From the NCBI GenBank assembly GCA_000002435.2, contig CM018793.1: DNA of 64,000 nucleotides; one strand, 5' to 3'. This document shows, piece after piece, positions 1 to 64,000 of this stretch. The DNA comes from Giardia intestinalis (lineage: Eukaryota). The number at the start of each line of letters is the position of its first letter. Positions within the stretch are counted from its first letter, which is position 1. The position numbers and the translations under genes were made by a program. Below the pieces are notes generated by a model. It was not told the DNA's origin. It searched no databases and saw only the letters and a list, made by a program, of their open reading frames with translations.

Positions 1-42
1 ACTATTAATGGGGAAATTGTTCGGCTCAAAGACCAAGTAACT

Positions 43-3000
43 ATGGAGGTCCAGCCCGAGTGCATGCAACTTCAATCTCGCATCATGCTCAAAGATGATA
101 TGGACATCATCGACTGCCCCCACAACGAATCCAAGCGCGCAGCTATCTTGCTCCATGAGCCTCTTGATAGACTAGTAAGTAAGGTTGATGACTCTGACTA
201 TGAGGATATCACGGAGCTGAGTGCTATGTTCAAGACAGCAGACAAAACATCCGGGCTCTGCCAGATTCTCTACCCGCGTGGTGAGGACATTCAGGCGTTA
301 TACACAAGTGTTAAGGACATGCCTTCCCATTTGTTCCAGTTAAAGTACAAGTACACAAGACCGCCTGACACACCACTCTATGCACCGTTTCGAGATGACA
401 GTATCAATAAAGACAGCATATCAATGTCCCTGCTGATGACGGTCTGGGCGTTTTTGCAAGCTAACACGCTTTTTCTAAAGCTGCCCTTTATCAGTCTTGA
501 AGATTTTTCTGATGCTCTCGATGTCACAGATCAGTTTGGTTATAAACGTCAACTGCAGTACCGGTCTTTAACTCCTGAGGAGCTTAAGCAAGCTGAGGAG
601 GAAGATATTAAGGAGTATTATTTTGAGAAGTACCACTTGACAGATAAGAAAGACCAATTGGCTTCAACCTTTCCGGTGTTTAATGGTGATTTAATTTCTC
701 CAATACTATATCTTGTTATGAGTCGGTTGGTCTCTCTTCTATACGATGGAGAAGAGGAGATTGTAGATGAAGTTCCTTATGAATATACACGAAAGACCTC
801 ACTGGTACGGAGAACAGTATCAACATCATCAACAACATCAGCAACAGTAGTAAGAGCTGCCACGGCAGCGGATGCGATCAGCCGAAGCCCCACAGAGTCC
901 GCTGGGTCTGCTACGGAGATCTCCACTGCACATGAAAACGTGAGCAGTGACGATCTGTCGTCGGGTGCTGATAATAAGCAGTCGCAAGAGGGCACCAAAA
1001 GCACTGAGTACTCGTACTATGAAACTGAGTATTCGTCAACAGAAGATGATATCCATGAGCAGCTGGAGAAAAAGAAGCCTCCGCCAAAAGCGGTAAAGAA
1101 GTCCCCCAAGTCGACGTCTAATGTATCTGTCCGTGTTTCTGGACAAGCTAACTCGAGGACCCCTCGGAAAGGACCAGCATCTAATAGTATCAAATCCAAA
1201 CGGAACACACAAGTCTCCGATGACTCAGCAGACGAGTACAGCGGCGAATATAGTTATACAGATTATACATACTCCGATGGCGAAGAAGAAACGTCATATT
1301 CTACTACGGATAACGTGGGCAGTTCACAGAGATCGGACCAGCGGACTACTGGGAAAAGAAGGATAGCAAACGCAAAGGAAAGGTCTAGTCGCAGTGGGCG
1401 CCTGAGCACACGATCAGAAGACCAAGGCTCTGAAAACCGAACAGAGGGCTACTACTGTTCAACGGATATAAGCTATACAGATGAGTGGGATGACATTGAT
1501 GGAAGCAAAGATACTTACTGGTATGACCAGGCTTTGCGGTATCTTCTGTCTCGCATCAACGAAAGTGATAGATTTACTGTCATTCTTCGGATTCTTCCCA
1601 TCTTTTTTAAACTGAAAATCAAATACCACAAACAGTTAGAGAAGGTTGCCTCAAACCTTTTAAGGGCTATTCTTTCAGCTATGTCTACTGACAACCTTCT
1701 AGCTGCCATTTTGAACGAGTGTATTAACCCCATAAGATCATATAGCAATGAAGAGAAGCAAGAAGCCATAGAGTTTGTCAGACAAATAGCTCTTTCAAGA
1801 GAAGAGCGTGCGAAGGAGCGCGAGGCAATCACAGTGCGGCAAAAGGGCAAGAGGACGCTGCGTATGTCGAAGAGCTCTAAGTACAGATCCAATAGTGCAC
1901 AGATAGCATTCAAAGACAGCCTTGCGGACTTCTTCGTCCTTCTACAAGAGTTAAGTGCGTACGGGAAAACCATTGAACAGCAACAAGAGTTACAGACATT
2001 TCCGCATGACGCAGATGACTATGGTATAACAGACATTGACCAAACCGCAGAAGAAGACCAGGAGACGAACACTATTGACTTCAAGCCGCCGACAAGCGTT
2101 GGGTCAGGGCAAGACACTGCTCCAGAGGAGCCTAAGCTAAAGAGAACCCGTGCAAAGGACCGCTTCCTTGAGTATATGCCGCACGTGCCATCCGCTTTAC
2201 TTAGTATTGCTCCTAGCTTGCATATGAGTGTCTGCATTATAGCCAGCTACATCCTGGAAAACGTCTACTTCATATTATTCCTGAAACGCCTCTTACAATA
2301 CTTGCATTTTTCAAGAGCAAAACAGAGACCTGCAGACTACACGCCATCACATATCCGTTTCCACCAGCTCAGTGTACAGGAAAAGCTAGAATTACTTAAC
2401 TATTTCATTCACCAGGTGTCAGAGACAGAAAACTATCACATTTACCAAGCCCAGGAACAATCGTACAGTGATTCCATAGAATCTATGTCGAAGGAGCTTG
2501 AAAGCGCACTATGTCTGCACTTTTTGAAGACCCGCAGAGAAACACGGAAGCATGAGCTTGATGGGCACAAGCATAAGTATGAGGAAAAGCTGAACGAAGC
2601 CAGGGATCTGTGTCTTGAGAAGGCTAAGATCGTCAATACCAAGTGGAAAGAGTTTGCAGAGCTAATTGGCGTTACTACAAAGAAGCTAATTGATGCTAAT
2701 TTAGTGTTTGAAGAGCTGGACGCAGACGGTTTAAGCGCTCTATCGGTCGACGATCCTGTCGCATACCAGAAATACGCTGGGTTCCAGACTCCAGAGCATG
2801 TCGATACCTTGAAAAAGTTGATGGACACTAAGGGTGGTACGGTAACCTTGGCAAATCAACAGATACGAGGTTTCAATATGCACTTGATACGTGCCATAGG
2901 ATCGTGCACCTCTGCGCTTAACAAATACAGAGAGTTAAAAAGAGTAGCCATTAGCAATCAGAAGTTCAATCATTTGTATCACGAGCGATTGGATTACCAG

Positions 3001-3651
3001 CAATTCAAGGCCCTTCACATCATGATCAACGCAGAGATGGATAACAAGATGTGCGCATTAGACACAGCGGACATCCACACTGATTGGTACATGAATCAGT
3101 TCTTTCTGCTTCCCGCAGAGTACGGATATTTGACAACTGCAGATCTTAATTATATGGTTATGTTCTCTGATGCGTTTATGAAGCGTAACGAGCTTTCATA
3201 CAAATTTAGGATGCTATCTCACAGACAGATGTTGAGGTATGCTGATCAGCTTGGTGCCACGCCGCGGGAGAAGATGCTGAAGGAGTGGGTGAAGCAAATG
3301 GATGGGCTCATCGCCAACTATCGCCTGTCCACTGCCGTCAAGAGCATCATCAGAAAGATGAACACTGCCACGCATGGCTATGAGACCATTCAGAAGATTA
3401 TCGGCACTACAGACATTGACACTGTTAACAGATGGATGGCAGAGTATGAAGAGAGACGCGAAAAATCAGGGGTAGATTCGGCCCAGAAAACAGAAAAGTA
3501 CACTACAGAACGCATAATGAAGCGGATGGAGCAGATGGGTGTCCCCAATTTCTCAACCAAACGAGCTTACCTCACATCTATCGCTGGAACACTCCGGTTG
3601 TCCCACCACGGGATACACTCGTTTCTTAAGCACGATGCATCCGCACTCTAG
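43..3651 (+). CDS. Large hypothetical protein (1202 aa) with a Ser/Thr-rich acidic low-complexity central region; possibly 5'-truncated by the window edge
   Basis: Uninterrupted 3.6-kb ORF. There is no in-frame stop between position 1 and the ATG at 43, so the true start may lie upstream of the window. No recognisable domain. Low-complexity stretches (STSSTTSATVV, EYSYYETEYSSTEDD) seen in sequence. Confidence 0.6.
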   Translation: MEVQPECMQLQSRIMLKDDMDIIDCPHNESKRAAILLHEPLDRLVSKVDDSDYEDITELSAMFKTADKTSGLCQILYPRGEDIQALYTSVKDMPSHLFQLKYKYTRPPDTPLYAPFRDDSINKDSISMSLLMTVWAFLQANTLFLKLPFISLEDFSDALDVTDQFGYKRQLQYRSLTPEELKQAEEEDIKEYYFEKYHLTDKKDQLASTFPVFNGDLISPILYLVMSRLVSLLYDGEEEIVDEVPYEYTRKTSLVRRTVSTSSTTSATVVRAATAADAISRSPTESAGSATEISTAHENVSSDDLSSGADNKQSQEGTKSTEYSYYETEYSSTEDDIHEQLEKKKPPPKAVKKSPKSTSNVSVRVSGQANSRTPRKGPASNSIKSKRNTQVSDDSADEYSGEYSYTDYTYSDGEEETSYSTTDNVGSSQRSDQRTTGKRRIANAKERSSRSGRLSTRSEDQGSENRTEGYYCSTDISYTDEWDDIDGSKDTYWYDQALRYLLSRINESDRFTVILRILPIFFKLKIKYHKQLEKVASNLLRAILSAMSTDNLLAAILNECINPIRSYSNEEKQEAIEFVRQIALSREERAKEREAITVRQKGKRTLRMSKSSKYRSNSAQIAFKDSLADFFVLLQELSAYGKTIEQQQELQTFPHDADDYGITDIDQTAEEDQETNTIDFKPPTSVGSGQDTAPEEPKLKRTRAKDRFLEYMPHVPSALLSIAPSLHMSVCIIASYILENVYFILFLKRLLQYLHFSRAKQRPADYTPSHIRFHQLSVQEKLELLNYFIHQVSETENYHIYQAQEQSYSDSIESMSKELESALCLHFLKTRRETRKHELDGHKHKYEEKLNEARDLCLEKAKIVNTKWKEFAELIGVTTKKLIDANLVFEELDADGLSALSVDDPVAYQKYAGFQTPEHVDTLKKLMDTKGGTVTLANQQIRGFNMHLIRAIGSCTSALNKYRELKRVAISNQKFNHLYHERLDYQQFKALHIMINAEMDNKMCALDTADIHTDWYMNQFFLLPAEYGYLTTADLNYMVMFSDAFMKRNELSYKFRMLSHRQMLRYADQLGATPREKMLKEWVKQMDGLIANYRLSTAVKSIIRKMNTATHGYETIQKIIGTTDIDTVNRWMAEYEERREKSGVDSAQKTEKYTTERIMKRMEQMGVPNFSTKRAYLTSIAGTLRLSHHGIHSFLKHDASAL

Positions 3652-3735
3652 CTGCACGAGCTTCACCAAAATAATGTCAAGGCGATTTCTTGATAAATGC
3701 TCGAAGTTGCCAAAGATTGTTAAAAAAAGGTTTAA

Positions 3736-5079
3736 ATGGCCAATAGAAAGTGGTTTGCAGCTGCAGATGACGGGGATTTGGATTACATTTTGCTCCACTA
3801 CAATGAAATGGTTGGGAAACAGGATTCTCAGTTCCTAGATAGAACAGCCCTGATGTTTGCAGCCAACCGGGGCCACTATGAGATCTGCGAAATCCTAGCT
3901 CTTGGAAAGCCTAGTGAGGTCGGAATACTTAACCGCAGAGGGAATACTGCCTTGCACTTTGCCGCCTCCAACGGATATGTGAGAATAATTACTATGTTAG
4001 CTCCTCTTGAGGCGCGTGTGAGAAATGAAAATGGAGACACTGCGCTCACGCATGCCATTCTGAACGGCCATGCTGAAGCAGTAAGGGCTCTGATACCATT
4101 TGAGTTGGACTTGGTTGGTTCCGAGAACAAGTCTCCATTAGAGCTAGCCAAACAGCTAGGAAATCAAGAAATAATTCACATTGTCCAGACAGCTTTGTCT
4201 GAGCCTAGTCCGGCTATCTCCTACCCCGCTCCCCAGCTCTCTCACCGGCATCCGACTGTTCCTCCACTTGAGGAGCAGATTGGCAAAGAACATGTCATCA
4301 AGGATCTTTCACCCGTTATGAGCTATAGCAAGGATCGAGCTGCGCCTAAGCCGGAGGCACAAGACCTAGCATTATTCCGCTCAGCGGAGCATTCTATTGG
4401 CCTCAGCACGGCTCTGCCGCAGAACGCAGGTAGCACCTCACTATCAACACCAATAAATAGTGCCGACAGCAGCGCAGCAGGAAGCTACATAGACTCCTAC
4501 CAGTTGGTTCGGCCAACGCAACTGTTCGACAGGTCGACCGCTTCTCAGCGGTTAACAAGCTCGTTTACTGTTCCGTCGGTACTAGCAAAGTCCCAAAGTG
4601 CACAGCAAGACACTTTTTACCTGAACATCAGTGCAAATTATAGCTTTACCAAAGAGGAAGAGTCTGAGTACCACTCGTTAATGTCCCGGACTAGCGTATT
4701 AGAGAAGGCGAACAAGCAGCTCCGGGCGAAGAACGCCGCTCAGGTAACTAGGATTATGGACTTGGAGGACCGTAATGCAACCCTCACTAGTCTTTTAGAA
4801 ACGCTGATGAAGCCGGACTCTTATGCAGAAGAGTTCCGGCTGGATCAAATGATAGACGAACCTGTCAAAGGTAAGGACGCAGGGAAGACCGGTCGCCGAC
4901 CAGTGCCCAAAAAAAGATCTGATGAACCAATTAGCATAGAGGAGTCCCGCCTCATCCGGGAGGAGATCAAAGCTCTTCGTAAGGAAAACAAGGCTCTTAA
5001 AGACTGTCTGAGAGAGTTTTCTGAGAAATTTGACGCCTTTATGTTATCAACTGGGGCGGGCTTTTATACTACAGAATGA
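3736..5079 (+). CDS. Ankyrin-repeat protein with C-terminal coiled coil (Giardia 'Protein 21.1'-like)
   Basis: ATG preceded by 'taaaaaaaggtttaaATG'. Three to four ankyrin repeats (TALMFAANRGHYEICEIL, GNTALHFAASNGYVRIITML, GDTALTHAILNGHAEAVRALI). Heptad-rich C-terminus (LEKANKQLRAKNAAQ...IKALRKENKALKDCL). Confidence 0.8.
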   Translation: MANRKWFAAADDGDLDYILLHYNEMVGKQDSQFLDRTALMFAANRGHYEICEILALGKPSEVGILNRRGNTALHFAASNGYVRIITMLAPLEARVRNENGDTALTHAILNGHAEAVRALIPFELDLVGSENKSPLELAKQLGNQEIIHIVQTALSEPSPAISYPAPQLSHRHPTVPPLEEQIGKEHVIKDLSPVMSYSKDRAAPKPEAQDLALFRSAEHSIGLSTALPQNAGSTSLSTPINSADSSAAGSYIDSYQLVRPTQLFDRSTASQRLTSSFTVPSVLAKSQSAQQDTFYLNISANYSFTKEEESEYHSLMSRTSVLEKANKQLRAKNAAQVTRIMDLEDRNATLTSLLETLMKPDSYAEEFRLDQMIDEPVKGKDAGKTGRRPVPKKRSDEPISIEESRLIREEIKALRKENKALKDCLREFSEKFDAFMLSTGAGFYTTE

Positions 5080-5234
5080 GGGTGGAAAATGGAAGGAAGT
5101 TGACATAATGCTTCTCTTGCTAGCACAGAGACAACGCGGTTCTGGCAGATTCGCAGAAGGGCGTGCGTTCCCTGCGCTCTTCCCGGCGCCGCCGGATTTA
5201 GAATCAAAAAAATTAATTCGGCAGACGAGCAGAC

Positions 5235-7205
5235 ATGGTGCTGGCGTTTAGCGTTAAGCTTTTGGACTTCCAGCCCGTGCCTGTTTCTGGGAGCTTCTCA
5301 GTGGCAGATAGCGGGATGCAGTTCAATTCTACGAATGCTTCGGTAAGCCTCGCCATCTCCTGGTCGATAATTAGGTCCATCGTGATCGGTGAGATAGGAA
5401 AACGAGAGCGTAGTGGCCCATTCCTCGAGCTGTCGGTTTACATAACAGATAATCTGAAGCAGATGTATACATTTTCAGCCATACCTTTGACTGAGAAAGA
5501 GAGCCTGCTGAGCCTGCTTAGGAGCCATCTTGGCGATAGCTTTCCCATTCTTGATCGTCGCTATGTGACCACCGGCTGGAACTGGGGTTCCTTAGCTGTT
5601 TCAAGCGCTGCCGTCAGCTTCATTCCCAACTCTGTCTTCCTCACGGAGTCTAACGCCTCGCGCACAAATCTTGCCAATAATGAGGACGTTGCTCCCGTTG
5701 GTGGCGAGGAGGGATCTTCTGCAAGCGAAGATAGCGAAGCAAGTCAGATCAGTGAGGACCCTGTAGAGGACCTTTACTTCCATATACCGACGACTATGGT
5801 GGACGACCTCAAGAGTCTAGGGGCAAGAGAGATATCTTTGACCCTTCAGGGTAAGACTTCTGAGACAAACGCCCTCATGTCGGTCAAAGAGGTTGTTTTC
5901 ACAATTCCCGATAAGCAAATATGTAAGCAGATGTATGACCGCCTCATGCACGTTGTGGATACGCGGGCAAGTGGAAGGATCGTTAGTGTTCCGGAGTTGA
6001 GTGTTTTTACCAGCAAGTCCAGCAAGTTCACTCTAGAGGTTAATCTACGGTCGTTCAGGTTCTTCTCTTGGAACAATAACTATCACAGACTTCCTGATAC
6101 CATCACCAAATACTTCTTCGTCGAGAAGCCTAGCTATAGTAGTGAGTCTGTCGAGTATTTCTTCGTCATTATGTTTACACAGGGTAATGGGTTTGTAAAG
6201 GGTCTGGATAGCATCTGCATGCTTTTGCCACAGCGAAAGCTCACGCGAGAGATCATTCTTCCAAGAGATCCTGACATCGCGGATTCCTTGCTCCAGGAGA
6301 TGTTATGCGACAACCCTAGAACGTACGACGAAGATAATCCGCCATACGGTCCATATAGTTTGCTGTCTGCCCGAACTACTGGAATCCAAACCCACGGAGT
6401 AAGCTACGAGGCCGACCGGCATATTGCTGTGTTTAATGGCGTCGAGACATACATGGTGATACCTCGCCTATTCCATTATCTCACGCCGAAGAAGAGCTTC
6501 GTTTGCACAGAGCACTCTCAGACCTGTCTTGATAAGAAGATCTACAGCTCGATAACGTACAGCTCCATCCGTATCCGAGAAGGGTATGGCGGACACTCGA
6601 CTTATCCGTGCGTGGAATGCAAGAATCGCGTGACTCAACAAAAGACTGTCTACCTTTATTTCCTTGACAAGCGCCAGGGCCTTTTGATGCTTCCTTACGC
6701 GACGATCTACATCCCCTACACTAGCATCAGTAGAATGACGCTGGAGAACGATACTTCCAGAGGGGCCACCGGCAAGAAGAATCCTGTGAAGCTGGTGGTG
6801 TCGACAGCTGGAATCGTGCACGAGTTCACATCTATAGACCGGGATCACTGCGACGTCATAGAGCAGTATCTTCGCGGCTGTGGTGTCGCTATTAGTGTTT
6901 CGTTACAGGCCTCAAACAGGGGCCATGGAGGCATGTTTGGGGACTTGGACATGGATGAAATGGGCAGCGATGATTCCGATGACGCTGACTTCGAGGCTGC
7001 GCCAGACTCGAGTAGCGGTGAATACACCGAGGATTTGGAAGAGATTAATTCCGACGAGTCGGAGGTTGGCGAGAATCACGATCACGAAGTCCAAGCTCTT
7101 AAAGCTCGCACAGAGCGGACGAAGAAGCGGGCGATATTTGAATGTTATGCAGACATTCGCTCACAGGACTGCCTGCTGGCTGTGCCAAATCCGTCGTCCT
7201 GGTAA
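5235..7205 (+). CDS. Hypothetical protein (656 aa) with strongly acidic C-terminal tail
   Basis: Long ORF starting at ATG 5235, with the A/T-rich stretch 'aatcaaaaaaattaattc' about 20 nt upstream. Acidic tail (DLDMDEMGSDDSDDADFEAAPDSS). No domain recognised. Confidence 0.55.
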   Translation: MVLAFSVKLLDFQPVPVSGSFSVADSGMQFNSTNASVSLAISWSIIRSIVIGEIGKRERSGPFLELSVYITDNLKQMYTFSAIPLTEKESLLSLLRSHLGDSFPILDRRYVTTGWNWGSLAVSSAAVSFIPNSVFLTESNASRTNLANNEDVAPVGGEEGSSASEDSEASQISEDPVEDLYFHIPTTMVDDLKSLGAREISLTLQGKTSETNALMSVKEVVFTIPDKQICKQMYDRLMHVVDTRASGRIVSVPELSVFTSKSSKFTLEVNLRSFRFFSWNNNYHRLPDTITKYFFVEKPSYSSESVEYFFVIMFTQGNGFVKGLDSICMLLPQRKLTREIILPRDPDIADSLLQEMLCDNPRTYDEDNPPYGPYSLLSARTTGIQTHGVSYEADRHIAVFNGVETYMVIPRLFHYLTPKKSFVCTEHSQTCLDKKIYSSITYSSIRIREGYGGHSTYPCVECKNRVTQQKTVYLYFLDKRQGLLMLPYATIYIPYTSISRMTLENDTSRGATGKKNPVKLVVSTAGIVHEFTSIDRDHCDVIEQYLRGCGVAISVSLQASNRGHGGMFGDLDMDEMGSDDSDDADFEAAPDSSSGEYTEDLEEINSDESEVGENHDHEVQALKARTERTKKRAIFECYADIRSQDCLLAVPNPSSW

Positions 7206-7211
7206 TACAAA

Positions 7212-7218
7212 AGTAAAT
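7212..7218 (+). promoter_or_regulatory. AGTAAAT polyadenylation signal of the 5235-7205 gene, overlapping the ATG of the 7217 gene
   Basis: 'TAAtacaaaAGTAAATGgat': an AGTRAAY match 7 nt after the stop at 7203-7205; its last two bases are the A and T of the next start codon. Confidence 0.5.
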
Positions 7219-8410
7219 GGATAAACGCGATCTTTCCGCCATTCAGAGTCAGCTGGAGTCCCTGTTCGCCAAGTATAATGCTACGAAGGAGAAGCTTGCA
7301 GAGACGACGGCTGAACTGGAGGTTATACGAACCCAGCACGCAAGCAATGCACGGAAACTGACCATGTCTCGTCAGCAGATAGAGCGGCTGTCCACCGAAC
7401 GATGCGCCCTGCAGAAGGAAAATGATAGGCTAAAGCAGTACACAGGAAAGATGGAGACTAAATTGTCTCTCGCAGCTCAGCAAAGCGGGCTAGCAACTGC
7501 GATAGAAAAGCAATCTTCTCTAGAAAGGCAACTTGCAGCCCGTAATGCCCGGATTGAAGAGCTTGAAAGTGTCATAGAAGGATTGAAGAAGGAGATTAGA
7601 ATCACAGTCAGTGCCCTTACCATGAAGGAGGAGGACTGGGGTTTGCGATCAAATGGCAGTAGGGTAAGCAAGCATAGTTGCGCAGAACAGCTTAAGACCA
7701 GTTTGCTCAGAACAATAGCGGCACTGAAACATGAAACCGACGCGTTCCAACTTCAGCTTGCAGAAGAAGAACGGCGTACTGCGAGTCTCCAAAAGAACCT
7801 CTCGGCTGCTCAGGCAGAGGTGGAATCGCTAACTGCACGATGCGCTGATGCCCAGTTGGCTTATGACCAGCTCTACATCGATTATGAACAGTTGATGGAC
7901 AAGCTCGGAGAAGACAACAAAGAAAAGGACAAAGTAAGCGAACTACAGAGGACCATTAAAACCCAGGGCAGGGAACTTAAGGGGTTTATGGCCATGTTCG
8001 ATGGTAGAGGATCCAAGGATGCAGCAGTGGAGCTAAGTGTGCTCAGAGCTAAACTTGATGAGGTAGAAAGAATAGCAAACAGTGCGGAGCTTACCAAGGC
8101 AGAGTTTGCAGCCCGGTGTACTAGCCTTCAGTCAAAGGTCACAGAACTAGAGAGCGCCAGAGCAGAGGTCAAGGGAGAGGTGACAGGGCTTCGGGGGAGA
8201 GTCGCCCAACTCACTGCTGAGCTCACGACATACAAGCAGATTAACAAGGAGCTTCAAGGAAAGCTTGATCGGTACGTATCGTATGCGGATGCCAACGCAG
8301 CGCTCCTCCAAAAACTCCACGAATACGAAGAGGAAATTTCGAAGCTCACGAAGCAGAAAGCAGACCTGCAGCGGGCGTTAATTAATAACGCTCGAGGGCA
8401 GCACACATAA
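7217..8410 (+). CDS. Coiled-coil protein (397 aa)
   Basis: ATG in 'caaaagtaaATGgat', only 11 nt after the upstream stop. The protein is heptad-repeat, E/K/L/Q-rich throughout (LESLFAKYNATKEKLAETTAELEVIRTQ...). Confidence 0.7.
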   Translation: MDKRDLSAIQSQLESLFAKYNATKEKLAETTAELEVIRTQHASNARKLTMSRQQIERLSTERCALQKENDRLKQYTGKMETKLSLAAQQSGLATAIEKQSSLERQLAARNARIEELESVIEGLKKEIRITVSALTMKEEDWGLRSNGSRVSKHSCAEQLKTSLLRTIAALKHETDAFQLQLAEEERRTASLQKNLSAAQAEVESLTARCADAQLAYDQLYIDYEQLMDKLGEDNKEKDKVSELQRTIKTQGRELKGFMAMFDGRGSKDAAVELSVLRAKLDEVERIANSAELTKAEFAARCTSLQSKVTELESARAEVKGEVTGLRGRVAQLTAELTTYKQINKELQGKLDRYVSYADANAALLQKLHEYEEEISKLTKQKADLQRALINNARGQHT

Positions 8411-8416
8411 ATTACT

Positions 8417-8423
8417 GTTTACT
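8417..8423 (-). promoter_or_regulatory. Giardia-type polyadenylation signal AGTAAAC for the roadblock gene
   Basis: The reverse complement of 8417-8423 (gtttact) is AGTAAAC, matching the AGTRAAY consensus, 5 nt downstream of the TAG stop (8429-8431, minus strand). It lies inside the 18-bp gap between two convergent stops. Confidence 0.6.
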
Positions 8424-8428
8424 TTTCT

Positions 8429-8725
8429 CTAATCCGTCTGGGGCTTTTGTATGACCACCATCAGATATCCCTTATCGGGCGCCAGAAGTAGTTCGTACTT
8501 CTTGGACCGAAGCCTCAGGAGACGCAGCTCGTCAGATGGGTCGATCCCTGTGATCAGGGACTTGCCTTTCATGACCAAATGCGAACATATGCCAGCGTAG
8601 ATTGTGGCCTGCTCCTCATCTAGGGATGTTCTGATGGGTATTCCATCCGAGTTAATAATGATAACACCTTCTACGCCCTTTTTCGAAGAAATCCGCTTTA
8701 TAGTTTCGTCGAGCTCCGAGGCCAT
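8429..8725 (-). CDS. DYNLRB: Dynein light chain roadblock-type (LC7/Robl), 98 aa
   Basis: Translation MASELDETIKRISSKKGVEGVIIINSDGIPIRTSLDEEQATIYAGICSHLVMKGKSLITGIDPSDELRLLRLRSKKYELLLAPDKGYLMVVIQKPQTD aligns collinearly with human DYNLRB1 ([33 protein letters not shown]...[26 protein letters not shown]). The ORF-track start at 8938 is a TTG; the first ATG is at 8725. A canonical AGTAAAC polyA signal lies 5 nt after the stop. Confidence 0.9.
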   Translation of the reverse strand: MASELDETIKRISSKKGVEGVIIINSDGIPIRTSLDEEQATIYAGICSHLVMKGKSLITGIDPSDELRLLRLRSKKYELLLAPDKGYLMVVIQKPQTD

Positions 8726-9222
8726 CCAAACTTTTGTCTCAGGATGTTGCTTATGAATTACAAGTTGTGAATTTTCCACAAAAGTATTGTGATTAGTGCA
8801 CAAATGGTCACGAGAAAATGAGAAATATGGGCAGACAGGGGCGGGGCGTGAAGATAGAACCATGCCAAAGATTAATAGGACACTAATGTTGAATAGGTTA
8901 GTGTCTCGGCGTCCTGCAGTATACTTTTTCAGAAGCAATAAAACCTCGCAATCTAAAAGCTGGGCTGAAAACTAAACGACCCGAGTGATCGCCTTCTAAC
9001 CTTGGAAAAGAAAAGAGCTGTCTTCCCACGCCGCCATATCTGCTGCATTTACTATGACTTGTCGGACCACAGCTTATCAAACATAGCTTGTCAAAAAATG
9101 GTAATACCGGATACCAGCCAAAAAGCTAGAAAGTGCAGAGGACATGCCCCCTTCGCTAAAGGTAGCATGTGTGTTTTGGGCTTTTTTAACTTGCCCAAAA
9201 AAACTTCCGTCCAGCTTTAAAA

Positions 9223-10179
9223 ATGTATTTAAGAGAGGGCTTCGATGTGCACACACTTACCGACCGATCCGATTATAGTATCCTCTCGGAGCTCGTAGAT
9301 GGGTCTCCTGCTATCCCCGCCTACAGCGACAGCGAGATAGACGCATCGGTGTACCACAGCTTCTCATTCGATTACCCGCGATCCTACTCTTCTGTGTTTG
9401 GGCAAGGAACAGACTTCCTCGAGTTCAAAGAGGTCACAAGAACGGTCGACGACGGGATCTATGACCCCGCAGTCCTGCTCGATCACACCGTGGACCCCTG
9501 CCTGGCCACTGATCTGCCCTACTCCAACTACGGCCACAACCCTGCAAGTACCGGTATCAGTGTCAATACCTTGTATGCCAGAGACCAGCCTCCAGGATCG
9601 CGCAGCACCACGACCCTCTCGCCTTCCATGATTAGAACTGAGAGCTCATCTAGGATCTCTGCAGCCACCCCGCCGGTCCCCACGCTTCTGCGGTCTATCG
9701 ACTCCATAAGCAACTTCACTTCACTTCCCACTCTGGCACAGCCAGCCACTGCAAAAGCTGCTACAAAGCCTGAGGCCGCCGATGTGAAGCCCGGGACGGA
9801 GACTAAAGCTCGACCCCCTCCCAAGTCGTCTGTGCCGGCTCCGCTGCAGATGAAGAAGCCGGTAAAGCATGCGTCCCGCTCTCTGAACAACAAGTCTCAG
9901 TACAAGTTCCCAGGGACTCCCGAGGTGCTGAAACGCTCCATCCAGCTGATCTACCGTGCCTTGCGAGAGCTGAGGCCTGCTGCCAAAATTCCCGGGAACG
10001 TGATGGACTCTCTTGCGCAGCGAGCGGACACACACGTCTACATCCTCGCGCAGGACAGGAGGCTCTTCCACTGGCTCGAGACAGAGCACCCCAAGGACGT
10101 GATTCAAGCGCTCCTAAGAATCGAGGGCCTGGACAGCGAAATGAAGTCGAGGCTGGCGGCGCTTTTCGCTGGCAATTGA
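9223..10179 (+). CDS. Hypothetical protein (318 aa) with S/T/P-rich central region
   Basis: ATG in 'cagctttaaaaATGtat' (classic A/T-rich initiator). The GC-rich interior produces spurious overlapping ORFs in other frames. No domain recognised. Confidence 0.5.
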   Translation: MYLREGFDVHTLTDRSDYSILSELVDGSPAIPAYSDSEIDASVYHSFSFDYPRSYSSVFGQGTDFLEFKEVTRTVDDGIYDPAVLLDHTVDPCLATDLPYSNYGHNPASTGISVNTLYARDQPPGSRSTTTLSPSMIRTESSSRISAATPPVPTLLRSIDSISNFTSLPTLAQPATAKAATKPEAADVKPGTETKARPPPKSSVPAPLQMKKPVKHASRSLNNKSQYKFPGTPEVLKRSIQLIYRALRELRPAAKIPGNVMDSLAQRADTHVYILAQDRRLFHWLETEHPKDVIQALLRIEGLDSEMKSRLAALFAGN

Positions 10180-10553
10180 CTAGTCAATTGAACGTGAATC
10201 GGTAAGCTAAAGAGAAGTGAATTATATGCGATACGAGCGCGTCGCAGAGGCGCCTGCCTCGCTCTGGCAGCGATTTTATGCTGAGTGGGGAATGGTTACA
10301 ATCGACAGTGACGGCATTTTTTAATTAATTGATGATCCCAAGGACCTGTAGACGTCTACGGCCATATTATGAATCCAAGGTTTATGAGCTTGCACGTTCG
10401 CAGAAATCGCTGAACACAAACATCGAGAGGAACAAAAGTGCCACAGAGTCAGTAACACGGACGTAATCTAAACAAACTGAGCAGGAAGCCGTCGTTTCTT
10501 TCCAACTTAAACGCCCTGTAATTTTTCAGGACAACAATTTTATAGTTCAAAAA

Positions 10554-11714
10554 ATGGCATCCAGCACGCACTCAGGCAATCTGCTGGGAGTCCAGCTCGG
10601 TGGCTCCCTCGCAATCTTGGCAGTCGGTGTGTGCGGGTCCTTCATTCCTTACATGCTTGTTAAATGCAGGTCGTCAGACAAGGCCTTGCTTTATTTAAAT
10701 GCAGGTTCTGCTGGGATCCTCCTGGGCGCTGCATTTATACATATGGTTCCCGAAGCGACTGGGAAGCTTGATGCTCTTCTGGGCGGCTTCCCCCTGTCCT
10801 ATTTCTTATTCTGCATCGGTCTCTTTCTCATGATTTGGCTCGCAAGGATAGGCGGTCATCCGCATCCGCACGTCAACCCCCGCATCCATCCGGATTGCAA
10901 CGTGTGTATGCAGCCCTCCATCTTGCATAATGCGCAGACACAACTTTACAGTGGTAACGACCACGGCCACGAGCACAAGGATACCGTCTCCCTCCAGGCC
11001 CACGGAGCCTCCAGTGCGGCTGCAGTCGCAACCTCAGCTTCAGTGGTCATGAGTGTCGGTTCTACAGACGCACTCGTTGATTGCAGCTCGTGCAACTGCG
11101 AGATTGGTCAGTGCAAGGAGTGCGATCAAAGCTATTTTCTGAAGGTTGACCCTGCTTGCGAGCAGCATGTGCACTGCACCGGTGCTGATAGAAAGCTTTT
11201 TAAATGCAAACAGTTGCGATCCGTTCTATTGCTCTTGCTGGGCCTTTCTGTGCACTCGTTCACTGCAGGGCTATCTCTTGGCTTCACGCAGACAGTGGAC
11301 CAGGCCGTCGGTATCTTTCTTGCCATTATCCTTCACAAGTGGTGTGAAACGTGCGCTCAGTCTTTGTCCGGCATACGTAACGGGCTTTCCATGAAGACTA
11401 ATGCTGCTGTCACAGCGGCACTTTCTCTCGTTACTCCTGTGGGCGCTTGGATCGGGATCCTTATCCAGTCTACGAATGGTGGTGCCACAGATTCTATCAT
11501 ATTCGACTACATCAGCGACGCGCTCATAATGTTTGTTGCGGGGACGTTCGTGCAGATTATTTTCGAAGAGATTCTTTTGAACTACGTTCCTGCAGAGACT
11601 GTTCATGGCCGAGACACCGCCTGCAGCATGACCCTTCGCGTTCTTACTATGCTCCTGGGCTTTGCCTTTATGTGCTGTGTCTCTGTCATCGAGGGGGTCG
11701 TGGGGGAGAAGTGA
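10554..11714 (+). CDS. ZIP-family (Zrt/Irt-like) divalent metal transporter
   Basis: Multi-pass hydrophobic protein with a His-rich cytosolic loop (GGHPHPHVNPRIHPD...NDHGHEHKD) and the ZIP signature region (LLLLLGLSVHSFTAGLSLG...AIILHKWCE). Initiator 'tagttcaaaaaATG'. Confidence 0.8.
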   Translation: MASSTHSGNLLGVQLGGSLAILAVGVCGSFIPYMLVKCRSSDKALLYLNAGSAGILLGAAFIHMVPEATGKLDALLGGFPLSYFLFCIGLFLMIWLARIGGHPHPHVNPRIHPDCNVCMQPSILHNAQTQLYSGNDHGHEHKDTVSLQAHGASSAAAVATSASVVMSVGSTDALVDCSSCNCEIGQCKECDQSYFLKVDPACEQHVHCTGADRKLFKCKQLRSVLLLLLGLSVHSFTAGLSLGFTQTVDQAVGIFLAIILHKWCETCAQSLSGIRNGLSMKTNAAVTAALSLVTPVGAWIGILIQSTNGGATDSIIFDYISDALIMFVAGTFVQIIFEEILLNYVPAETVHGRDTACSMTLRVLTMLLGFAFMCCVSVIEGVVGEK

Positions 11715-11749
11715 CAGACGTCTTCTCTATCCATTCAATCGTCCATCCA

Positions 11750-13372
11750 ATGGAACCTAAAAGTGAATTATTGACATTAAGCTGGTTCTATTGGCCTATG
11801 CGTTTTCACTGCCGCTGCATAGAGAAGATGTGCCGCAATTTTGTCTTCGGCTCTCCGATACCGCTTCTGTCCGTCAGTAAAGCGTGGAACATCTTGAATG
11901 ATGTCTATCAGTTTGGAGGGCTCAACGATCACATTCTTCAAGCCGCCCGTGACAGCTGTTTTATAACACGCTTCACAGCAGGCACATTCCAGGCCTTCGC
12001 CCAGGCCGTCCAGAGAAAGGAGGCCGCAGCCTATTGGATAATTAGAGTCTATAAAGGCCACGACTCTTACACTCTCAGCTCTACCATCGAAGTGAGACAC
12101 AAAGGAGAAGCAGCCGCGCGTTTCTCTATGATCTGTGACATCTCGCACAGCTACATACAAGCTAGGTCTGCATTCGACGTCCCTCTCGCATGTGACAAGT
12201 GCATCGCTGAATTTGCAGACAAGCGAATGGGGGCACCTGCACTGATCTCGTGGTCTCCTCGATGCACTGTATTTAGAGCTGTTCCTCAAACGCTTCGCGG
12301 AACGTTTCAATCTCCTGCCAATCGACTGTCCACGAGTCCTCCAAGTCCAGCCAAGGCACTGGTTAGTAAGGGTGTTATTGTTCTAACGCCGCGTTCTCCA
12401 GAATCTCGCTCTGTCCCAGCACCATCCCACAGAATCCCATCTCCTCAACCATATACGTATAGATATGCTCTCTGTGCACGTCCTTCGTCTTTTGAGCAAT
12501 CACCTAACAGAGACACTGGCATGTACATTGGTATGCCGCAATCTGACTCCAGAGATGGCGAAGAGGTCCTCAGGCCTATCTTTCCAGTTTCCTGCCGAGC
12601 CATGGTTGATGAATACAGCTACTATTCTTCTATGTACTGCGTCTCTGCGTCCTACATGTTTTCATCTCTGGATGTTTTAGGAGAGCTGGTTTCTGACCGT
12701 GTCCTCACCGACATATCTGACTTGATGGATCCAATTGCGAAGGAAGCGCAGGATTTCGAGCTCTCGTTTACCGACTTATTTACTGACTCAGAAAGCACGG
12801 AATGCGTAAGCACAAGCACAGAAGGCGATAAGAGCAGTAGGGATGATATTAGCGAAGATGACATTAGCGAAAGTGGGAAGCAGGAGGAGCATGAGACAGA
12901 ACCTCCTTTAAAGCAGCAGGAAAGGGGGGACGCAAACAATAGACTCTTCGCTGATAACATTAGAAGGGCTAATGGAACTAATAAGGCTGCACGGATGGCA
13001 TCGCAGGTCCTAAAACGTATAGAGAACATGAACTCTGTGGCCCCAGGGGCAAGTGGGGACAGTCAGGTGGACAGTAATGAGATAGTGCCTATCGTAGGAG
13101 AAGCCGTAGAAAAGATCGAAGAGACGGCAACGGACAAATACATTCGCTCAATGCCTCTACACTATCCTATACTGGCCATTCCGTGCCCCGATTCTAAACC
13201 CTATGACTCCGGACAGCATCTTCTGTCGCCATCTTCTGGTACATCCTCTCCAGCCAAAGGACAAAGGCTTTCAGACTCATCCAAGGTCTATAACCACAAA
13301 ACGTTCATGAACCTCGAAGACCTGGTGCAGCACTTCTGCTCTTTAATTGTGGCTGGGAAGATAGATAAATAA
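11750..13372 (+). CDS. Hypothetical protein (about 540 aa)
   Basis: The ORF track starts at a TTG (11447), which overlaps the ZIP gene in another frame. The first ATG is at 11750 (MEPKSELL), just after the ZIP stop. Acidic S/D/E-rich segments. No domain recognised. Confidence 0.5.
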   Translation: MEPKSELLTLSWFYWPMRFHCRCIEKMCRNFVFGSPIPLLSVSKAWNILNDVYQFGGLNDHILQAARDSCFITRFTAGTFQAFAQAVQRKEAAAYWIIRVYKGHDSYTLSSTIEVRHKGEAAARFSMICDISHSYIQARSAFDVPLACDKCIAEFADKRMGAPALISWSPRCTVFRAVPQTLRGTFQSPANRLSTSPPSPAKALVSKGVIVLTPRSPESRSVPAPSHRIPSPQPYTYRYALCARPSSFEQSPNRDTGMYIGMPQSDSRDGEEVLRPIFPVSCRAMVDEYSYYSSMYCVSASYMFSSLDVLGELVSDRVLTDISDLMDPIAKEAQDFELSFTDLFTDSESTECVSTSTEGDKSSRDDISEDDISESGKQEEHETEPPLKQQERGDANNRLFADNIRRANGTNKAARMASQVLKRIENMNSVAPGASGDSQVDSNEIVPIVGEAVEKIEETATDKYIRSMPLHYPILAIPCPDSKPYDSGQHLLSPSSGTSSPAKGQRLSDSSKVYNHKTFMNLEDLVQHFCSLIVAGKIDK

Positions 13373-13704
13373 TTTACAAAAAAATTGATTACATGCAGAA
13401 GTCTTATCAAGAAGTTGGTTTGTACGCTGTGTCCAGCTAACAGTCCGTGGTGGCGAATAATACAGTACATGAACATACACTTACCAGGGCAGGTGTTTCT
13501 CGGCTTGTTTTCGCTGTTTACTCTCTGATTTGTGCTGAAAGCTTACCATCCCACGCCTAATTAGAGGAAATTAAATGCAAAAAACGTTCTGTTTTTGGGC
13601 AAAACCTTGGTAAGAAATGTTGCGAAGCACAAGACTTTGGTTGGAGGTCAAACCGATCGCATGGCTCGTCTTATCGATGGAACTAAAAGACCTCATTTTA
13701 AAAA

Positions 13705-15456
13705 ATGTCAATTGATGGGGGAACCACCGCAAGATCTACAAGTCAATTGGAGGGTACTGACTATTGTGGCAGAAGCACTAGGGAATCCTCGCACAGTAGC
13801 TCTAGTCATCACCAGAGTACACGCAGTAGAAAGGGCGTTGCCCCCTGTTCTATGATAGATAACAAACACAAAGGCAGGTTGTCTGCGCAATCCTTGGCTT
13901 CCATGCGGCGGAGGGGGTCAGAGAGCTCGTCGAGACTTAATGGAAGAGCTCCCAGCTCGTCGTATTCCAGGGATCATCACATCTGGACTGAAAAAGAAGT
14001 CAAAGAATTCTATACGATTCTGGTGAGATGGGGTTCGTTGCAGTTCAAGAAAATCTCATCTGTTCTTCAGCCCGACGAGGAAGGATCAAGCACTCGCTTT
14101 AAAAATAAGTGGAATGGAGAAAAGAAGAGAGCAATTATTCGGAGGCCTACGTATGATTGCAGAACTCTGATCATCTCTGTGATCAATGACTATATCGCAC
14201 TGCTTTTCGATTCCTCCCCTGGTCCTGTTGTTGGCCAGGAAGAGCGGGAAAGGCTCGCATCTTGGATAACTGATTTGATTGCCACTCTGCCTCTGGACAC
14301 AAACAAAAACACATCTCACCAGGTTACCAAACATGTAGTAGATGTATACAATAAATTCTTCAACTATAGAACCAAGCTCGACATGCTTCGGTGCCTCTAC
14401 GCGGACAACGGACTGACCCAACCACTCGAGCATGTCACTCTGGGGCCTGCACAGTCGTCACCCCCAGTTGTGGGTGCCAACCCCATGCAGCTTTCCGCTC
14501 CTCTAGCTATGTCTTTGTCTCCCCAGCTGCAGGTCCAACCAGCTATGCCCGCTCTGGATCGGTGCGGTGTTGCACCCGAGAATCCACAGTATCAGCATCA
14601 GCAACAGATACTAGCGAATGCCTCGCCTTGCTTTAATGTCAGCCTGCAAAACTCAGCGCAGCAGACGCTCACAAACCACGTATCCTCCGTCCTTGTCCAA
14701 CCAATCTGGTCACTCAATACCGCAGAAGGAGTCGCTATCCAGAACCCCTGCCTTATACAGTCTGCTAATGGCCTGATTCTTGCGCAGGACCTCACCACTC
14801 TGCCTAACAGTGACCTGATAGCGCAGCTAAGGAACATGCTTGGGATGCCGCAGTATAGCAATATAGCCCAGATGCCATTCAACGTTCACCAACCCGAAGG
14901 AAGGGAAGCAATCATCAAAGCTATAATAGAGCAAAACGAACGGGTAAATGCCCAGCTTCGGCAGCAGCTTGTCTATCAACCAGTTTATCAACATCTGCCA
15001 CAATTCATCTCTATCTCTGCACCGGTTCTCCCAACTGTGACATACAGAGATGTTGAGTCGCCTCCTCAGGTGACGATCTGCCTTGCCAATGCACAGAGAG
15101 CTGCTGACTTGGAGACAGTCAATGCAGTTGACGCAGTGGCTGTGACCCTGCCGCAACAAGGACAGATATTTTGCGAGTCCGTCCCAGCACACCCTGCGTC
15201 AACTTTCTCCATTAACAACGTTTCATCCGAGACTATCAGTCCGCGTCTAGTTGACCCTAGATTAGCTAGTTCTGCTGGCCTGGAAACACGGATGCGGAGT
15301 CCAGACATGCTCGCAGTTTCTTCGGCCTCTCCAGCTCCCTCGATAGATGGAAGTTTTAGCAGTAAGGATACCCCAGTTGAAATAAGCGATTCTTCTGGAA
15401 AGATAAGGCCAACGATATCGGCATCTCTCGAATCAACAGGCCCTTCGTTGCCATAA
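13705..15456 (+). CDS. Hypothetical Q-rich protein (583 aa), possible degenerate SANT/Myb-like segment
   Basis: Initiator 'cattttaaaaaATGtca'. The N-terminal stretch HIWTEKEVKEFYTILVRWGSLQFKKIS...KNKWNG has Myb-like tryptophan periodicity, but with atypical spacing. The C-terminal half is Q/P/S-rich (PQYQHQQQILANASP). Confidence 0.55.
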   Translation: MSIDGGTTARSTSQLEGTDYCGRSTRESSHSSSSHHQSTRSRKGVAPCSMIDNKHKGRLSAQSLASMRRRGSESSSRLNGRAPSSSYSRDHHIWTEKEVKEFYTILVRWGSLQFKKISSVLQPDEEGSSTRFKNKWNGEKKRAIIRRPTYDCRTLIISVINDYIALLFDSSPGPVVGQEERERLASWITDLIATLPLDTNKNTSHQVTKHVVDVYNKFFNYRTKLDMLRCLYADNGLTQPLEHVTLGPAQSSPPVVGANPMQLSAPLAMSLSPQLQVQPAMPALDRCGVAPENPQYQHQQQILANASPCFNVSLQNSAQQTLTNHVSSVLVQPIWSLNTAEGVAIQNPCLIQSANGLILAQDLTTLPNSDLIAQLRNMLGMPQYSNIAQMPFNVHQPEGREAIIKAIIEQNERVNAQLRQQLVYQPVYQHLPQFISISAPVLPTVTYRDVESPPQVTICLANAQRAADLETVNAVDAVAVTLPQQGQIFCESVPAHPASTFSINNVSSETISPRLVDPRLASSAGLETRMRSPDMLAVSSASPAPSIDGSFSSKDTPVEISDSSGKIRPTISASLESTGPSLP

Positions 15457-15722
15457 CCTTCATTACCATAATATCCTGATCATCTTTCTAAAAATTTCTG
15501 TAAGGAGTGTGCAATCCATGTAATAGACTCACTGATCTTTTCGTTCAGATTTTTATCTAGAATTGCCCATAATTTTTAATCTTTAATCTTTAGTGGTCAG
15601 TATGCTTTAGTTATATCTTATAGCTTTTTTAGCTGCTCTTTTGTCCTTTGCTCTCTTTCGGTGTTAGTTTCCTTGCCCGTTTCCGATTGATTTGCGTTTC
15701 CATTTTGCTTTCCAATTAAAAA

Positions 15723-17312
15723 ATGGCCGATGTTTCATTTCTTGAGCCATACAAAGAGCTGTTGGTCTCAGATGATATTATTAGCAACGCTGACGAACTA
15801 GACCTTGTGGTTTTACCCTTGTATGACGAATCGGATGCAAAGTACTATCGCAACATCATTGAGGGTTTCTGCAGAATGCAGGAGTATACAGACTTTTGGA
15901 AGACGATGAAGGTTTTGCGTAACCAGGTCTTTGCCCTGACGAAGAAGTGCGACCCAACCAAAGAGGACATTCTTTTCCCAAAAGATAGTCTCGTCTTCCC
16001 TTCCAGTCTCCTAGACCCTATGCGGTCGTGCATGACCCCAAGGTTTCCTAACGTGCGCTTCAAGAACCTCGACGGCACCGCGTCTTACGTCATACAATTG
16101 ACCGACCTTACTACATGGGGAAACGCTGCAAGCCAGTGTAATGGAGCTGCGCTTGTCAAAAACAGTGTAGATACAGTCCCTGCCCCGATATTTAAAATTA
16201 TCGACGGTAAAGCAACGCACTGGAGGACAGGGGACTACCTACCAGAATACATGACAGACGCCCTGTTTCTTCTTGACGAAGCGCGAATCAGTGTTAGTAC
16301 CGTGGAGAAAGAAAGTTGTGGTGTCGATGACCTTGATTCTCCTCTCTTTGTTGGCGGTGAACTTCACTACCGTATTGTTCTCACAGTTAACAAGCTCTGC
16401 TCCGAAAATCGTATGTTTGAAGAAAGCTATGGAGTGGCTTGCATAGGGTCGTTCTGCCTAGAATCGTCTGAATTGATAAGGCCCAACACAATTGTCAAAA
16501 TGGATGATGGGGTATATGTAGCTACACTCTCACCAACAGACAAAGATGACTTGGCTCACTTTCAAATCTCTCTAACAACGAGTAGTATTGCGCTGTTGAG
16601 AACTGTCCCAGTACTGTCTGACGCACCATCTGCCGGGATAGATGGCAAGGGTATTGACATAGAGATATTAGACTCAATCCCATTGAATGGGTCACTATAC
16701 CACATGGCCATCATTGCAGGCTCAAGTGCTCCTAGGAACATACTCCCGTCCAGAAAGGTGGATCTCAAGATTGCCCTACGCCCTTCAAAATCCGTTGAAC
16801 CTCTACCAGTGAAAGACTTTATGATTCAGGATACAATATCAATGTTCAAACACTCAGATATAACGGAGGTTTTAAAGTACGGATGCGGTCACTACATGAC
16901 TCCAAACTATGGAGCGCAGCTTCTTCGCTTGCCCGTGGAGTGCTTCTTCGGTACTGGTATGTGTGCGACTTCACAGCATATTCGCCTGACAGTGCATGTG
17001 ATTGCCCTGATGCTGGCTTTAATTAGTGTTATAATAATGCTCGTGTACATTGTGGGAAAACTGATAGCAATTAGACGATTGAAGGCAGCATCACGAAAGC
17101 AGGAGGCTGACACCGGGATTGTCCTGCGTCACAGCGTTACAAAGACCTCTAGAAGCGCTCTAAAAAGGGTTGTCCGAGAGAGCCAACGCATACATGCCAA
17201 CCACTTGGATCGGAAAAGAATGGCTCTCAAAGCAGCTATATCCAATGCAGGACCAATGAGCTTACGGGACGCTTCAGCGATTTTGGATGTATTTTCGCTG
17301 AACAATCAGTAA
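15723..17312 (+). CDS. Hypothetical protein (529 aa) with a single predicted transmembrane helix near the C-terminus
   Basis: Initiator 'ccaattaaaaaATGgcc'. Hydrophobic segment LTVHVIALMLALISVIIMLVYIVGKLIAI followed by a basic stretch (RRLKAASRKQ). No obvious signal peptide. Confidence 0.55.
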   Translation: MADVSFLEPYKELLVSDDIISNADELDLVVLPLYDESDAKYYRNIIEGFCRMQEYTDFWKTMKVLRNQVFALTKKCDPTKEDILFPKDSLVFPSSLLDPMRSCMTPRFPNVRFKNLDGTASYVIQLTDLTTWGNAASQCNGAALVKNSVDTVPAPIFKIIDGKATHWRTGDYLPEYMTDALFLLDEARISVSTVEKESCGVDDLDSPLFVGGELHYRIVLTVNKLCSENRMFEESYGVACIGSFCLESSELIRPNTIVKMDDGVYVATLSPTDKDDLAHFQISLTTSSIALLRTVPVLSDAPSAGIDGKGIDIEILDSIPLNGSLYHMAIIAGSSAPRNILPSRKVDLKIALRPSKSVEPLPVKDFMIQDTISMFKHSDITEVLKYGCGHYMTPNYGAQLLRLPVECFFGTGMCATSQHIRLTVHVIALMLALISVIIMLVYIVGKLIAIRRLKAASRKQEADTGIVLRHSVTKTSRSALKRVVRESQRIHANHLDRKRMALKAAISNAGPMSLRDASAILDVFSLNNQ

Positions 17313-17721
17313 TCATCATCACACCTAGTGCATAAACCGCGTAAAGTGCGTAAACTTTTGCCTTTTGTGAATAAAATGCCACTTCCTACGAATTCAGAGA
17401 CCCGGAAGCCCGTTGATGCATGAAGCATCCAACCGATTGGGCTGATATTTCATAAGCCTAAATGTTGATAGTATTTAAATTGGTTTTTGTAAACAAAATT
17501 GCCAAAAGCATTGGAAATTTGACTACAAGCTGCTTGAATTCGGAGAGGAGTTACACTACCCTCTGCGTATGCGTTGTAGATTTTCTGAGCGGAAGGTGCG
17601 GAGAAGCAGGTGTGCGTCGAGTATGCCAGGAGCAGGCTTGCTATTTGCGGGGCTAAGGGCGCATGCAGCAGCTCGTTTAAGAGATGCATTCACTCACGTT
17701 CGTGGATGCTTCCATTTTAAA

Positions 17722-19245
17722 ATGTCCCTGCCTCTTTACCCTGCGTCTATCCTAAATCTGCGCCCTCCCTTAGTATTGTATTTGAATAAAATAATCTACC
17801 GATTGCCAAAGTGGGCCTTCGTTCCATACACATTGATTTGCGTGACTTCCACCTTGTTACTATCTGAGAACAGTACTACTATTCTGCCTTATTGGTTTCA
17901 TTGTCCCACTGCACTCCTATTGCACTTTTTCTTTGTGGTTATCTGTTGGACATGCATCTTAGCCTTTAACCTATGTATATTTGTGATCTTGCGTTGTGCA
18001 CACCACGACAAGAGCAGTTCACTTCTTTTGTATTTATCTCTGCTCTGTCACTTCACTGGCACTAGCTGTTTTAGAGCGCACACTGCCAACCACTCGTGCT
18101 CAACCCTTCACTCATCCGCCTCTCAACAACTGTATCAGGATCTGGTCACAGAGGAAACAACCGATGACTTCGGAGCAGGAGATGAAGTCTATGACAGCAA
18201 TGCATCTGTCTCAGTGTCAACGACCAGTACGGCTAAGAAGTCCACACCCAGTTCTCGGTACAACGCGCGCAGAAAGAATAAAGGACTACTTACCACGACA
18301 ACCAAAAGCGAAGCAATATGGATCGAATTGGAATTAGAACGGTATCCAAGGGTGTCAGCACCGCTCGACGAGGAAGACTCACTGGACAATAGAGACACAG
18401 ACAAGGTAGTTTCCATGAAACCAAATAAGACAGTTTCGGGGTCTTCTCTGGAGTCGGATATGGCAGGGACAGGTGCCGGAGCTCTTTCAAAGGACCACAT
18501 CTTAGCACTGAGTGGCAAGGCTGTAGTTGTCAGTAGCCTTGCTAACATTATACTGACTCCAGAACAAGCAGAGAAAGCAATGAAAGCCAAGAACAAAATG
18601 CTTAAACTTCGTAACTCACAAAAGGACGTTTGTATCTGTAAAGGAAACTGTGGCGCACACTTCTCATTGCCAAGGCAGCGCTATCTGGAATACATGATGT
18701 CCACAGATGAGCTGGGAGAAGTGGTGTTTACTCCGTATTTGGGCGTGGGCGTTGCCCATAAGCATATCCGGATGCCGCCACTAAAGGTCTTTATTGTGGG
18801 GTCCAAAGCTGGTAATAGCAAGGCGAGGCCTGGAAAGACAACCACATCACGGCGGACATCAGACACCAAATTTGTCCCCACACAATTAAAAACTAAGCTC
18901 AGCATAAAAGACTCTAACGAAGAATACAAACAGATTAGCAGGATGGATAAGATAGTACCTTTGGTACCCTCTGTGTTGACGACACCAAACGGGAAACGTA
19001 ACCTGTCACCCGCACCGTTACCCTACACCCACAACAGAAGTCCTGAATGGTCTGACTTGGAAGGAGACAAAGACAGGGATAAGGTGTGCAACAAACAGGC
19101 GGAGCACTCAGGAAAGTATAGCGAATCTGTTGAAAAGCCAAGTACATCTACAAGCAAACGCAGCAGTCACTTTGATAGACGGACCACTGAATGTAATGAT
19201 AAAACCCCTGTTTCCGTCAGTGACTGGGATGATTTGTCTGCGTAG
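17722..19245 (+). CDS. Hypothetical protein (about 507 aa) with N-terminal hydrophobic segments and a S/T/K-rich C-terminal half
   Basis: The ORF-track start at 17569 (MRCRF...) lacks an initiator context. The in-frame ATG at 17722 sits in 'cttccattttaaaATGtcc', a canonical A/T-rich initiator, so I prefer that start. Confidence 0.45.
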   Translation: MSLPLYPASILNLRPPLVLYLNKIIYRLPKWAFVPYTLICVTSTLLLSENSTTILPYWFHCPTALLLHFFFVVICWTCILAFNLCIFVILRCAHHDKSSSLLLYLSLLCHFTGTSCFRAHTANHSCSTLHSSASQQLYQDLVTEETTDDFGAGDEVYDSNASVSVSTTSTAKKSTPSSRYNARRKNKGLLTTTTKSEAIWIELELERYPRVSAPLDEEDSLDNRDTDKVVSMKPNKTVSGSSLESDMAGTGAGALSKDHILALSGKAVVVSSLANIILTPEQAEKAMKAKNKMLKLRNSQKDVCICKGNCGAHFSLPRQRYLEYMMSTDELGEVVFTPYLGVGVAHKHIRMPPLKVFIVGSKAGNSKARPGKTTTSRRTSDTKFVPTQLKTKLSIKDSNEEYKQISRMDKIVPLVPSVLTTPNGKRNLSPAPLPYTHNRSPEWSDLEGDKDRDKVCNKQAEHSGKYSESVEKPSTSTSKRSSHFDRRTTECNDKTPVSVSDWDDLSA

Positions 19246-19284
19246 AGCAGAGTAGCTATGTTGATCTATAATTATGCTCTCTCA

Positions 19285-20877
19285 TTATGCAAAGATAACT
19301 CTATTCTCATCTGTTGGACGGATCGTAGATAACCTGCTCAGCTGGACTTTAAACTCGTCCATTAAGCCAAGCCTCTCTATATAAAGTTCAAACAGGTTCT
19401 TGTGCTCATAAGATGCGCGCTCTATTAGCCCGTCTAGTAATAGATTCAGCAGCTTAAGCAACTCAGTGGGGCTCGAAGACAAGCGGGTCTCGTCCTTGGA
19501 CTCATGCTTTCTGCTAGCAACAAGTGCGCTTATCAAGATCTCTGCAAAGAGGTTAGAGCCACAGAATGCTTGATCACAGTTGTTACAGAACTCCGGTAAG
19601 AGAAACCCGTTTTCGTCGGAAAAGTAGCCTAAAATGTCGTAAAGGATTGCTCTGCATGTCTCCAGCTCACATATGAAGCGCTCGCGAATTTCCTTTATCT
19701 CATTGTTGGTGATGCTTTGTTGTTTGAGCTGGGTCTCTAGACATTGCTCCACCCCCTTAACCTTATATGTGTGGACAGTAGTGGTTGTAAGGAGGTGCTT
19801 AATCTGAAAGAACGTGTTCATAAAGTACGACTGAGCATCATCCTTTATGTTCATCATACTATCTAGTAGTAAAATTATGTGATTGATCAATGTCTGAAGC
19901 ACAATATTGGGTCCAATATTGAATGCTCTGCAGATGGATAGAGCTTCTTCTATGTCGCCTCGCCGAGCCAGGCAGTCAAGGAGCTCTGTGACAGAAAGCT
20001 GAAGCACTTGTGAGGGCCTGCAGCAGCACGACGCCTGATTAACGGAAGCTGCTAGTATAGATATTCCGTCAGACGATATATACCCCCTTCTGCTTGGAGT
20101 CGACAGGTCTGTCATGGCGCTAACCTTCACAAATTCCCGTCTAATCTGCCCAACGGTCCACTCAAACTCGTCCTGTTGAAACAGGTGAAAGTTATCTAGG
20201 ATGACTTCTGCTTCGTGCTTGTTAATATTTGCTGTCTGGACATCTTGTAAAACCGACTTAGCTAGGAAATGCTGGGACTGCTTGGACACTCCCCATTTGG
20301 CTCCCACTATAAAATCGGGCAAGATATTCTTTTTTACGAAGTACGACGCATGCGATAACACCCCAACAATATTCGCAGCTATCGCAAGGGAGCGCTGGGA
20401 CTCTAGTAGCAAATTTCGGATCTCGTCCTCGAGTTGGCTGTTGGCCTTTTCGCCGTCGAATATGTCAGTATCACTTGTTAAAATAATTGCCTGCTCAAGA
20501 CAAAGAGATGCTAGACGCATCATCGCCCCGGAAGCATATTGGTAAGCTCCTTGCTTGAAGAAAAATGAAAAAGCAAGCTTGTAGGCCATTGGCTCTATGG
20601 TTTGCTTGTTCTTCTCAGCACGAATCATAATATAATTATGCACCACGGAGCTCAAAGGCCCCCATGTGCTATCAACTACAAATTTATACAGACGATTAGC
20701 GAGTGCGTAATCCAAAAGGCTGTAGACGTCCTTTATTATTCGTGGTGTAATGTTGCCATTTTCATGACGAAGTGTAGTAAGAACGCCGGCAAACCGGTCG
20801 AAAATCTCCACTTCCATTTTTGATTTTATGTCAGATGACTTCTGATGCCGCAGATATGAAATGGGAGGACTTTCCAT
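19285..20877 (-). CDS. Hypothetical protein (530 aa)
   Basis: Long minus-strand ORF. The track start at 20880 is a GTG; the first ATG is at 20877 (MESPPISY). Stop lies 39 bp from the convergent upstream + gene. No domain recognised. Confidence 0.6.
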   Translation of the reverse strand: MESPPISYLRHQKSSDIKSKMEVEIFDRFAGVLTTLRHENGNITPRIIKDVYSLLDYALANRLYKFVVDSTWGPLSSVVHNYIMIRAEKNKQTIEPMAYKLAFSFFFKQGAYQYASGAMMRLASLCLEQAIILTSDTDIFDGEKANSQLEDEIRNLLLESQRSLAIAANIVGVLSHASYFVKKNILPDFIVGAKWGVSKQSQHFLAKSVLQDVQTANINKHEAEVILDNFHLFQQDEFEWTVGQIRREFVKVSAMTDLSTPSRRGYISSDGISILAASVNQASCCCRPSQVLQLSVTELLDCLARRGDIEEALSICRAFNIGPNIVLQTLINHIILLLDSMMNIKDDAQSYFMNTFFQIKHLLTTTTVHTYKVKGVEQCLETQLKQQSITNNEIKEIRERFICELETCRAILYDILGYFSDENGFLLPEFCNNCDQAFCGSNLFAEILISALVASRKHESKDETRLSSSPTELLKLLNLLLDGLIERASYEHKNLFELYIERLGLMDEFKVQLSRLSTIRPTDENRVIFA

Positions 20878-20987
20878 CACTGGTATGGTCAGATTACAGT
20901 CAGGAATACGTTCAGGCGTTTACACGGAATGGTGCTTACCCGACCTCAAACTCGTGGTTCATAACATCAGCCATAAATTCTAATTTA

Positions 20988-21473
20988 ATGACAAGCCTTC
21001 AGCTCTCTAGCACTTCCCTTTTGCAGTCTGTTGCACGCTTCCTCACAAAGAAGACCAGTTCAGACGAGGTTTATTCTGAGCTAGCCATGCAGCATTACCG
21101 CACGCCGGTTAACATAGGGACCCTTGATGACGATGACGAACATGTCGGCTCCGGTCTAGTCGGCGCGCCTGCCTGTGGTGATGTTATGCGCCTTCAGATC
21201 AAGGTCGGGGACGATGGTAAGATTTCGGAAGCCAAGTTCAAGACATTTGGATGTGGCGCAGCTATCGCGTCTTCGAGCTACGCCACCTCTCTTCTCCAAG
21301 GCAAGAGTTTGGAAGAGGCCTCTCAGATCAAGAATACCGATATAAGTGATAAGCTCGGTCTCCCTCCTGTCAAGCTACACTGCAGCGTTCTGGCGGAGGA
21401 CGCCATCAGACAAGCTATAGACGACTACAAGAGAAAGCGGGGAAGCAAGATACAGGTATCAAAGTCTTCTTGA
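20988..21473 (+). CDS. IscU: IscU Fe-S cluster scaffold protein with N-terminal mitosomal-type presequence
   Basis: Core IscU motifs GSGLVGAPACGDVMRLQIKV, FKTFGCGAAIASSS and LPPVKLHCSVLAEDAI (three conserved Cys plus the LPPVK motif). The track start at 20820 is a TTG. The ATG at 20988 ('ctaatttaATGaca') gives the presequence MTSLQLSSTSLLQSVARFLTKKTS ahead of the mature domain. Confidence 0.9.
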   Translation: MTSLQLSSTSLLQSVARFLTKKTSSDEVYSELAMQHYRTPVNIGTLDDDDEHVGSGLVGAPACGDVMRLQIKVGDDGKISEAKFKTFGCGAAIASSSYATSLLQGKSLEEASQIKNTDISDKLGLPPVKLHCSVLAEDAIRQAIDDYKRKRGSKIQVSKSS

Positions 21474-21690
21474 TACTGCTGCCTCCTGCTCATCCATCCT
21501 TTGAGTCCATCCCTTATGTCTTCGCACTCGGCTTTCAACCGGGGCGCCTCTTTGAAGAGCGGTCAAGAGCAGGAGCAAGCCTCAATCTGTGCTAAGTGTA
21601 AACAACTTTACCCTTTGCTCCTACCTTTGCTGGCGAGACTACTGTTTACTGATATGTTTTGGCGCGTGGGCAGACACTCGCCACTTATAT

Positions 21691-23262
21691 CTATGACACA
21701 CTCCCGAGCAGATCAACAATCTTCGCATTTATATCTTTTCTTTTCTTCAGTATGTCTGCGTGTGCTCTCAAGTGAGTGGTAAGTTCTACCTTATCATAAC
21801 CAATTCGGCCAAAAACGAACTTGGATATTTCTGTCTCAGAGTTCGCTTTATCAGAGCTATAGAAACGTACGAGCTCGTCGCGGACAGCATTTTCCAAACC
21901 GTAAGAGTTGATGCGGTTGTATACCTCTATTTGCTCAGTGGAAAGGAGGGCATCCTGAGCAAGGAGCTGCTCAAGCTCTTGCTGGCAGATAGCCGTTTCT
22001 GGTCGCGTAGATGAAGACTCGACCATCTCGTTATTCTCCCCGTCGTTGTCGAAGTCCTCCATATAGACAGGTTCTTGGGCACGAGAGGAGATGCTGTGTG
22101 CTTGGGGAGCGGGTGTGTTCTCGGAGCGAGCCTTGGGCTTCTTGCACTGGGGCTTGACCTCTGAGTCAGAGTTCATCTTCACCGAGGCTTGTGCACTCCC
22201 GCGTCCGCGGATGCTGGACTTTGCAGATGCATCTGTAACATCAACTATATCCGTTGTCACCTGAGCATCCGGCACCTTAGATGATATGTTTGTGGCACTG
22301 CCGCTAGAGGTCAGCTTTCCGCGGCTCGCTGCCTTCTTCTGGACAGCCTTGGTAAAGCTCTCTTCGGCCTTTTGTATGGATAACTCGATGTCCTTGGGGG
22401 TTTTAAGATTGAAGAACTTCAACTTGTCTTTAACAATCGGGAGAGCTAAAAGCGTAAAAACATCAGGCCTTCCTGTGGCGTTCATGCGTAGACACCAGTA
22501 GACCAGGTCTCTTAGTGCTTGGCTATAGCAGTCGTCCGGCAGGTCTTCATACTTCCCCTTTAGAATCTTGACGATTAACGAGGCCTGGTTCTTTGCCAGA
22601 AATGGGTGCTTCCCCATGTTCATCAACTCATAGAAAGTAACACCTAATGCCCAGATATCACTCTTTTGGTTATATTTCTCACTTCGACAGATCTCCGGGC
22701 TAAGATAGTACGGAGAGCCAACTAAGGTTTGGGCGAGTCCTTGCGTCTCCTGAAGCTCCTTAGATACGCCCATATCCCCCAACTTTACCAGATATTTTGT
22801 GTAGGGTTTGTCCTTCATGGGCTCGCTGTTCTCTGCAAGAAAGATGTTTAAGGACTTAATATCGCGGTGAATGATCTTCAGAGCATGGATAGAGGCCACT
22901 CCAAGAAGTATTTGACAAATATAGTACCAGCATTCTTCTTCCGTAAAGCGTGTCTTGGTGCTGGTGATCAGATTTCGAAGGGTTCCGCTTCCACAGTACT
23001 CCATGACCATCCAGAGGGTCTCTGTCTCGGACTCGACGAAGGAGTCAAAGTAGCGGACTACGTAGTCACTGTCAATGCGGGCCAAAATGTGGCATTCGCT
23101 GACTGCGGACTCTATCTCCTTCTTCGTGGCTCCAGCCAGACGTATTTCCTTAAGGACATAAACCCTGCTATCGAGCTTTCTCTTGCATTTGTATACCACT
23201 CCATATGATCCCTTGCCAATTTGTCCGAGGATCTCAAAGTCACTGAGGGTGCTATGGGACAT
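21691..23262 (-). CDS. NEK-family (NIMA-related) Ser/Thr protein kinase
   Basis: Glycine loop IGKGSYGVVYKC, VAIK-like YVLKEI, catalytic loop HRDIKSLNIFL, activation segment DMGVS...GSPYYLSPE. C-terminal half is low-complexity. Initiator 'ttcaaaaaATGtcc' on the minus strand. Confidence 0.85.
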   Translation of the reverse strand: MSHSTLSDFEILGQIGKGSYGVVYKCKRKLDSRVYVLKEIRLAGATKKEIESAVSECHILARIDSDYVVRYFDSFVESETETLWMVMEYCGSGTLRNLITSTKTRFTEEECWYYICQILLGVASIHALKIIHRDIKSLNIFLAENSEPMKDKPYTKYLVKLGDMGVSKELQETQGLAQTLVGSPYYLSPEICRSEKYNQKSDIWALGVTFYELMNMGKHPFLAKNQASLIVKILKGKYEDLPDDCYSQALRDLVYWCLRMNATGRPDVFTLLALPIVKDKLKFFNLKTPKDIELSIQKAEESFTKAVQKKAASRGKLTSSGSATNISSKVPDAQVTTDIVDVTDASAKSSIRGRGSAQASVKMNSDSEVKPQCKKPKARSENTPAPQAHSISSRAQEPVYMEDFDNDGENNEMVESSSTRPETAICQQELEQLLAQDALLSTEQIEVYNRINSYGLENAVRDELVRFYSSDKANSETEISKFVFGRIGYDKVELTTHLRAHADILKKRKDINAKIVDLLGSVS

Positions 23263-23470
23263 TTTTTGAATGTTGGGCCAAAACCATAAAGCAGGCCTTT
23301 AAGCATAAAGCCTGAGTCCACATCGGCACACCGAAGGTTGAAAGACGCTCTTATTTACTGCCGTTAATGAATAAATCTGTTGATGAGAAATCTGCTGATA
23401 AGAAGTATAGGGGATTGAGGTGTGAAGGAGTTAGAAAGCCTCCCGGCTCAAGTGAACTTCTTCATCTTCC

Positions 23471-24466
23471 TTACACGTGGAGGATTTGCACCTCATCATC
23501 CACGGTCAAAGCAACCCAATCATGATTTGATTGATTCCAATCTACGGAGTTGATTGGCCCCAGGGGCTCTCCAGATGCCGAAGTCGCCACATACTCCATG
23601 AACGGAGTGTAGGTTCCGGAGCCTCCGTCCCAAATGAGGGCTCTGCCGTCGTTTGCAACACTGACGAAGTAGCCCCCGTGTGAGTCTCGACCCCAACTTA
23701 TTCCATTGATATAGTCTGTGTGACCTTTAAGGCGAGCTAGTGGTTTAACTGTACTCCGAGCATCCAGAAGAATAATATCTGTGCTCTTCTCGCCAAAACA
23801 TGTAATAAAGTTGCTATCGGTTGGTTTGAACTGAGCCCTCAAAATAGCTTCATTACCAGTATAAATTTCATTGGCCACATGCATCCTTCTTCTGTCATAT
23901 AATCTCAGGTTTCCCTCTGCCCCGCATGTAAGAAACCTATTGGGGTCCTTTAATGAAAAGCAGCAGTCAGTGACCGCCCTCTCCTGTGCCACGAAGCGTA
24001 TATCCACTTCCTGTTTGTATATGTCCCACAAGGAAACAGTTGTGTCTAGATTTGCAGTCATTATTATATTAAGCGAGTGTGCACACCAATCCATGGACAG
24101 TATGGGCACGGGCCGCGTCTCATTAACAAGCAACCTGCCGCGAGAACAAAGCTCTGCCCGACCATCGTCCTTTAGATTGTCTATTTCAAAAATTCTAAGG
24201 CTGTCTGATACCGTAGCGATCAGATCAGGATTACTCACATCCTTACTGGGGAGAAACTGTATCTTAGAGAGAGGGTAAACTACCGATGCTGACGCTACCA
24301 CCCTAAAGTCCCGTCTTTCCTTTTGCAAACTAATAATTGAAAACTCATTCGGACACGCATCCGAAATGGTTGATATGGCCAGGCGCATAGGCATATCTGT
24401 CCTACAGGACCACGATAAGCCATATAGAGGCCCGTGTGCAGAGAATGTAAAGCACCTTCCACTCAT
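23471..24466 (-). CDS. WD40-repeat protein, DCAF7/WDR68 (HAN11)-like
   Basis: Collinear similarity to WDR68 from N-terminus (FTFSAHGPLYGLSWS...MRLAISTI...PDLIATVSDSLRIFEI) to C-terminus (...WVALTVDDEVQILHV, compare ...EILRV). The track start at 24625 is a GTG. The ATG at 24466 (MSGRCFTF) matches the homologue N-terminus and is preceded by 'cttaaaaaaaatcagg'. Confidence 0.75.
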   Translation of the reverse strand: MSGRCFTFSAHGPLYGLSWSCRTDMPMRLAISTISDACPNEFSIISLQKERRDFRVVASASVVYPLSKIQFLPSKDVSNPDLIATVSDSLRIFEIDNLKDDGRAELCSRGRLLVNETRPVPILSMDWCAHSLNIIMTANLDTTVSLWDIYKQEVDIRFVAQERAVTDCCFSLKDPNRFLTCGAEGNLRLYDRRRMHVANEIYTGNEAILRAQFKPTDSNFITCFGEKSTDIILLDARSTVKPLARLKGHTDYINGISWGRDSHGGYFVSVANDGRALIWDGGSGTYTPFMEYVATSASGEPLGPINSVDWNQSNHDWVALTVDDEVQILHV

Positions 24467-24524
24467 CTGGGGTGCCTGATTTTTTTTAAGCTGGGGACAG
24501 GCATTGAGCACCCTTTCTGAGTGA
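24467..24524. promoter_or_regulatory. 58-bp bidirectional promoter region shared by divergent WD40 (-) and 24525 (+) genes
   Basis: Sequence 'ctggggtgcctgattttttttaagctggggacaggcattgagcaccctttctgagtga' contains an A/T run (T8) usable as an initiator on both strands. Both flanking ATGs lie within 60 bp. Confidence 0.5.
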
Positions 24525-25826
24525 ATGCTTTCAGAACTGGCAGATATCTTTAGTGCGTATAAAGAAGTAGACGAACTCAATAGCATAACAGAGAAGTTTG
24601 GCATACTCGCAGAGCAAGTGGCCACTGCAGGTTTTGGACTTTTCGGAGTGGCTACCCTTCAGGCTATTGCCCAAATCACCATGAAGGTCTTTCATCATCT
24701 TAAGGAAGATGATTCCGAGCGCATGCTCCTCCTTTTGCTCAAGCATGGTCTCCTGACACGAGAAATCCTTATCTATCTTATCTCAAATACTACAACTTCG
24801 CTCACCTCTTTCCTATCTAAGCATATCTCTGACGTACAGCGACTACCACCTCACCAACGGGCCCTTTTACTCAAGTATGCTGCGCTGTCCCACAGATGTG
24901 ATCATCCTCGTCTGGACGAAGACCTCTTCAGAGCCATCAGTCTTCTCTTCATCGGTGGATGCACTGTTGGCCCTCACGCGACTTTGCGAAATCTTTTTCT
25001 AAGTGGGGCGTGTAACCATAAGACGCGCTATGGAGATTGTCTGGGATCTCGACTCATTGATGAGTGTATTGCCGCAGAAACATCTAGAGGTGTGCATTCG
25101 CGCAACATTATACTTAGTTTAACTGAGAACTACTTTCTTGGTACTCATGATAAGCAGGAAAATCGGTCTATACTCGACTCCATATATTTTCTACTAAAGG
25201 ATGCTGATCACGATGGTGTATGGAAGGATATTACCATGTTACCTCCAGTGACCATGTACATAGATCTCAGATCACAAGATAACTTTCATAGACACCTCCA
25301 TCTGCGCTTTATGCAGAATGAGATCAGCATCTATATGTTAGCGTGCGCACTTTCCCATTGTAACGACATTCCAGAAGTAATATCAAATGTATTTTCTAAT
25401 ACATTCACCCTGCTTCCAAGTGATCTCGCCAAATCTGCCGTTATATCGCTTGTAACCAACAGTACTGATGACCTGTTAGAAACTGACTTGAGTACTGCAC
25501 AATCATTGGACAAACTGCTGCTTAATCTGCCAAGTACACTGCAAGGTGAACCAGAGATTAAAAGAATGACGCTACAAAGACCAATTTATCCCACTGACAT
25601 GGCGCCGCTTGAAGATAACAATTCATCGATAGGTAGCATTAACAATCACGTTTTAGAGCAACAAGTCGAAGAAGATTATTCTAGCTTGATTGCGAGTACT
25701 GCAGATGATAGCTTCAAACAGTTCGTCTCTTCCTATCATTATAACTATCTTTTCATAGCAGGAAGCCTTCACGGCCTTGATGAAAACTTCTTTACTGAAG
25801 CCGCTGCCTTCATTTATGCTTCTTAA
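24525..25826 (+). CDS. Hypothetical protein (433 aa)
   Basis: ATG-initiated long ORF, divergent from the WD40 gene. No recognisable domain. Confidence 0.55.
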   Translation: MLSELADIFSAYKEVDELNSITEKFGILAEQVATAGFGLFGVATLQAIAQITMKVFHHLKEDDSERMLLLLLKHGLLTREILIYLISNTTTSLTSFLSKHISDVQRLPPHQRALLLKYAALSHRCDHPRLDEDLFRAISLLFIGGCTVGPHATLRNLFLSGACNHKTRYGDCLGSRLIDECIAAETSRGVHSRNIILSLTENYFLGTHDKQENRSILDSIYFLLKDADHDGVWKDITMLPPVTMYIDLRSQDNFHRHLHLRFMQNEISIYMLACALSHCNDIPEVISNVFSNTFTLLPSDLAKSAVISLVTNSTDDLLETDLSTAQSLDKLLLNLPSTLQGEPEIKRMTLQRPIYPTDMAPLEDNNSSIGSINNHVLEQQVEEDYSSLIASTADDSFKQFVSSYHYNYLFIAGSLHGLDENFFTEAAAFIYAS

Positions 25827-26199
25827 GGAATAGAGGCTTAGCTCTGTATCGGTGGCCTGTTAGATTGCAGATATATTCAGTAGGCTTATACCTTTTCGCT
25901 TCAGAGGCACTGTTGTTGATAACTGGTTATCAGTAAAGTAAATGGGTATGTGTGTGGTAACTGTATGACATAGATGCCTGTCATAGACCTACATGAATGC
26001 CGTCTTGTATCTGGCTGAATGCTCTTTATTGTCTAAGTCGCCTTGTCTGAGCTCTGGAGAAGAAGGACAGTGTTGGTCCATAATAAGGCTTAATAATCTA
26101 GTGGAGCTGTGTGCTCTCATATGTTTTGCAATAAGTCGTGCAGTTTGTGCTCTCCAAGTCCAGTAAGAACAAAGCTTTCGTCCATCATTCTTATAACCT

Positions 26200-28150
26200 C
26201 TCTATGGTGCGCACGGCGATGACCGCTGTACATGGAGTCAGTGGATTCCACCAGATGCACTTGTAGACTTCACACCTGCAGGAGTCGGAGACTCGGACAG
26301 TCTGTCTCCTCTGTGCTCTGCGGGTTCTCCGGTGTCTTGCAACGCTGCTATCCTGAAAGGTGTCTGGAAGGAGAATCTTCTTGAGCAGCAGGAGCACCAT
26401 GGGGCCACCACTCACAGGCGACAAGCGGCTGCAGTCGGCCCTTCCCTGCGTGTCCCTCGTATGGGCCGCTCCTTATTGCATAACAACGTGTCATGCCGAT
26501 GGGGTGATATCCACTACCCAAACAGGCCGGTAGCGGTCCTGGCTGTCTGAGGCACTGTCCCACTGTGTGTCTTTACCAACGCCGGCCCCACCCATGTGCC
26601 AGCTGCTGCATGGATTCCCTGCTTGATGCGGCCTGCAGGAGGAGTAGAGCCTGTTCTCCTGCTGGGTCACCGCGCATTGCTGGGGGATGCACCGGACAAG
26701 CATCTCGAGTGTCAGACGAACCGGCCGGGGCAGGCACCCGCTCGATAACCTGCCCAGTACGGGCACTGGCCTGTCCTGCCACACAGTCACTCGGGCGGAG
26801 TCTCCGTCACTTCCTGACATTGATCCGTTGAGGGCGAGCCGCATGACCGACAGGAGCAATCGTGCAGCTGGGTCCCGCTGTGCCATCGCTCACGCTTGAT
26901 GAGCTACGTGGCCAACGGGAGACGTGCTGGCAAGGGATTTCCTGGTCTCACCGTGAGTCAGGTCGCTGTCGCCCTTGTTACCTCTACAGCAGCAAGGCAG
27001 GTGCTGGGGATGTTCGTGACCTCAGGCTTGCCAATATCGTCGCGTCCCTGACCTCGGCCTCTGCAGGGGCGTCCTGTAACGGTGTGAGTGAGACCTCCAC
27101 GCACTGTAGCTCCCCGCATAGGGTAGCCCCCCAAAGGTGCACCAGGGCCACTAGCTGCTGCCCAAGGATGTCAGACGGCCACTAGGGGTCTGCTCAGGGA
27201 GCCGCAAGGCAGCACCAGCAGACTGCTCCCAACGGTGGTGCTCTTTACGCTATCGAGACGGAGGCGCCGTTCTTTGTCCTTTGCCTCTGCTGCTGTGTTA
27301 GGGCTTGATCTACCGGGCCTGGCAGGAATAGCGGTACCAGAGGGTGCTACCATAGCAGGCGTCCCGGTGCGTCTTCCGGCAGGATGGATTGCCATACAAT
27401 GGAGAGTGCGATGAAAACCTTGCTGCTTACGGGAAACCAGTTCGGACCGCCTGCGTCTTGGTGTGGCCGTGCTGCCCAGCTGGATCAAGGCAGTCGTCTC
27501 ACTGAAACCCGTCACCTTCACGGGCAGCTTTGACCTCTTTCGTCTTCATGGGAGCAGCTCCCCTGTTCTTATCTACGCGCCATCCTTGTGTATCATAAGC
27601 GCCTCTTTTGCCTCTGGCTGTCCTGCACCACCGCCACATCAACAAGGCGCCTTTGTATGCACTTCGTCCGGCTATAGTAGCATCTCTGGCCATCTTCTAC
27701 CCTTTTGAAAAGAAACGGCAGATTTACTCATGGGCCGCAGAGCAGTCCAAAAGTCAGTGTGACAGCGACACCAGGTGCACTGCTCCCAAGGAGAGACACC
27801 GCCTCAAACCAGCCCTATTGTGTCTGTTTCCCCTCTCCTCCTGCGTACTGCGCCCATGAGGACGCCCGGCTGTGACTAGCATGCCCGTCGCTTCATGTTT
27901 CAGTGGCTGTGCAGTGCTGCTCGTACGAGTATCACGGCTCTGTCCGTACTGGCTGGGCCGTACTGCCCTCGCTATCAACTAGATTCTCCTCGGGATCAAA
28001 GGGAGGCGGCGATCATCAGGTAGTCCAGCCGTTCTTGTCCTGGAGGCCCCTCTCCTCCCCAACAAGCAACTCGACGGGACTGACGTGCCCCTGTGCGGCA
28101 CGCTGGCCAACGCCGAGTTTTTCTTCAAGCAGCATCCAGACGGTCTCAGT
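26200..28150. other. GC-rich (roughly 60%) ORF-free island, about 2 kb, between two convergent genes; candidate ncRNA, decayed gene or foreign insert
   Basis: No ORF longer than 131 aa in any frame across about 2.3 kb (25827-28151). Composition shifts abruptly at about 26200 to G+C-rich sequence with many short ORFs in all six frames, the signature of stop-poor non-coding GC-rich DNA. Other convergent gene pairs in this window are 10-46 bp apart. Confidence 0.5.
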
Positions 28151-28151
28151 G

Positions 28152-29282
28152 CTATTTGTGTGCAGCACGCATCAGCCTGGGCAGCAAAAAGAGGCTGGAC
28201 TGAGGGTCAGCCGTGTTCATCCTGTCACCGAACTGTGCAAGCCTATTCTCCAGTGCTTTAATCATAGCTAGATGTTCCTTACTTTGGTCTTCAAGCGCGT
28301 CGATCTTAGTAGATTTAGTCTTAACATCCTCTTCCAGCAGCGCGATCCTGGCGTTAGCGCCATTCAGCGCAGCCTCCAAGGATCCGCACTTATACTTCAG
28401 CATCACGCACTGACCTCCCAACTCACTAACTGGGATGTCTGCTGTGGTGAGCGTCTCGTGCAGCTCCCTGGCTGTCAGTCTTTCCTCTGGCTCCAGCACG
28501 AATATCCTCTCCAGAACACTCTTTATGAAGCCATCAGTGACACCGCTCAGATCGGGCCTCCACCCGTCGATGAAGACGTCTTTTGGGTCTTTACCTTTCA
28601 GGAAGTCCGGCCTCTTCAAAGTAGTAAGCTCGTAGACGATGACCTCGAGGCTCCACACGTCGGAGGCGGGGCTGGCCTCGTTGTGGAGGAGCACCTCGGG
28701 GGCAACGTATGCCATTATTCCTATGAGAGTGCTCCCACTCCACAATGTGTTCCTGCAGAGGCCGAAGTCGGCGATGACGAAGCGCTCTCCGTCTGCGCTG
28801 ATAAGGACATTGGCAGGCCTGAGATCACAGTGGACGAGGCCTCTAGTGTTTGCTCCATTGACGCTGTGGAGGTAGGCGAGGGCGGCAGCGAGCTGTTTCA
28901 TGACGGAGAGGATCGTAGCGATAGGGATGGGGATCTTCCTTTGTTTGTGCTCGGCGAGGAGGTGCTCGAGGGTACTGTCGTGCCGGTCCGTGACGACGTA
29001 GATGAGGCCTTCGTCCTCGACCACTTGATGGTGCTTGAGGACTCCTGGGTGGGAGAGCTCGGGAAGGGTGGCCAGCTCTAGTTTGATGGTGTCCACGTCA
29101 TCCTTGTCCAGGCCGTCGATGAGGATCTCCTGCACAGCGAGGTCCGGAAAGTCCTTGAGGGAGTAGACTGTCACCATAGTGCTTTCATTAAGCACATCAC
29201 CTAACCGCTCGTGGAGCTCCTTGGAGGTGAACGGTGGGACACTGAGAGTCACCGTTGCAGATCCAGACGAGGCGGCGTACAT
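28152..29282 (-). CDS. NEK-like protein kinase with degenerate glycine loop and C-terminal coiled coil
   Basis: Catalytic loop HCDLRPANVLI, DFG (IADFGLC) and APE-like YVAPEVLL are present. The N-lobe lacks a clear GxGxxG (LGDVLNESTMVTVYSLKD). Heptad C-terminus (LEAALNGANARIALLEEDVKTKSTKIDALEDQSKEHLAMIKALENRLAQ). Initiator 'ccaaaataaaaccaagATG' on the minus strand. Confidence 0.8.
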   Translation of the reverse strand: MYAASSGSATVTLSVPPFTSKELHERLGDVLNESTMVTVYSLKDFPDLAVQEILIDGLDKDDVDTIKLELATLPELSHPGVLKHHQVVEDEGLIYVVTDRHDSTLEHLLAEHKQRKIPIPIATILSVMKQLAAALAYLHSVNGANTRGLVHCDLRPANVLISADGERFVIADFGLCRNTLWSGSTLIGIMAYVAPEVLLHNEASPASDVWSLEVIVYELTTLKRPDFLKGKDPKDVFIDGWRPDLSGVTDGFIKSVLERIFVLEPEERLTARELHETLTTADIPVSELGGQCVMLKYKCGSLEAALNGANARIALLEEDVKTKSTKIDALEDQSKEHLAMIKALENRLAQFGDRMNTADPQSSLFLLPRLMRAAHK

Positions 29283-29590
29283 CTTGGTTTTATTTTGGTA
29301 ATCTACCGTTTTGGAAACGATCCGTTTCCACAGGGGTTTGTGTCTACGGATCTGTAGTGACCACTGCTTGCGGAGGACTACTGCATCAGGGGCGAGAAGG
29401 CCACCTGTGCGACTGTTTCACCCATCGGCGTTCCAGTGCTGACTGGGGGCAAGGAGACCTGCTCCCCCTGGCCTCTGCGGAAACGGGTGGTTGTGTGCCC
29501 CACTGACAGCCATCACTTCACCCTAGTGGCTGACCATCCCTTTCCAGAGCTGGAGGGAAATTCTAGTCTACCGTTAGACGTAATCAACAG

Positions 29591-30256
29591 TTAAGCGCGT
29601 TCACTCACAAGCTTCCTGGGCGGCATCCGCAAGTATGGATCTACAATACCCTCACTCTCGAGAAAAGATACTACCTCTGGATGCTGCCATCTATTGGCCA
29701 TATGGATGGCATCTACGCCACTTATGTCCCTCTCCTTCTCTAGTAGCAACTTGACACACTCCAGATGATCATGCCTTGCTGCAAGCACGAGGGCAGTATA
29801 ACCTCTGCCCTTCTGCATGCCGCCCTCAATCTTCAGGAGTAGTCTCACGACCTCGGTACGGCCAACAAGTGCCGCCCACATGAGGGCCGTCCACTCCTCA
29901 CTGTCCCTCATGCCGCCCTCGCACCTCATCAGCAGCTTCACCGCCTCAACGTGTCCAAGCGCTGCGGCGACCATCAGGGCCGTCCCTTCGCGTATTTTTA
30001 CTCTCCCTGCCTTGACAAACCTTGCCACCATCCTTGCCTGATAAGGGATGTAGTGCTTCACCGCTTTCACGTCGTTTCTGCTGGCTGCCTTCATAAGTGT
30101 GGTGACGCCGTCCTCATCCACGCTGCCTTCATCATCCATTTCTGAAGGCTCAGTTGGGTTTACTGCGCCCTCTTCGCTCATGTCCTTCTCTGGCGCGAGG
30201 GGCGGGGCGCAGTCGTGATCCTGAAGGAGTTGACCTGAATCATCCGCAGACGACAT
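29591..30256 (-). CDS. Ankyrin-repeat protein (221 aa), 'Protein 21.1'-like
   Basis: Four ankyrin repeats (TTLMKAASRNDVKAVKHYI; TALMVAAALGHVEAVKLLM; WTALMWAALVGRTEVVRLLL; YTALVLAARHDHLECVKLLL). Acidic N-terminus. Initiator 'gcagtaaaaATGtcg'. Confidence 0.8.
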   Translation of the reverse strand: MSSADDSGQLLQDHDCAPPLAPEKDMSEEGAVNPTEPSEMDDEGSVDEDGVTTLMKAASRNDVKAVKHYIPYQARMVARFVKAGRVKIREGTALMVAAALGHVEAVKLLMRCEGGMRDSEEWTALMWAALVGRTEVVRLLLKIEGGMQKGRGYTALVLAARHDHLECVKLLLEKERDISGVDAIHMANRWQHPEVVSFLESEGIVDPYLRMPPRKLVSERA

Positions 30257-30705
30257 TTTTACTGCGGGTCACATAGAACGCGTGCTTTGTACTTCTAGGC
30301 CCTCATTTACGAGCGCATTCAGAGATTGCATGAGTGGGTTTCGCCTACTATGAAGGAAGACCAAGGGGAGGAGCGCCACTGGTAGATCACCTAGATTGAC
30401 CATACACACCGTACAGAACAACCGAAAAGGCGCCAAGCTCTGGATGCACTAACGGAAGGAATCCCCTCGCTATGCTATTATAACCAGCCTTCGTTTCTAG
30501 ACATGGTTAAGAAATAAGTGAGGTTTGCCCATGCGGTCTTAGGCCATACCCACAGGCGAGGCCCAATAGTACAGTCTTGGAAAGTTGCCAATTATCATGA
30601 GATGGTGTATTGTGACAAGATCTTAATGAGTAATTGCAATTAATCGTGAGGAAAGAGCTTCCACCAGAATAGAAAGTGGTTGAAGTTGCTTTAACCAAAA
30701 TCCTA

Positions 30706-31836
30706 ATGCCTGCCGAAGACGCAAAGAGAACTACTCAATGGTGCTTTTTTGACGTTGACGGAGTGCTAGTCCATGAGTGCGGAGTGGCATATGCGGGGTA
30801 CTGGCTTCAGCTAGAGGCTCTGCGCACGGGAGCAATCCCAGACAACTATATTAAGTTTCTCGAAATACCGGGTGATGTAAAGCGCCAGATCGACTCTCTC
30901 CGTCCCCATGTGAAAGGCCTACACTTCCGAAGAAAGATAGAAAAGATACATGCTTGTCTTGCTGAGGCAGGAGAGTCTGTAGTAGACCCCACGGTCTTGG
31001 ACCCTGTGACGCTCATCAAAGCCGTCATGGAGGCTCAACGGGCTTATATTCAGCACCATTTCCCTCCTGAAAACTACCGCGTTCCCGGCTCTGAAGACCT
31101 ACTGCGGGATCTGTCCAAGAAGTTTTTCATCTGCACTTTGACAGCCAACGACTTTGAACAGACGTCGTGGATTCTTCGATACGTAGGCCTGGATTCATAC
31201 TTTACGGAGCTTCTTTGCTATCGGGCCGAGGCTCCTGGCCTACAGACAAAGGAAGATCTGTTGAAAGACTTCCAAGTTCGGCATCCAGACGTCGACTTTA
31301 CACAGTGCATCGTCCTAGGTGATGGGGTCCCTGATGTTCGCGCTGGGGCTGCCATGGGATGCTTCACTATCGGCATCTGTAAGGATCCCGACGACTTTGC
31401 AAAGCTTGCAGAGGCCAATTTACTGGTTAATGTGGGAGACTACGCCATCATTCCAGCGCGCCTCCAGGCTCACAGGTTTATTGCAGATAGCAGTGGGCTA
31501 ACCTTCACCCCTCGCCACTGCAGCAAGCCGTGCGACCCCGACGCAGACTGCACCGTGGAGTTCTCCTGCCAGCAGAAGAACGCCCCCCAAGAGCTTTCTG
31601 CATGTGTGATCTGGGACATCGCCTGCAACGAGACAGAGACGCCGCTGGGGAGCGTCCGCAGAAGTCCGGAGGCAGCCCACACCTACAGGGTCCAGATTCC
31701 CCTAGGCGGCGCCCCCCGGAGCGCAGTGACCAACGTTGGGATGGTGGTGCTGCGCGACGGGGCCGCCGTCGTCCACAGACAGCTCTTTCGCGTGGCGTAC
31801 GTCGCAGAGAGCGCGGTCGCGCTGCAGCTACTGTGA
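30706..31836 (+). CDS. HAD-superfamily hydrolase-like protein with an atypical GC-rich C-terminal extension
   Basis: HAD motif I FFDVDGVLV, motif II-like LTANDFE, motif IV LGDGVPDVRAGAAMG. The track start at 30676 is a GTG; the first ATG is at 30706 ('ccaaaatcctaATGcct'). The last roughly 115 codons (about 31500-31836) are markedly GC-rich and open in several frames on both strands. Confidence 0.7.
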   Translation: MPAEDAKRTTQWCFFDVDGVLVHECGVAYAGYWLQLEALRTGAIPDNYIKFLEIPGDVKRQIDSLRPHVKGLHFRRKIEKIHACLAEAGESVVDPTVLDPVTLIKAVMEAQRAYIQHHFPPENYRVPGSEDLLRDLSKKFFICTLTANDFEQTSWILRYVGLDSYFTELLCYRAEAPGLQTKEDLLKDFQVRHPDVDFTQCIVLGDGVPDVRAGAAMGCFTIGICKDPDDFAKLAEANLLVNVGDYAIIPARLQAHRFIADSSGLTFTPRHCSKPCDPDADCTVEFSCQQKNAPQELSACVIWDIACNETETPLGSVRRSPEAAHTYRVQIPLGGAPRSAVTNVGMVVLRDGAAVVHRQLFRVAYVAESAVALQLL

Positions 31837-32033
31837 GCCGGCGGGTTGAGTGAATGATCAGAGAAGCCGTTCGTCAGGGGTCAGACTGGGGCGGCGTAAT
31901 TCTCGTCATGGAGACTGCCTGCCTCACTTTTTTTCTTCCCAAATTGAATTTACAATACTTTTGATTTTATTGTAAAATTTGGGACCAGTGTGCGCATGCA
32001 TTATTTTCTCAGCGCCTTTAGGTTGTCTGGCGG

Positions 32034-35000
32034 ATGTCCGACTATGCCTCTCTCGCAAGTAAGGTCAGCTCTCAGGCGTTCGCTGCAGAAGCCTTTACCA
32101 ATTCGCTCCTGAGCTCGTCGCCGATCCTTGAGGCCAGCTCTGGCAGGGTCTTCTCTTCCGAGGAGCTCCACCAGCTAGACGCGCATGTTGCAGACCTCCT
32201 TTCCAATCTCGATAAGCTTGAGGCAGATTTGGTTACCAAGCAGATCCAAGAGTCCCGCAGTTTTCAGCAGTACAAGGTTAGCTTTTCCAGCCAAATAGAC
32301 AAGTCTGCAAAGCAGATAAGCAAATTCAAGGCGCATGTCACAACCATCGAAACTCTAATTGGGGACCTTTCATCCCTCTCTCAAGCCGGGTCAGAAGCCG
32401 TTCACATTTTGCGGAAAGCCAAGAACCTGCAGAAATCGGTATTTCTATTACAGCTTTTTAATGAGTTTATTATTGCCAGGCTTCTTGGTGGGGTCTCTTT
32501 GCACTTTGAGTTTGCACCTGTCGCTAAGAGCGGAGCTGTTGTTATTGATCAGCTGGACTACGAGCACTTTCTGGCAGCAGGCACGCTCTACAAGACAATA
32601 GGTGGCGCAGATCCGGAGATGCTGCTCACCAACACTTACTATTCGAAGGATCATTACTTTATTGATATGAACCCTTCTTTGCTTAAGCCAGGTTCTTTGG
32701 CACCAGAGAACCTTAAGTACTCACCTTACGCACAGCCAAAATCAGGCGCCAAAGAAGACACTTTGGAGCACTTATTGTCCAAACAGAACAGGGTGATATC
32801 CTCTCCCTATGAAGATAGTCCATATATCCCCCCAGCCTTTCGGTATCTACTGAACAACCCTTTCACTAGACACCAGATGCTTTTTATGCTTAAAGAGATG
32901 ATTGCTGCATTTGATATGCACAGCCTGCTTTCTGTTCCACGTTTCGACTGTTTTGAAAATGTATCTTTCTCGTGGTCCCTGCTATCAGTTCCGGAACTGC
33001 GCTCCCAGCTCCCTACCCCACTCTCCTCTGAGCAACTCAACACTGCTACCGTTGAGACCGTCGCATTCATTAAGCGGCTATATGATTCAATTACATCCTT
33101 GCACTCCATAATACCCTATCCGCCAACCTCTTCAATGAGCCGACGTCTCAATGAGTTGGTAGAGGCAGCCAACACTCTCATATCTTATGGACCGGAGCAT
33201 ATTGCAGACAATGTACACACTATCTGCACTACTTATGCCATACATTTGGATGGCCGTACAGTTGAAGAGTCTGGAGATTCTCAGCAGGCAACTCAACTAC
33301 CCCCAGTCAAGTACTCTTTTGACCTGTATTGTCATCGGTATGGCCTTCTTTATGAGCTTTGCTGTGCCCTAGACTATCGTAAAAGGCCCGATTTGGCTAA
33401 AGCACGTCGAGTAATAGCTACCATGGATGTTCTCGGCATGTACTGCTATGACCTAGTTTATGAAGCTATTGCCTATGCTTGCATCAAAGCGGCGTCTCAT
33501 CTTCTCACACGCTTTGCGGATAGCCTCTTGTTACAAAGCCCCGAAGATGTTCCCGATATACTTTCGCAATTGTCGTTCTCCGAGGAGTCAGCATCAATAC
33601 CAGGGCCGAGTCCAGAAGACCCGCAGGACGATCCAGTTAGCTCGTCACCCGCCGCATCAAAAATTAACAACCCCTTTTCAGACTTGGTGGTAGCAGCACG
33701 CACAGTATTCCCGCCGCTCACAGAATACTTTACCGCTAGTTTCTGCATCTTGAAGGGCATGTTTCGCATCTGTTTCTTGACGCTTCCCAATCCTCATCCT
33801 ATGGTCATTCAGGTGGTCCAACTGGTTCTCCGCATAATGGTAGAAAGCATAACGGCTACTCTCGATACGATCGTGAAGGAATATGCCAATGATAAGGCTA
33901 AGGTAAGCCTCATTCTAGTACGAGTATACGTCATAATAAAGTGCCTAATGGAAGATTTGGTGCGGAAGATCACTGCCCTGAATATTACAGAGCTTCTACG
34001 TGGAGTAGACTTGTCAGGGCTCTCCTTTGAGGAATACCCCTTGATCTATGGGTACGACTTCCGCTTTTCATCCCTGGATGGGGCTAAGATGGCATTTACA
34101 GACTCCATCATGCAGAAGATACGTTCAAATATCGAGCTGCTAAGGGAAACAGAAAAGGCTTCATCAAACTCAATTGGGAGTATCAATCCGCAAATAGTCG
34201 CTTCCATATTTGCCCCGTTCGAGCAAAAGGCAGGAACAGCTTCCTTGGTATCCTCCCAAGTCTCTCGTTCTGCTGCTTCTCTTTCAGACCTCTCTTCTCA
34301 TACTGTTCCAGATGTCAATATGGTGCAGATAATGATGTACCCGATATCTGACATTCAAGCCACCAATCTGTATTCTTGGTCATACTATTTTGAGGCTGAT
34401 GAAGAATTTGACAATATTCCCTGGGCGTTTGGTGAATATTTTATCAATCATTATTTGAATTTCAATGCCAAAGTGCCTTCTCTTAACGAACTTACCTCTG
34501 AGATAGAAAGGAGGAAGGCACTTTACGAGCAAACGCAAGCGCTATACACACTACTTTGTGAAATTTGTAAAAACGCGTTGGCTAGGACAACAAGCGCAGC
34601 CCTTTTAGATGGAGAGTTCACCGCTAAGGCCCAAACAATAGTTTTAGATTTGGACACGATTGTTGCTCCTTCTATTGATCTTCCCTCATCGTTAGCGAGA
34701 CTTTCATCCCTTCTTAACGGTCTCAACAAATTCAAGGCCTCTGCCTTTGTAGAAGACATTCCTGGAAACTATTACCAGCCAATCAATAAGGCGGACTTTA
34801 AGTTTCATTGCTCGCTAAGCAATAACCTCGCCATGCAGCTTATTCCACAACTTCCTGCATTTATGAGCATAGAAGTGTTCATTAACAAGCCATCCAAGAC
34901 TGGATATGGTGGTTCTCGAGACGACATTTCCCTGCTCGAACTGCTCACTACTTATGAGCGAGTACAGAACTATATGCCCGACGCGCTTACCTCTTCGTCG

Positions 35001-37076
35001 AACAGAGAGCTAAGCCTTCTTGTTCATCAATTTCTCCCAGCCTACTACAGATCCAGTGCGCTAAAAGTGGTTCCCACATATGTACAGGTCACTGCACCCT
35101 GGCCTTTCACAGATCGTACGCTGGGAGAAGTCCAGATGCATGACGGTCAGCTCAAAGCAGCAACTGGTCCAGTGACACAGGTGAACAGAGATGGCGTCCA
35201 GAGCAAGGATGCACTTGACAGCATCATTGCGAAACTCTCTGTTAACTTCTTAGAGACTGCCGAGCATGCGATCAAGCTATTATTCCAAGATTACTTTATC
35301 CACGAAAGCATATACCTAGAGAACTACCTATCCGCGACTGTTATGCTGGAGCCTTTTAGGTCCCACCATGAGGCAATTGATACGTTAATCCTAAATACTT
35401 GCAGTAAGGGCCTTTCAAGCTCGTTGTTCTCTGAGCAGAGTCTCAGCGACCTTATTGCAAAGTACAAGGCTGTGATCTATAGAGCAAGATACATGTTCTT
35501 CAAGGACTTGTCACCGCCAGAAGCAGCGTCTCCCAGGCTTTCCTTTTACAGCTACAAGACCCAGACATTTCAGACTGTGCAGGCAACTCTGGTCAAGCGG
35601 ATTCTTGCCTTTCTTGTTGCAAAGATTGGATTGTGTGTTACGGGTTATGCATCCCTTTGCTTTTCTGCGTCTGCTGGGTATTTTCCTGAGGGTGCTGTCC
35701 AGGATAGCAGCTCTATGGAGATACACGACGTTAGGACGGCCACTTATAGAATCCTGCCCCTACTGATAACATCTCCTCCGGGGACTTATGCTGTCGAGCC
35801 CATCAGCAAGAATCCTAAGCTCAGGGCAGCGTGGAAGGAGTATGGAGAGTCCGTACTAGCCTTATATATGGGGGATGCTGCTTCCACTAACCCCTTCTCT
35901 CTCTCCCTATGCAGAGTGTCTGATTGTGGCACTCCTCTTTGCTTTGGAAATGCGTCCGTAGAATATTACAAAAAGAACTCGGGATACTCGATTAGCGATG
36001 TCAAGCCCATTTTACTAGCTGAGAAGAGGTTGGGGGAGGAGCACCCGGGGGATGTGGCCATGTCGAGATCGTTTGCAAGTGCCACCTCAGGCGTATTCAT
36101 ACCGCTGACTGACAACTTCTTCGATATAATCTCGGCCACAATGACAGGATTGCAAGAGATGAGCGATTTTCTGATCACAGACGTTCTTGCTTTTGAGCGA
36201 AATGAGGAGCTGGACCAGATCATTCACAGAGAGCTGAGGCGCTTCTACGCCTCTGTGGAGCTCGCACTCCATCGGCTCTCGAATCTATACGTTGAGCTTA
36301 CGTTGGCTGGCTGCCGCATAATTTACTGTAATTGCAAATCAAACAGCTATAGCGAAGCCGATATTGCACACGATTCTGATGCTACAAGCTCAAAGCTTGC
36401 ATGTATGAGCTATGAGGAGTTTTGCCAATGGGCAAGCTCAACTGGGACTTGTATGGTGAACAGTGCAGAGAGAATCCCGCTGCATGTTCGTTATATTTTT
36501 GGGCTCCTTACCAATCAGCTATCAGTCCTTGTGTCAACCTATGAGTTTAGGCCTCCCAGCTCACGTTTCTTCTCCAGTGCAGCTCCGCTTTGCAGGAACC
36601 TTCTTCCGCCACAATCAGCCAGTGCAATAGCATCCAAGATTTTGGCTGCCTTCCCGACCCTCTATCTTGCACACCTCTCTCGCTTCTGCTTCAAGGATAA
36701 TGATCCTCTCCTCGTCATCGCTGAGCTAAAGGTTCTGTCCGAACTGTACCACACCGTTCAAGTAATTGGGGTAGACTGTGCACCGGGAACGCGTCAGGAG
36801 ATCCAGCAAAGCAAGGATAAGCTCGATCTCATCAAGGCCGTGCTACTGGCTAACTCGTCTAACCTCTCTCAGGATGTTGCTGCAATGATCAGAAGATTGT
36901 ACTTACATAATCGGGGCGAAATGCTCCTTCTATTACAGATTTTAGCCCGGCGATTGACCTCAGGGCTGGGCTTCATCACGGCAGGGGAGCCGACACGGCG
37001 AGGCGACAGATTTAGAGAGTCTTCATTTGGGCGCGAATTTGACGTCCTTTGCAAAATACTTTATGAGGATAGATAG
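32034..37076 (+). CDS. Very large hypothetical protein (1680 aa)
   Basis: Uninterrupted 5-kb ORF with ATG start. N-terminal roughly 150 aa predicted coiled coil (LDAHVADLLSNLDKLEADLVTKQIQESRSFQQYK...), reminiscent of tethering-complex subunits, but no confident domain assignment. Confidence 0.65.
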   Translation: MSDYASLASKVSSQAFAAEAFTNSLLSSSPILEASSGRVFSSEELHQLDAHVADLLSNLDKLEADLVTKQIQESRSFQQYKVSFSSQIDKSAKQISKFKAHVTTIETLIGDLSSLSQAGSEAVHILRKAKNLQKSVFLLQLFNEFIIARLLGGVSLHFEFAPVAKSGAVVIDQLDYEHFLAAGTLYKTIGGADPEMLLTNTYYSKDHYFIDMNPSLLKPGSLAPENLKYSPYAQPKSGAKEDTLEHLLSKQNRVISSPYEDSPYIPPAFRYLLNNPFTRHQMLFMLKEMIAAFDMHSLLSVPRFDCFENVSFSWSLLSVPELRSQLPTPLSSEQLNTATVETVAFIKRLYDSITSLHSIIPYPPTSSMSRRLNELVEAANTLISYGPEHIADNVHTICTTYAIHLDGRTVEESGDSQQATQLPPVKYSFDLYCHRYGLLYELCCALDYRKRPDLAKARRVIATMDVLGMYCYDLVYEAIAYACIKAASHLLTRFADSLLLQSPEDVPDILSQLSFSEESASIPGPSPEDPQDDPVSSSPAASKINNPFSDLVVAARTVFPPLTEYFTASFCILKGMFRICFLTLPNPHPMVIQVVQLVLRIMVESITATLDTIVKEYANDKAKVSLILVRVYVIIKCLMEDLVRKITALNITELLRGVDLSGLSFEEYPLIYGYDFRFSSLDGAKMAFTDSIMQKIRSNIELLRETEKASSNSIGSINPQIVASIFAPFEQKAGTASLVSSQVSRSAASLSDLSSHTVPDVNMVQIMMYPISDIQATNLYSWSYYFEADEEFDNIPWAFGEYFINHYLNFNAKVPSLNELTSEIERRKALYEQTQALYTLLCEICKNALARTTSAALLDGEFTAKAQTIVLDLDTIVAPSIDLPSSLARLSSLLNGLNKFKASAFVEDIPGNYYQPINKADFKFHCSLSNNLAMQLIPQLPAFMSIEVFINKPSKTGYGGSRDDISLLELLTTYERVQNYMPDALTSSSNRELSLLVHQFLPAYYRSSALKVVPTYVQVTAPWPFTDRTLGEVQMHDGQLKAATGPVTQVNRDGVQSKDALDSIIAKLSVNFLETAEHAIKLLFQDYFIHESIYLENYLSATVMLEPFRSHHEAIDTLILNTCSKGLSSSLFSEQSLSDLIAKYKAVIYRARYMFFKDLSPPEAASPRLSFYSYKTQTFQTVQATLVKRILAFLVAKIGLCVTGYASLCFSASAGYFPEGAVQDSSSMEIHDVRTATYRILPLLITSPPGTYAVEPISKNPKLRAAWKEYGESVLALYMGDAASTNPFSLSLCRVSDCGTPLCFGNASVEYYKKNSGYSISDVKPILLAEKRLGEEHPGDVAMSRSFASATSGVFIPLTDNFFDIISATMTGLQEMSDFLITDVLAFERNEELDQIIHRELRRFYASVELALHRLSNLYVELTLAGCRIIYCNCKSNSYSEADIAHDSDATSSKLACMSYEEFCQWASSTGTCMVNSAERIPLHVRYIFGLLTNQLSVLVSTYEFRPPSSRFFSSAAPLCRNLLPPQSASAIASKILAAFPTLYLAHLSRFCFKDNDPLLVIAELKVLSELYHTVQVIGVDCAPGTRQEIQQSKDKLDLIKAVLLANSSNLSQDVAAMIRRLYLHNRGEMLLLLQILARRLTSGLGFITAGEPTRRGDRFRESSFGREFDVLCKILYEDR

Positions 37077-37124
37077 TGAATTTAGTGGCTTTTAAGTCTC
37101 AAAGCGATAAAATATCTATCGTGA

Positions 37125-40100
37125 ATGAGGCCTTCAGTCTCTCATTATATTCCCCTTTTTGTAGCAGGCCCTGATAAGACTATCGCTATACAGCGGGGTC
37201 GGGGGGTCCCTGTTTTGATGGAAGCCTTTTCTTATGCAGACTTGACTGTTGCTAAGCGTCGACAACTTGCACGAAATCTCTATCATCTAATAGACTGCAA
37301 GCACCCTAGTTTACTAGTGTATTTGACTCTCATCAACGATAGATCTAGATGCAGTTACTCTTTAGTTTCAGAGGCAGCCACATTGCGTCCACTTTCAGAC
37401 GAGCTTTGTGTACAGACGTCTTTGCGAATATTTAGCACCACTCATAGCATCACTGCTTTCCTGATTGACCTTCTTGGAGCCGTTAAGTTTGTCTTCGATC
37501 GACATATGCACAAGGAAGCGATTAAGCTACTATGCCACTCAATTTCACTTGAGAACGTGTATCTTCAGGCGGATGGACACGCAAAACTAGCACTTCGTCC
37601 GTACTATGGCCGGAAGCAACCAAGACCTGCTACTCCTCCAGATCAATGGCCTTTGGACATCTATAAAAATCCCAGCCCAGAAACTATCGTTTTTCTGCTA
37701 GGGCAAATAGTCCTTAGATTGATACTGACAACCGATGACTTTACCGAATTCACTAAAGGGAGAGCATATTTATTGTCTCTCCATTGTAGAGCTAGATTTG
37801 GGGTGCATATCGTTGAGTTGGTTGAGCGAATGACTCGCACAGTAGCCAAAGAAAGGGTTACACTACGTTCCTTATTTGACGAGTACTGCACATCCGAGAT
37901 GAATCGAGTCGCAGACGTCTCTCGCGGCATATCTAGAACGTCTGAGTTAGGGATGACAGACTTGATGATTGCTGCAGGACTCGATGAATACCGAAGCATT
38001 TCTCTTTATCTTCCCTTTCAGCAGTTCTACACCGATAACCTAGGCCGCACAGCCTTGATGGTTGCACTCGAAAATCACGCCTACACGGCAGCTTACTATC
38101 TTCTTTCTGAAAGTGGCTACATACACAGGCTACCGAATGTGGACTATGGCGACCTTGACTACATTCCAACCAAGGCGGAGTTAGATGAGATAGCCGCTGC
38201 AGAAGCAGCGGAGCAAGAAGCAGCGGAACAAGCTGAGCGCCTTGCTGCAGAAAAGAAGGCTCGAGGGAAGAAGAAAAAGGTATCGCGGCCCAATACAGCT
38301 ATGGATGATGATGCCAAACCGCCGTCAAGAACAAGCAGCCGCTCGGGGGCTCGACCGGGCGGCTCAGACAAGGGTCAGGTTTCGGGAGAAAAGAAGAGCT
38401 CGGAAAGGCTTCGAGAAGAGCTCGAAGCCAAAAAGGCTGCTCGTCCACTTCCCTACGCAGGTGTTCGAGGATCTTTTATAACAACACAGTTGATGAAGGA
38501 ACACAAGCACGCTCTGTTCAGGGCTGCCATCCACTACGAGCGCCACCTTCTTCTGCAAGAGGGTTTTACAGAATTAATGATCGCAATTATGGCAGCAAGC
38601 TACAAAACCTTTCGACAGTATATGCACCAAACAAAGAGACAAGACATCAGGGGCTATACGGCATGTATGTACTCCGTTGAGGCCAATTGTCTTCCTATTG
38701 TTACCAGGCTAATAGAAGAAGAGAAAACCATAACGAATAATGATGGGAAAACTGCAGGCACTTTGGCACTAGAAATAGGAAACCAGCAAATTATTGATTT
38801 GTTGACGCGTTATGAGTCTTTGTTAGATCCAGATGGAAACACTCTTCTGCATCGTTCCGTTCTTAGCAATAGACCAGAAGACATATCAAAGTATCTCCAT
38901 CTGGCATCTACTTACAATAGCAATGATAAGACAGCGTTAATGCTGGCAGCTGAACGGGGATATGATAAATGCGTTGAGATGCTGCTTTCTGAAGCCAAGC
39001 TAACCACACAAACAGGACCTGATGTACTAGCAGGGTGGAAGGATATCACTGCTCTCATGCTCGCCGCGTGCAACGGGCATGCAACTTGTGTGAAGCTTTT
39101 GGAGGAAGAGGAAGCAGAGATGCGTGATTCTAATGGACAACATACGGCATTAATGGCAGCAGCTTTGACCAATAGGATCGAGGCAATAGCTATCCTGCTC
39201 AATAGAGAGGGAGGACTACAGAACCACCAAGGGTATACGGCACTTATGCTGGCCGCACAACACGAGAATGTTGAAGCATTGAATGCTTTAGTACACGTGG
39301 AAGCAGGAACGGTGGACAGGTCAGATAATACCGCTCTAATGCAGGCCGTGTTGACAGGAAAAACCGATGTTGCAAGGCACTTAATTGCTGCAGAGGCACA
39401 GGTTATACGAAAAGATGGAAACTTCGCGCTCCAACTAGCAATTGAGCAAAATCATCCTGACCTAGCTCGTGAGTTAATGGAACGAGAAGGGCATATTCTA
39501 TGTTCTATAGGATTTACGGATCTTATGACGAGCGCCTTCTTTGGAGACCTACGTGAATGTAGTCATCTATTAGACCAGGTTAGATGCAGAACAAACACGG
39601 GTATGACAGCTCTTATGATTGCTGCAAGGGCAGGGCACTTAGACGTTGTACAACTTCTTTCTGAGCACGAGATAGGACTATTTGACCAAAATGCAGTGAC
39701 GGCCGGATCTTATGCATACAGAAACGGTCACGAACCGATTTACTCCTTACTAGCAGAGCGGGAAGTAGTGGCGGATGAAGCCAAGAATACACTTCTTCAC
39801 AAAGCAGCAGAAGCAGGGGACATTTCATTAGTCAAACGTTACCATCATATGGTAGGACGGATTAACGGCCAGAACAAGACCGCGTGTCAGCTGGCCAAGA
39901 ACTTCAAGCACGAAGAGGTCGTAAGCTATTTAGAGCGGAAGGGTGACGCGGTTGATACGGACCAATCTACACTACTCCACTTGGCAGCTATTAAGAACAG
40001 TACAGACGAGGTTGGAAAGCTACTACACATGGCTGGCTGCTACAACAAAGCCGGAAGGACTGCTCTGATGGAAGCAGCAGAGAGGGACCATGCCGACATT

Positions 40101-40640
40101 GTAGAACTCCTACTACCCTACGAGGCTCACATCAGAGCAACAAAAGGATTTACTGTCGGGGGAGTTGAGTTTGCCCGGCCCACAGCCCTAATGATAGCAT
40201 CCCGTTCTGGGTCGGCTGCTGCCTGTGAAAAGCTAGTATCAACTGAGGCCAGACTTTTTACCCATGGGGCACGCCTCACTGCCCTGATGGCAGCTGCGCT
40301 TCAGGACAAGTTGGAATGCATTGGGGTGCTGCAGGGGGTAGAACAAAGAATGGTTAATTACTCAGGAAGGACAGCTCTCATGTTGGCTGCTAAAGCAGGA
40401 AAGGTCGCTGCTGTCAAGGCCCTTGCCGTGCACGAGCATGGCCTTGTAGATCTAGAAAGTAAGAATGCCGCCACGATAGCAAAGCTAGCTAAGAAGACAG
40501 ATTGTGTGGTAGCGCTTAAGCCTTATGAAAAGCCAGAAGCAAGATCGCGCCCACCTACGCATACAGAATGCAGGGATACAAACGACATTCAGCTCAACAA
40601 CGGGCCAAACGAGACCGAAGATGATGTAGTAGAGAAGTAA
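37125..40640 (+). CDS. NEK-like pseudokinase fused to more than 20 ankyrin repeats (1171 aa)
   Basis: The N-terminal roughly 260 aa follow a protein-kinase fold (CKHPSLLVYL like LKHPNIVKY; ...HSISLENVYLQADGHAKLALRP aligned to HRDLKPENIFL..G.VKLGDFG), but the catalytic Asp (HRD to HSI) and DFG (to ALR) are lost. An acidic/basic low-complexity linker follows (AAAEAAEQEAAEQAERLAAEKKARGKKKK). A long array of TALM..A-type ankyrin repeats runs to the C-terminus. Confidence 0.8.
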   Translation: MRPSVSHYIPLFVAGPDKTIAIQRGRGVPVLMEAFSYADLTVAKRRQLARNLYHLIDCKHPSLLVYLTLINDRSRCSYSLVSEAATLRPLSDELCVQTSLRIFSTTHSITAFLIDLLGAVKFVFDRHMHKEAIKLLCHSISLENVYLQADGHAKLALRPYYGRKQPRPATPPDQWPLDIYKNPSPETIVFLLGQIVLRLILTTDDFTEFTKGRAYLLSLHCRARFGVHIVELVERMTRTVAKERVTLRSLFDEYCTSEMNRVADVSRGISRTSELGMTDLMIAAGLDEYRSISLYLPFQQFYTDNLGRTALMVALENHAYTAAYYLLSESGYIHRLPNVDYGDLDYIPTKAELDEIAAAEAAEQEAAEQAERLAAEKKARGKKKKVSRPNTAMDDDAKPPSRTSSRSGARPGGSDKGQVSGEKKSSERLREELEAKKAARPLPYAGVRGSFITTQLMKEHKHALFRAAIHYERHLLLQEGFTELMIAIMAASYKTFRQYMHQTKRQDIRGYTACMYSVEANCLPIVTRLIEEEKTITNNDGKTAGTLALEIGNQQIIDLLTRYESLLDPDGNTLLHRSVLSNRPEDISKYLHLASTYNSNDKTALMLAAERGYDKCVEMLLSEAKLTTQTGPDVLAGWKDITALMLAACNGHATCVKLLEEEEAEMRDSNGQHTALMAAALTNRIEAIAILLNREGGLQNHQGYTALMLAAQHENVEALNALVHVEAGTVDRSDNTALMQAVLTGKTDVARHLIAAEAQVIRKDGNFALQLAIEQNHPDLARELMEREGHILCSIGFTDLMTSAFFGDLRECSHLLDQVRCRTNTGMTALMIAARAGHLDVVQLLSEHEIGLFDQNAVTAGSYAYRNGHEPIYSLLAEREVVADEAKNTLLHKAAEAGDISLVKRYHHMVGRINGQNKTACQLAKNFKHEEVVSYLERKGDAVDTDQSTLLHLAAIKNSTDEVGKLLHMAGCYNKAGRTALMEAAERDHADIVELLLPYEAHIRATKGFTVGGVEFARPTALMIASRSGSAAACEKLVSTEARLFTHGARLTALMAAALQDKLECIGVLQGVEQRMVNYSGRTALMLAAKAGKVAAVKALAVHEHGLVDLESKNAATIAKLAKKTDCVVALKPYEKPEARSRPPTHTECRDTNDIQLNNGPNETEDDVVEK

Positions 40641-40673
40641 GTCACAGTTCACTTAGTGACAGGGCCGCACCTA

Positions 40674-43600
40674 TCATCCTGCACAGAGGCTGTGCAGCTT
40701 TTGGAAGACAGAGCGGAAAGACGCGGGGCCGGTGGCGATAGAAGAAATGTATTGCAGTGCTGCCGCCATACGCGTCATTTGGTCGTGTCTAAGCACAGAT
40801 GATGAAACCCTATTGAGTCTTTCCATAAAGACCCGCTCCACGGTATAGAAGATGTGATCAAACAAGAGGGTGTCATAATTCATAATCCACTTAAAGTCCG
40901 GCCGCTCGCTTAGTACTCGGAGCGCTTTTATGCTAGAGACAAAGCTATTGTACCCTGCTGACACAGGAGACTGTGCTCCCAGCTGCACATGTTCAGGAGG
41001 CGCGTTCAGGTCTTCGTCAAATCCCTGACGGATATGAACCGAGACATAGAGCCTCCATTCTAATATAATAAAATGCACGATCTTCTTTATCGTAAGCTCG
41101 AATCGCGAATACCATACATGGTCTGATGAAGGTGGGACTGGTGTAAATTTCTTCAAATAATCATACACGAGGATACACCCTTGAAGACAGTACAAGGCGT
41201 GCTCAAGCATACCTCCATCAACAAGGACCGCAGTGGGTAGTTTTTCTAGAAGAGCATCCCCTTCAGATTGATTCTGACTACACTTAATAGAGGCTTGTTC
41301 TGGTTCCCTAAGATCTTCGCCAATACCCCCGTTGTGTCCATCGAGTGCAAAATTAAAACTAGCACGCTCTACTTCTGCATCAAGGATCTGCAGGCTGGAT
41401 GATTGTCTGCTATGCGTTCGTGTCTTGACAGGCCTCTCACAGCCCTCCATGGTTCTGCTTTGTCTAAACGGCGCAGTTATTGGGTTTAAGGTAAAAGAGT
41501 GTGCAGCAGAGGAACGTCTTGAGATGACTGATGAGCCCGGTGTGCTGCGTCCCACACCCACAAGAGTTGAGACCCCGTCCATGGTCTGCCTGGTGTCAAT
41601 AATTTCATCGAGAATGGCAAACGTCCCCAGACTGTAGAACGAGGACACACTGGCATACTGTTCGATCCCGTGCTGTCCCAGTGCCTTGTCCAGGCTTGCA
41701 ATTCTATCGCTGGTAATGGCTGCAGAACCAATATAATCATCCAGAAGAGCTTCATACCCGCTGACAGTAGAGCCTTCGATGGGAGAATTACCAGCAGGTG
41801 TGAAGAATAGAGCATAGCTATAGAGGGCTTTATAGTGTATGTGCAAGCGCATATAAATCATGTTCAAGAACGTGTTACAGATGGTGCTAAGAATTAGAGC
41901 AGAGTTCGCTTCATAGTACTTGCTTGACATCGATGAAAACGCCATCATATCATTAAGAAAACGCAGTGTATACTGTGCAAGCTTGTATGCGGTAAGTTCA
42001 GGTCTATCAGACATGACAGTTCTTTCATCACCCAGGAGAGCACGAGCCAAAGAGTAAGAAGATTCAACGCGCAGAAGTCCCGTAGTAGATGTAAAGGCGT
42101 CGGTAAGTTCAGACGGCGCCTCACAAGTAGAGTAACAGCTAACATCATCATCAGGCTGCTGTAAGCTGGTCAAAGAAGAGAGGACCCCCAACCCGTAGAC
42201 TCGAGAGTTGGTGGTGTAAAGTCCCAGCTCGAGATCCTGAAGGGAGACCAAAGCAAAGAGATTGTTGACATTGCTGTTTATGTACGAAGTATAATTGTCC
42301 AATAATCGTGAGAAAAACTGAGTAAATATTTCATCTATTGGATTGATCTCTATTACATTGGTGAGCATGACAGCGCAATGATAGAAAGAAAGAAGGTGAT
42401 TCTCAATTAGAAGCGCGTTCCAGTTATTGGGTTTGACGGAGCTCAGAGCCTTGGAAACCCCCGGAGACGATGAATAGAGCGATAGGGATCGAACCCATGA
42501 AAGGCTGAACAAAGAACTGGTCGCAGTATCCGTTAAAACTCGCCCATCCTGGTCAGAAGCAGATGATCCCGCAGCAGCGTACACACCATCGTGCCCGCCA
42601 ATGGTGAGCTTATCACCATGCGTTTGCTGATGCATCTGCGCAGACGACTTAGCGTAGCCAGAGCTCTTGATGACCATTGAGCAGTAGTAGGCCAAGCGAC
42701 GGATGGCTGCATCATAGAATGCGCCTAAAAACTGCTTGAGACTATCATTATATCCTATAAATGGATACCTGGCATCTAAAGCAAAGATGGTATTGATGAA
42801 CGGGAGCTGCTCATTAGCCTTTATGGATACCAATTTTCCGGCAGAGGCCGCGGAAGAAAAGGAGGCAGAAATGATCCGCTTCTGATTGGTGCTTGTAGAG
42901 AAGCTGGACATAAACATAGTGGGGTCAGAAAACCCGCCAGATGGAGAAGAATCCACGTCTGTATTTAGAAATTCCAAAGCAGACGATGGATTTGTCTCCG
43001 CCAGCATGAAGAAGAGAGTTTCAAGAATCTTCTTGAAGCTTACATGCTCAGGTTGAGCCGGCGAGCCAGGAGATTGCAGAGGAGGATGGGGAGGCATTAC
43101 AGGCACCGAAGAGATCGGGACCATGGCGTCTATGTTGAATGCAGATGGCTGGAGAATGGCCCTGCTTTTCGAAGGCTGCAATGTCTTTGCAAGAGATAGC
43201 CCTACCGGGGGAGATTGTTGATTGTCAAAAGGACTCGGTTGCTTCAGCGCTTGGAGATAGAAACTATAAGAAACAAGAAACGATCCATACAATAGCGTAG
43301 CATTTATCATGGAAAAATATACTCTTTGGAAGAAGCGTCTAGTCACCTTTGCAAAATCCTTAAGCGGATTTGTGTCTACTAATCTGAACTCTGGTACATG
43401 AACACCGCCAGACGAACTAAAAATGAGTCTTCTAAGCCTTAGTACATGATCTGCTCGATGGAGATCAAGTGCAGACGAGATGTAAGACATCTTGTCGGTG
43501 GAAAGGGTAGAACTTTGACCCTCATCCACAAAGCTGGATTCTTGCTCCGCTCTGTGGTACATCTCTATTAGCCGGGAATCCATGTTCTCAACCAGAAGCC

Positions 43601-44834
43601 CCCTTAGAAAGTCCGATATGTCGCCGATTCTTCCAGCGGCTATGTCTGATTCGTGCAGCATCAAAAAACACTGTCCCAGCAGGACACCATAAAGCTCTGG
43701 AGGCATAGTATCGATGGTAGAGTTTCGAATGACGGCTTCCTGTGAGGGAGTAATGTTGAAGAACGGATTGCGTTCCAAAGCAAAGCTCTTCAGGACACCT
43801 AGTGAATCTATAAAGGTCTGAATTAGGTCGGTTGTCTGATAAGAGCGAGCAGCAACCGAGCGCAAGAACGTACAGAGTGGGAGAAATGGTAAATTCTGGA
43901 TCATCCTATAGAGGCCCAAGCTATACGAGCTAGATATGCATGGAATCGAAGAAAGTACGTCAGTATCTTGCCCAGACTGTGAAGATGACAGAGTCCCAGC
44001 TGCTCCATTGGTACCAGGAGACCCCTGCTTGGTGGTCGTAGCAGGGCTTCCAGCTAAACTGGCGACGGTGTAGAGGGATCCTGTTGCAGTGCCTTTACCG
44101 TAGAACAAAGCCATAATCTGATGCTTTAACTGATAGGATAGCCGCTCGTGATCTCTCTTGAGGCCACTCCGCATAGTATCAACATCCACAAGCACAGTCC
44201 TGGATGTCCGCATGGCAACGTCTGCAAGATGAAAAATGGCAATGGCGTTGATGAGATCCCGCTTGTGCAGAAGTTGGTCAATTAACAGGGTGGTCGATTT
44301 AAGCGCCAGAATGGAGCGGGAGATGGAGGTGGCCGCATTGAGAACTCTCCGCTTGTGGAGTAGCGCCTTAATGTCGTAATTCTCGGAGAAGTAGTGGGAT
44401 AATGTGTCGTCAGATGCCCGCAGGATGTGCTCTAGACGCGCCGTATCTGCCTTCAACGTGTCCGCAAGGGTATCCATTATTGAGAAGCACGACACCTTAT
44501 TTGCAACGCGCAGCCCATAGGTCTCGGATATAAATGTGGAAAGGTGTTGAAGCTTGTCTATAAAATCCTGAGTCGGCTTGTGTTTAAATACCGTCTTATC
44601 CACAAAGCTCTGGGGCCGGATGGAGGCATCCGTTCGCAATATGGAGTCCAATGCCTTGAGTGCGCAAAATGGGGACGAGGTGTGGAGGGCCTCCAGTGAT
44701 TGTGAAATGTATCTATCCGATCCAGGTGTGCCCTTTATTCGTTGAAATAACGTCCGTGCCGCATCGAGACTGTCTAGTTGCACAGCAGGCTGGTCGATTG
44801 TCGACTGCGTAAACTGTGTGAAGCCTGTGCTCAT
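40674..44834 (-). CDS. Very large hypothetical protein (about 1386 aa)
   Basis: 4.2-kb minus-strand ORF. The track start at 44945 is a TTG, and its first ATG would overlap the ATG of the divergent 44923 gene. The ATG at 44834 (MSTGFTQ), preceded by 'ctcaatttaacATG', is the likeliest start. No domain recognised. Confidence 0.65.
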   Translation of the reverse strand: MSTGFTQFTQSTIDQPAVQLDSLDAARTLFQRIKGTPGSDRYISQSLEALHTSSPFCALKALDSILRTDASIRPQSFVDKTVFKHKPTQDFIDKLQHLSTFISETYGLRVANKVSCFSIMDTLADTLKADTARLEHILRASDDTLSHYFSENYDIKALLHKRRVLNAATSISRSILALKSTTLLIDQLLHKRDLINAIAIFHLADVAMRTSRTVLVDVDTMRSGLKRDHERLSYQLKHQIMALFYGKGTATGSLYTVASLAGSPATTTKQGSPGTNGAAGTLSSSQSGQDTDVLSSIPCISSSYSLGLYRMIQNLPFLPLCTFLRSVAARSYQTTDLIQTFIDSLGVLKSFALERNPFFNITPSQEAVIRNSTIDTMPPELYGVLLGQCFLMLHESDIAAGRIGDISDFLRGLLVENMDSRLIEMYHRAEQESSFVDEGQSSTLSTDKMSYISSALDLHRADHVLRLRRLIFSSSGGVHVPEFRLVDTNPLKDFAKVTRRFFQRVYFSMINATLLYGSFLVSYSFYLQALKQPSPFDNQQSPPVGLSLAKTLQPSKSRAILQPSAFNIDAMVPISSVPVMPPHPPLQSPGSPAQPEHVSFKKILETLFFMLAETNPSSALEFLNTDVDSSPSGGFSDPTMFMSSFSTSTNQKRIISASFSSAASAGKLVSIKANEQLPFINTIFALDARYPFIGYNDSLKQFLGAFYDAAIRRLAYYCSMVIKSSGYAKSSAQMHQQTHGDKLTIGGHDGVYAAAGSSASDQDGRVLTDTATSSLFSLSWVRSLSLYSSSPGVSKALSSVKPNNWNALLIENHLLSFYHCAVMLTNVIEINPIDEIFTQFFSRLLDNYTSYINSNVNNLFALVSLQDLELGLYTTNSRVYGLGVLSSLTSLQQPDDDVSCYSTCEAPSELTDAFTSTTGLLRVESSYSLARALLGDERTVMSDRPELTAYKLAQYTLRFLNDMMAFSSMSSKYYEANSALILSTICNTFLNMIYMRLHIHYKALYSYALFFTPAGNSPIEGSTVSGYEALLDDYIGSAAITSDRIASLDKALGQHGIEQYASVSSFYSLGTFAILDEIIDTRQTMDGVSTLVGVGRSTPGSSVISRRSSAAHSFTLNPITAPFRQSRTMEGCERPVKTRTHSRQSSSLQILDAEVERASFNFALDGHNGGIGEDLREPEQASIKCSQNQSEGDALLEKLPTAVLVDGGMLEHALYCLQGCILVYDYLKKFTPVPPSSDHVWYSRFELTIKKIVHFIILEWRLYVSVHIRQGFDEDLNAPPEHVQLGAQSPVSAGYNSFVSSIKALRVLSERPDFKWIMNYDTLLFDHIFYTVERVFMERLNRVSSSVLRHDQMTRMAAALQYISSIATGPASFRSVFQKLHSLCAG

Positions 44835-44922
44835 GTTAAATTGAGTCAGGGAGTTTATAAGTGAAAACAGTGGAAGAAAGCAGTGGAACCTTAAAAATCG
44901 ATAATAAGTAAACCAAAAAATC

Positions 44923-47370
44923 ATGGCTCCGCGCTCGGTACTCAAGCGAGAATGGTTCGATGCGATCTATCGCGGTGATGTAGAATGTGTCTCTCAGATG
45001 CTTCCTCAGATGAAAAAGACCTGTAACCAGTGGGGAGAAACCGGATTAATGATTTCCGCGAAGGAGGGCAACCTAACTATGGCAGAACTTCTGGCTCCCC
45101 ACGAAGCAGGAATGACCAATGTGGAAGGAAGAACTGCCCTAATGCTTGCAGCTGCAGCCAACAATCCAGAGATCTGTAAAATTTTGGTCACAGAGGAGAA
45201 GCACATTGTGACCTTGGACTCTCGTAACGCGCTCATGTTTGCAGCTGCAGCCAATGCTGCTGACGCAGCAGAGATACTCATATGTGATCTTGGAAAGACC
45301 CGCGACGCCTTAGGCCGGGCACCTCTTCATTATGCTGTGCTTAGCCGAGCTCCCCACGTGGTTCAACTTATTCTTCAATATCCTAATGACATATCTCACG
45401 ACGATGTGTCTCTCCTGTTGGATTATGCCAAAGAGTACGGATATGACACGATTATACAGATGCTCACCGAGTACGACCCTATAAACAGGCTCATGGAGTT
45501 CGATCAGGTTTCACTTATCAAGCTATCTGAACTACAACAGTTGATGCAGAGGTTTCCCAGTTCCTCACTAAGATCAGAAGCCACCAAGCTTCTCAGTGAA
45601 GCGACGGAGTCGATAACCATTGACCTAGAGAAAAAAACGGCTATGATAGACGGTTATCATAACGAGATCAGTATGCTGCACGAACGCATTTCGGTACTCA
45701 ATGAAACGATTAATCAACAGCAGAAAGAGCTTGATGGACTTTATAAAATGGTGAAGCTGGGGATATCTGGAATAGATAGCAGTAAGCAGAGCATGCCCGC
45801 ATCAGAGTTTGCAATCAAGCGAGCACAGGAGCTGATGGTCAAGCCCATGTCTGTGGATTCATCTAAGGTAAATCATGACGATCACGATGAGAAATACAGT
45901 GATAGATGTAGTACTGACTTGCACGAGGATCTCCAGTATCATGAGGGCAGTGATGCTATCCCTGGATCTACAGAGGCAAAGAGCTTGGAAACTTACTTAG
46001 CTCGCACAAAGTCCACTCCGTCTCGCGCTGATACGACAGATGAGAGAACGTGCTTATCTGACAGAGACCAGCAAGCCCTGGTGACAGACCCAACTATTGA
46101 AACAGAGGATTCGCCGTCTGCGAATTTTCATACACATCAAGACACTATGGTTAAAGGAACAGAAGAGTATGAAAACCGTGCTCTACCAATTTCATACTCT
46201 CCAGATGTTGATAATGATGAGGAGCGTCAGTACCTGGCTTACATGGCGCTGATGGCTGAGATTGATGAAGAGCACGGCGTAGTCGCTCGCCCACTCGAGA
46301 AACCGCCGCCTCACTTAACGCTGCCACGCATGCGTGAAAGCATAGGAACAGATGAAGTTGACGCCATAGTTTCTACTGGTTCTTTAGCAAGCGACCTAAA
46401 AGAGCTCCCGATGGGTGTCTCGACTGAGAATCAAAGTACTACGGAAGAAGTCGATAAGGACAATACTTTTCCCGTCACTTCGTCTATAGATGGACAAATC
46501 GAACCTTTGGACCCACAGCAACCAAGAGAACTCATTCTTTTAGAATCAGATATCCCCAAAAAGGAAACACTTACTTCGATATCGAGTGATCAAATAGCCA
46601 CAGCTGATCAGTACCATGATCAAGATTGTCCCACAGTTTCTGCCAAGCCACTAGATGACAGTAAAGCAAGCCCGTGCACCTTCAGTAGCCAGCCTTCAGA
46701 CCACGGTGATTCTTCAGAAATGGTTATTAGGATGGTATCAGAGGAGGAGTCCATACGCGATGAAAACGTTCAATTGGCATATCAATATGAAACGCCAGCA
46801 GAGCCCCCTGCAGACGAGGCGGTGATCGACGCCATCCCGGAGCCCCCTGCAGACGAGGCGGTGATCGACGCCATCCCGGAGCCCCCTGCAGACGAGGCGG
46901 TGATCGACGCCATCCCAGAGCCCCCTGCAGACGAGGCGGTGATCGACGCCATCCCGGAGCCCCCTGCAGACGAGGCGGTGATCGACGCCATCCCAGAGCC
47001 CCCTGCAGACGAGGCGGTGATCGACGCCATCCCAGAGCCCCCTGCAGACGAGGCGGTGATCGACGCCATCCCGGAGCCCCCTGCAGACGAGGCGGTGATC
47101 GACGCCATCCCAGAGCCCCCTGCAGACGAGGCGGTGATCGACGCCATCCCAGAGCCCCCTGCAGACGAGGCGGTGATCGACGCCATCCCAGAGCCCCCTG
47201 CAGACGAGGCGGTGATCGACGCCATCCCAGAGCCCCCTGCAGACGAGGCGGTGATCGACGCCATCCCAGAGCCCCCTGCAGACGAGGCGGTGATCGACGC
47301 CATCCCGGAGCCCCCTGCAGACGAGGCGGTGATAGAGACGGACCAACTAGGAGAAGACGGCAGCAATTAG
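44923..47370 (+). CDS. Ankyrin-repeat protein with C-terminal 13 x PPADEAVIDAIPE tandem peptide repeats (815 aa)
   Basis: Initiator 'aaaccaaaaaatcATGgct'. N-terminal ankyrin repeats (GETGLMISAKEGNLTMAELL; RTALMLAAAANNPEICKILV; RNALMFAAAANAADAAEIL; RAPLHYAVLSRAPHVVQLIL). A coiled-coil and acidic middle follows. The C-terminus is encoded by the 39-bp tandem array. Confidence 0.8.
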   Translation: MAPRSVLKREWFDAIYRGDVECVSQMLPQMKKTCNQWGETGLMISAKEGNLTMAELLAPHEAGMTNVEGRTALMLAAAANNPEICKILVTEEKHIVTLDSRNALMFAAAANAADAAEILICDLGKTRDALGRAPLHYAVLSRAPHVVQLILQYPNDISHDDVSLLLDYAKEYGYDTIIQMLTEYDPINRLMEFDQVSLIKLSELQQLMQRFPSSSLRSEATKLLSEATESITIDLEKKTAMIDGYHNEISMLHERISVLNETINQQQKELDGLYKMVKLGISGIDSSKQSMPASEFAIKRAQELMVKPMSVDSSKVNHDDHDEKYSDRCSTDLHEDLQYHEGSDAIPGSTEAKSLETYLARTKSTPSRADTTDERTCLSDRDQQALVTDPTIETEDSPSANFHTHQDTMVKGTEEYENRALPISYSPDVDNDEERQYLAYMALMAEIDEEHGVVARPLEKPPPHLTLPRMRESIGTDEVDAIVSTGSLASDLKELPMGVSTENQSTTEEVDKDNTFPVTSSIDGQIEPLDPQQPRELILLESDIPKKETLTSISSDQIATADQYHDQDCPTVSAKPLDDSKASPCTFSSQPSDHGDSSEMVIRMVSEEESIRDENVQLAYQYETPAEPPADEAVIDAIPEPPADEAVIDAIPEPPADEAVIDAIPEPPADEAVIDAIPEPPADEAVIDAIPEPPADEAVIDAIPEPPADEAVIDAIPEPPADEAVIDAIPEPPADEAVIDAIPEPPADEAVIDAIPEPPADEAVIDAIPEPPADEAVIDAIPEPPADEAVIDAIPEPPADEAVIETDQLGEDGSN
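46801..47333 (+). repeat. In-frame tandem repeat: 13 complete 39-bp units plus one partial (gagccccctgcagacgaggcggtgatcgacgccatccc[g/a])
   Basis: Read directly: units are identical except for a synonymous G/A at the last position (pattern G,G,A,G,A,A,G,A,A,A,A,A,G). The array encodes (E)PPADEAVIDAIP x13, and the final unit diverges to ...AVIETDQ. Confidence 0.97.
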
Positions 47371-47416
47371 GGTCTATTTCCATCTCTGATACTGATGAGG
47401 AGACAACCCATACAGT

Positions 47417-49642
47417 TCACTTTCGCCGGCTGGTTCTTAGTTGTTGTAAGTGCATTTTCATCGTATTAGTGAACGTAGGGCTCATTTCGTTTAGCTTTGG
47501 TTCGCTTATAGCAAATTCTAAAGAAAACAGCAAATTAACCATGTCAATGTCGTTGTGGTTTGCTGCATAAGTCAGGGCTGTCGAACCATCCGGAGTAGCT
47601 AGGCCTCCTTCAGACCCAAGTAGTAAGGTTGCGATAGAAAGCTGGCCGGTAGCAGCTGCCTTCATCAGCGCTGTGCGTCCTTTGATATCTCGTAACCCTG
47701 TTTCCTGGCGCAGAAGGAGCTGAATGCAGTTGAATCTTTTATTCAGTACCGCATGCATAAGGGCTGTGTTACCTACTCGATCCGTCATCCTACACTCTTC
47801 GGGTAAAAGGATCTCGACGCAGTTCAAGCTGTCGGATATAGCCGCATACATAAGAGCCGTTTTGCCGTCCTCGTCGTACTGGCGAACCTGTGAAATCCAC
47901 TGCTTCACACCCTTCGAGTCTCCGATTGTCGCCGCCTTCATAAGGTTTGTGTGCCCATGAATCGAAACTCCTGTGGGAGTTCGTTTAGCTACGTGGTCTT
48001 TGGACGATAACGAGTGCGGAAGACCCTGCCGAGACTCATGGCGGCTCGGAGTCATGGTATTGACGCTTTCGGACTTGCACATGTTGCGACTAACACGGCT
48101 ATCACTTCGTTGGTTACGCGAATAGGGGCGTGAATCAGTGGTACCACGGGATCCCTCTACTTGATAGTCATATCTTGCAGTGCCGTGTCCGGAAAACGCA
48201 GAATGCTGAAGAGTAGTTGTAGCACAACCTTGGGATATTCGGTGCTTAGACGACGAAGATCTGCTTCTAGTCGAAGTGTCCCCATCCGTCATCCGTTTCA
48301 AATATGCTGGAAGGGCACTCGTGTCTATTGAAACGGTAGTCCCATCTGCAAAATGTCTAGGATTCTCAGGTATATCCTTGTGTGCACGATCAGATACCCT
48401 CACCGCCGCATCACCGTAGACGCTTGGGTTCTCCAGTAGTGAATAGTTAATCTCTTTGGGTCCTCCTGAAGGGTAGCGCTTAACTTTATCAGCACCATCG
48501 CTTTGGCCCCCGTGATCATGGAACCCTCCAGAACTGAGACCTTTACCATGAACACTCTCTAGAGATTCGAGGGGCTGCGCATGTGCATGTCCACACTGCT
48601 TGGACGATTTTCGGAGATCTATGGGATGAACACTGCTTGGCCGAGAAGTGCGGGACGTGCTAATAGATCTGCTTCCCCGCCTACTCAAGTCGTCGTCACC
48701 AGACTGCACCGTTCTATTTCCGGGTGTATGCTTCAGAGTGTAGTCAAGGTCGTTGAGAATACTAGTATCGTAGACGCCACGCTCAATCAGTCGCTTAACA
48801 GCACTTACTATTTGGGGCACCTGAGCAAGCTCAGACGAAGAGGGCCGAGCATTGTGATCTACGACTAGAATTTTATATATGAACCCAATCAGGTCATTAG
48901 AGTACATTCCCTGCGGTAGCCTGAGATTCTGTGCTGAAAATTTTGAGAACTCCGTGGTGTAATCAGTAGAATGCGAAAAATTGAAAATTGGTCTATTTGT
49001 GCACATTTCACACACTATGCAGCCAAGAGACCAAATATCCACCTTCTCGTTGTAAGGCTTCCGCAAGAGTATTTCTGGTGCCATGTATGAAAACGTACCG
49101 GCAAAGGTCATTTTCGCATCCGCCGATTCAATCACCCGCGACAAGTTGAAATCCCCTATCTTGACCGCACCAGTACTAGATAGAAATACGTTATCAGGCT
49201 TTAGATCTCTGTGTATAATCCGACCGATGCCAGAGGCATTTTCCTTGATTGGTGAGTGCAAATACCGCAAAGCCAATACCATCTGTGCCGTAATGTCCCA
49301 GACAAACGTCTCCGGGATATTTTGCCGACACTGGTGGTACTTATCAATGAGATTAGACAGAGAGCCGCTTTCTAGAAACTCCATTGAAAGCATAATCTTT
49401 CCTGGTATTTCGTTAAAAACCTCAAAATGCTGGACTAGATTTGGGTGGCTTATGCGCGGGATTATCTCTAGCTCTGTCTTCATTGCGCGCAAAACCCCAG
49501 ACGATAGCTGCCGTACTTTATACTCTTTAATAGCCACTTTCCGCTTCTTATTCGTCTCCCAGGCACTGTAAACAGTCCCGAATGCCCCACAGCCCACTGT
49601 GGCTATTTGATCGAACCCCCGGGGAACAACCAAGTCAGCCAT
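47417..49642 (-). CDS. NEK-family Ser/Thr kinase with C-terminal ankyrin repeats (741 aa)
   Basis: GCGAFGTVYSAWE, VAIKEY, HRDLKPDNVFL, DFNLS, FSYMAPE. S/R-rich middle. Three to four ankyrin repeats at the C-terminus (TNLMKAATIGDSKGVKQWI; KTALMYAAISDSLNCVEILL; NTALMHAVLNKRFNCIQLLL; RTALMKAAATGQLSIATLLL). An A/T-rich initiator lies upstream on the minus strand. Confidence 0.9.
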   Translation of the reverse strand: MADLVVPRGFDQIATVGCGAFGTVYSAWETNKKRKVAIKEYKVRQLSSGVLRAMKTELEIIPRISHPNLVQHFEVFNEIPGKIMLSMEFLESGSLSNLIDKYHQCRQNIPETFVWDITAQMVLALRYLHSPIKENASGIGRIIHRDLKPDNVFLSSTGAVKIGDFNLSRVIESADAKMTFAGTFSYMAPEILLRKPYNEKVDIWSLGCIVCEMCTNRPIFNFSHSTDYTTEFSKFSAQNLRLPQGMYSNDLIGFIYKILVVDHNARPSSSELAQVPQIVSAVKRLIERGVYDTSILNDLDYTLKHTPGNRTVQSGDDDLSRRGSRSISTSRTSRPSSVHPIDLRKSSKQCGHAHAQPLESLESVHGKGLSSGGFHDHGGQSDGADKVKRYPSGGPKEINYSLLENPSVYGDAAVRVSDRAHKDIPENPRHFADGTTVSIDTSALPAYLKRMTDGDTSTRSRSSSSKHRISQGCATTTLQHSAFSGHGTARYDYQVEGSRGTTDSRPYSRNQRSDSRVSRNMCKSESVNTMTPSRHESRQGLPHSLSSKDHVAKRTPTGVSIHGHTNLMKAATIGDSKGVKQWISQVRQYDEDGKTALMYAAISDSLNCVEILLPEECRMTDRVGNTALMHAVLNKRFNCIQLLLRQETGLRDIKGRTALMKAAATGQLSIATLLLGSEGGLATPDGSTALTYAANHNDIDMVNLLFSLEFAISEPKLNEMSPTFTNTMKMHLQQLRTSRRK

Positions 49643-49817
49643 AGGGAGATTAAATTTTAAGGTCTAAAATGTTGATTACGTTTATCTGAAATTAGAGTTG
49701 CCTGCGTGCTCTGGCAATTCGTTGTTGTATATTATTTTTAAGGAGGGGGTTCCCGGAGCAGGTTAGCAACCGCGGAGGGAGTCAAAAAATATTTAAAGTG
49801 CTACAGGAGTACAAACT

Positions 49818-50768
49818 ATGTACAATTGTCGGAGCACACCGGCGACTCCGCGTTGCTCAGTTACCTCTCCTACTCGCTGGGGTGGGTGCCCTGCCTCTAG
49901 GACCCCGTCTTACGACCGCGTGCGGCCAATATCTGTGACGGCCCATCATCCGACTGCCCCTGTAGAGACAGTATTCACTTTGCTCAGCAGGTCTCCTTAT
50001 GCATCCTCTAGTCGTTCTTTGTCCAACAGAGCTGTACCGCAACATATCGCAACCTCTAACCTTCCACATTCTCCGTCGCGCAAGAAACCTTCAGGCTATC
50101 AACATCAGGTCTATCGGCAACGCCTGTCGGTAGATCAGCACAAATCTAAGAGCACTACACGTCCAGTGGACAAGCAATGTGTTCAAAGCGCGCGCACAAC
50201 TAAAACTAATGTTAACTTTCCTAAGCAAAGTTCTACTAAAGAATTACCTTACACTAATACTAATGTTCGCCAAGGCTGCAACAGTAGACAGCAGACTGCT
50301 ACTGCTCAACCTAACAGACTAACGAAGACGCTCTGCAATTCCCCCTGGCACATTTCAAGCAATCTGGCATCCTTAGCGGAGTTTTCTAGCAGCATCTTCA
50401 GTGACGAAGAGACCCCTGTATACAGTGGCAGAGTCAGTGGTGATCCCCGGAAGACTCCTGTTATGATGCAGCCGCAGATCAGCCCTAGCCTAGATGAGAT
50501 TGAAGAACTTGAGGGTAGCGCTCTTCTTAAGCGTTGCCATCATTCAAAGGACACGGATGCCACTGTTCAAAGCAGTCACACAAGCCAGACTGGCAGCAAC
50601 ACCCACACCGATGAGTCGATAATTCCAGCGTTGCCTCCTGGAAGCATGCAGAGCACAGAGTTGATGCAGTACATTCTTGGCGTTCTGATGACCGAGAAGA
50701 GCCCTAGGCCAACTAGGCCTGCTTGGAATAGCGGAGTGTACACCCTTTACAAGCGCAGCAAAGATTAG
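49818..50768 (+). CDS. Hypothetical S/T/P/Q-rich, probably disordered protein (316 aa)
   Basis: ATG-initiated ORF 175 bp divergent from the NEK gene. Low-complexity composition throughout. The coding call rests only on ORF length and position. Confidence 0.4.
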   Translation: MYNCRSTPATPRCSVTSPTRWGGCPASRTPSYDRVRPISVTAHHPTAPVETVFTLLSRSPYASSSRSLSNRAVPQHIATSNLPHSPSRKKPSGYQHQVYRQRLSVDQHKSKSTTRPVDKQCVQSARTTKTNVNFPKQSSTKELPYTNTNVRQGCNSRQQTATAQPNRLTKTLCNSPWHISSNLASLAEFSSSIFSDEETPVYSGRVSGDPRKTPVMMQPQISPSLDEIEELEGSALLKRCHHSKDTDATVQSSHTSQTGSNTHTDESIIPALPPGSMQSTELMQYILGVLMTEKSPRPTRPAWNSGVYTLYKRSKD

Positions 50769-51013
50769 CCCCAACACTCTTTAGCCTATAGAGAACCTGC
50801 AGAGGCTTACACGCATATTCTCTCGATGAGATTCCCTTATGAAGGCCGTTCTATCTTTTTCATTGGTATCAACAAACCTATTAATGTAAACTTAACAAGC
50901 GACTACAGCGGACAGCAGTCACTAGTAGTATCTAGAAAACTAAAAACAGAGTGCTTCAGACCTCATAATGTAGTGCCTCCTCAAGCTCTTTGTGTATTCA
51001 CGCGGGTTTAAAA

Positions 51014-51676
51014 ATGCACTTAGAGGATCTGTCTTCTCTGTCCAAGTTGGGCGTGTCTATCGCCATGAAAATAACAGGAGTGTCTATCCTGTCTGTTCTA
51101 TCCCTCTTTATGGTCATCAACCGACCGGAATACCTTCCCTCAATATCTGAAGCCGCTGCCAAAGGGATTCCACGGGTCGTGAACTCGATCGGGGTTGGCT
51201 TGGGAGGCTTTCTCTTCTTTGTCTCGGGGGCTCTGTGGCTAATTTACGGGTACAAGCAAACAGGGGGGTGGGCAGTGCATGCGAAGATACTCTTCACCTT
51301 TATGGTTCACTCTGTCTCCTCGTTTTGCCTTATATCTCAGGCAGTCATTCCGATCAAGCTTCGAGAAGAGACATGTATTCATAGAGTCTTCGCAGCCATC
51401 TTCTTTCTGACAGCCTTTCTACTGTGTTACTTACTTGAAAGCATTGAAAAGGCAATTCATGAGGTGTGCGCCTCGGTACGACTGCTGAGATCTGCTCTCC
51501 TATTCCTGGGTGTTTCAGCGATGCTCTTCGGAGGCAATCTGGCCACTGCCTGGGGCAACTTTATGTCCCACAGTCCAAAAATGGCCGAGCTTCGTATACT
51601 AACAGGCTTCTCGTGCATTCAGTACGTCATCGTTTTTTCACTCCTCTTATATATGTACACATTTGGTCTCAGCTGA
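51014..51676 (+). CDS. Small multi-pass membrane protein (about 220 aa, 5-6 predicted TM helices)
   Basis: The track start at 50990 is a TTG. The ATG at 51014 sits in 'cgggtttaaaaATGcac'. Successive hydrophobic helices (VSILSVLSLFMVI; IGVGLGGFLFFVSGALWLIYGY; ILFTFMVHSVSSFCLISQAVIPI; VFAAIFFLTAFLLCYLL; LLFLGVSAMLFGGNLATAWG; FSCIQYVIVFSLLLYMY). Confidence 0.5.
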   Translation: MHLEDLSSLSKLGVSIAMKITGVSILSVLSLFMVINRPEYLPSISEAAAKGIPRVVNSIGVGLGGFLFFVSGALWLIYGYKQTGGWAVHAKILFTFMVHSVSSFCLISQAVIPIKLREETCIHRVFAAIFFLTAFLLCYLLESIEKAIHEVCASVRLLRSALLFLGVSAMLFGGNLATAWGNFMSHSPKMAELRILTGFSCIQYVIVFSLLLYMYTFGLS

Positions 51677-51686
51677 GCCTCTATCT

Positions 51687-54629
51687 TTACTCTTCCAATA
51701 AGTCGTAGGATTTCAGTATATGATCTTCAATAGACTGCTTAAATGCATCGATACTTATTCCACGGGCTGTGTCACTGAGTGTCATGTATTCAGCGATGAT
51801 CTCTGCGTATGCTCCCTGGGAAGATACCACTATTATATTCAGCTGGACGCCTCTAGTTTCATACACTCTCTTTTGTACCATGTCTATCGTCGCTGATATT
51901 CGTGCCGCAGCGTCACTGTCAGCTCTTAGATATAGTGTCTCGTGCGGTTGCTTGGTCTTGCTTCGTCTATCCCGGTTCATCCGTTGTTTGTCTGCGACAG
52001 AAGGCTGGACGGACAGAGACCGTGGAAAGGGGATTTGTACTGACGTATATGGATGGCGTGGATCGTCTCTGGGGTTGCTCAAACCTAGACTCGGAGATCG
52101 GATGAACTCTTTTATACCTTTATAACCTGCGGTGAGCTTTTCTCGGATGGTACTGTGTGATCTTGTGCTGGCCAGTGGCTTTGCATGGAACCTGGAACGT
52201 TTGAGAGATGAAGCTTGCGCGTAATTAGATTCTGTTGCCGAGATTGCTTTCAATTGCTCATCGTCCTCAACGATATTACAAGAAGGTGCGGCGGGTTGTG
52301 TCTCTGTGTGCTGTTCACTGCGCGTAGATTCACTGCGCTTAGAAAATACCAGCTTGTTGTACAGTGGACTTATAGGATTGATATTTATGAAGACATATAA
52401 ACAGTAGAAGCTCTCGAGAAGATACACCCCTGGCCTTTCTAATGACGAGGAGAGAAGGGGAAGCTCTATACCTTCGTTGTCGGTAGGAGCAGGTATTGTT
52501 ACATCAACATAGTATAGGTGTGGACAAAGATAAGCAATCATATCAACCGTAGTTATGCCTTCCAATGTTATCATAGATATGAGACTCTTAACCACAGATT
52601 CAGGTCGTGGAGGACTCAGGTCGAGCATATCTGTTTTTAGTATGGAGAAGACTAGGTCCGGAAGAGCCCGGAGCTGTGGACAATAGTCTAAGAATCGCAG
52701 CCCTTCAACAAGGTCCAATTTGAAGATGTTAGACCGCTGATAGCAAACCACATCCGGCAGGGTACTGTGGTACAAAGCTAGGCAGTCCCGCAAGTTGCGA
52801 CGGAGGACCTTCCCCGCCGTTGCTGAGTCTATAGTCTCTGAAAGGGTTGATGCGTATACTATAAAGAGATCGGTATGCTTGTTGAGAATTAGCTCTTGTG
52901 GGTTACTGGTATGGGGAGACCATCGCAAGGTTTGGGCAATGAGTTTGACGTACATATTCAAAAGTACGTGGGGATTGACGCTCGTTATTATCTTTGTTAT
53001 ATCAGAGGACAATCTTAGTGGCTTTGTGCACACGCGAATCACCCGTTGTCCAGAGAATGTAATGAACGATGTGCGTGCTTGGTAGTATGCGATGTCTCCA
53101 TCGAGTTCCCCGTGCACCTGAAGACGTACCCCACAGCAGGAAGCTTGTGTTGCCGCAGCAAGGTATATGACTACGTCTGAGCGATGCATGACGGTCCCCA
53201 GCACATGCTTCACGCTTATCTGCTTTGGAAGATGTAGCGAACAATAGACGTCAAAACAGGTCGCTTCCCCAAACTCTCGCTGTAGAAAGAGCTGAATAGG
53301 GACTTCTGCTGTATGCGGAGAGAACCTCTCTACATACCAGAGACCACCGTTGGTATGCCGTACCAACTCTAGCACACTTCCGAAGCTTGAAACAGAGCTT
53401 GCGGGCATGAGCACCATGCTGACTGAGATTTTCAGTCGAACAAGCCGGATGGCCATATCACCGTAGAACGCGTTGAGGCACGAGAATCGATTCTTCATAT
53501 TAAAGTGATTATCCTGACAGGCTGCTCTGCCGCTGGTGTCGCATTGCCCCGGAGCTAGATTCTTCGGCTGGGTTGAAACGAACACTATAACGCGCCCTCC
53601 CTGTGGTTTAAGGATTTCGGTTATGAGCTCAAGGGCATGTGCAAGTTCTGTCTGTCTCACCTGAGTCAGAGTAGGAGGGACAAAAGATAAGGTCTGCTTG
53701 AGCGCTAGTGTGTGGATGGTTCTTTTAATGAATGAGTAGAGCGCGTTGAAGCTGTGGAGATCTGAAATATTAATTAGAAAGCCATCTGGAACCGGGAGTG
53801 TGTTCCTATCTACTAAAGAGTATATGCACAGGTCTTGAGAGCTTGGAGACATCCGTGCTAAGACGTGCACATATGTGTTGAAAAAGAGCAGGCCAATGCA
53901 GATAGAACAATTATGGCGATTGTGGATCTCAACCAGGTAGTCTAGATGTCCTAGGACGGCGGTTAAAACCTCAATTGCCTTCTTTGTCCGTATGGTATAT
54001 TCGGTTAACTCTATAGCATAATAACAGGCGTGGCCCGTACTTGTGCTAGTCAACTCTGTGCACTCAGCTCCTGCTCCGACAGTCTGCGCAGGGCATAGGT
54101 AATCGTACGCCTCATGCGAGAGTTCTGGCCGTGTCATATTAACATTGCGAAGCAAGGCTGAGTAGGCGGGTGGGAGGCGTGTGAGCTCGTCACAAATGCA
54201 ACAGAAAACCATTGTCCTGGTATCAGTGAATCTGTTATATCCGTTGATATAAGCTCCACAAAAGGAGCACCGTGGGAGCTGCAGCCCCGTATCCTGTTGC
54301 AAGGTGACCGTTGTATCTCCAATAGCAGAGAGAGGCTCCACTATTAGTCCAAGGGAAAACTTCATCTGAGACTCTAAGGCGGAATTCCTCGGAAAAACCT
54401 TGTGTGTCATCGTCATAAAGGGGCTGGTGCAGGCCTGGATTCCCTTTTTGTATCGCTGCAAGCTCATGTACATGACCATAGATGAAGCGTTGGGTTCAAC
54501 TGAGCCGTGTCTCTGAAATGTATCCTGCACGAACCCTTCCACAGTTCCTTGTAGCTCTCCAGATGATCTAGCAAAGGTGCTGCTTGATCTAGCCGATGGA
54601 CGCAGGACACTAGCTTTGCGACTCGTCAT
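51687..54629 (-). CDS. SEC24: Sec24-like COPII coat subunit (980 aa)
   Basis: Sec24-type zinc finger (PRCSFCGAYINGYNRF...MVFCCICDELTRLPP, compare RCRRCRAYINPF...WxCNxC). An N-terminal segment (IQACTSPFMTMTHKVFPRNSALESQMKFSLGLIVEPL) matches the Sec24 'RCT...P...LPLGL..P' segment. Length and trunk/helical regions are consistent. The stop is 10 bp from the convergent upstream + gene stop. Confidence 0.8.
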   Translation of the reverse strand: MTSRKASVLRPSARSSSTFARSSGELQGTVEGFVQDTFQRHGSVEPNASSMVMYMSLQRYKKGIQACTSPFMTMTHKVFPRNSALESQMKFSLGLIVEPLSAIGDTTVTLQQDTGLQLPRCSFCGAYINGYNRFTDTRTMVFCCICDELTRLPPAYSALLRNVNMTRPELSHEAYDYLCPAQTVGAGAECTELTSTSTGHACYYAIELTEYTIRTKKAIEVLTAVLGHLDYLVEIHNRHNCSICIGLLFFNTYVHVLARMSPSSQDLCIYSLVDRNTLPVPDGFLINISDLHSFNALYSFIKRTIHTLALKQTLSFVPPTLTQVRQTELAHALELITEILKPQGGRVIVFVSTQPKNLAPGQCDTSGRAACQDNHFNMKNRFSCLNAFYGDMAIRLVRLKISVSMVLMPASSVSSFGSVLELVRHTNGGLWYVERFSPHTAEVPIQLFLQREFGEATCFDVYCSLHLPKQISVKHVLGTVMHRSDVVIYLAAATQASCCGVRLQVHGELDGDIAYYQARTSFITFSGQRVIRVCTKPLRLSSDITKIITSVNPHVLLNMYVKLIAQTLRWSPHTSNPQELILNKHTDLFIVYASTLSETIDSATAGKVLRRNLRDCLALYHSTLPDVVCYQRSNIFKLDLVEGLRFLDYCPQLRALPDLVFSILKTDMLDLSPPRPESVVKSLISMITLEGITTVDMIAYLCPHLYYVDVTIPAPTDNEGIELPLLSSSLERPGVYLLESFYCLYVFININPISPLYNKLVFSKRSESTRSEQHTETQPAAPSCNIVEDDEQLKAISATESNYAQASSLKRSRFHAKPLASTRSHSTIREKLTAGYKGIKEFIRSPSLGLSNPRDDPRHPYTSVQIPFPRSLSVQPSVADKQRMNRDRRSKTKQPHETLYLRADSDAAARISATIDMVQKRVYETRGVQLNIIVVSSQGAYAEIIAEYMTLSDTARGISIDAFKQSIEDHILKSYDLLEE

Positions 54630-54747
54630 TCAATCAGCTTATCTTTGAATGTGTTCCAGCAAGTTTTGGCCTGTCAGGAGACTTAGTAATGGGCTATGGG
54701 AGTCATTCTAGGGTAGGGTATTGTTAGCATGCTAATGGTATGTTAAT

Positions 54748-55839
54748 ATGTTCTCACAAGGACAGTTTTTACTTCCGTCTCTGCCAGCTATGGATCTGAT
54801 GTGCGATCAAAATCCATCTCCACCTCTGCTGTCTTCTTCTCTTCCACTTAGTATCCATACACATAACTCAGTTCATGACCTCGATGCCATCTCCACACCG
54901 GCGGGACTATGTTCGTCCGGCCTCTTATGGAACCCTCCTGAGCACGACACAGTTCTCCCGGAGCCGTGCCCTCTCCAGTCCTCCTCCGGGCTTTTCCACC
55001 CACCCCATGCAGATCCTGATGCCACTATCCTCTTTCCGTGCAATCTAAGAAATACACAGGCTCTTGATGTATTCTCCCAATCTACAAGCTTTAGGACAAC
55101 CGGAGAAGGTGCTCTGACCATAGCAGGCGGGCGTTATCTAGACCCCATCGCTAAAAATCATATGTTGCTGGAGCAGCATCTACACTCGATCAAAGACGAA
55201 TGGGTAGAGACAGCTCTGAAGGTACTGGTGGGTATAACGCAGGAAAACGTAGAGACTTCTGCTGCTGTGGAAAGTGTCCTGATCGAACGCCTGGGGAAGG
55301 AAAGGTACGACGGGCTCCGCACAGCACCGTTGTTTCTATTCCTGAACGTGGTTGCTGCTGGCTTTTGGATGGATGACGTCATGCCTTCCTTTCCAAAGGT
55401 GCTGTCGCAGGAGGATCGAACTAAGAGGTTTGCGAATTCTATTGAGGCGATGTACGAGGCTGTGTTAAGGACTTTGGAGATACCGGCAACACGAGAACAG
55501 CTTGCTGAAAAGACTGGTTTTCAACGCCGTCGACTGAGTAGTGTCATGATGCCTCTTCGGGCTATCGGGCTCATTGCAGAACCGGAAAACCTCAAGAAAG
55601 ACCATCCCAACAGTGACAAGGCTGTTTGTGAACATGACGGAGGGCCGAACTTGATTCTCTGCAGGAATGCCCGACAGGAGGCAGCATCCTTCATGATCTC
55701 CGGCTTCTGTCGCTATTATCGGCAACTCCGCCTCATCCGGCAGCATCTCGAACGGACCATTGGGCTCGTGCGCTATGACAACAGCTTCATTGACGAGCGC
55801 CTGACATATCTGACAAGGCCCCGCCCAGACATGAAATGA
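54748..55839 (+). CDS. E2F/DP-family winged-helix DNA-binding protein-like (363 aa)
   Basis: The segment TKRFANSIEAMYEAVLRTLEIPATREQLAEKTGFQRRRLSSVMMPLRAIGLIAEPENLKK parallels the E2F DNA-binding domain (TKRF...[31 protein letters not shown]). The remainder is unassigned. Confidence 0.6.
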   Translation: MFSQGQFLLPSLPAMDLMCDQNPSPPLLSSSLPLSIHTHNSVHDLDAISTPAGLCSSGLLWNPPEHDTVLPEPCPLQSSSGLFHPPHADPDATILFPCNLRNTQALDVFSQSTSFRTTGEGALTIAGGRYLDPIAKNHMLLEQHLHSIKDEWVETALKVLVGITQENVETSAAVESVLIERLGKERYDGLRTAPLFLFLNVVAAGFWMDDVMPSFPKVLSQEDRTKRFANSIEAMYEAVLRTLEIPATREQLAEKTGFQRRRLSSVMMPLRAIGLIAEPENLKKDHPNSDKAVCEHDGGPNLILCRNARQEAASFMISGFCRYYRQLRLIRQHLERTIGLVRYDNSFIDERLTYLTRPRPDMK

Positions 55840-55841
55840 AA

Positions 55842-55848
55842 GTTCACT
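55842..55848 (-). promoter_or_regulatory. AGTGAAC polyadenylation signal of PFOR
   Basis: The reverse complement of 55842-55848 (gttcact) is AGTGAAC, matching the AGTRAAY consensus, 2 nt after the TAA stop (55851-55853, minus strand). It lies within the 11-bp convergent gap to the E2F-like gene. Confidence 0.6.
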
Positions 55849-55850
55849 GC

Positions 55851-58800
55851 TTACTCCGCCTTGGCGGTCGCCTGCATTTCGCTGTACTTCTTGTAGCGGC
55901 TGTTGACGAAGTCCTGCAGCTCGGTTCTCAGTACTTCTGCCTCCGCGGGGCGTTCGCTGAGAAGTTGGTTGAAGCGGTTCTGCCTATTAAGGAAGTCTGT
56001 GACGGGCTTTGACGGCTCCTTGCACCCCATGACGAGACCACGCTCCGGATGTCTGGTGTAGGTGAGCCAATAGCCTGTCTCGACGGCAAGCTTCTGGGTC
56101 GCGTTGGATGCCTTCATATCCTCCCCGTGCTCGATGCAAGGCGCATAGGCCATGACAATCGAAGGCCCAGTCCACTCGAACGCCTCTCTGATGGTCTTGA
56201 TCGCAGCGGTATGGGAGTAGCCGAGGCTGATAGACCCAACGTACACATTATCGTATGCCATAGCGATCTGGCCCATGTCTTTCTTCTCCGTGCGCTTTCC
56301 GGCAGCTGCGAAGCGTGCCACAGCACCAAGAGGCGTGGCCTTGGAACGCTGCCCGCCTGTGTTTGAGTAGACCTCAGTGTCCAGTATGAGGATAGTCACG
56401 TCGAGACCCGTGCTAAGGACGTGGTCCAGGCCTGCGAAGCCGATATCGTAAGACCAGCCGTCACCGCCCTGAATCAAGACGAGAGGCCTTGCAAGAAGGT
56501 CCAGATTCGATGGCAGGGTGAGCAGATCCTTGGCCTCCCTGAGCTCGTCACAGTCTGCGGAAAGAGCCATGATCTGCTCCTTCAGCTTGTCGCCAGCTGT
56601 CTCGCTCTCGGCGATCTTATTATAGTTCTCAATCCAACTGTTTGCAGCCTCAATGAATTTATCTCCTCCGAGGTTCTTCGCAACAAGTCCCTTGACGGTT
56701 TCGAGGATGCGCTCGCGGCGCTGCTGAATGCCGACCAGCATACCCATGCCGAACTCGGCGTTATCCTCGAAGAGAGAGTTGGCCCAGGCAGGGCCTTGTC
56801 CCTTTGCGTTCTTGGTGTATGGGGAGAATGGGAAGCTGAAGCCGTAAATAGACGAGCATCCGGTTGCATTCGCGATGATCAAGCGGCTTCCAAAGAGCCT
56901 CGTCACATGCGTAATATACGCCGTCTCACCACAGCCAGCGCAGGCGCCGTGATATTCGAACAGCGGGCGGCGGTACTGGTATGCCTTCTCACTCTCATCA
57001 AGGGTCCAATCGTCCGTCTTCACAGAGACGTTGTCTGCGAGACTGTAGAACTTCTCGACCTCTCTGGCCTCAACGTTATGTGTGACCTCCATCTTCAGAG
57101 TTCCCTTCTCTCTCGTCGGGCAGACCTGAGAGCAGACCTGGCATCCGGTGCAATCAAGTGTCGACGCCTGGATGGCCAGCTTGAAGTTTCCTTTGCTCTT
57201 AACGACTGGATTCTTGATAGGAATGAGCTGGTCGCGGATCACCGGGGCAAGCTTCTCCTCCTCCTCGGAGCTAACCAAGTACGGGCGAATGACGGCGTGC
57301 GGGCAGGCAGTGACGCAGAGCATACACTGGATGCACGTGCTGGACTGCCAAACGGGGACCTGAACAGCGATGTTCCTCTTTGCGTACTGGGTCGTCCCAG
57401 TCATCATAAAGCCACCCTTACGGAAGGCGCTCACCTTGAGATCGTCACCTCGGCCCGTGGTCGCGGGAATCATAACGTTCTTGACAAACTCTGGCGCAGC
57501 CGAGACGATCTTTTCCATGCGCTTGTTGTACATCTTAACGAAGGAACCATCCTCAATACTGGCCCAGTTCTTCGGGTACTTGATCTCCTTGATTGCACCC
57601 TCCTTGATCGTGGCGTCGATGCAAGCGAGGTTCATGTTGACGACCTTCTCGCCCTTCCTGCTGAAGGTCTTGATGACCGTCTTCTTCCAAATGTCAATGG
57701 CCTGATCCGGCGGCAGAACGCCAGAGAGGAGGAAGAACGCAGTCTGGAGGGCGGAGTTTATCCTGCCCGGCAGCCCAGCCTCGAGAGAGATCTCACTTGC
57801 GTCCATGACCATCAATTTAAGGCCCTTGTCTTCGATCATCTTGCGCATGTTCTTTGGAATCGCAGCAGTGACTTCCTCGACGTTACTCGCAGACGTGTTG
57901 AGCAATAGGAGGCTCCCAGGCTTGCAGCGCTCCACAAGCAAAATGTTATACTTTGTAAGATAAGACGGCTGCGAAACGGCTGTGAAGTCGGCATCGTGGA
58001 TAAGATACTCGCAGCGGATAGGCTTGTCGCCGAACCTGAGATGCGCGCTGGTGAAGCCGCCCGCCTTAAAGCTATCGTAGTCAAAGTAGCCCTGCGTAAA
58101 GAGAGGTGTGTTGTCTGAAATGATCTTGATAGCATTCTTGTTGGCGCCGACAACACCATCGGACCCCATACCAAAGAAGAGGCACTGGACGGTGCCCTTA
58201 GGAACAAGGGACGGAGAGGCGGGATCACGCTTCAAGGACATGTGTGTGACGTCGTCTTCAATCCCAACGGTGAAGTTGTTAAGTGGAGTTGTGGCCTGAA
58301 GGTTCCTGAAGATCGCGAAGGCATCTGCAGTGTTGAAGTCCTTGGAAGAAAGACCGAAGATGCCACCAATGACGGTCGTCACGGCGCTCAGCCTGTTGCC
58401 GCTGTAGAGGGCCTCAATTACGTCCAGTCTGAGAGGTTCTGCGCCGGCCATGATCTCCTTCGCCTTCTCCATGACGCAGATACGCCTGCAACTAGTGGGA
58501 ATTGCTTCGAGGAGCTTATCTCCGCAGAAGGGCCTAAAGAGGTGGACGCAGACAACGCCGACCTTATCGCCGCGCTCAACGAGGTACTCAACGACCTCGC
58601 GGACAGTCAGGTAGCCACTGCCCATGATGATGACAACAGCAGTCGCGTCTGGGGCACCGAAATAATTGAAGAACTTGTAGGAGCGACCGGTGATCTCCCT
58701 CACCTTCTCAAAAGCGCGCTCAATGTGGCCTGGGATTTCTGCATAGTGCTTATTGTCCGCCTCGCCAGCCTGCATCCAGATGGGAGGACCTTGGCAGGAC

Positions 58801-59450
58801 CCACGCATCTCGGGGTGCTGTGGAGAGAGAGACTTCTGGCGGAAGGCCTCGATCTCATCGTAGGGGACGTGGGGCCTGAGATGCTCGTAATCAATGAGCT
58901 CCACCTTCTTGATGGTATGAGATGTCCTGAAGCCATCAAACGCATGGACAACCGGGTGAGAGGAATAGATGGCTGTGAGGTGCGCAGCAATGGCCATGTC
59001 CATCGCCTCCTGGATGTCCTCGGAAACCATGATCGTGCATCCCGTCTGCCTGACAGCCATGATATCGGCGTGGTCTCCGTGGACCGACAGAGAGTGCGTA
59101 GCAATCGTGCGTGCGGCAACGTGGAAGACGGCGGGCAGATGCTCCCCAGCCATCTTGTACATGTTGGGGATCATCAGCAGGAGGCCCTGGGACGCCGTGT
59201 AGGTGGAGGCCAGCAGACCCGTGCTGAGAGCTCCGTGCAAGGCGCCTGCAGCAGCCCCCTCGGAGTTCATCTCCTCAACCCTGAGGGTCTGGCCGAACGC
59301 ATTCTTGCGGCCCTTGGCAGCCCAGGAGTCGACATACTCGGCCATGGGGGTCGACGGCGTGATCGGGTAGATTATCGATGCATCCGAGAAGAAGTAGGAC
59401 ACATGGGCAGCCGCGTGACAGCCGTCTATAGGCGCGTGGACCACAGACAT
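55851..59450 (-). CDS. PFOR: Pyruvate:ferredoxin (flavodoxin) oxidoreductase, PFOR (1199 aa)
   Basis: Full-length single-chain PFOR. N-terminal pyrimidine-binding and transketolase-like domains. Two 4Fe-4S ferredoxin motifs (CIQCMLCVTACPHAVIRP; CTGCQVCSQVCP). TPP-binding domain (GGDGWSYDIGFAGLDHV...ILILDTEVYSNTGGQRSKATP). Initiator 'ccaataaattaaATGtct'. AGTGAAC polyA signal 2 nt after the stop. Confidence 0.92.
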   Translation of the reverse strand: MSVVHAPIDGCHAAAHVSYFFSDASIIYPITPSTPMAEYVDSWAAKGRKNAFGQTLRVEEMNSEGAAAGALHGALSTGLLASTYTASQGLLLMIPNMYKMAGEHLPAVFHVAARTIATHSLSVHGDHADIMAVRQTGCTIMVSEDIQEAMDMAIAAHLTAIYSSHPVVHAFDGFRTSHTIKKVELIDYEHLRPHVPYDEIEAFRQKSLSPQHPEMRGSCQGPPIWMQAGEADNKHYAEIPGHIERAFEKVREITGRSYKFFNYFGAPDATAVVIIMGSGYLTVREVVEYLVERGDKVGVVCVHLFRPFCGDKLLEAIPTSCRRICVMEKAKEIMAGAEPLRLDVIEALYSGNRLSAVTTVIGGIFGLSSKDFNTADAFAIFRNLQATTPLNNFTVGIEDDVTHMSLKRDPASPSLVPKGTVQCLFFGMGSDGVVGANKNAIKIISDNTPLFTQGYFDYDSFKAGGFTSAHLRFGDKPIRCEYLIHDADFTAVSQPSYLTKYNILLVERCKPGSLLLLNTSASNVEEVTAAIPKNMRKMIEDKGLKLMVMDASEISLEAGLPGRINSALQTAFFLLSGVLPPDQAIDIWKKTVIKTFSRKGEKVVNMNLACIDATIKEGAIKEIKYPKNWASIEDGSFVKMYNKRMEKIVSAAPEFVKNVMIPATTGRGDDLKVSAFRKGGFMMTGTTQYAKRNIAVQVPVWQSSTCIQCMLCVTACPHAVIRPYLVSSEEEEKLAPVIRDQLIPIKNPVVKSKGNFKLAIQASTLDCTGCQVCSQVCPTREKGTLKMEVTHNVEAREVEKFYSLADNVSVKTDDWTLDESEKAYQYRRPLFEYHGACAGCGETAYITHVTRLFGSRLIIANATGCSSIYGFSFPFSPYTKNAKGQGPAWANSLFEDNAEFGMGMLVGIQQRRERILETVKGLVAKNLGGDKFIEAANSWIENYNKIAESETAGDKLKEQIMALSADCDELREAKDLLTLPSNLDLLARPLVLIQGGDGWSYDIGFAGLDHVLSTGLDVTILILDTEVYSNTGGQRSKATPLGAVARFAAAGKRTEKKDMGQIAMAYDNVYVGSISLGYSHTAAIKTIREAFEWTGPSIVMAYAPCIEHGEDMKASNATQKLAVETGYWLTYTRHPERGLVMGCKEPSKPVTDFLNRQNRFNQLLSERPAEAEVLRTELQDFVNSRYKKYSEMQATAKAE

Positions 59451-60084
59451 TTAATTTATTGGGGCAAAATGTTGTAATTTCACTTCGTAATAGATAGTGG
59501 TCAAAGTTATTATGCGTCTCAGAATTTTTTAGCAAGTTGTAGGACTCCTCCTCTGGTGTCATGCACTCTCGGATCGTCCCGGTGTCGTACCCCCAGACTA
59601 AAGACGGTCTGCTCGGACCTTCATACAATATCCCTTTCCTCCGGGGATTAGCCAGACTCTGCCATATAGCATTTACATCGTTGCAAGCATTAGAGAGATT
59701 GCCTTTTAATTTTAATTAAAATCTTCGCTTATGTCATGGCACATTCACATTCCTCTTGGTCACTAGTATCTACGTTATGCCAGCTCCCCTACTCCTGCAG
59801 TTCTCATTCTGAAGGGTAGCACGTCAAACACTTTGATCAACCCCACTGACGCTTATTTAATTTATTTTGACAAAAGTAGTATAACAGTAGATGGTAGCCA
59901 GATAGCTGCTACACATTGGAATGAGATAAAAAGCATATTAGATGCCGGATAGCAGAATTTCATTTTGCACAAAGGATAGATCAACCGACACGACCTCATT
60001 GCTCTCTTTCTCCACTGGAGCCTGATGTACACAGAGAAGATGCGCCTTTACACATAACATCTCAGCAGCCAGTAACGCTCTGTG

Positions 60085-61668
60085 CTATGTGCGACAAGCG
60101 GGGATGGTCGCGGAAACCAAGCGCATACTTGATTGCAAACAGATGCTTTGAGCTTCCTTCAAGCCAAGAAGTACAGGGATGATGCCGGGAGTATGGGCCT
60201 CGGACAGAAGGACTATTGGTTCCAGCGACGCGTACATAGATTGATTTTGGAGGTACTCGGCCCTCGCCGTGTCTAAAATGTTGGAGGCATTACGCAGAGA
60301 CTGACTGGAGCAAGTCCTAATAAATCTGGACGCAGAATCAAATCCCTGGAATGCGCGGTCTACAACAACAGTATAAGCTACTTCGGAGGTGGTGATGGAG
60401 ACACTTAAAGTTGACGAGGCAAGAGGCTGTGATCTGGCAATAACAGCAGGGACGTAGACTCTCTCGAGGTGCTTGTAGAAGTAGGTTGAACTTTGTGCCT
60501 TATCAGTAGGTATACTAGACAAGTCCTGACTGGCTCCGGTCCGGGGCATCCTCAGCGGAGCAGTGATCTGCGAGTGCTGAACTGCTGGTTGGTCTGGGGT
60601 GTGCGGTGGCGACAGTTGATTGGACGATGCCCCTGAGACCACATTCTCACGTGAGTGTATTTTATCAAATAAGCTTTCAATCTGAGCAAATGCCTGCAAG
60701 GAGTTTGTGGCTCGTGAGGAGATATCTTTCAGCTGATCCCCGCGCACAACTTCATCAGCTGCCAATGTTAAGTTGGGCAATTTAGTGTGAGATGTAAGTG
60801 ATTCAAACAAAGCTGGTGTTGTTGCTACCATCACTACGTCACTTGACACAATCGATTGATGTTCTCCCGGATTGCTTACGAACGAGCACAGCGCTGCTTT
60901 TTCAGCGACGCACTCTTCTTCGTCGAAAAGGGCATTCTGGTCCTCGCAATCCTCAGCCCCTGGCTGTATCTGTATAAAGCGGGGATATGCACGAAGGAGA
61001 ACATACACGAACTCTGTGATAAAAGGGCTGAGCCCATAAAGGATAAGATTGCAACCATCCTCGTTAGACGTTGAAGAAACGACTACGCTACATGCACCAT
61101 CATCTAAGTTAACTGCTGTGATTGCATTATGCGGCACACACAATACCTCAGCTTGCTCTGTATCACTTATTTGCAAGCCAAAAGGTGTTACTGATACTTT
61201 GCAAGGACACGGAGGAAGGTAGCCAGCAGTCAGGGCTTCTCTGGGCCGTGCTCGAGACCCCAATCCTCTTACAAGGACGCTGGGTCGAAGTCCAATTGGC
61301 CTTGTAGCCTGGATCATCATGTTGTAAGAGAGCAGGTCATCAGAGACGCTAAATGGCAGGGAGGCTGTGATGCCTTGGGCGGCATCTTGATCCCTCCGCA
61401 GGGAAGTAAAGATAGCGGACAAGATTGCGTCTCTATATAAAGAATACAGGACGACAGTGCCATGTCCAGTGATATGGAGCCGCAAAAGCTCAGAGCAGTT
61501 TATATCGCACAGTAGTGTAGAGACGTTTCTAATGGGTAACGATATGATGGTCTCCACAACGGCCACATCGATTATGGAGAAAAAAGACGCTATGCATACT
61601 GCGGAATATGGCCGCCTCTGTCCCGAATAAAAGACCTGGGCCGGGTACACAGAACCCTGGGGAGGCAT
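60085..61668 (-). CDS. Hypothetical protein (527 aa)
   Basis: ATG-initiated long minus-strand ORF with A/T-rich upstream sequence ('cttaaaatgcctaaagtaaATG'). No domain recognised. Confidence 0.55.
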   Translation of the reverse strand: MPPQGSVYPAQVFYSGQRRPYSAVCIASFFSIIDVAVVETIISLPIRNVSTLLCDINCSELLRLHITGHGTVVLYSLYRDAILSAIFTSLRRDQDAAQGITASLPFSVSDDLLSYNMMIQATRPIGLRPSVLVRGLGSRARPREALTAGYLPPCPCKVSVTPFGLQISDTEQAEVLCVPHNAITAVNLDDGACSVVVSSTSNEDGCNLILYGLSPFITEFVYVLLRAYPRFIQIQPGAEDCEDQNALFDEEECVAEKAALCSFVSNPGEHQSIVSSDVVMVATTPALFESLTSHTKLPNLTLAADEVVRGDQLKDISSRATNSLQAFAQIESLFDKIHSRENVVSGASSNQLSPPHTPDQPAVQHSQITAPLRMPRTGASQDLSSIPTDKAQSSTYFYKHLERVYVPAVIARSQPLASSTLSVSITTSEVAYTVVVDRAFQGFDSASRFIRTCSSQSLRNASNILDTARAEYLQNQSMYASLEPIVLLSEAHTPGIIPVLLGLKEAQSICLQSSMRLVSATIPACRT

Positions 61669-61717
61669 TTACTTTAGGCATTTTAAGTTTAAATTCTCCA
61701 AACCACAGCTCCGGCAA

Positions 61718-62548
61718 ATGTACCGAAGCGGGCCGCTGACCTGCAATGACGATGCCACAGACAGATACCTTCCAGTTTCCAAGCCAAAGAAGAGCACCAG
61801 AGAAATCGTAGTCAAGGATTTCTTGACAATGAACAAAAACATGGATAACGTCCGAAGGAATTCTCCCTACCACAGTGGGACGTCGCAGTACGTTCCCCCA
61901 TCTAAGAATAAGGACGCAGTTGTTTATAAAAAGATAAATTCTCCTGTTCGACGCTCTCCAGAACAGAGAAAGCCCAAGCCAAACATCATATTCAGCCCCG
62001 TGCAGCTTCCCCCAGAGCCAGAGGAGAGCAGGCGCAAACCATTTGTCCCTCAGATCAATAACTCCCAGAGCCATCTCTTGAGTCCATCTCGTTCGAGCGC
62101 CAAGTCTCCAATACGTGGAGTATCCCCGTCGCGCCAAACTACAAACAGACCTGTAACCATAACCTCCCCTATGCGGTCTTCGCAGCAGGAATACACGTAC
62201 GAGTTGTCTGCCCCTGCTGACTTGGGGCTGAGCCGCTCTGTGAGTCAGTCACAATATCGCAGTCCTTCAAAAAGGGGCAAAAACTCCATCATCAACGTAT
62301 CCATTCGCTCCCCTTCTAATTCTCGCGTGGCAGCGTACAACGAGATCCAGCGTTTGACCTTCAGTCCGATGTCTACCAGTACTCGTTGCAGAAGTGAGAT
62401 GGACAGAGACATATTGTCTGATAATAGGGATGCAGTAAGCACGATCACTCGCAAGTCCACGACTATCAAGGCTCCAATGAGATCAGAGCACTATCTTCTT
62501 CCATCTCGCAGAAAGTACCAACAAAACTACACTCTCAATCTAAAATAA
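61718..62548 (+). CDS. Hypothetical basic S/P/R-rich, probably disordered protein (276 aa)
   Basis: ATG at 61718, 49 bp divergent from the 60085-61668 gene. Repeated SP.R/SPS.R motifs. Preferred over the overlapping antisense ORF 61529..62137, which is W/R/G-rich. Confidence 0.45.
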   Translation: MYRSGPLTCNDDATDRYLPVSKPKKSTREIVVKDFLTMNKNMDNVRRNSPYHSGTSQYVPPSKNKDAVVYKKINSPVRRSPEQRKPKPNIIFSPVQLPPEPEESRRKPFVPQINNSQSHLLSPSRSSAKSPIRGVSPSRQTTNRPVTITSPMRSSQQEYTYELSAPADLGLSRSVSQSQYRSPSKRGKNSIINVSIRSPSNSRVAAYNEIQRLTFSPMSTSTRCRSEMDRDILSDNRDAVSTITRKSTTIKAPMRSEHYLLPSRRKYQQNYTLNLK

Positions 62549-62632
62549 TTGTTTGGATTGTTCTAAAAATTAAAAATCTTATTATTACAGTTGTCGCGAT
62601 AGAACAGACCGCCTTCGCTCTTTGCGCTCAGC

Positions 62633-63889
62633 TTATTGTGGTTTAACGACTTGTAAAAGGGGTGTAAAGAGTGCTACTATTTCGTTTTCTGAGTTATAAT
62701 TCATGGGGTATCCCCTTATTTCGGGCAGAAACCAGAGGGTTGGAATAATCTGCTGCGTATCAACTAAGACCTCGTCTGGTGGTCTAACGAAGGAGGCCTC
62801 CATCTTCCACAAATTGCCTCCAGAGGCCAGGGGGAGCGAGGCACATTCTTCAGTGTTATGAGCCTCAGCGCCATTCCTCTCCGTAGCAGCGGGTAGTAGT
62901 GCATTTATGTCCACCTTGTCCACTTTGAAGGATAGAGGAGCGTATGGAGCGTACGGCTCTGGACAGATACTCCGAGGGGGAATCTTGTCCCAACACCGAT
63001 GGATGTCCTCAATGAGAAGCACTAGCTGGAATTTTGTCAGGGTTGATAAAAACTGTACTGGGAACTGGGCCTGGCAGACTTCCTCTAAGAGTGTCTTTTC
63101 TGTATCCTTTTGTGTTGCGAATAATTGGAGTCCGAGAGCTACGTCTTGCCCCGTATGTTGGCACTTCGTGTTGGAAGATCCAAAACTATTGTACTGATCG
63201 TGTCCTCCGCGATTTCGTCTATGGTTCTGCAAAGAGTTATAGCTTACCTTGAAAGGAATTTGTGTGAAAATTCCCAGACGAAGAGCAGTAAGCGAGAGGT
63301 CTCGAAAGAGACACCCAGTTTTTATATGGGGAATAAGGACTGGGAATGCAGGAATGTTGTCACAATTGTATGGGGGGTCAGCAAGAAAGCCCAGTGTGAA
63401 GATCCAATGGCATAGAGATGTCTCAAGCATTGAGAATTGAAGAGGATTGTATGGCAGCAGAGCAGCAGAGACAGGATGGTCCAACTCTTTGAAGGCCAGA
63501 GTATCAGGGAGTGGGAATCTTTGCACAATAGAGCTGAGGAGTGCCCAGACAGTGCTCTCGCATTGGGACGGTTCAGTAAAGTCGTCAGCAAGAATCCTAT
63601 ATGCACAAGACACTCCACAGTGCTCTGCAAACTGGAGAATAAAGCTGTTGTTCTGTACGCAGTGCTCATAAGTGGATGGATTGGGGATTGGAAGAACTAG
63701 CGATTTGGTATCAGCAACCAGGACAGAGTAGATCTTTCCGAGAATAAGGTGAAAGTTGCACCCATTGCACCACGGATTAGATATAAGCTTGTCGTGGTCA
63801 AACAGAGGAGGCTCTAGAGATAACCATGCGAGCCATCGTGACACCTCTGTTTTGCAAAGTGCATGCTCGATGGGATATGATATGAGCAT
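62633..63889 (-). CDS. Hypothetical protein (418 aa)
   Basis: ATG-initiated minus-strand ORF, convergent with the 61718-62548 gene (84-bp gap). No domain recognised. Confidence 0.55.
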   Translation of the reverse strand: MLISYPIEHALCKTEVSRWLAWLSLEPPLFDHDKLISNPWCNGCNFHLILGKIYSVLVADTKSLVLPIPNPSTYEHCVQNNSFILQFAEHCGVSCAYRILADDFTEPSQCESTVWALLSSIVQRFPLPDTLAFKELDHPVSAALLPYNPLQFSMLETSLCHWIFTLGFLADPPYNCDNIPAFPVLIPHIKTGCLFRDLSLTALRLGIFTQIPFKVSYNSLQNHRRNRGGHDQYNSFGSSNTKCQHTGQDVALGLQLFATQKDTEKTLLEEVCQAQFPVQFLSTLTKFQLVLLIEDIHRCWDKIPPRSICPEPYAPYAPLSFKVDKVDINALLPAATERNGAEAHNTEECASLPLASGGNLWKMEASFVRPPDEVLVDTQQIIPTLWFLPEIRGYPMNYNSENEIVALFTPLLQVVKPQ

Positions 63890-64000
63890 GTCGCTTCGTA
63901 GTTGCTGTAACGTGTGTGAACGCGGGGCACATAATTTCCAATCTGGATAGGCGTCCTGTTGTTGCTCTTCTTTAGCCTGTGGAGCAAAACTTGCGTTATC

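Follow-up and report, generated by a model that had tools for sequence, protein, structure and literature searches.

In Giardia, the Nek-GL4 kinase subfamily turns over rapidly, 30 kinase pseudogenes have been described in WB, and TALM-type ankyrin repeats can be found after the kinase domain (PMC3218828, Manning et al. 2011). In addition, genes of the VSP, NEK, Protein 21.1 and HCMP families have been described as forming GC-rich islands of atypical composition, which are associated with synteny breaks between WB and P15 (PMC3091692, Jerlstrom-Hultqvist et al. 2010). The locus analyzed here is a gene-free island of 2.3 kb (25827-28151), which lies beside a NEK gene and an ankyrin gene in a window of 64,000 nucleotides of Giardia intestinalis contig CM018793.1; all positions given are those of the window. 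Apart from a unique spacer, the island is likely the non-functional debris of a NEK/ankyrin cassette duplication, the copies of which have been homogenised by gene conversion, and which is located at a synteny breakpoint.

The flanking genes, the left part of the island and a neighbouring snoRNA are as follows:

24525-25826, plus strand: left flanking gene GL50803_0010400 (KAE8305328), hypothetical protein of 433 aa, exact protein match to WB (ATCC 50803)
25827-26187, no strand: unique AT-rich sequence between the genes, either spacer or the left gene's 3' UTR, GC 0.41
25937-25943, plus strand: Giardia polyadenylation-type motif AGTAAAT in the AT-rich spacer, from a motif scan
28152-29282, minus strand: NEK kinase gene (KAE8305329 / XP_001708962), 376 aa, Pfam Pkinase E 4e-31, exact WB match
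29591-30256, minus strand: Ankyrin repeat protein 1 gene (KAE8305330), 221 aa, Pfam Ank_2 E 5e-28, within the duplicated block described below
31856-31916: GlsR4 snoRNA, full-length, from an Rfam scan of the window

The preliminary description of this DNA had pointed to convergent flanking genes with no ORF longer than 131 aa between them, which is indeed the case for the genes at 24525-25826 (+) and 28152-29282 (-). It had also singled out the island as the largest gene-free gap of the window, and this was confirmed, the five other convergent pairs being only 11-47 bp apart (19245/19285, 40640/40674, 47370/47417, 51676/51687 and 55839/55851). The accessions KAE8305328, KAE8305329 and KAE8305330 are consecutive, and the current WB annotation therefore contains no gene in the island. 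The left gene is conserved across assemblages A, B and E. The NEK gene belongs to a family of paralogues with 70-84% identity, and none of the other assemblies yielded a NEK that is at least 90% identical to WB's protein (a cluster of 1).

The scarcity of long ORFs in the island is what is expected for a random sequence of equal composition, as the longest open stretch comprises 132 codons compared to 152 +/- 35 in shuffled sequences, and the total number of stops is 95 compared to 116 +/- 9. The GC content, determined in 300-bp windows, is 0.40-0.42 until about 26200 and 0.54-0.63 for 26200-28150. The earlier statement that the stretch from about 26200 onwards is richer in GC than its surroundings holds true relative to the left neighbour, but not on the right, where the NEK and ankyrin genes themselves have values of 0.51-0.59. 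Because these two genes are also GC-rich, the real compositional unit is 26188-30284, with 0.51-0.63 compared to 0.40-0.48 leftward. The step at 26188, from about 0.41 to about 0.60, is the sharp left edge of this block.

By comparison with related loci, the island can be divided into three parts, namely the AT-rich spacer, a GC-rich module and a frameshifted NEK 3' tail. The spacer (25827-26187) shows no codon phase, and its identity to WB is 100% in a second assemblage A isolate (L001), 97.8% in isolate DH and 69.6% in P15. The other parts and the features in or next to them are:

26188-27936, no strand: non-coding module, GC about 0.60, mostly of undetectable origin (from stops, phase, Pfam/Rfam and folding)
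26949-27090, plus strand: NEK catalytic-core relic, from the catalytic loop (...DLRPAN...) to DFG, with internal deletions, from a DNA profile
27722-27728, minus strand: polyadenylation-type motif AGTAAAT, possibly the 3' end of the NEK transcript, from a motif scan
27937-28151, minus strand: decayed NEK 3' tail, from paralogue C-termini, DNA alignment and nhmmer

A decayed gene was among the explanations put forward in the preliminary description, and it is supported at two places, since the right 215 bp are a frameshifted NEK tail and 26949-27090 is a relic of a NEK core. Within the tail, 28016-28151 consists of about 45 formerly coding codons, which are still open, but which a WB-specific loss of 2 bp near 28156 has shifted out of frame. 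In a four-way DNA alignment WB has a 2-bp gap and a TGATGA stop is common to the sequences; 27937-28015, which lies downstream of this stop, is what is left of the first TALM-type ankyrin repeat. The C-termini of paralogue NEKs extend beyond the WB stop with one frame shifted and at up to 88% aa identity (tblastn), nhmmer homology of the tail to the NEK paralogues L009 and L010 of DH reaches 27937, and a protein HMM of the NEK family matched 28019-28159, in addition to a sub-threshold match of the catalytic loop. The WB NEK gene at this locus is therefore freshly truncated.

The core relic has the opposite orientation to that of the intact NEK gene. With a DNA profile made of the NEKs of WB, L008 (the DH copy described below), L009 and L010 it scored 32.7 bits (E 2.4e-12, profile positions 345-517), compared to a maximum of 1.5 bits among 200 dinucleotide shuffles; its local alignment had z = 12.8, and nhmmer searches with single sequences matched L009, L008 and L010. 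The signal at the protein level is weak, as the tblastn score of 25.4 bits was equalled by 4 of 60 shuffles and is not significant. It was the DNA profile that made the relic convincing. The relic has the similarity to the kinase domain, and relic and tail have the disrupted frame relative to intact paralogues, that mark a NEK pseudogene or relic.

Of the island's 2.3 kb, altogether about 350 bp are recognisably NEK-derived. When 26188-26948 and 27145-27936 were compared with NEK/ankyrin cassettes on both strands, z ranged from -0.3 to +0.7 and nhmmer --max likewise found nothing, and the alignments do not bear out a derivation of the whole module from a NEK(-ankyrin) gene. Some 1.5 kb of it resembles only its own copies, and as this part has no similarity to anything else, we infer its NEK/ankyrin origin by association.

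The module, or its NEK-proximal part, could also be transcribed with the truncated NEK gene as a 3' UTR of unusual length, which would act in cis on the mRNA. The AGTAAAT motif at 27722-27728 (-), which the NEK stop precedes by about 425 nt, is conserved in L008, and no such motif lies nearer to the stop codon. Giardia 3' UTRs are, however, typically tens of nucleotides long. In addition, AGTAAAT is a short motif with 44 matches in the window compared to 30.6 expected, and a 3' UTR of this kind would cover only 27700-28151, leaving 1.5 kb unexplained. This reading is considered unlikely for the module; at most, the NEK-proximal 430 nt or so may serve as 3' UTR of the truncated gene.

Debris of a cassette duplication is suggested by the larger unit to which the module belongs:

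26188-30284, minus strand: 4.1-kb GC-rich duplicated block of module, NEK gene, spacer and ankyrin gene, from the alignment to L008

The block corresponds to one single alignment of 4111 bp with 88.7% identity to contig AHGT01000055 of isolate DH (L008, 7935..3880). The order in L008 is the same (ankyrin, NEK, 2 kb without genes) but the neighbours are others, namely a VSP at one end and, at the opposite end, a 174-aa ORF together with an Arf GTPase. Both edges of the block, 26188 and 30284, are sharp, the identity falling from about 95% to about 40%. A further DH copy, L012, has the flank of the 433-aa gene and is the orthologous locus, whereas L008 is flanked by the 174-aa and Arf genes. DH thus harbours two copies with different flanks in one genome, and these, together with the sharp edges, are the marks of a dispersed segmental duplication. 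The preliminary description had also considered a rearranged segment, which agrees well with a duplicated block of 4.1 kb at a break of WB/P15 synteny.

The module copies in L001, L012 and L008 show 94-98% identity. Over 934 bp (26188-27118), L012 and L008 are 98.2% identical to each other while their identity to WB is about 94% in each case; this difference, seen next to a spacer with 97.8% identity to WB, suggests gene conversion within DH. The short-read contig L001 has no differences to WB in the about 2.2 kb that were compared upstream of 26188, but there are 42 within the module, and at 22 of 37 substitutions it carries the base of the DH paralogue, although a contig of this type may be a chimera or a collapse of paralogues. 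Whether conversion or collapse accounts for this pattern, it follows either way that there is more than one copy per genome. In many independent assemblies the contigs run out 120-1800 bp beyond the left gene, and three unitig-style contigs stop at 26224, that is 36 nt inside the repeat, as unitigs do when they enter a repeat. The 4.1-kb repeat unit defined here breaks short-read assemblies of Giardia.

A sequence that is multi-copy, GC-rich and in a non-syntenic position, with 1.5 kb of no recognisable origin, might be taken for the remnant of a mobile element beside the NEK gene, for example of a dead non-LTR retrotransposon such as GilD, and sequences derived from retroelements have been reported at sites lacking synteny in WB and P15 (PMC3091692). 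However, no reverse-transcriptase or endonuclease domain was detected by Pfam in any frame at E<=1, neither a target-site duplication nor a terminal repeat nor a poly(A) tail was found at the block edges, and Tandem Repeats Finder reported no tandem repeats. Moreover, the repeat unit contains two intact cellular genes, and the recognisable pieces of the module are all NEK-derived. The retroelement remnant proposed in the preliminary description thus gained no support from the protein domains or the block edges, and we regard a mobile element as improbable.

The coding potential of the module was assessed in all four copies. In WB there are 12-22 stops per frame in all six frames, and stops are likewise present in every frame of the three other copies (L001, L012 and L008). 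An intact ORF conserved in other isolates, which had been named beforehand as the finding that would speak against a gene-free island, is absent, the longest open stretch among the copies being 176 codons. Between WB and L008 the module has 103 substitutions, which are distributed over the three phases as 37/30/36, compared to 77/37/49 in the NEK gene. The module shows no codon periodicity and is non-coding. Translated in six frames with stops as X, it gave no Pfam family at E<=1, which also leaves a laterally acquired segment, another of the earlier proposals, without support. A VSP pseudogene is not indicated, as the VSP domain PF03302 was not found in this search either, and the sole match in the window to the extended VSP polyadenylation signal ACTTAGGTAGTRAAYGC (up to 3 mismatches) is at 20256, outside the island. 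A chimeric query, joined from all 31 open stretches that reach 45 aa or more and compared with an index of 5.8 billion proteins, had no match at E<=0.01 among at most 8000 candidates; low-complexity proteins probably took up these places, and the result therefore carries no information.

One ORF of the gap has a history in the literature:

26491-26886, minus strand: chance ORF once annotated GL50803_10403 (XP_001708963.1), 131 aa, the longest ORF of the gap

It was annotated in 2007, its exact match XP_001708963.1 is present only in old sources and is gone from the current annotation, and one paper has modelled it as a histidine kinase (PMC4670223), a role proposed in the literature within a two-component-like system. 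The frame contains one stop in L001 and two each in L012 and L008, and the substitutions per codon position in these three other copies (4/5/1, 6/9/11 and 7/10/13) show no third-position bias. A search against 1.84 billion representatives found no credible homologue, but only the ORF itself, a Giardia fragment ORF, a low-complexity ORF and a weak match (E 6.2e-04). GL50803_10403 was rejected as a protein-coding gene in view of the stops in three copies, the missing codon bias and the missing homologues. It is spurious, and the proposed histidine kinase rests on a chance ORF.

More generally, a real coding gene might be hidden by sequencing frameshifts, or a short ORF such as GL50803_10403 might be genuine, as the annotation of 2007 and the histidine-kinase model would imply. 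The stops in every frame of WB, which are similar in number in three other copies, the lack of codon periodicity across the module, the removal of GL50803_10403 from the current annotation and the state of this ORF in L001, L012 and L008 leave such a gene with next to no credibility.

The comparison with P15 of assemblage E bears on the function of the module and on its position. P15 is homologous in the left gene, the spacer and the module as far as about 26800, the module homologue (26101-26800) having about 67% identity. The divergence of the module is 33.4% with a phase distribution of 65/70/70 and nine indels (lengths 1, 10, 2, 5, 11, 1, 1, 3 and 2), that of the adjacent spacer is 29.9%, and that of the left gene is 12.7% with a phase distribution of 25/21/59 and without indels. 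Because its divergence is like that of the spacer and unlike that of the coding flank, and because its indels include lengths that are not multiples of three, the module appears to drift neutrally between assemblages A and E. Past about 26800, P15 has a different GC-rich stretch of 4 kb, which is collinear with the DNA downstream of the DH NEK paralogue L009 and holds frameshifted C2H2 zinc-finger ORFs, followed by unrelated genes including PRP8. As both the sequence and the genes of P15 differ beyond this point, the island lies on, and marks, a breakpoint of WB/P15 synteny. The block at 26188-30284 thus unites the GC content, the NEK/ankyrin genes and the lost synteny of a GC-rich variable-family island.

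A structured long non-coding RNA gene was among the proposals of the preliminary description; one that travels with the NEK/ankyrin cassettes could account for a conservation between the WB and DH paralogues that is above that of the neighbouring genes (5.7% divergence compared to 12-18%) with almost no indels. The Infernal/Rfam scan proposed at that time was run and left the island without any family, as it gave no island match at the gathering threshold in the whole window or at E<=5 in 25500-28500. Mean folding z-scores were +0.20 and +0.23 for the two strands with 3 of 56 windows below -2, and the coding flanks were no worse. Furthermore, the divergence of 33% from P15 with many indels is like that of the adjacent spacer, and everything past about 26800 is absent from P15. 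The structured RNA was therefore not borne out, and we consider it very improbable.

Between WB and L008 the divergence is 5.7% in the module, 14.4% in the NEK gene, 18.5% in the spacer between NEK and ankyrin and 11.9% in the ankyrin gene, and only two indels, both small, interrupt the 1.8 kb of the module. From the low value in the module we infer a mosaic history, in which the module would have been homogenised more recently than the genes, and this reading of recent conversion agrees both with the DH copies being 98.2% identical and with the neutral drift compared to P15. Alternatively, the low divergence between WB and L008 may stem from purifying selection that acts on the module in assemblage A.

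Indeed, a selectively maintained role may be imagined for the 1.75-kb module as a non-coding element of NEK/ankyrin cassettes (VSP-linked ones in DH), either as a hotspot of ectopic recombination and conversion or as an lncRNA specific to assemblage A. Maintenance by selection would explain a paralogue divergence threefold lower than in the accompanying genes and spacer and the near-absence of indels, and a hotspot module would, if real, drive the reshuffling of the variable gene families of Giardia. We give this idea only a slim chance.

The reading of the island as debris of a NEK/ankyrin cassette duplication would imply the following course of events. The module would have arisen as NEK/ankyrin cassettes were duplicated, segmentally or in inverted form, and recombined ectopically with one another, and it would then have undergone mutational decay. 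Gene conversion would keep the module copies alike within a genome, by which the identity of 98% within DH compared to 94% between isolates would be explained. The high GC content, finally, would reflect an origin in, and recombination with, a GC-rich compartment of variable families. The module itself is probably without a function of its own. The largest unannotated gap of the window is thereby accounted for, and it adds to the described cases in which NEK/ankyrin genes rapidly arise, die and recombine within the GC-rich variable regions of Giardia.

Compared with the Nek-GL4 pseudogenes (PMC3218828), the locus is alike in that a truncated NEK adjoins a relic of a kinase core, in that remnants of TALM-type ankyrin repeats follow the kinase domain, and in that the paralogues are about 80% identical with strain-specific gain and loss. 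It is unlike them in that only about 350 bp of the island are NEK-derived, and the likeness is one to NEKs in general; under the IDs tried, the locus is not in the supplement of that paper. With concerted evolution of dispersed repeats it shares the DH copies which are 98.2% identical to each other and about 94% to WB, as well as the 22 of 37 paralogue bases in L001, although conversion is deduced here from identity patterns in draft assemblies. With the GC-rich islands (PMC3091692) it shares the raised GC content, the NEK and ankyrin genes, a WB/P15 break at exactly this place and, in DH, copies that are VSP-linked (L008, L010 and L011); it differs in that the paper describes genes, whereas here half is gene-free debris and there is no VSP at the WB locus. 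The island fits the descriptions of the Nek-GL4 pseudogenes and of the GC-rich islands, and is a further, so far unannotated instance of known features of the NEK and variable families rather than a new type of element.

Within the GC-rich module of the repeat block, one reading frame had formerly been annotated:

26491-26886, minus strand, GL50803_10403, deprecated ORF

GL50803_10403 has been put forward as a histidine kinase of a two-component-like system (PMC4670223). Three other Giardia A copies have stops inside this frame, and a search of 1.84 billion representative proteins did not find credible homologues of it. GL50803_10403 is a chance ORF, and the published histidine kinase inference was built on it.

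Three independent Logan contigs (L007, L015 and L016) end at exactly the same base, 26224 of the window, which lies 36 nt inside the repeat boundary. These contig stops mark the edge of the repeat without the need of any alignment between paralogues.

The NEK kinase gene of isolate WB has lost about 45 codons at its 3' end (region 28016-28160, minus strand) through a 2-bp deletion which is absent from three paralogues in isolate DH. No stop has yet arisen among the displaced codons, and the truncation therefore looks recent. Antisense to the same gene runs an ORF of 269 aa (28272-29081, plus strand), for which a Pfam match was not found. It probably represents a shadow ORF, as GC-rich coding DNA can give. 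Opposite a 1199-aa gene, at 56421-59477 (plus strand), there are overlapping ORFs of a similar kind.

To the right of the repeat block, the Giardia C/D-box snoRNA GlsR4 was matched over its full length at 31856-31916 (minus strand; 83.7 bits versus a gathering score of 70). It is located in a very GC-rich patch (0.63-0.66) directly beyond the end of a HAD-hydrolase ORF (30676-31836).

The P15 contig L002 (ACVC01000200) contains an unannotated 4-kb stretch with a GC content of 0.60-0.69 (12479-16170), which is collinear with 2868-5357 of the DH NEK paralogue locus L009 and is bracketed by an 84% inverted repeat (12264-12437 / 16362-16549). The overlapping ORFs on its minus strand range from 166 to 305 aa in length, and the longest of them (305 aa, 14435-15352) shows C2H2 zinc fingers (E 1.6e-7). 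The stretch is either a pseudogene with frameshifts or a genuine gene that was split by sequencing errors.

Inverted repeats were also seen at or near contig ends in two DH NEK/VSP loci, namely a perfect one of 379 bp in L011 (AHGT01000157; 1-379 and 5362-5740) and one of 99.5% over 371 bp in L010 (7352-7721 and 12185-12555). They are either palindromic arrangements of NEK/VSP cassettes or assembly artefacts. VSP is absent at the WB locus, unlike the DH loci L008, L010 and L011, where VSP genes or VSP fragments adjoin paralogous ankyrin-NEK cassettes.

Follow-up and report, generated by a model that had tools for sequence, protein, structure and literature searches.

The 64-kb window, meaning the whole stretch of DNA analysed, carries on its plus strand a complete open reading frame at 44923-47370 that encodes a protein of 815 aa (88.9 kDa, pI about 4.1). 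The product matches exactly XP_001708954.1, KAE8305335.1 and UniProt A8B861 of Giardia intestinalis WB, and the first two records are annotated in the reference genome as "Ankyrin repeat protein 1", which corresponds to the protein 21.1 family. By orthologue pairing and length the frame can be assigned to GL50803_112557, since Franzen 2009 (Table S6) lists GL50581_1053 as the orthologue of that gene and GiardiaDB headers give it a length of 815 both on the old scaffold CH991768 and on GLCHR05. The orthologue in P15 bears the UniRef name 'Protein 21.1'. Gene order is conserved, with a large minus-strand gene upstream and a minus-strand Nek kinase downstream, and the orthologues in assemblages A, E and B correspond one to one in synteny. 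The neighbouring Nek kinase itself carries ankyrin repeats, as is typical of this genomic context. The features of the locus are as follows.

44923-45477, plus strand: N-terminal ankyrin-repeat domain, aa 1-185 (Pfam, AF2 and motifs)
45562-45780, plus strand: long single helix, coiled-coil candidate, aa 214-286 (AF2 block, pLDDT 78-94)
45823-46800, plus strand: acidic linker, predicted to be mostly disordered, aa 301-626 (AF2 pLDDT about 30, composition)
46216-46272, plus strand: conserved short helix EERQYLAYMALMAEIDEEH within the linker, aa 432-450 (alignment and AF2 helix)
46801-47307, plus strand: 13 complete 39-bp units, each encoding EPPADEAVIDAIP, aa 627-795
47308-47333, plus strand: partial 14th unit, 26 nt identical to the full units, encoding EPPADEAV(I)
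47334-47370, plus strand: unique C-terminal tail ETDQLGEDGSN and TAG stop
46727-47383, minus strand: spurious antisense open reading frame of 218 aa
46738-47346, minus strand: further spurious antisense open reading frame, 202 aa
46782-47366, minus strand: further spurious antisense open reading frame, 194 aa

The N-terminal domain is matched by Pfam Ank_2 at aa 13-160 (E=8.6e-24), with Ank, Ank_3, Ank_4 and Ank_5 also above their cut-offs, and AF2 models ankyrin-like helical pairs at aa 4-183, mostly at pLDDT 60-90; residues 1-183 form a confident domain. The domain contains the motifs TGLM (aa 40), TALM (aa 71) and NALM (aa 102) of the TALM-ankyrin class (Manning 2011, PMC3218828). A Pfam search of the 815-aa protein at E<=0.01 matches ankyrin families only, with neither a kinase nor a zinc finger among the matches. 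According to Xu et al. 2020 (PMC7000408), protein 21.1 members combine ankyrin repeats with the absence of any further Pfam domain such as a kinase or zinc finger, and the protein displays the features that mark a protein 21.1 or ARP-1 member: ankyrin repeats, no additional Pfam domain, the TALM motif and the reference annotation.

A preliminary description of this DNA placed the repeat array on an ankyrin/coiled-coil scaffold and took the organism to be Giardia, which the exact match to the WB protein bears out. The scaffold itself stands, supported by the Pfam match and by a candidate coiled-coil helix modelled at pLDDT values of up to 94, but the array is not appended to it directly: an acidic, predicted disordered linker of about 326 aa (net charge -44) intervenes. 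A word-indexed search with the whole non-ankyrin, non-repeat region, linker included, matched only the orthologues of G. intestinalis A, E and B, so that the middle and tail of the protein appear, at the sensitivity of that search, to be specific to the G. intestinalis complex. The short helix at aa 432-450 has 11 invariant columns across A, E, B and P0004, a relative that is 31% identical. From aa 447 to 815, array included, AF2 gives pLDDT of about 30 and no secondary structure; since the underlying alignment is shallow (7 sequences), low pLDDT is weak evidence of disorder. The acidic array is nonetheless predicted to form an intrinsically disordered tail of about 17 kDa.

The array is the sole substantial tandem repeat within the window; on GLCHR05 the segment 46700-47400 that contains it corresponds to about 2,623,950-2,624,650. 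TRF reports it at 46799-47333 with a period of 39, 13.7 copies, 98% matches, no indels and a score of 1035. Five units (numbers 1, 2, 4, 7 and 13) read GAGCCCCCTGCAGACGAGGCGGTGATCGACGCCATCCCG and end in CCG, while the other eight end in CCA; the change is synonymous (Pro), and the 13 units show no further difference. The 26-nt core occurs in 14 copies with 0 mismatches, is absent elsewhere in the window and gave 0 matches in 100 shuffles. The array lies in frame 0 of the open reading frame and encodes EPPADEAVIDAIP x13 followed by EPPADEAVIETDQLGEDGSN and the stop. These results bear out the preliminary claims of 13 units plus a partial one, identical but for a single synonymous G/A, and of an in-frame array of an acidic 13-aa module. 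Residues 627-795 comprise 52 D/E (31%), 39 P (23%) and 0 K/R, with a net charge of -52, and GC content is 0.70 in the array against 0.47 in the remaining coding sequence. The unit has the properties of a minisatellite: it is repeated head to tail, falls within 10-100 bp, is a multiple of 3 and stays in frame. No unusual single-strand DNA structure that could cause instability was found in the unit relative to shuffles (z -0.65 and +1.73). A bacterial promoter/terminator scan gave counts equal to those in shuffles, and its model is irrelevant to a eukaryotic host.

The protein is expressed. The supplement of PMC7332775 reports 12 peptides and 20.2% coverage, with MS/MS identification in 9 of 9 WBC6 and 9 of 9 WBA1 samples, and the encystation proteome in the supplement of PMC3877021 gives spectral counts for GL50803_112557. 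Absence from proteomes had been named as an argument against coding relevance; two published shotgun proteomes detect the protein. Its last K/R is at aa 612, leaving a C-terminal tryptic fragment of 203 aa (20.8 kDa) without K or R, and because the array sits in this stretch it is invisible to trypsin-based MS. For the same reason, detection of the kind of repeat peptide earlier proposed as a check (PPADEAVIDAIPE) needs Glu-C or Asp-N, not trypsin. Judging from the open frame and the peptides detected upstream, the array is presumably translated as part of the expressed protein. In the literature searched, the main text of papers discusses neither the gene nor the repeat, a search for Giardia minisatellites and VNTRs returned nothing specific, and there were no localisation, interaction, phenotype or serology data for GL50803_112557.

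Orthologues in assemblages E and B have an array of 39-bp period at the same position, homogeneous within each genome. The arrays compared are these.

WB: EPPADEAVIDAIP x13.7
AII-like contig: 1.7 units
P15: EPPADEALIDPIP x2.7
BAH15c1: EPPADEGEADALG x4 plus a degenerate terminal unit
GS_B: EPPADEGEVNALG x6
GS H7: 3 units

Units of WB and P15 differ at 4 of 39 sites, with flanks 85.5% identical, and those of WB and assemblage B at 11 of 39 sites, with flanks 73% identical. Divergence within arrays is about 0 (within WB, 1 variable site in 39), while divergence of the units between lineages is similar to that of the flanks. BAH15c1 and GS_B have flanks that are 99% identical, and their units differ at 2 of 39 sites, both non-synonymous and fixed in all units. 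A and E have orthologous junctions where the partial unit gives way to the unique tail, and the tails that follow read EINLPEEDGSN in P15 and ETDQPGEDGSN in the AII-like contig. Both A/E differences that fall within the 26 nt (positions 9 and 22) are common to full and partial units in each lineage, which implies exchange between copies after the A/E split. Divergence is unevenly distributed along the unit: the first 18 nt (EPPADE) vary across lineages only at a synonymous third position (CCT/CCG/CCA), whereas the last 21 nt have 10-13 differing sites between A/E and B. Units are thus more alike within genomes than between them, and copies that predate the split share lineage-specific substitutions, the pattern of concerted evolution.

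Copy numbers across assemblies are 13.7, 6, 4, 3, 2.7 and 1.7, but those other than WB come from 454, Illumina, MEGAHIT and Logan assemblies, types that can collapse such arrays, so that variation among isolates is confounded with technology. GS H7 (3 units) and GS_B (6 units) belong to the same isolate lineage. The array is 1.7 units long in a Logan contig with flanks 100% identical to WB and likewise in a MEGAHIT k141 contig, in agreement with the earlier suggestion that such arrays collapse in short-read assemblies; the Logan contig most likely represents a collapsed array. Since any perfect repeat that exceeds k collapses in a De Bruijn graph assembler, 1.7 units is the expected artefact. 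The general problem of assembling repeats has been described (PMC6868369). The same gene stands in databases at 634/659 aa (collapsed) and at 815 aa. A metagenome scan with a two-unit pattern gave 0 matches.

Three alternative accounts of the array bear on its DNA. A mis-assembled over-expansion of a shorter array would explain why short-read assemblies with flanks identical or nearly identical to WB show only 1.7 units, but we regard it as very improbable. The identical 815-aa product occurs in two WB records, the earlier RefSeq record of WB C6 (XP_001708954.1) and a later one (KAE8305335.1), on the old scaffold as well as in chromosome-level coordinates, which indicates that 13.7 copies are not an artefact of the assembly of this window; the interspersed G/A variants would also be hard to produce by error. 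We take XP_001708954.1 to derive from the 2007 Sanger assembly of WB and KAE8305335.1 from the 2020 PacBio assembly of Xu et al. The latter assembly is described in PMC7000408. The notion that one of the antisense frames, or the other open sense frame, is the real coding sequence has next to no probability. Five of the six frames are indeed open through the array (all three antisense frames lack stops, and sense frame 2 has 14), and in A, E and B alike the unit has no stop in any antisense frame. However, the three antisense frames of about 200 aa, already called spurious in the preliminary description, consist almost wholly of repeat, and their openness is explained by a unit of about 70% GC; the sense frame, moreover, is continuous with a conserved, MS-detected ankyrin protein, and its first six codons vary between lineages only at a synonymous third position. 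Changes in copy number always involve whole units, an observation that fits any frame and does not discriminate among them.

The third account starts from a single-copy ancestor amplified separately in each lineage, the uniformity of the units reflecting youth and not homogenisation. Such independent expansions likewise predict units that are alike inside each genome and differ between genomes to about the extent that the flanks do. A very young expansion would also fit the lack of singleton mutations across the 507 bp of the WB array, and five consecutive A-type units (8-12) resemble a local burst. On the other hand, at least two units occupy orthologous positions in every lineage, the step from partial unit to unique tail is common to A and E, B retains a degenerate terminal unit EPLPHEDLASDIS, and the substitutions at positions 9 and 22 in full and partial units require exchange after the split. 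Three or more amplifications at the same phase are also less parsimonious, and we consider separate origins unlikely. The array is very probably a coding minisatellite (VNTR) that is both old and dynamic, under concerted evolution and encoding a disordered, acidic, spacer-like tail. Of the two options first proposed, recent expansion or concerted evolution, the A/E/B comparison supports concerted evolution, acting on an old array; equal counts with diverged units, proposed as the sign of an old and stable array, are not seen among the orthologues, whose counts range from 1.7 to 13.7.

Under concerted evolution, the ancestor from which A, E and B descend would already have carried a short array of the 39-bp, 13-codon unit, and the copies would since have been kept nearly identical in each lineage while their number changed, reaching 13.7 in WB. 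Likely homogenising processes are replication slippage, unequal sister-chromatid or allelic exchange, and gene conversion. Selection would preserve the reading frame (with a period divisible by 3), the acidity and the EPPADE half-unit, leaving the other half-unit and the copy number free to drift.

At the protein level, the tail is most likely a length-variable polyanionic spacer or a low-specificity multivalent tail, not a folded domain. Punctuated by prolines in each unit, the disordered polyanionic tail would sit behind the ankyrin domain, the long helix and the acidic linker. Alternatively, the array could be a specific multivalent ligand or epitope, with the 13-mer serving as a short linear motif, an amphipathic helix (ADEAVIDAI, AKAP-like) or an immunodominant repeat. 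Repeats confer avidity, every assemblage keeps the EPPADE half, with synonymous change only, and tandem-repeat proteins are often B-cell antigens in trypanosomatids and Plasmodium. Against such a role, B units (GEADALG / GEVNALG) have not kept the hydrophobic assemblage A pattern A-x-x-A-V-x-x-A-I, the AF2 model of the array is free of helices, other Giardia proteins contain no related repeat, and matches of similar score are unrelated acidic repeats with periods of 13, 26 or 39 residues. A surface antigen is further disfavoured by an N-terminus (MAPRSVLKREWFDAIYRGD...) that on inspection contains no hydrophobic stretch resembling a signal peptide, and by a predicted location in the 'Cytosol' (PMC3877021 supplement). 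We therefore judge a specific ligand or epitope quite unlikely, and retain the spacer or low-specificity tail. Among candidate motifs, an array of AKAP-like helices, which need at least 14 residues, was rejected with only 9 residues between prolines, the pattern lost in B and no helix predicted; AKAP-like, SIM-like and clathrin-box readings made by eye were rejected, as assemblage B does not conserve the residues on which they depend.

A bolder proposal treats the array as a functional length dial and not as neutral drift: EPPADE would be a weak docking motif, and the number of copies, about 2 to 14, would govern the valency, or the reach, that this ankyrin/coiled-coil protein has in the Giardia cytoskeleton. 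This is speculative and improbable, but if true, differences in copy number between assemblages or isolates would have phenotypic consequences. Its practical version is a high-resolution VNTR sub-typing marker. With a unit specific to each assemblage and a copy number that varies, the locus is a candidate VNTR of PCR size for Giardia, which currently has no gp60-like sub-typing marker. The locus is also a clean, verifiable case of perfect coding repeats misrepresented in databases, and with 17 kDa of array invisible to trypsin MS, proteomic quantification and coverage ignore a quarter of the length of the protein. Giardia being a tetraploid protist that is supposed to be asexual, the locus also adds a well-documented instance of concerted evolution and bears weakly on the extent of recombination or gene conversion in this organism.

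Databases searched by word-indexed methods and by exhaustive phmmer yielded no homologous EPPADE repeat in other proteins, although the word-indexed search with four units plus the tail scored nothing at all, its own cluster included, probably through candidate saturation or bias filtering, and so carries no information. The exhaustive phmmer search with aa 600-815 gave 211 matches at E<=1e-3, which on inspection are unrelated proteins with periodic repeats of 13, 26 or 39 residues of their own and were rejected as homologues. In P0004, the best local score for a vestigial unit lies within the shuffle distribution and TRF finds nothing, so this relative carries no array.

Coding minisatellites under concerted evolution include the yeast FLO adhesin repeats, the Cryptosporidium gp60 serine repeat, and Plasmodium CSP and MSP. 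The Giardia array resembles these classic VNTRs in its head-to-tail units of a multiple of 3, near-identity within arrays, divergence between lineages and collapse in short-read assemblies. Copy-number differences between isolates would be a further likeness, but the non-WB Giardia counts come from collapse-prone assemblies. Most of the classic repeats belong to proteins that are secreted or lie on the cell surface and are selected for adhesion or by immunity, whereas the Giardia protein lacks a signal and is predicted to be cytosolic, and no phenotype is linked to the copy number of its array. With other members of protein 21.1 or ARP-1 it shares TALM-type ankyrin repeats, the absence of kinase or zinc-finger domains, a coiled-coil-like helix and the annotation. 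In the literature consulted for it, however, that family is defined by ankyrin repeats and not by a C-terminal array, and some members vary between strains whereas GL50803_112557 is one-to-one and syntenic in A, E and B. Repeats in Giardia VSPs, such as the repetitive region of GL50803_221693 (PMC7332775 Fig. S2), are likewise perfect or near-perfect, in frame and coding in the same organism, but they are long, cysteine-rich, extracellular and folded, while the array unit is 13 aa, acidic, cysteine-free and predicted to be disordered.

There is also a physical likeness to acidic proline spacers, for example titin PEVK-like sequences, AAAEPVVEVAPEP x13 in P0047 and APEQPTDVVVEEA in P0036. These have a period of about 13, are rich in P/E/D/V/A, in several cases contain almost no basic residues, are predicted to be disordered and lie at the end of ordinary proteins; the Giardia array has the high proline and acidic content and, by AF2 prediction, the lack of a stable fold that characterise PEVK-like sequence. 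The likeness in period, composition, disorder and position points to one physical role for all of them, an extended charged spacer, but not to common ancestry, as identities are 13-47%, the resemblance is periodic and compositional, and the attached domains are unrelated. All in all, this is a coding minisatellite of an ordinary sort, its units probably kept alike through recombination: a new example and not a new kind of system.

Near the 3′ end of an ankyrin-repeat protein gene (ARP; ORF 44923-47370, + strand, 815 aa), a 39-bp unit is tandemly repeated at 46801-47333, and the preliminary description of this array as thirteen units plus a partial one, in frame and with one synonymous G/A difference, proved exact. 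Stepping 39 bases at a time from 46801 gives 13 complete units, five of which (nos. 1, 2, 4, 7 and 13) are the G-type GAGCCCCCTGCAGACGAGGCGGTGATCGACGCCATCCCG and eight of which end in CCA, the variant being synonymous (Pro). Unit 14 matches the others for 26 bases (47308-47333), after which unique sequence begins. Tandem Repeats Finder places the array at 46799-47333 (period 39, 13.7 copies, score 1035, 0 indels), the only sizeable tandem repeat within the 64-kb window. The 26-nt unit core occurs 14 times with 0 mismatches, always in the array and nowhere else in the window, and 0 times in 100 shuffles. The reading frame of ARP runs through the array as EPPADEAVIDAIP x13, continues with EPPADEAVIETDQLGEDGSN and then stops; the array comprises 52 acidic, 39 proline and no basic residues, with a mass of 17 kDa.

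The 815-aa product exactly matches "Ankyrin repeat protein 1" of G. intestinalis WB clone C6 (XP_001708954.1, KAE8305335.1, UniProt A8B861). GiardiaDB headers in two proteomics supplements (PMC7332775, PMC3877021) place GL50803_112557, a hypothetical protein with a length of 815, at GLCHR05:2622178-2624625(+), or CH991768:363283-365730 on the older scaffold; the GLCHR05 span of 2448 nt equals the window ORF. GL50581_1053 is given as the GS orthologue of this gene (Franzen et al. 2009, Table S6, PMC2723961). ARP-1 is the new name of the "protein 21.1" family, which has 267 members and is defined by the presence of ankyrin repeats and the lack of a kinase or any other domain (Xu et al. 2020, PMC7000408). 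Pfam detects only ankyrin families in ARP (aa 13-160), and these repeats bear a TALM-like motif, a type typical of Giardia (Manning et al. 2011, PMC3218828). On all four criteria tested, ARP is a member of the protein 21.1/ARP-1 family. Genes around it are tightly packed:

40674-44945, − strand: upstream divergent ORF, 1423 aa, overlapping the ARP start codon region
47417-49642, − strand: convergent Nek kinase, ending 46 bp past the ARP stop

The upstream ORF encodes a large conserved protein of ~1400 aa, syntenic in all assemblages, in which a Pfam search found no domain at E ≤ 0.01. Gene callers size it at 1384-1416 aa in other isolates, with a 38-nt overlap in assemblage B.

Segments of ARP in an AlphaFold2 model (shallow alignment, seven orthologues)
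aa 1-183: ankyrin domain, confidently modelled
aa 214-286: single long helix, coiled-coil candidate, pLDDT up to 94
aa 432-450 (window 46216-46272): short helix EERQYLAYMALMAEIDEEH
Remainder, including the whole array: pLDDT < 50; array ~30, without secondary structure

ARP as a whole has a pI of ~4.1. Between the long helix and the array lies an acidic linker of 326 aa, predicted to be disordered, so that the earlier picture of an array appended to an ankyrin/coiled-coil scaffold is only loosely true: the scaffold exists, but the array is not joined to it directly. The short helix is the sole conserved, ordered island of the disordered C-terminal half, with 11 invariant columns across assemblages A, E and B and a 31%-identical relative, P0004, and is a better candidate for a specific-binding motif than the array.

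Syntenic ARP orthologues, lying between a 1380-1423-aa gene upstream (−) and a 741-744-aa Nek kinase gene downstream (−), carry arrays at the same codon position and with the same 39-bp period as WB.

Orthologous arrays: source, unit and copies (counts outside WB, and hence differences between isolates, depend on assembly technology)
WB (window): EPPADEAVIDAIP; 13.7 copies
AII-like MEGAHIT contig, flanks 98.9% identical: EPPADEAVIDAIP; 1 + partial
P15, assemblage E: EPPADEALIDPIP; 2 + partial
BAH15c1, assemblage B: EPPADEGEADALG; 4 + degenerate terminal unit
GS_B, assemblage B: EPPADEGEVNALG; 6
GS H7, 454 assembly: EPPADEGEVNALG; 3

Units inside one genome are essentially identical, and the divergence of the unit consensus between lineages is similar in extent to that of the coding flanks: WB and P15 units differ at 4/39 sites (flank identity 85.5%), and WB and B units at 11/39 (73%). 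This combination of uniformity within genomes and flank-like divergence between lineages is the signature of concerted evolution, and of the two possibilities raised initially, very recent expansion or active concerted evolution, the A/E/B comparison favours the latter. Independent recent amplification in each lineage is a less favoured explanation, since A and E have an orthologous junction between partial unit and unique tail, and the two A/E differences within the 26 nt of the partial unit, at positions 9 and 22, occur in full and partial units alike in each lineage. BAH15c1 and GS_B, moreover, have flanks that are 99% identical, yet two non-synonymous sites distinguish all units of the one from all units of the other. 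Given the shared A/E junction and the lineage-wide unit substitutions, the array locus is old, predating the A/E/B split, yet continuously turned over.

The first six codons of the unit (EPPADE) vary at one synonymous third position only (CCT/CCG/CCA) in all lineages, and in the last seven A/E and B are separated by 10-13 differences in 21 nucleotides. With flanks ~70% identical, our binomial estimate for chance conservation of 17/18 bases is ~0.01, so that some constraint acts on the EPPADE half, at the protein or DNA level. The hydrophobic pattern AVIDAI of the second half is absent in B, which speaks against a conserved amphipathic-helix motif.

P0004, a divergent Giardia-like orthologue (GC 54-57%), is encoded at L004 2153-4231 on an 8.7-kb Logan SRR30592944 contig, where the downstream gene (−) has ankyrin repeats and a weak kinase match. 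Its identity is 42% over the N-terminal 37% of the query (BLASTP) and 31% in full alignment. Its tail, searched for the unit or a tandem array, is acidic, proline-rich and non-repetitive with no recognisable unit, which may mean that the array is confined to the G. intestinalis complex.

De Bruijn graph assembly collapses perfect repeats longer than k. The Logan contig from SRR3602127 bears out the initial warning of short-read collapse, with flanks 100% identical to WB yet one full and one partial unit, and the MEGAHIT k141 contig shows the same reduction; every non-WB copy number is consequently a lower bound of uncertain quality. The WB count of 13.7 is not one assembly's artefact, since the identical 815-aa product occurs on both coordinate systems and under two separate WB records, which we take to be the Sanger-era and PacBio assemblies. 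Compensating +1/−1 indels are typical of homopolymer errors. The third GS H7 unit (L007 3897-3935, ACGJ01001410.1) reads RAPSGRGEVNALG, with such an indel pair in homopolymers, and has the same GCG/GGGG variants as GS_B unit 6 (L005 4014-4052). The 3-unit array therefore looks like the 6-unit one in a collapsed form with errors, and the deposited GS H7 protein EET01697.1 is probably wrong at this unit.

Absence of ARP from proteomes had been named as an argument against coding relevance; it is present in two published ones. Müller et al. 2020 report 12 razor-plus-unique peptides (coverage 20.2%), with MS/MS identification in 9/9 WBC6, 9/9 WBA1 and 2 GS/M-H7 samples and matching in 7 further GS/M-H7 samples (PMC7332775 supplement). 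In Faso et al. 2013 the protein has spectral counts from encystation and is predicted as "Cytosol" (PMC3877021 supplement). The last K/R lies at aa 612, so trypsin leaves a C-terminal fragment of 203 aa (20.8 kDa). Neither proteome can have detected the array itself, a blind spot of tryptic proteomics, and we infer translation through it.

The three antisense ORFs reported earlier are present (218, 202 and 194 aa), and the repeat is their entire content; owing to a GC of ~70%, the unit contains no stop codon in any antisense frame. The array (46801-47333) is a sharp GC island, with GC 0.70 and GC3 0.80 vs 0.47 and 0.45 in the remaining CDS, and the unit is GC-rich in every assemblage (0.67-0.74; window array and orthologous loci L001, L002 and L005). 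Speculatively, this high GC would fit GC-biased conversion of a tract that recombines, a possible cause among others.

The copies are probably homogenised, and their number changed, by slippage during replication, unequal exchange and gene conversion among units of perfect homology; a special single-strand structure of the unit was sought as a cause of instability and plays no part. The tail would probably act as a length-variable polyanionic, proline-punctuated spacer or a low-specificity multivalent tail. Surface-antigen and AKAP-like readings of the array each failed on a defining feature.

An exhaustive phmmer search with the ARP tail gave 211 matches, the best of which were rejected as array homologues: they are unrelated proteins, each with an acidic, proline-containing periodic repeat of its own, 13, 26 or 39 residues in length. 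As judged from these alignments, the array is homologous to no other repeat, and the matches are analogues in composition and period. Unrelated proteins P0036, P0040, P0041 and P0047 have 13-residue acidic, proline-containing periodic repeats (e.g., AAAEPVVEVAPEP x13, APEQPTDVVVEEA, PPPVDKPTVDAVQ). P/E/D/V spacer repeats with a 13-residue period may have arisen repeatedly by convergence.

In practice the locus is of modest use: it is a candidate VNTR marker, and its array serves as a warning to users of assemblies and protein databases. A literature search found no paper whose main text mentions the ARP gene or its repeat. The sequence became public in 2007; concerted evolution of coding repeats is a textbook phenomenon. 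Copy-number differences between isolates are seen but confounded by assembly technology; in its other defining features the array matches a coding minisatellite that evolves in concert, and we rate it a well-documented new case of a known phenomenon.
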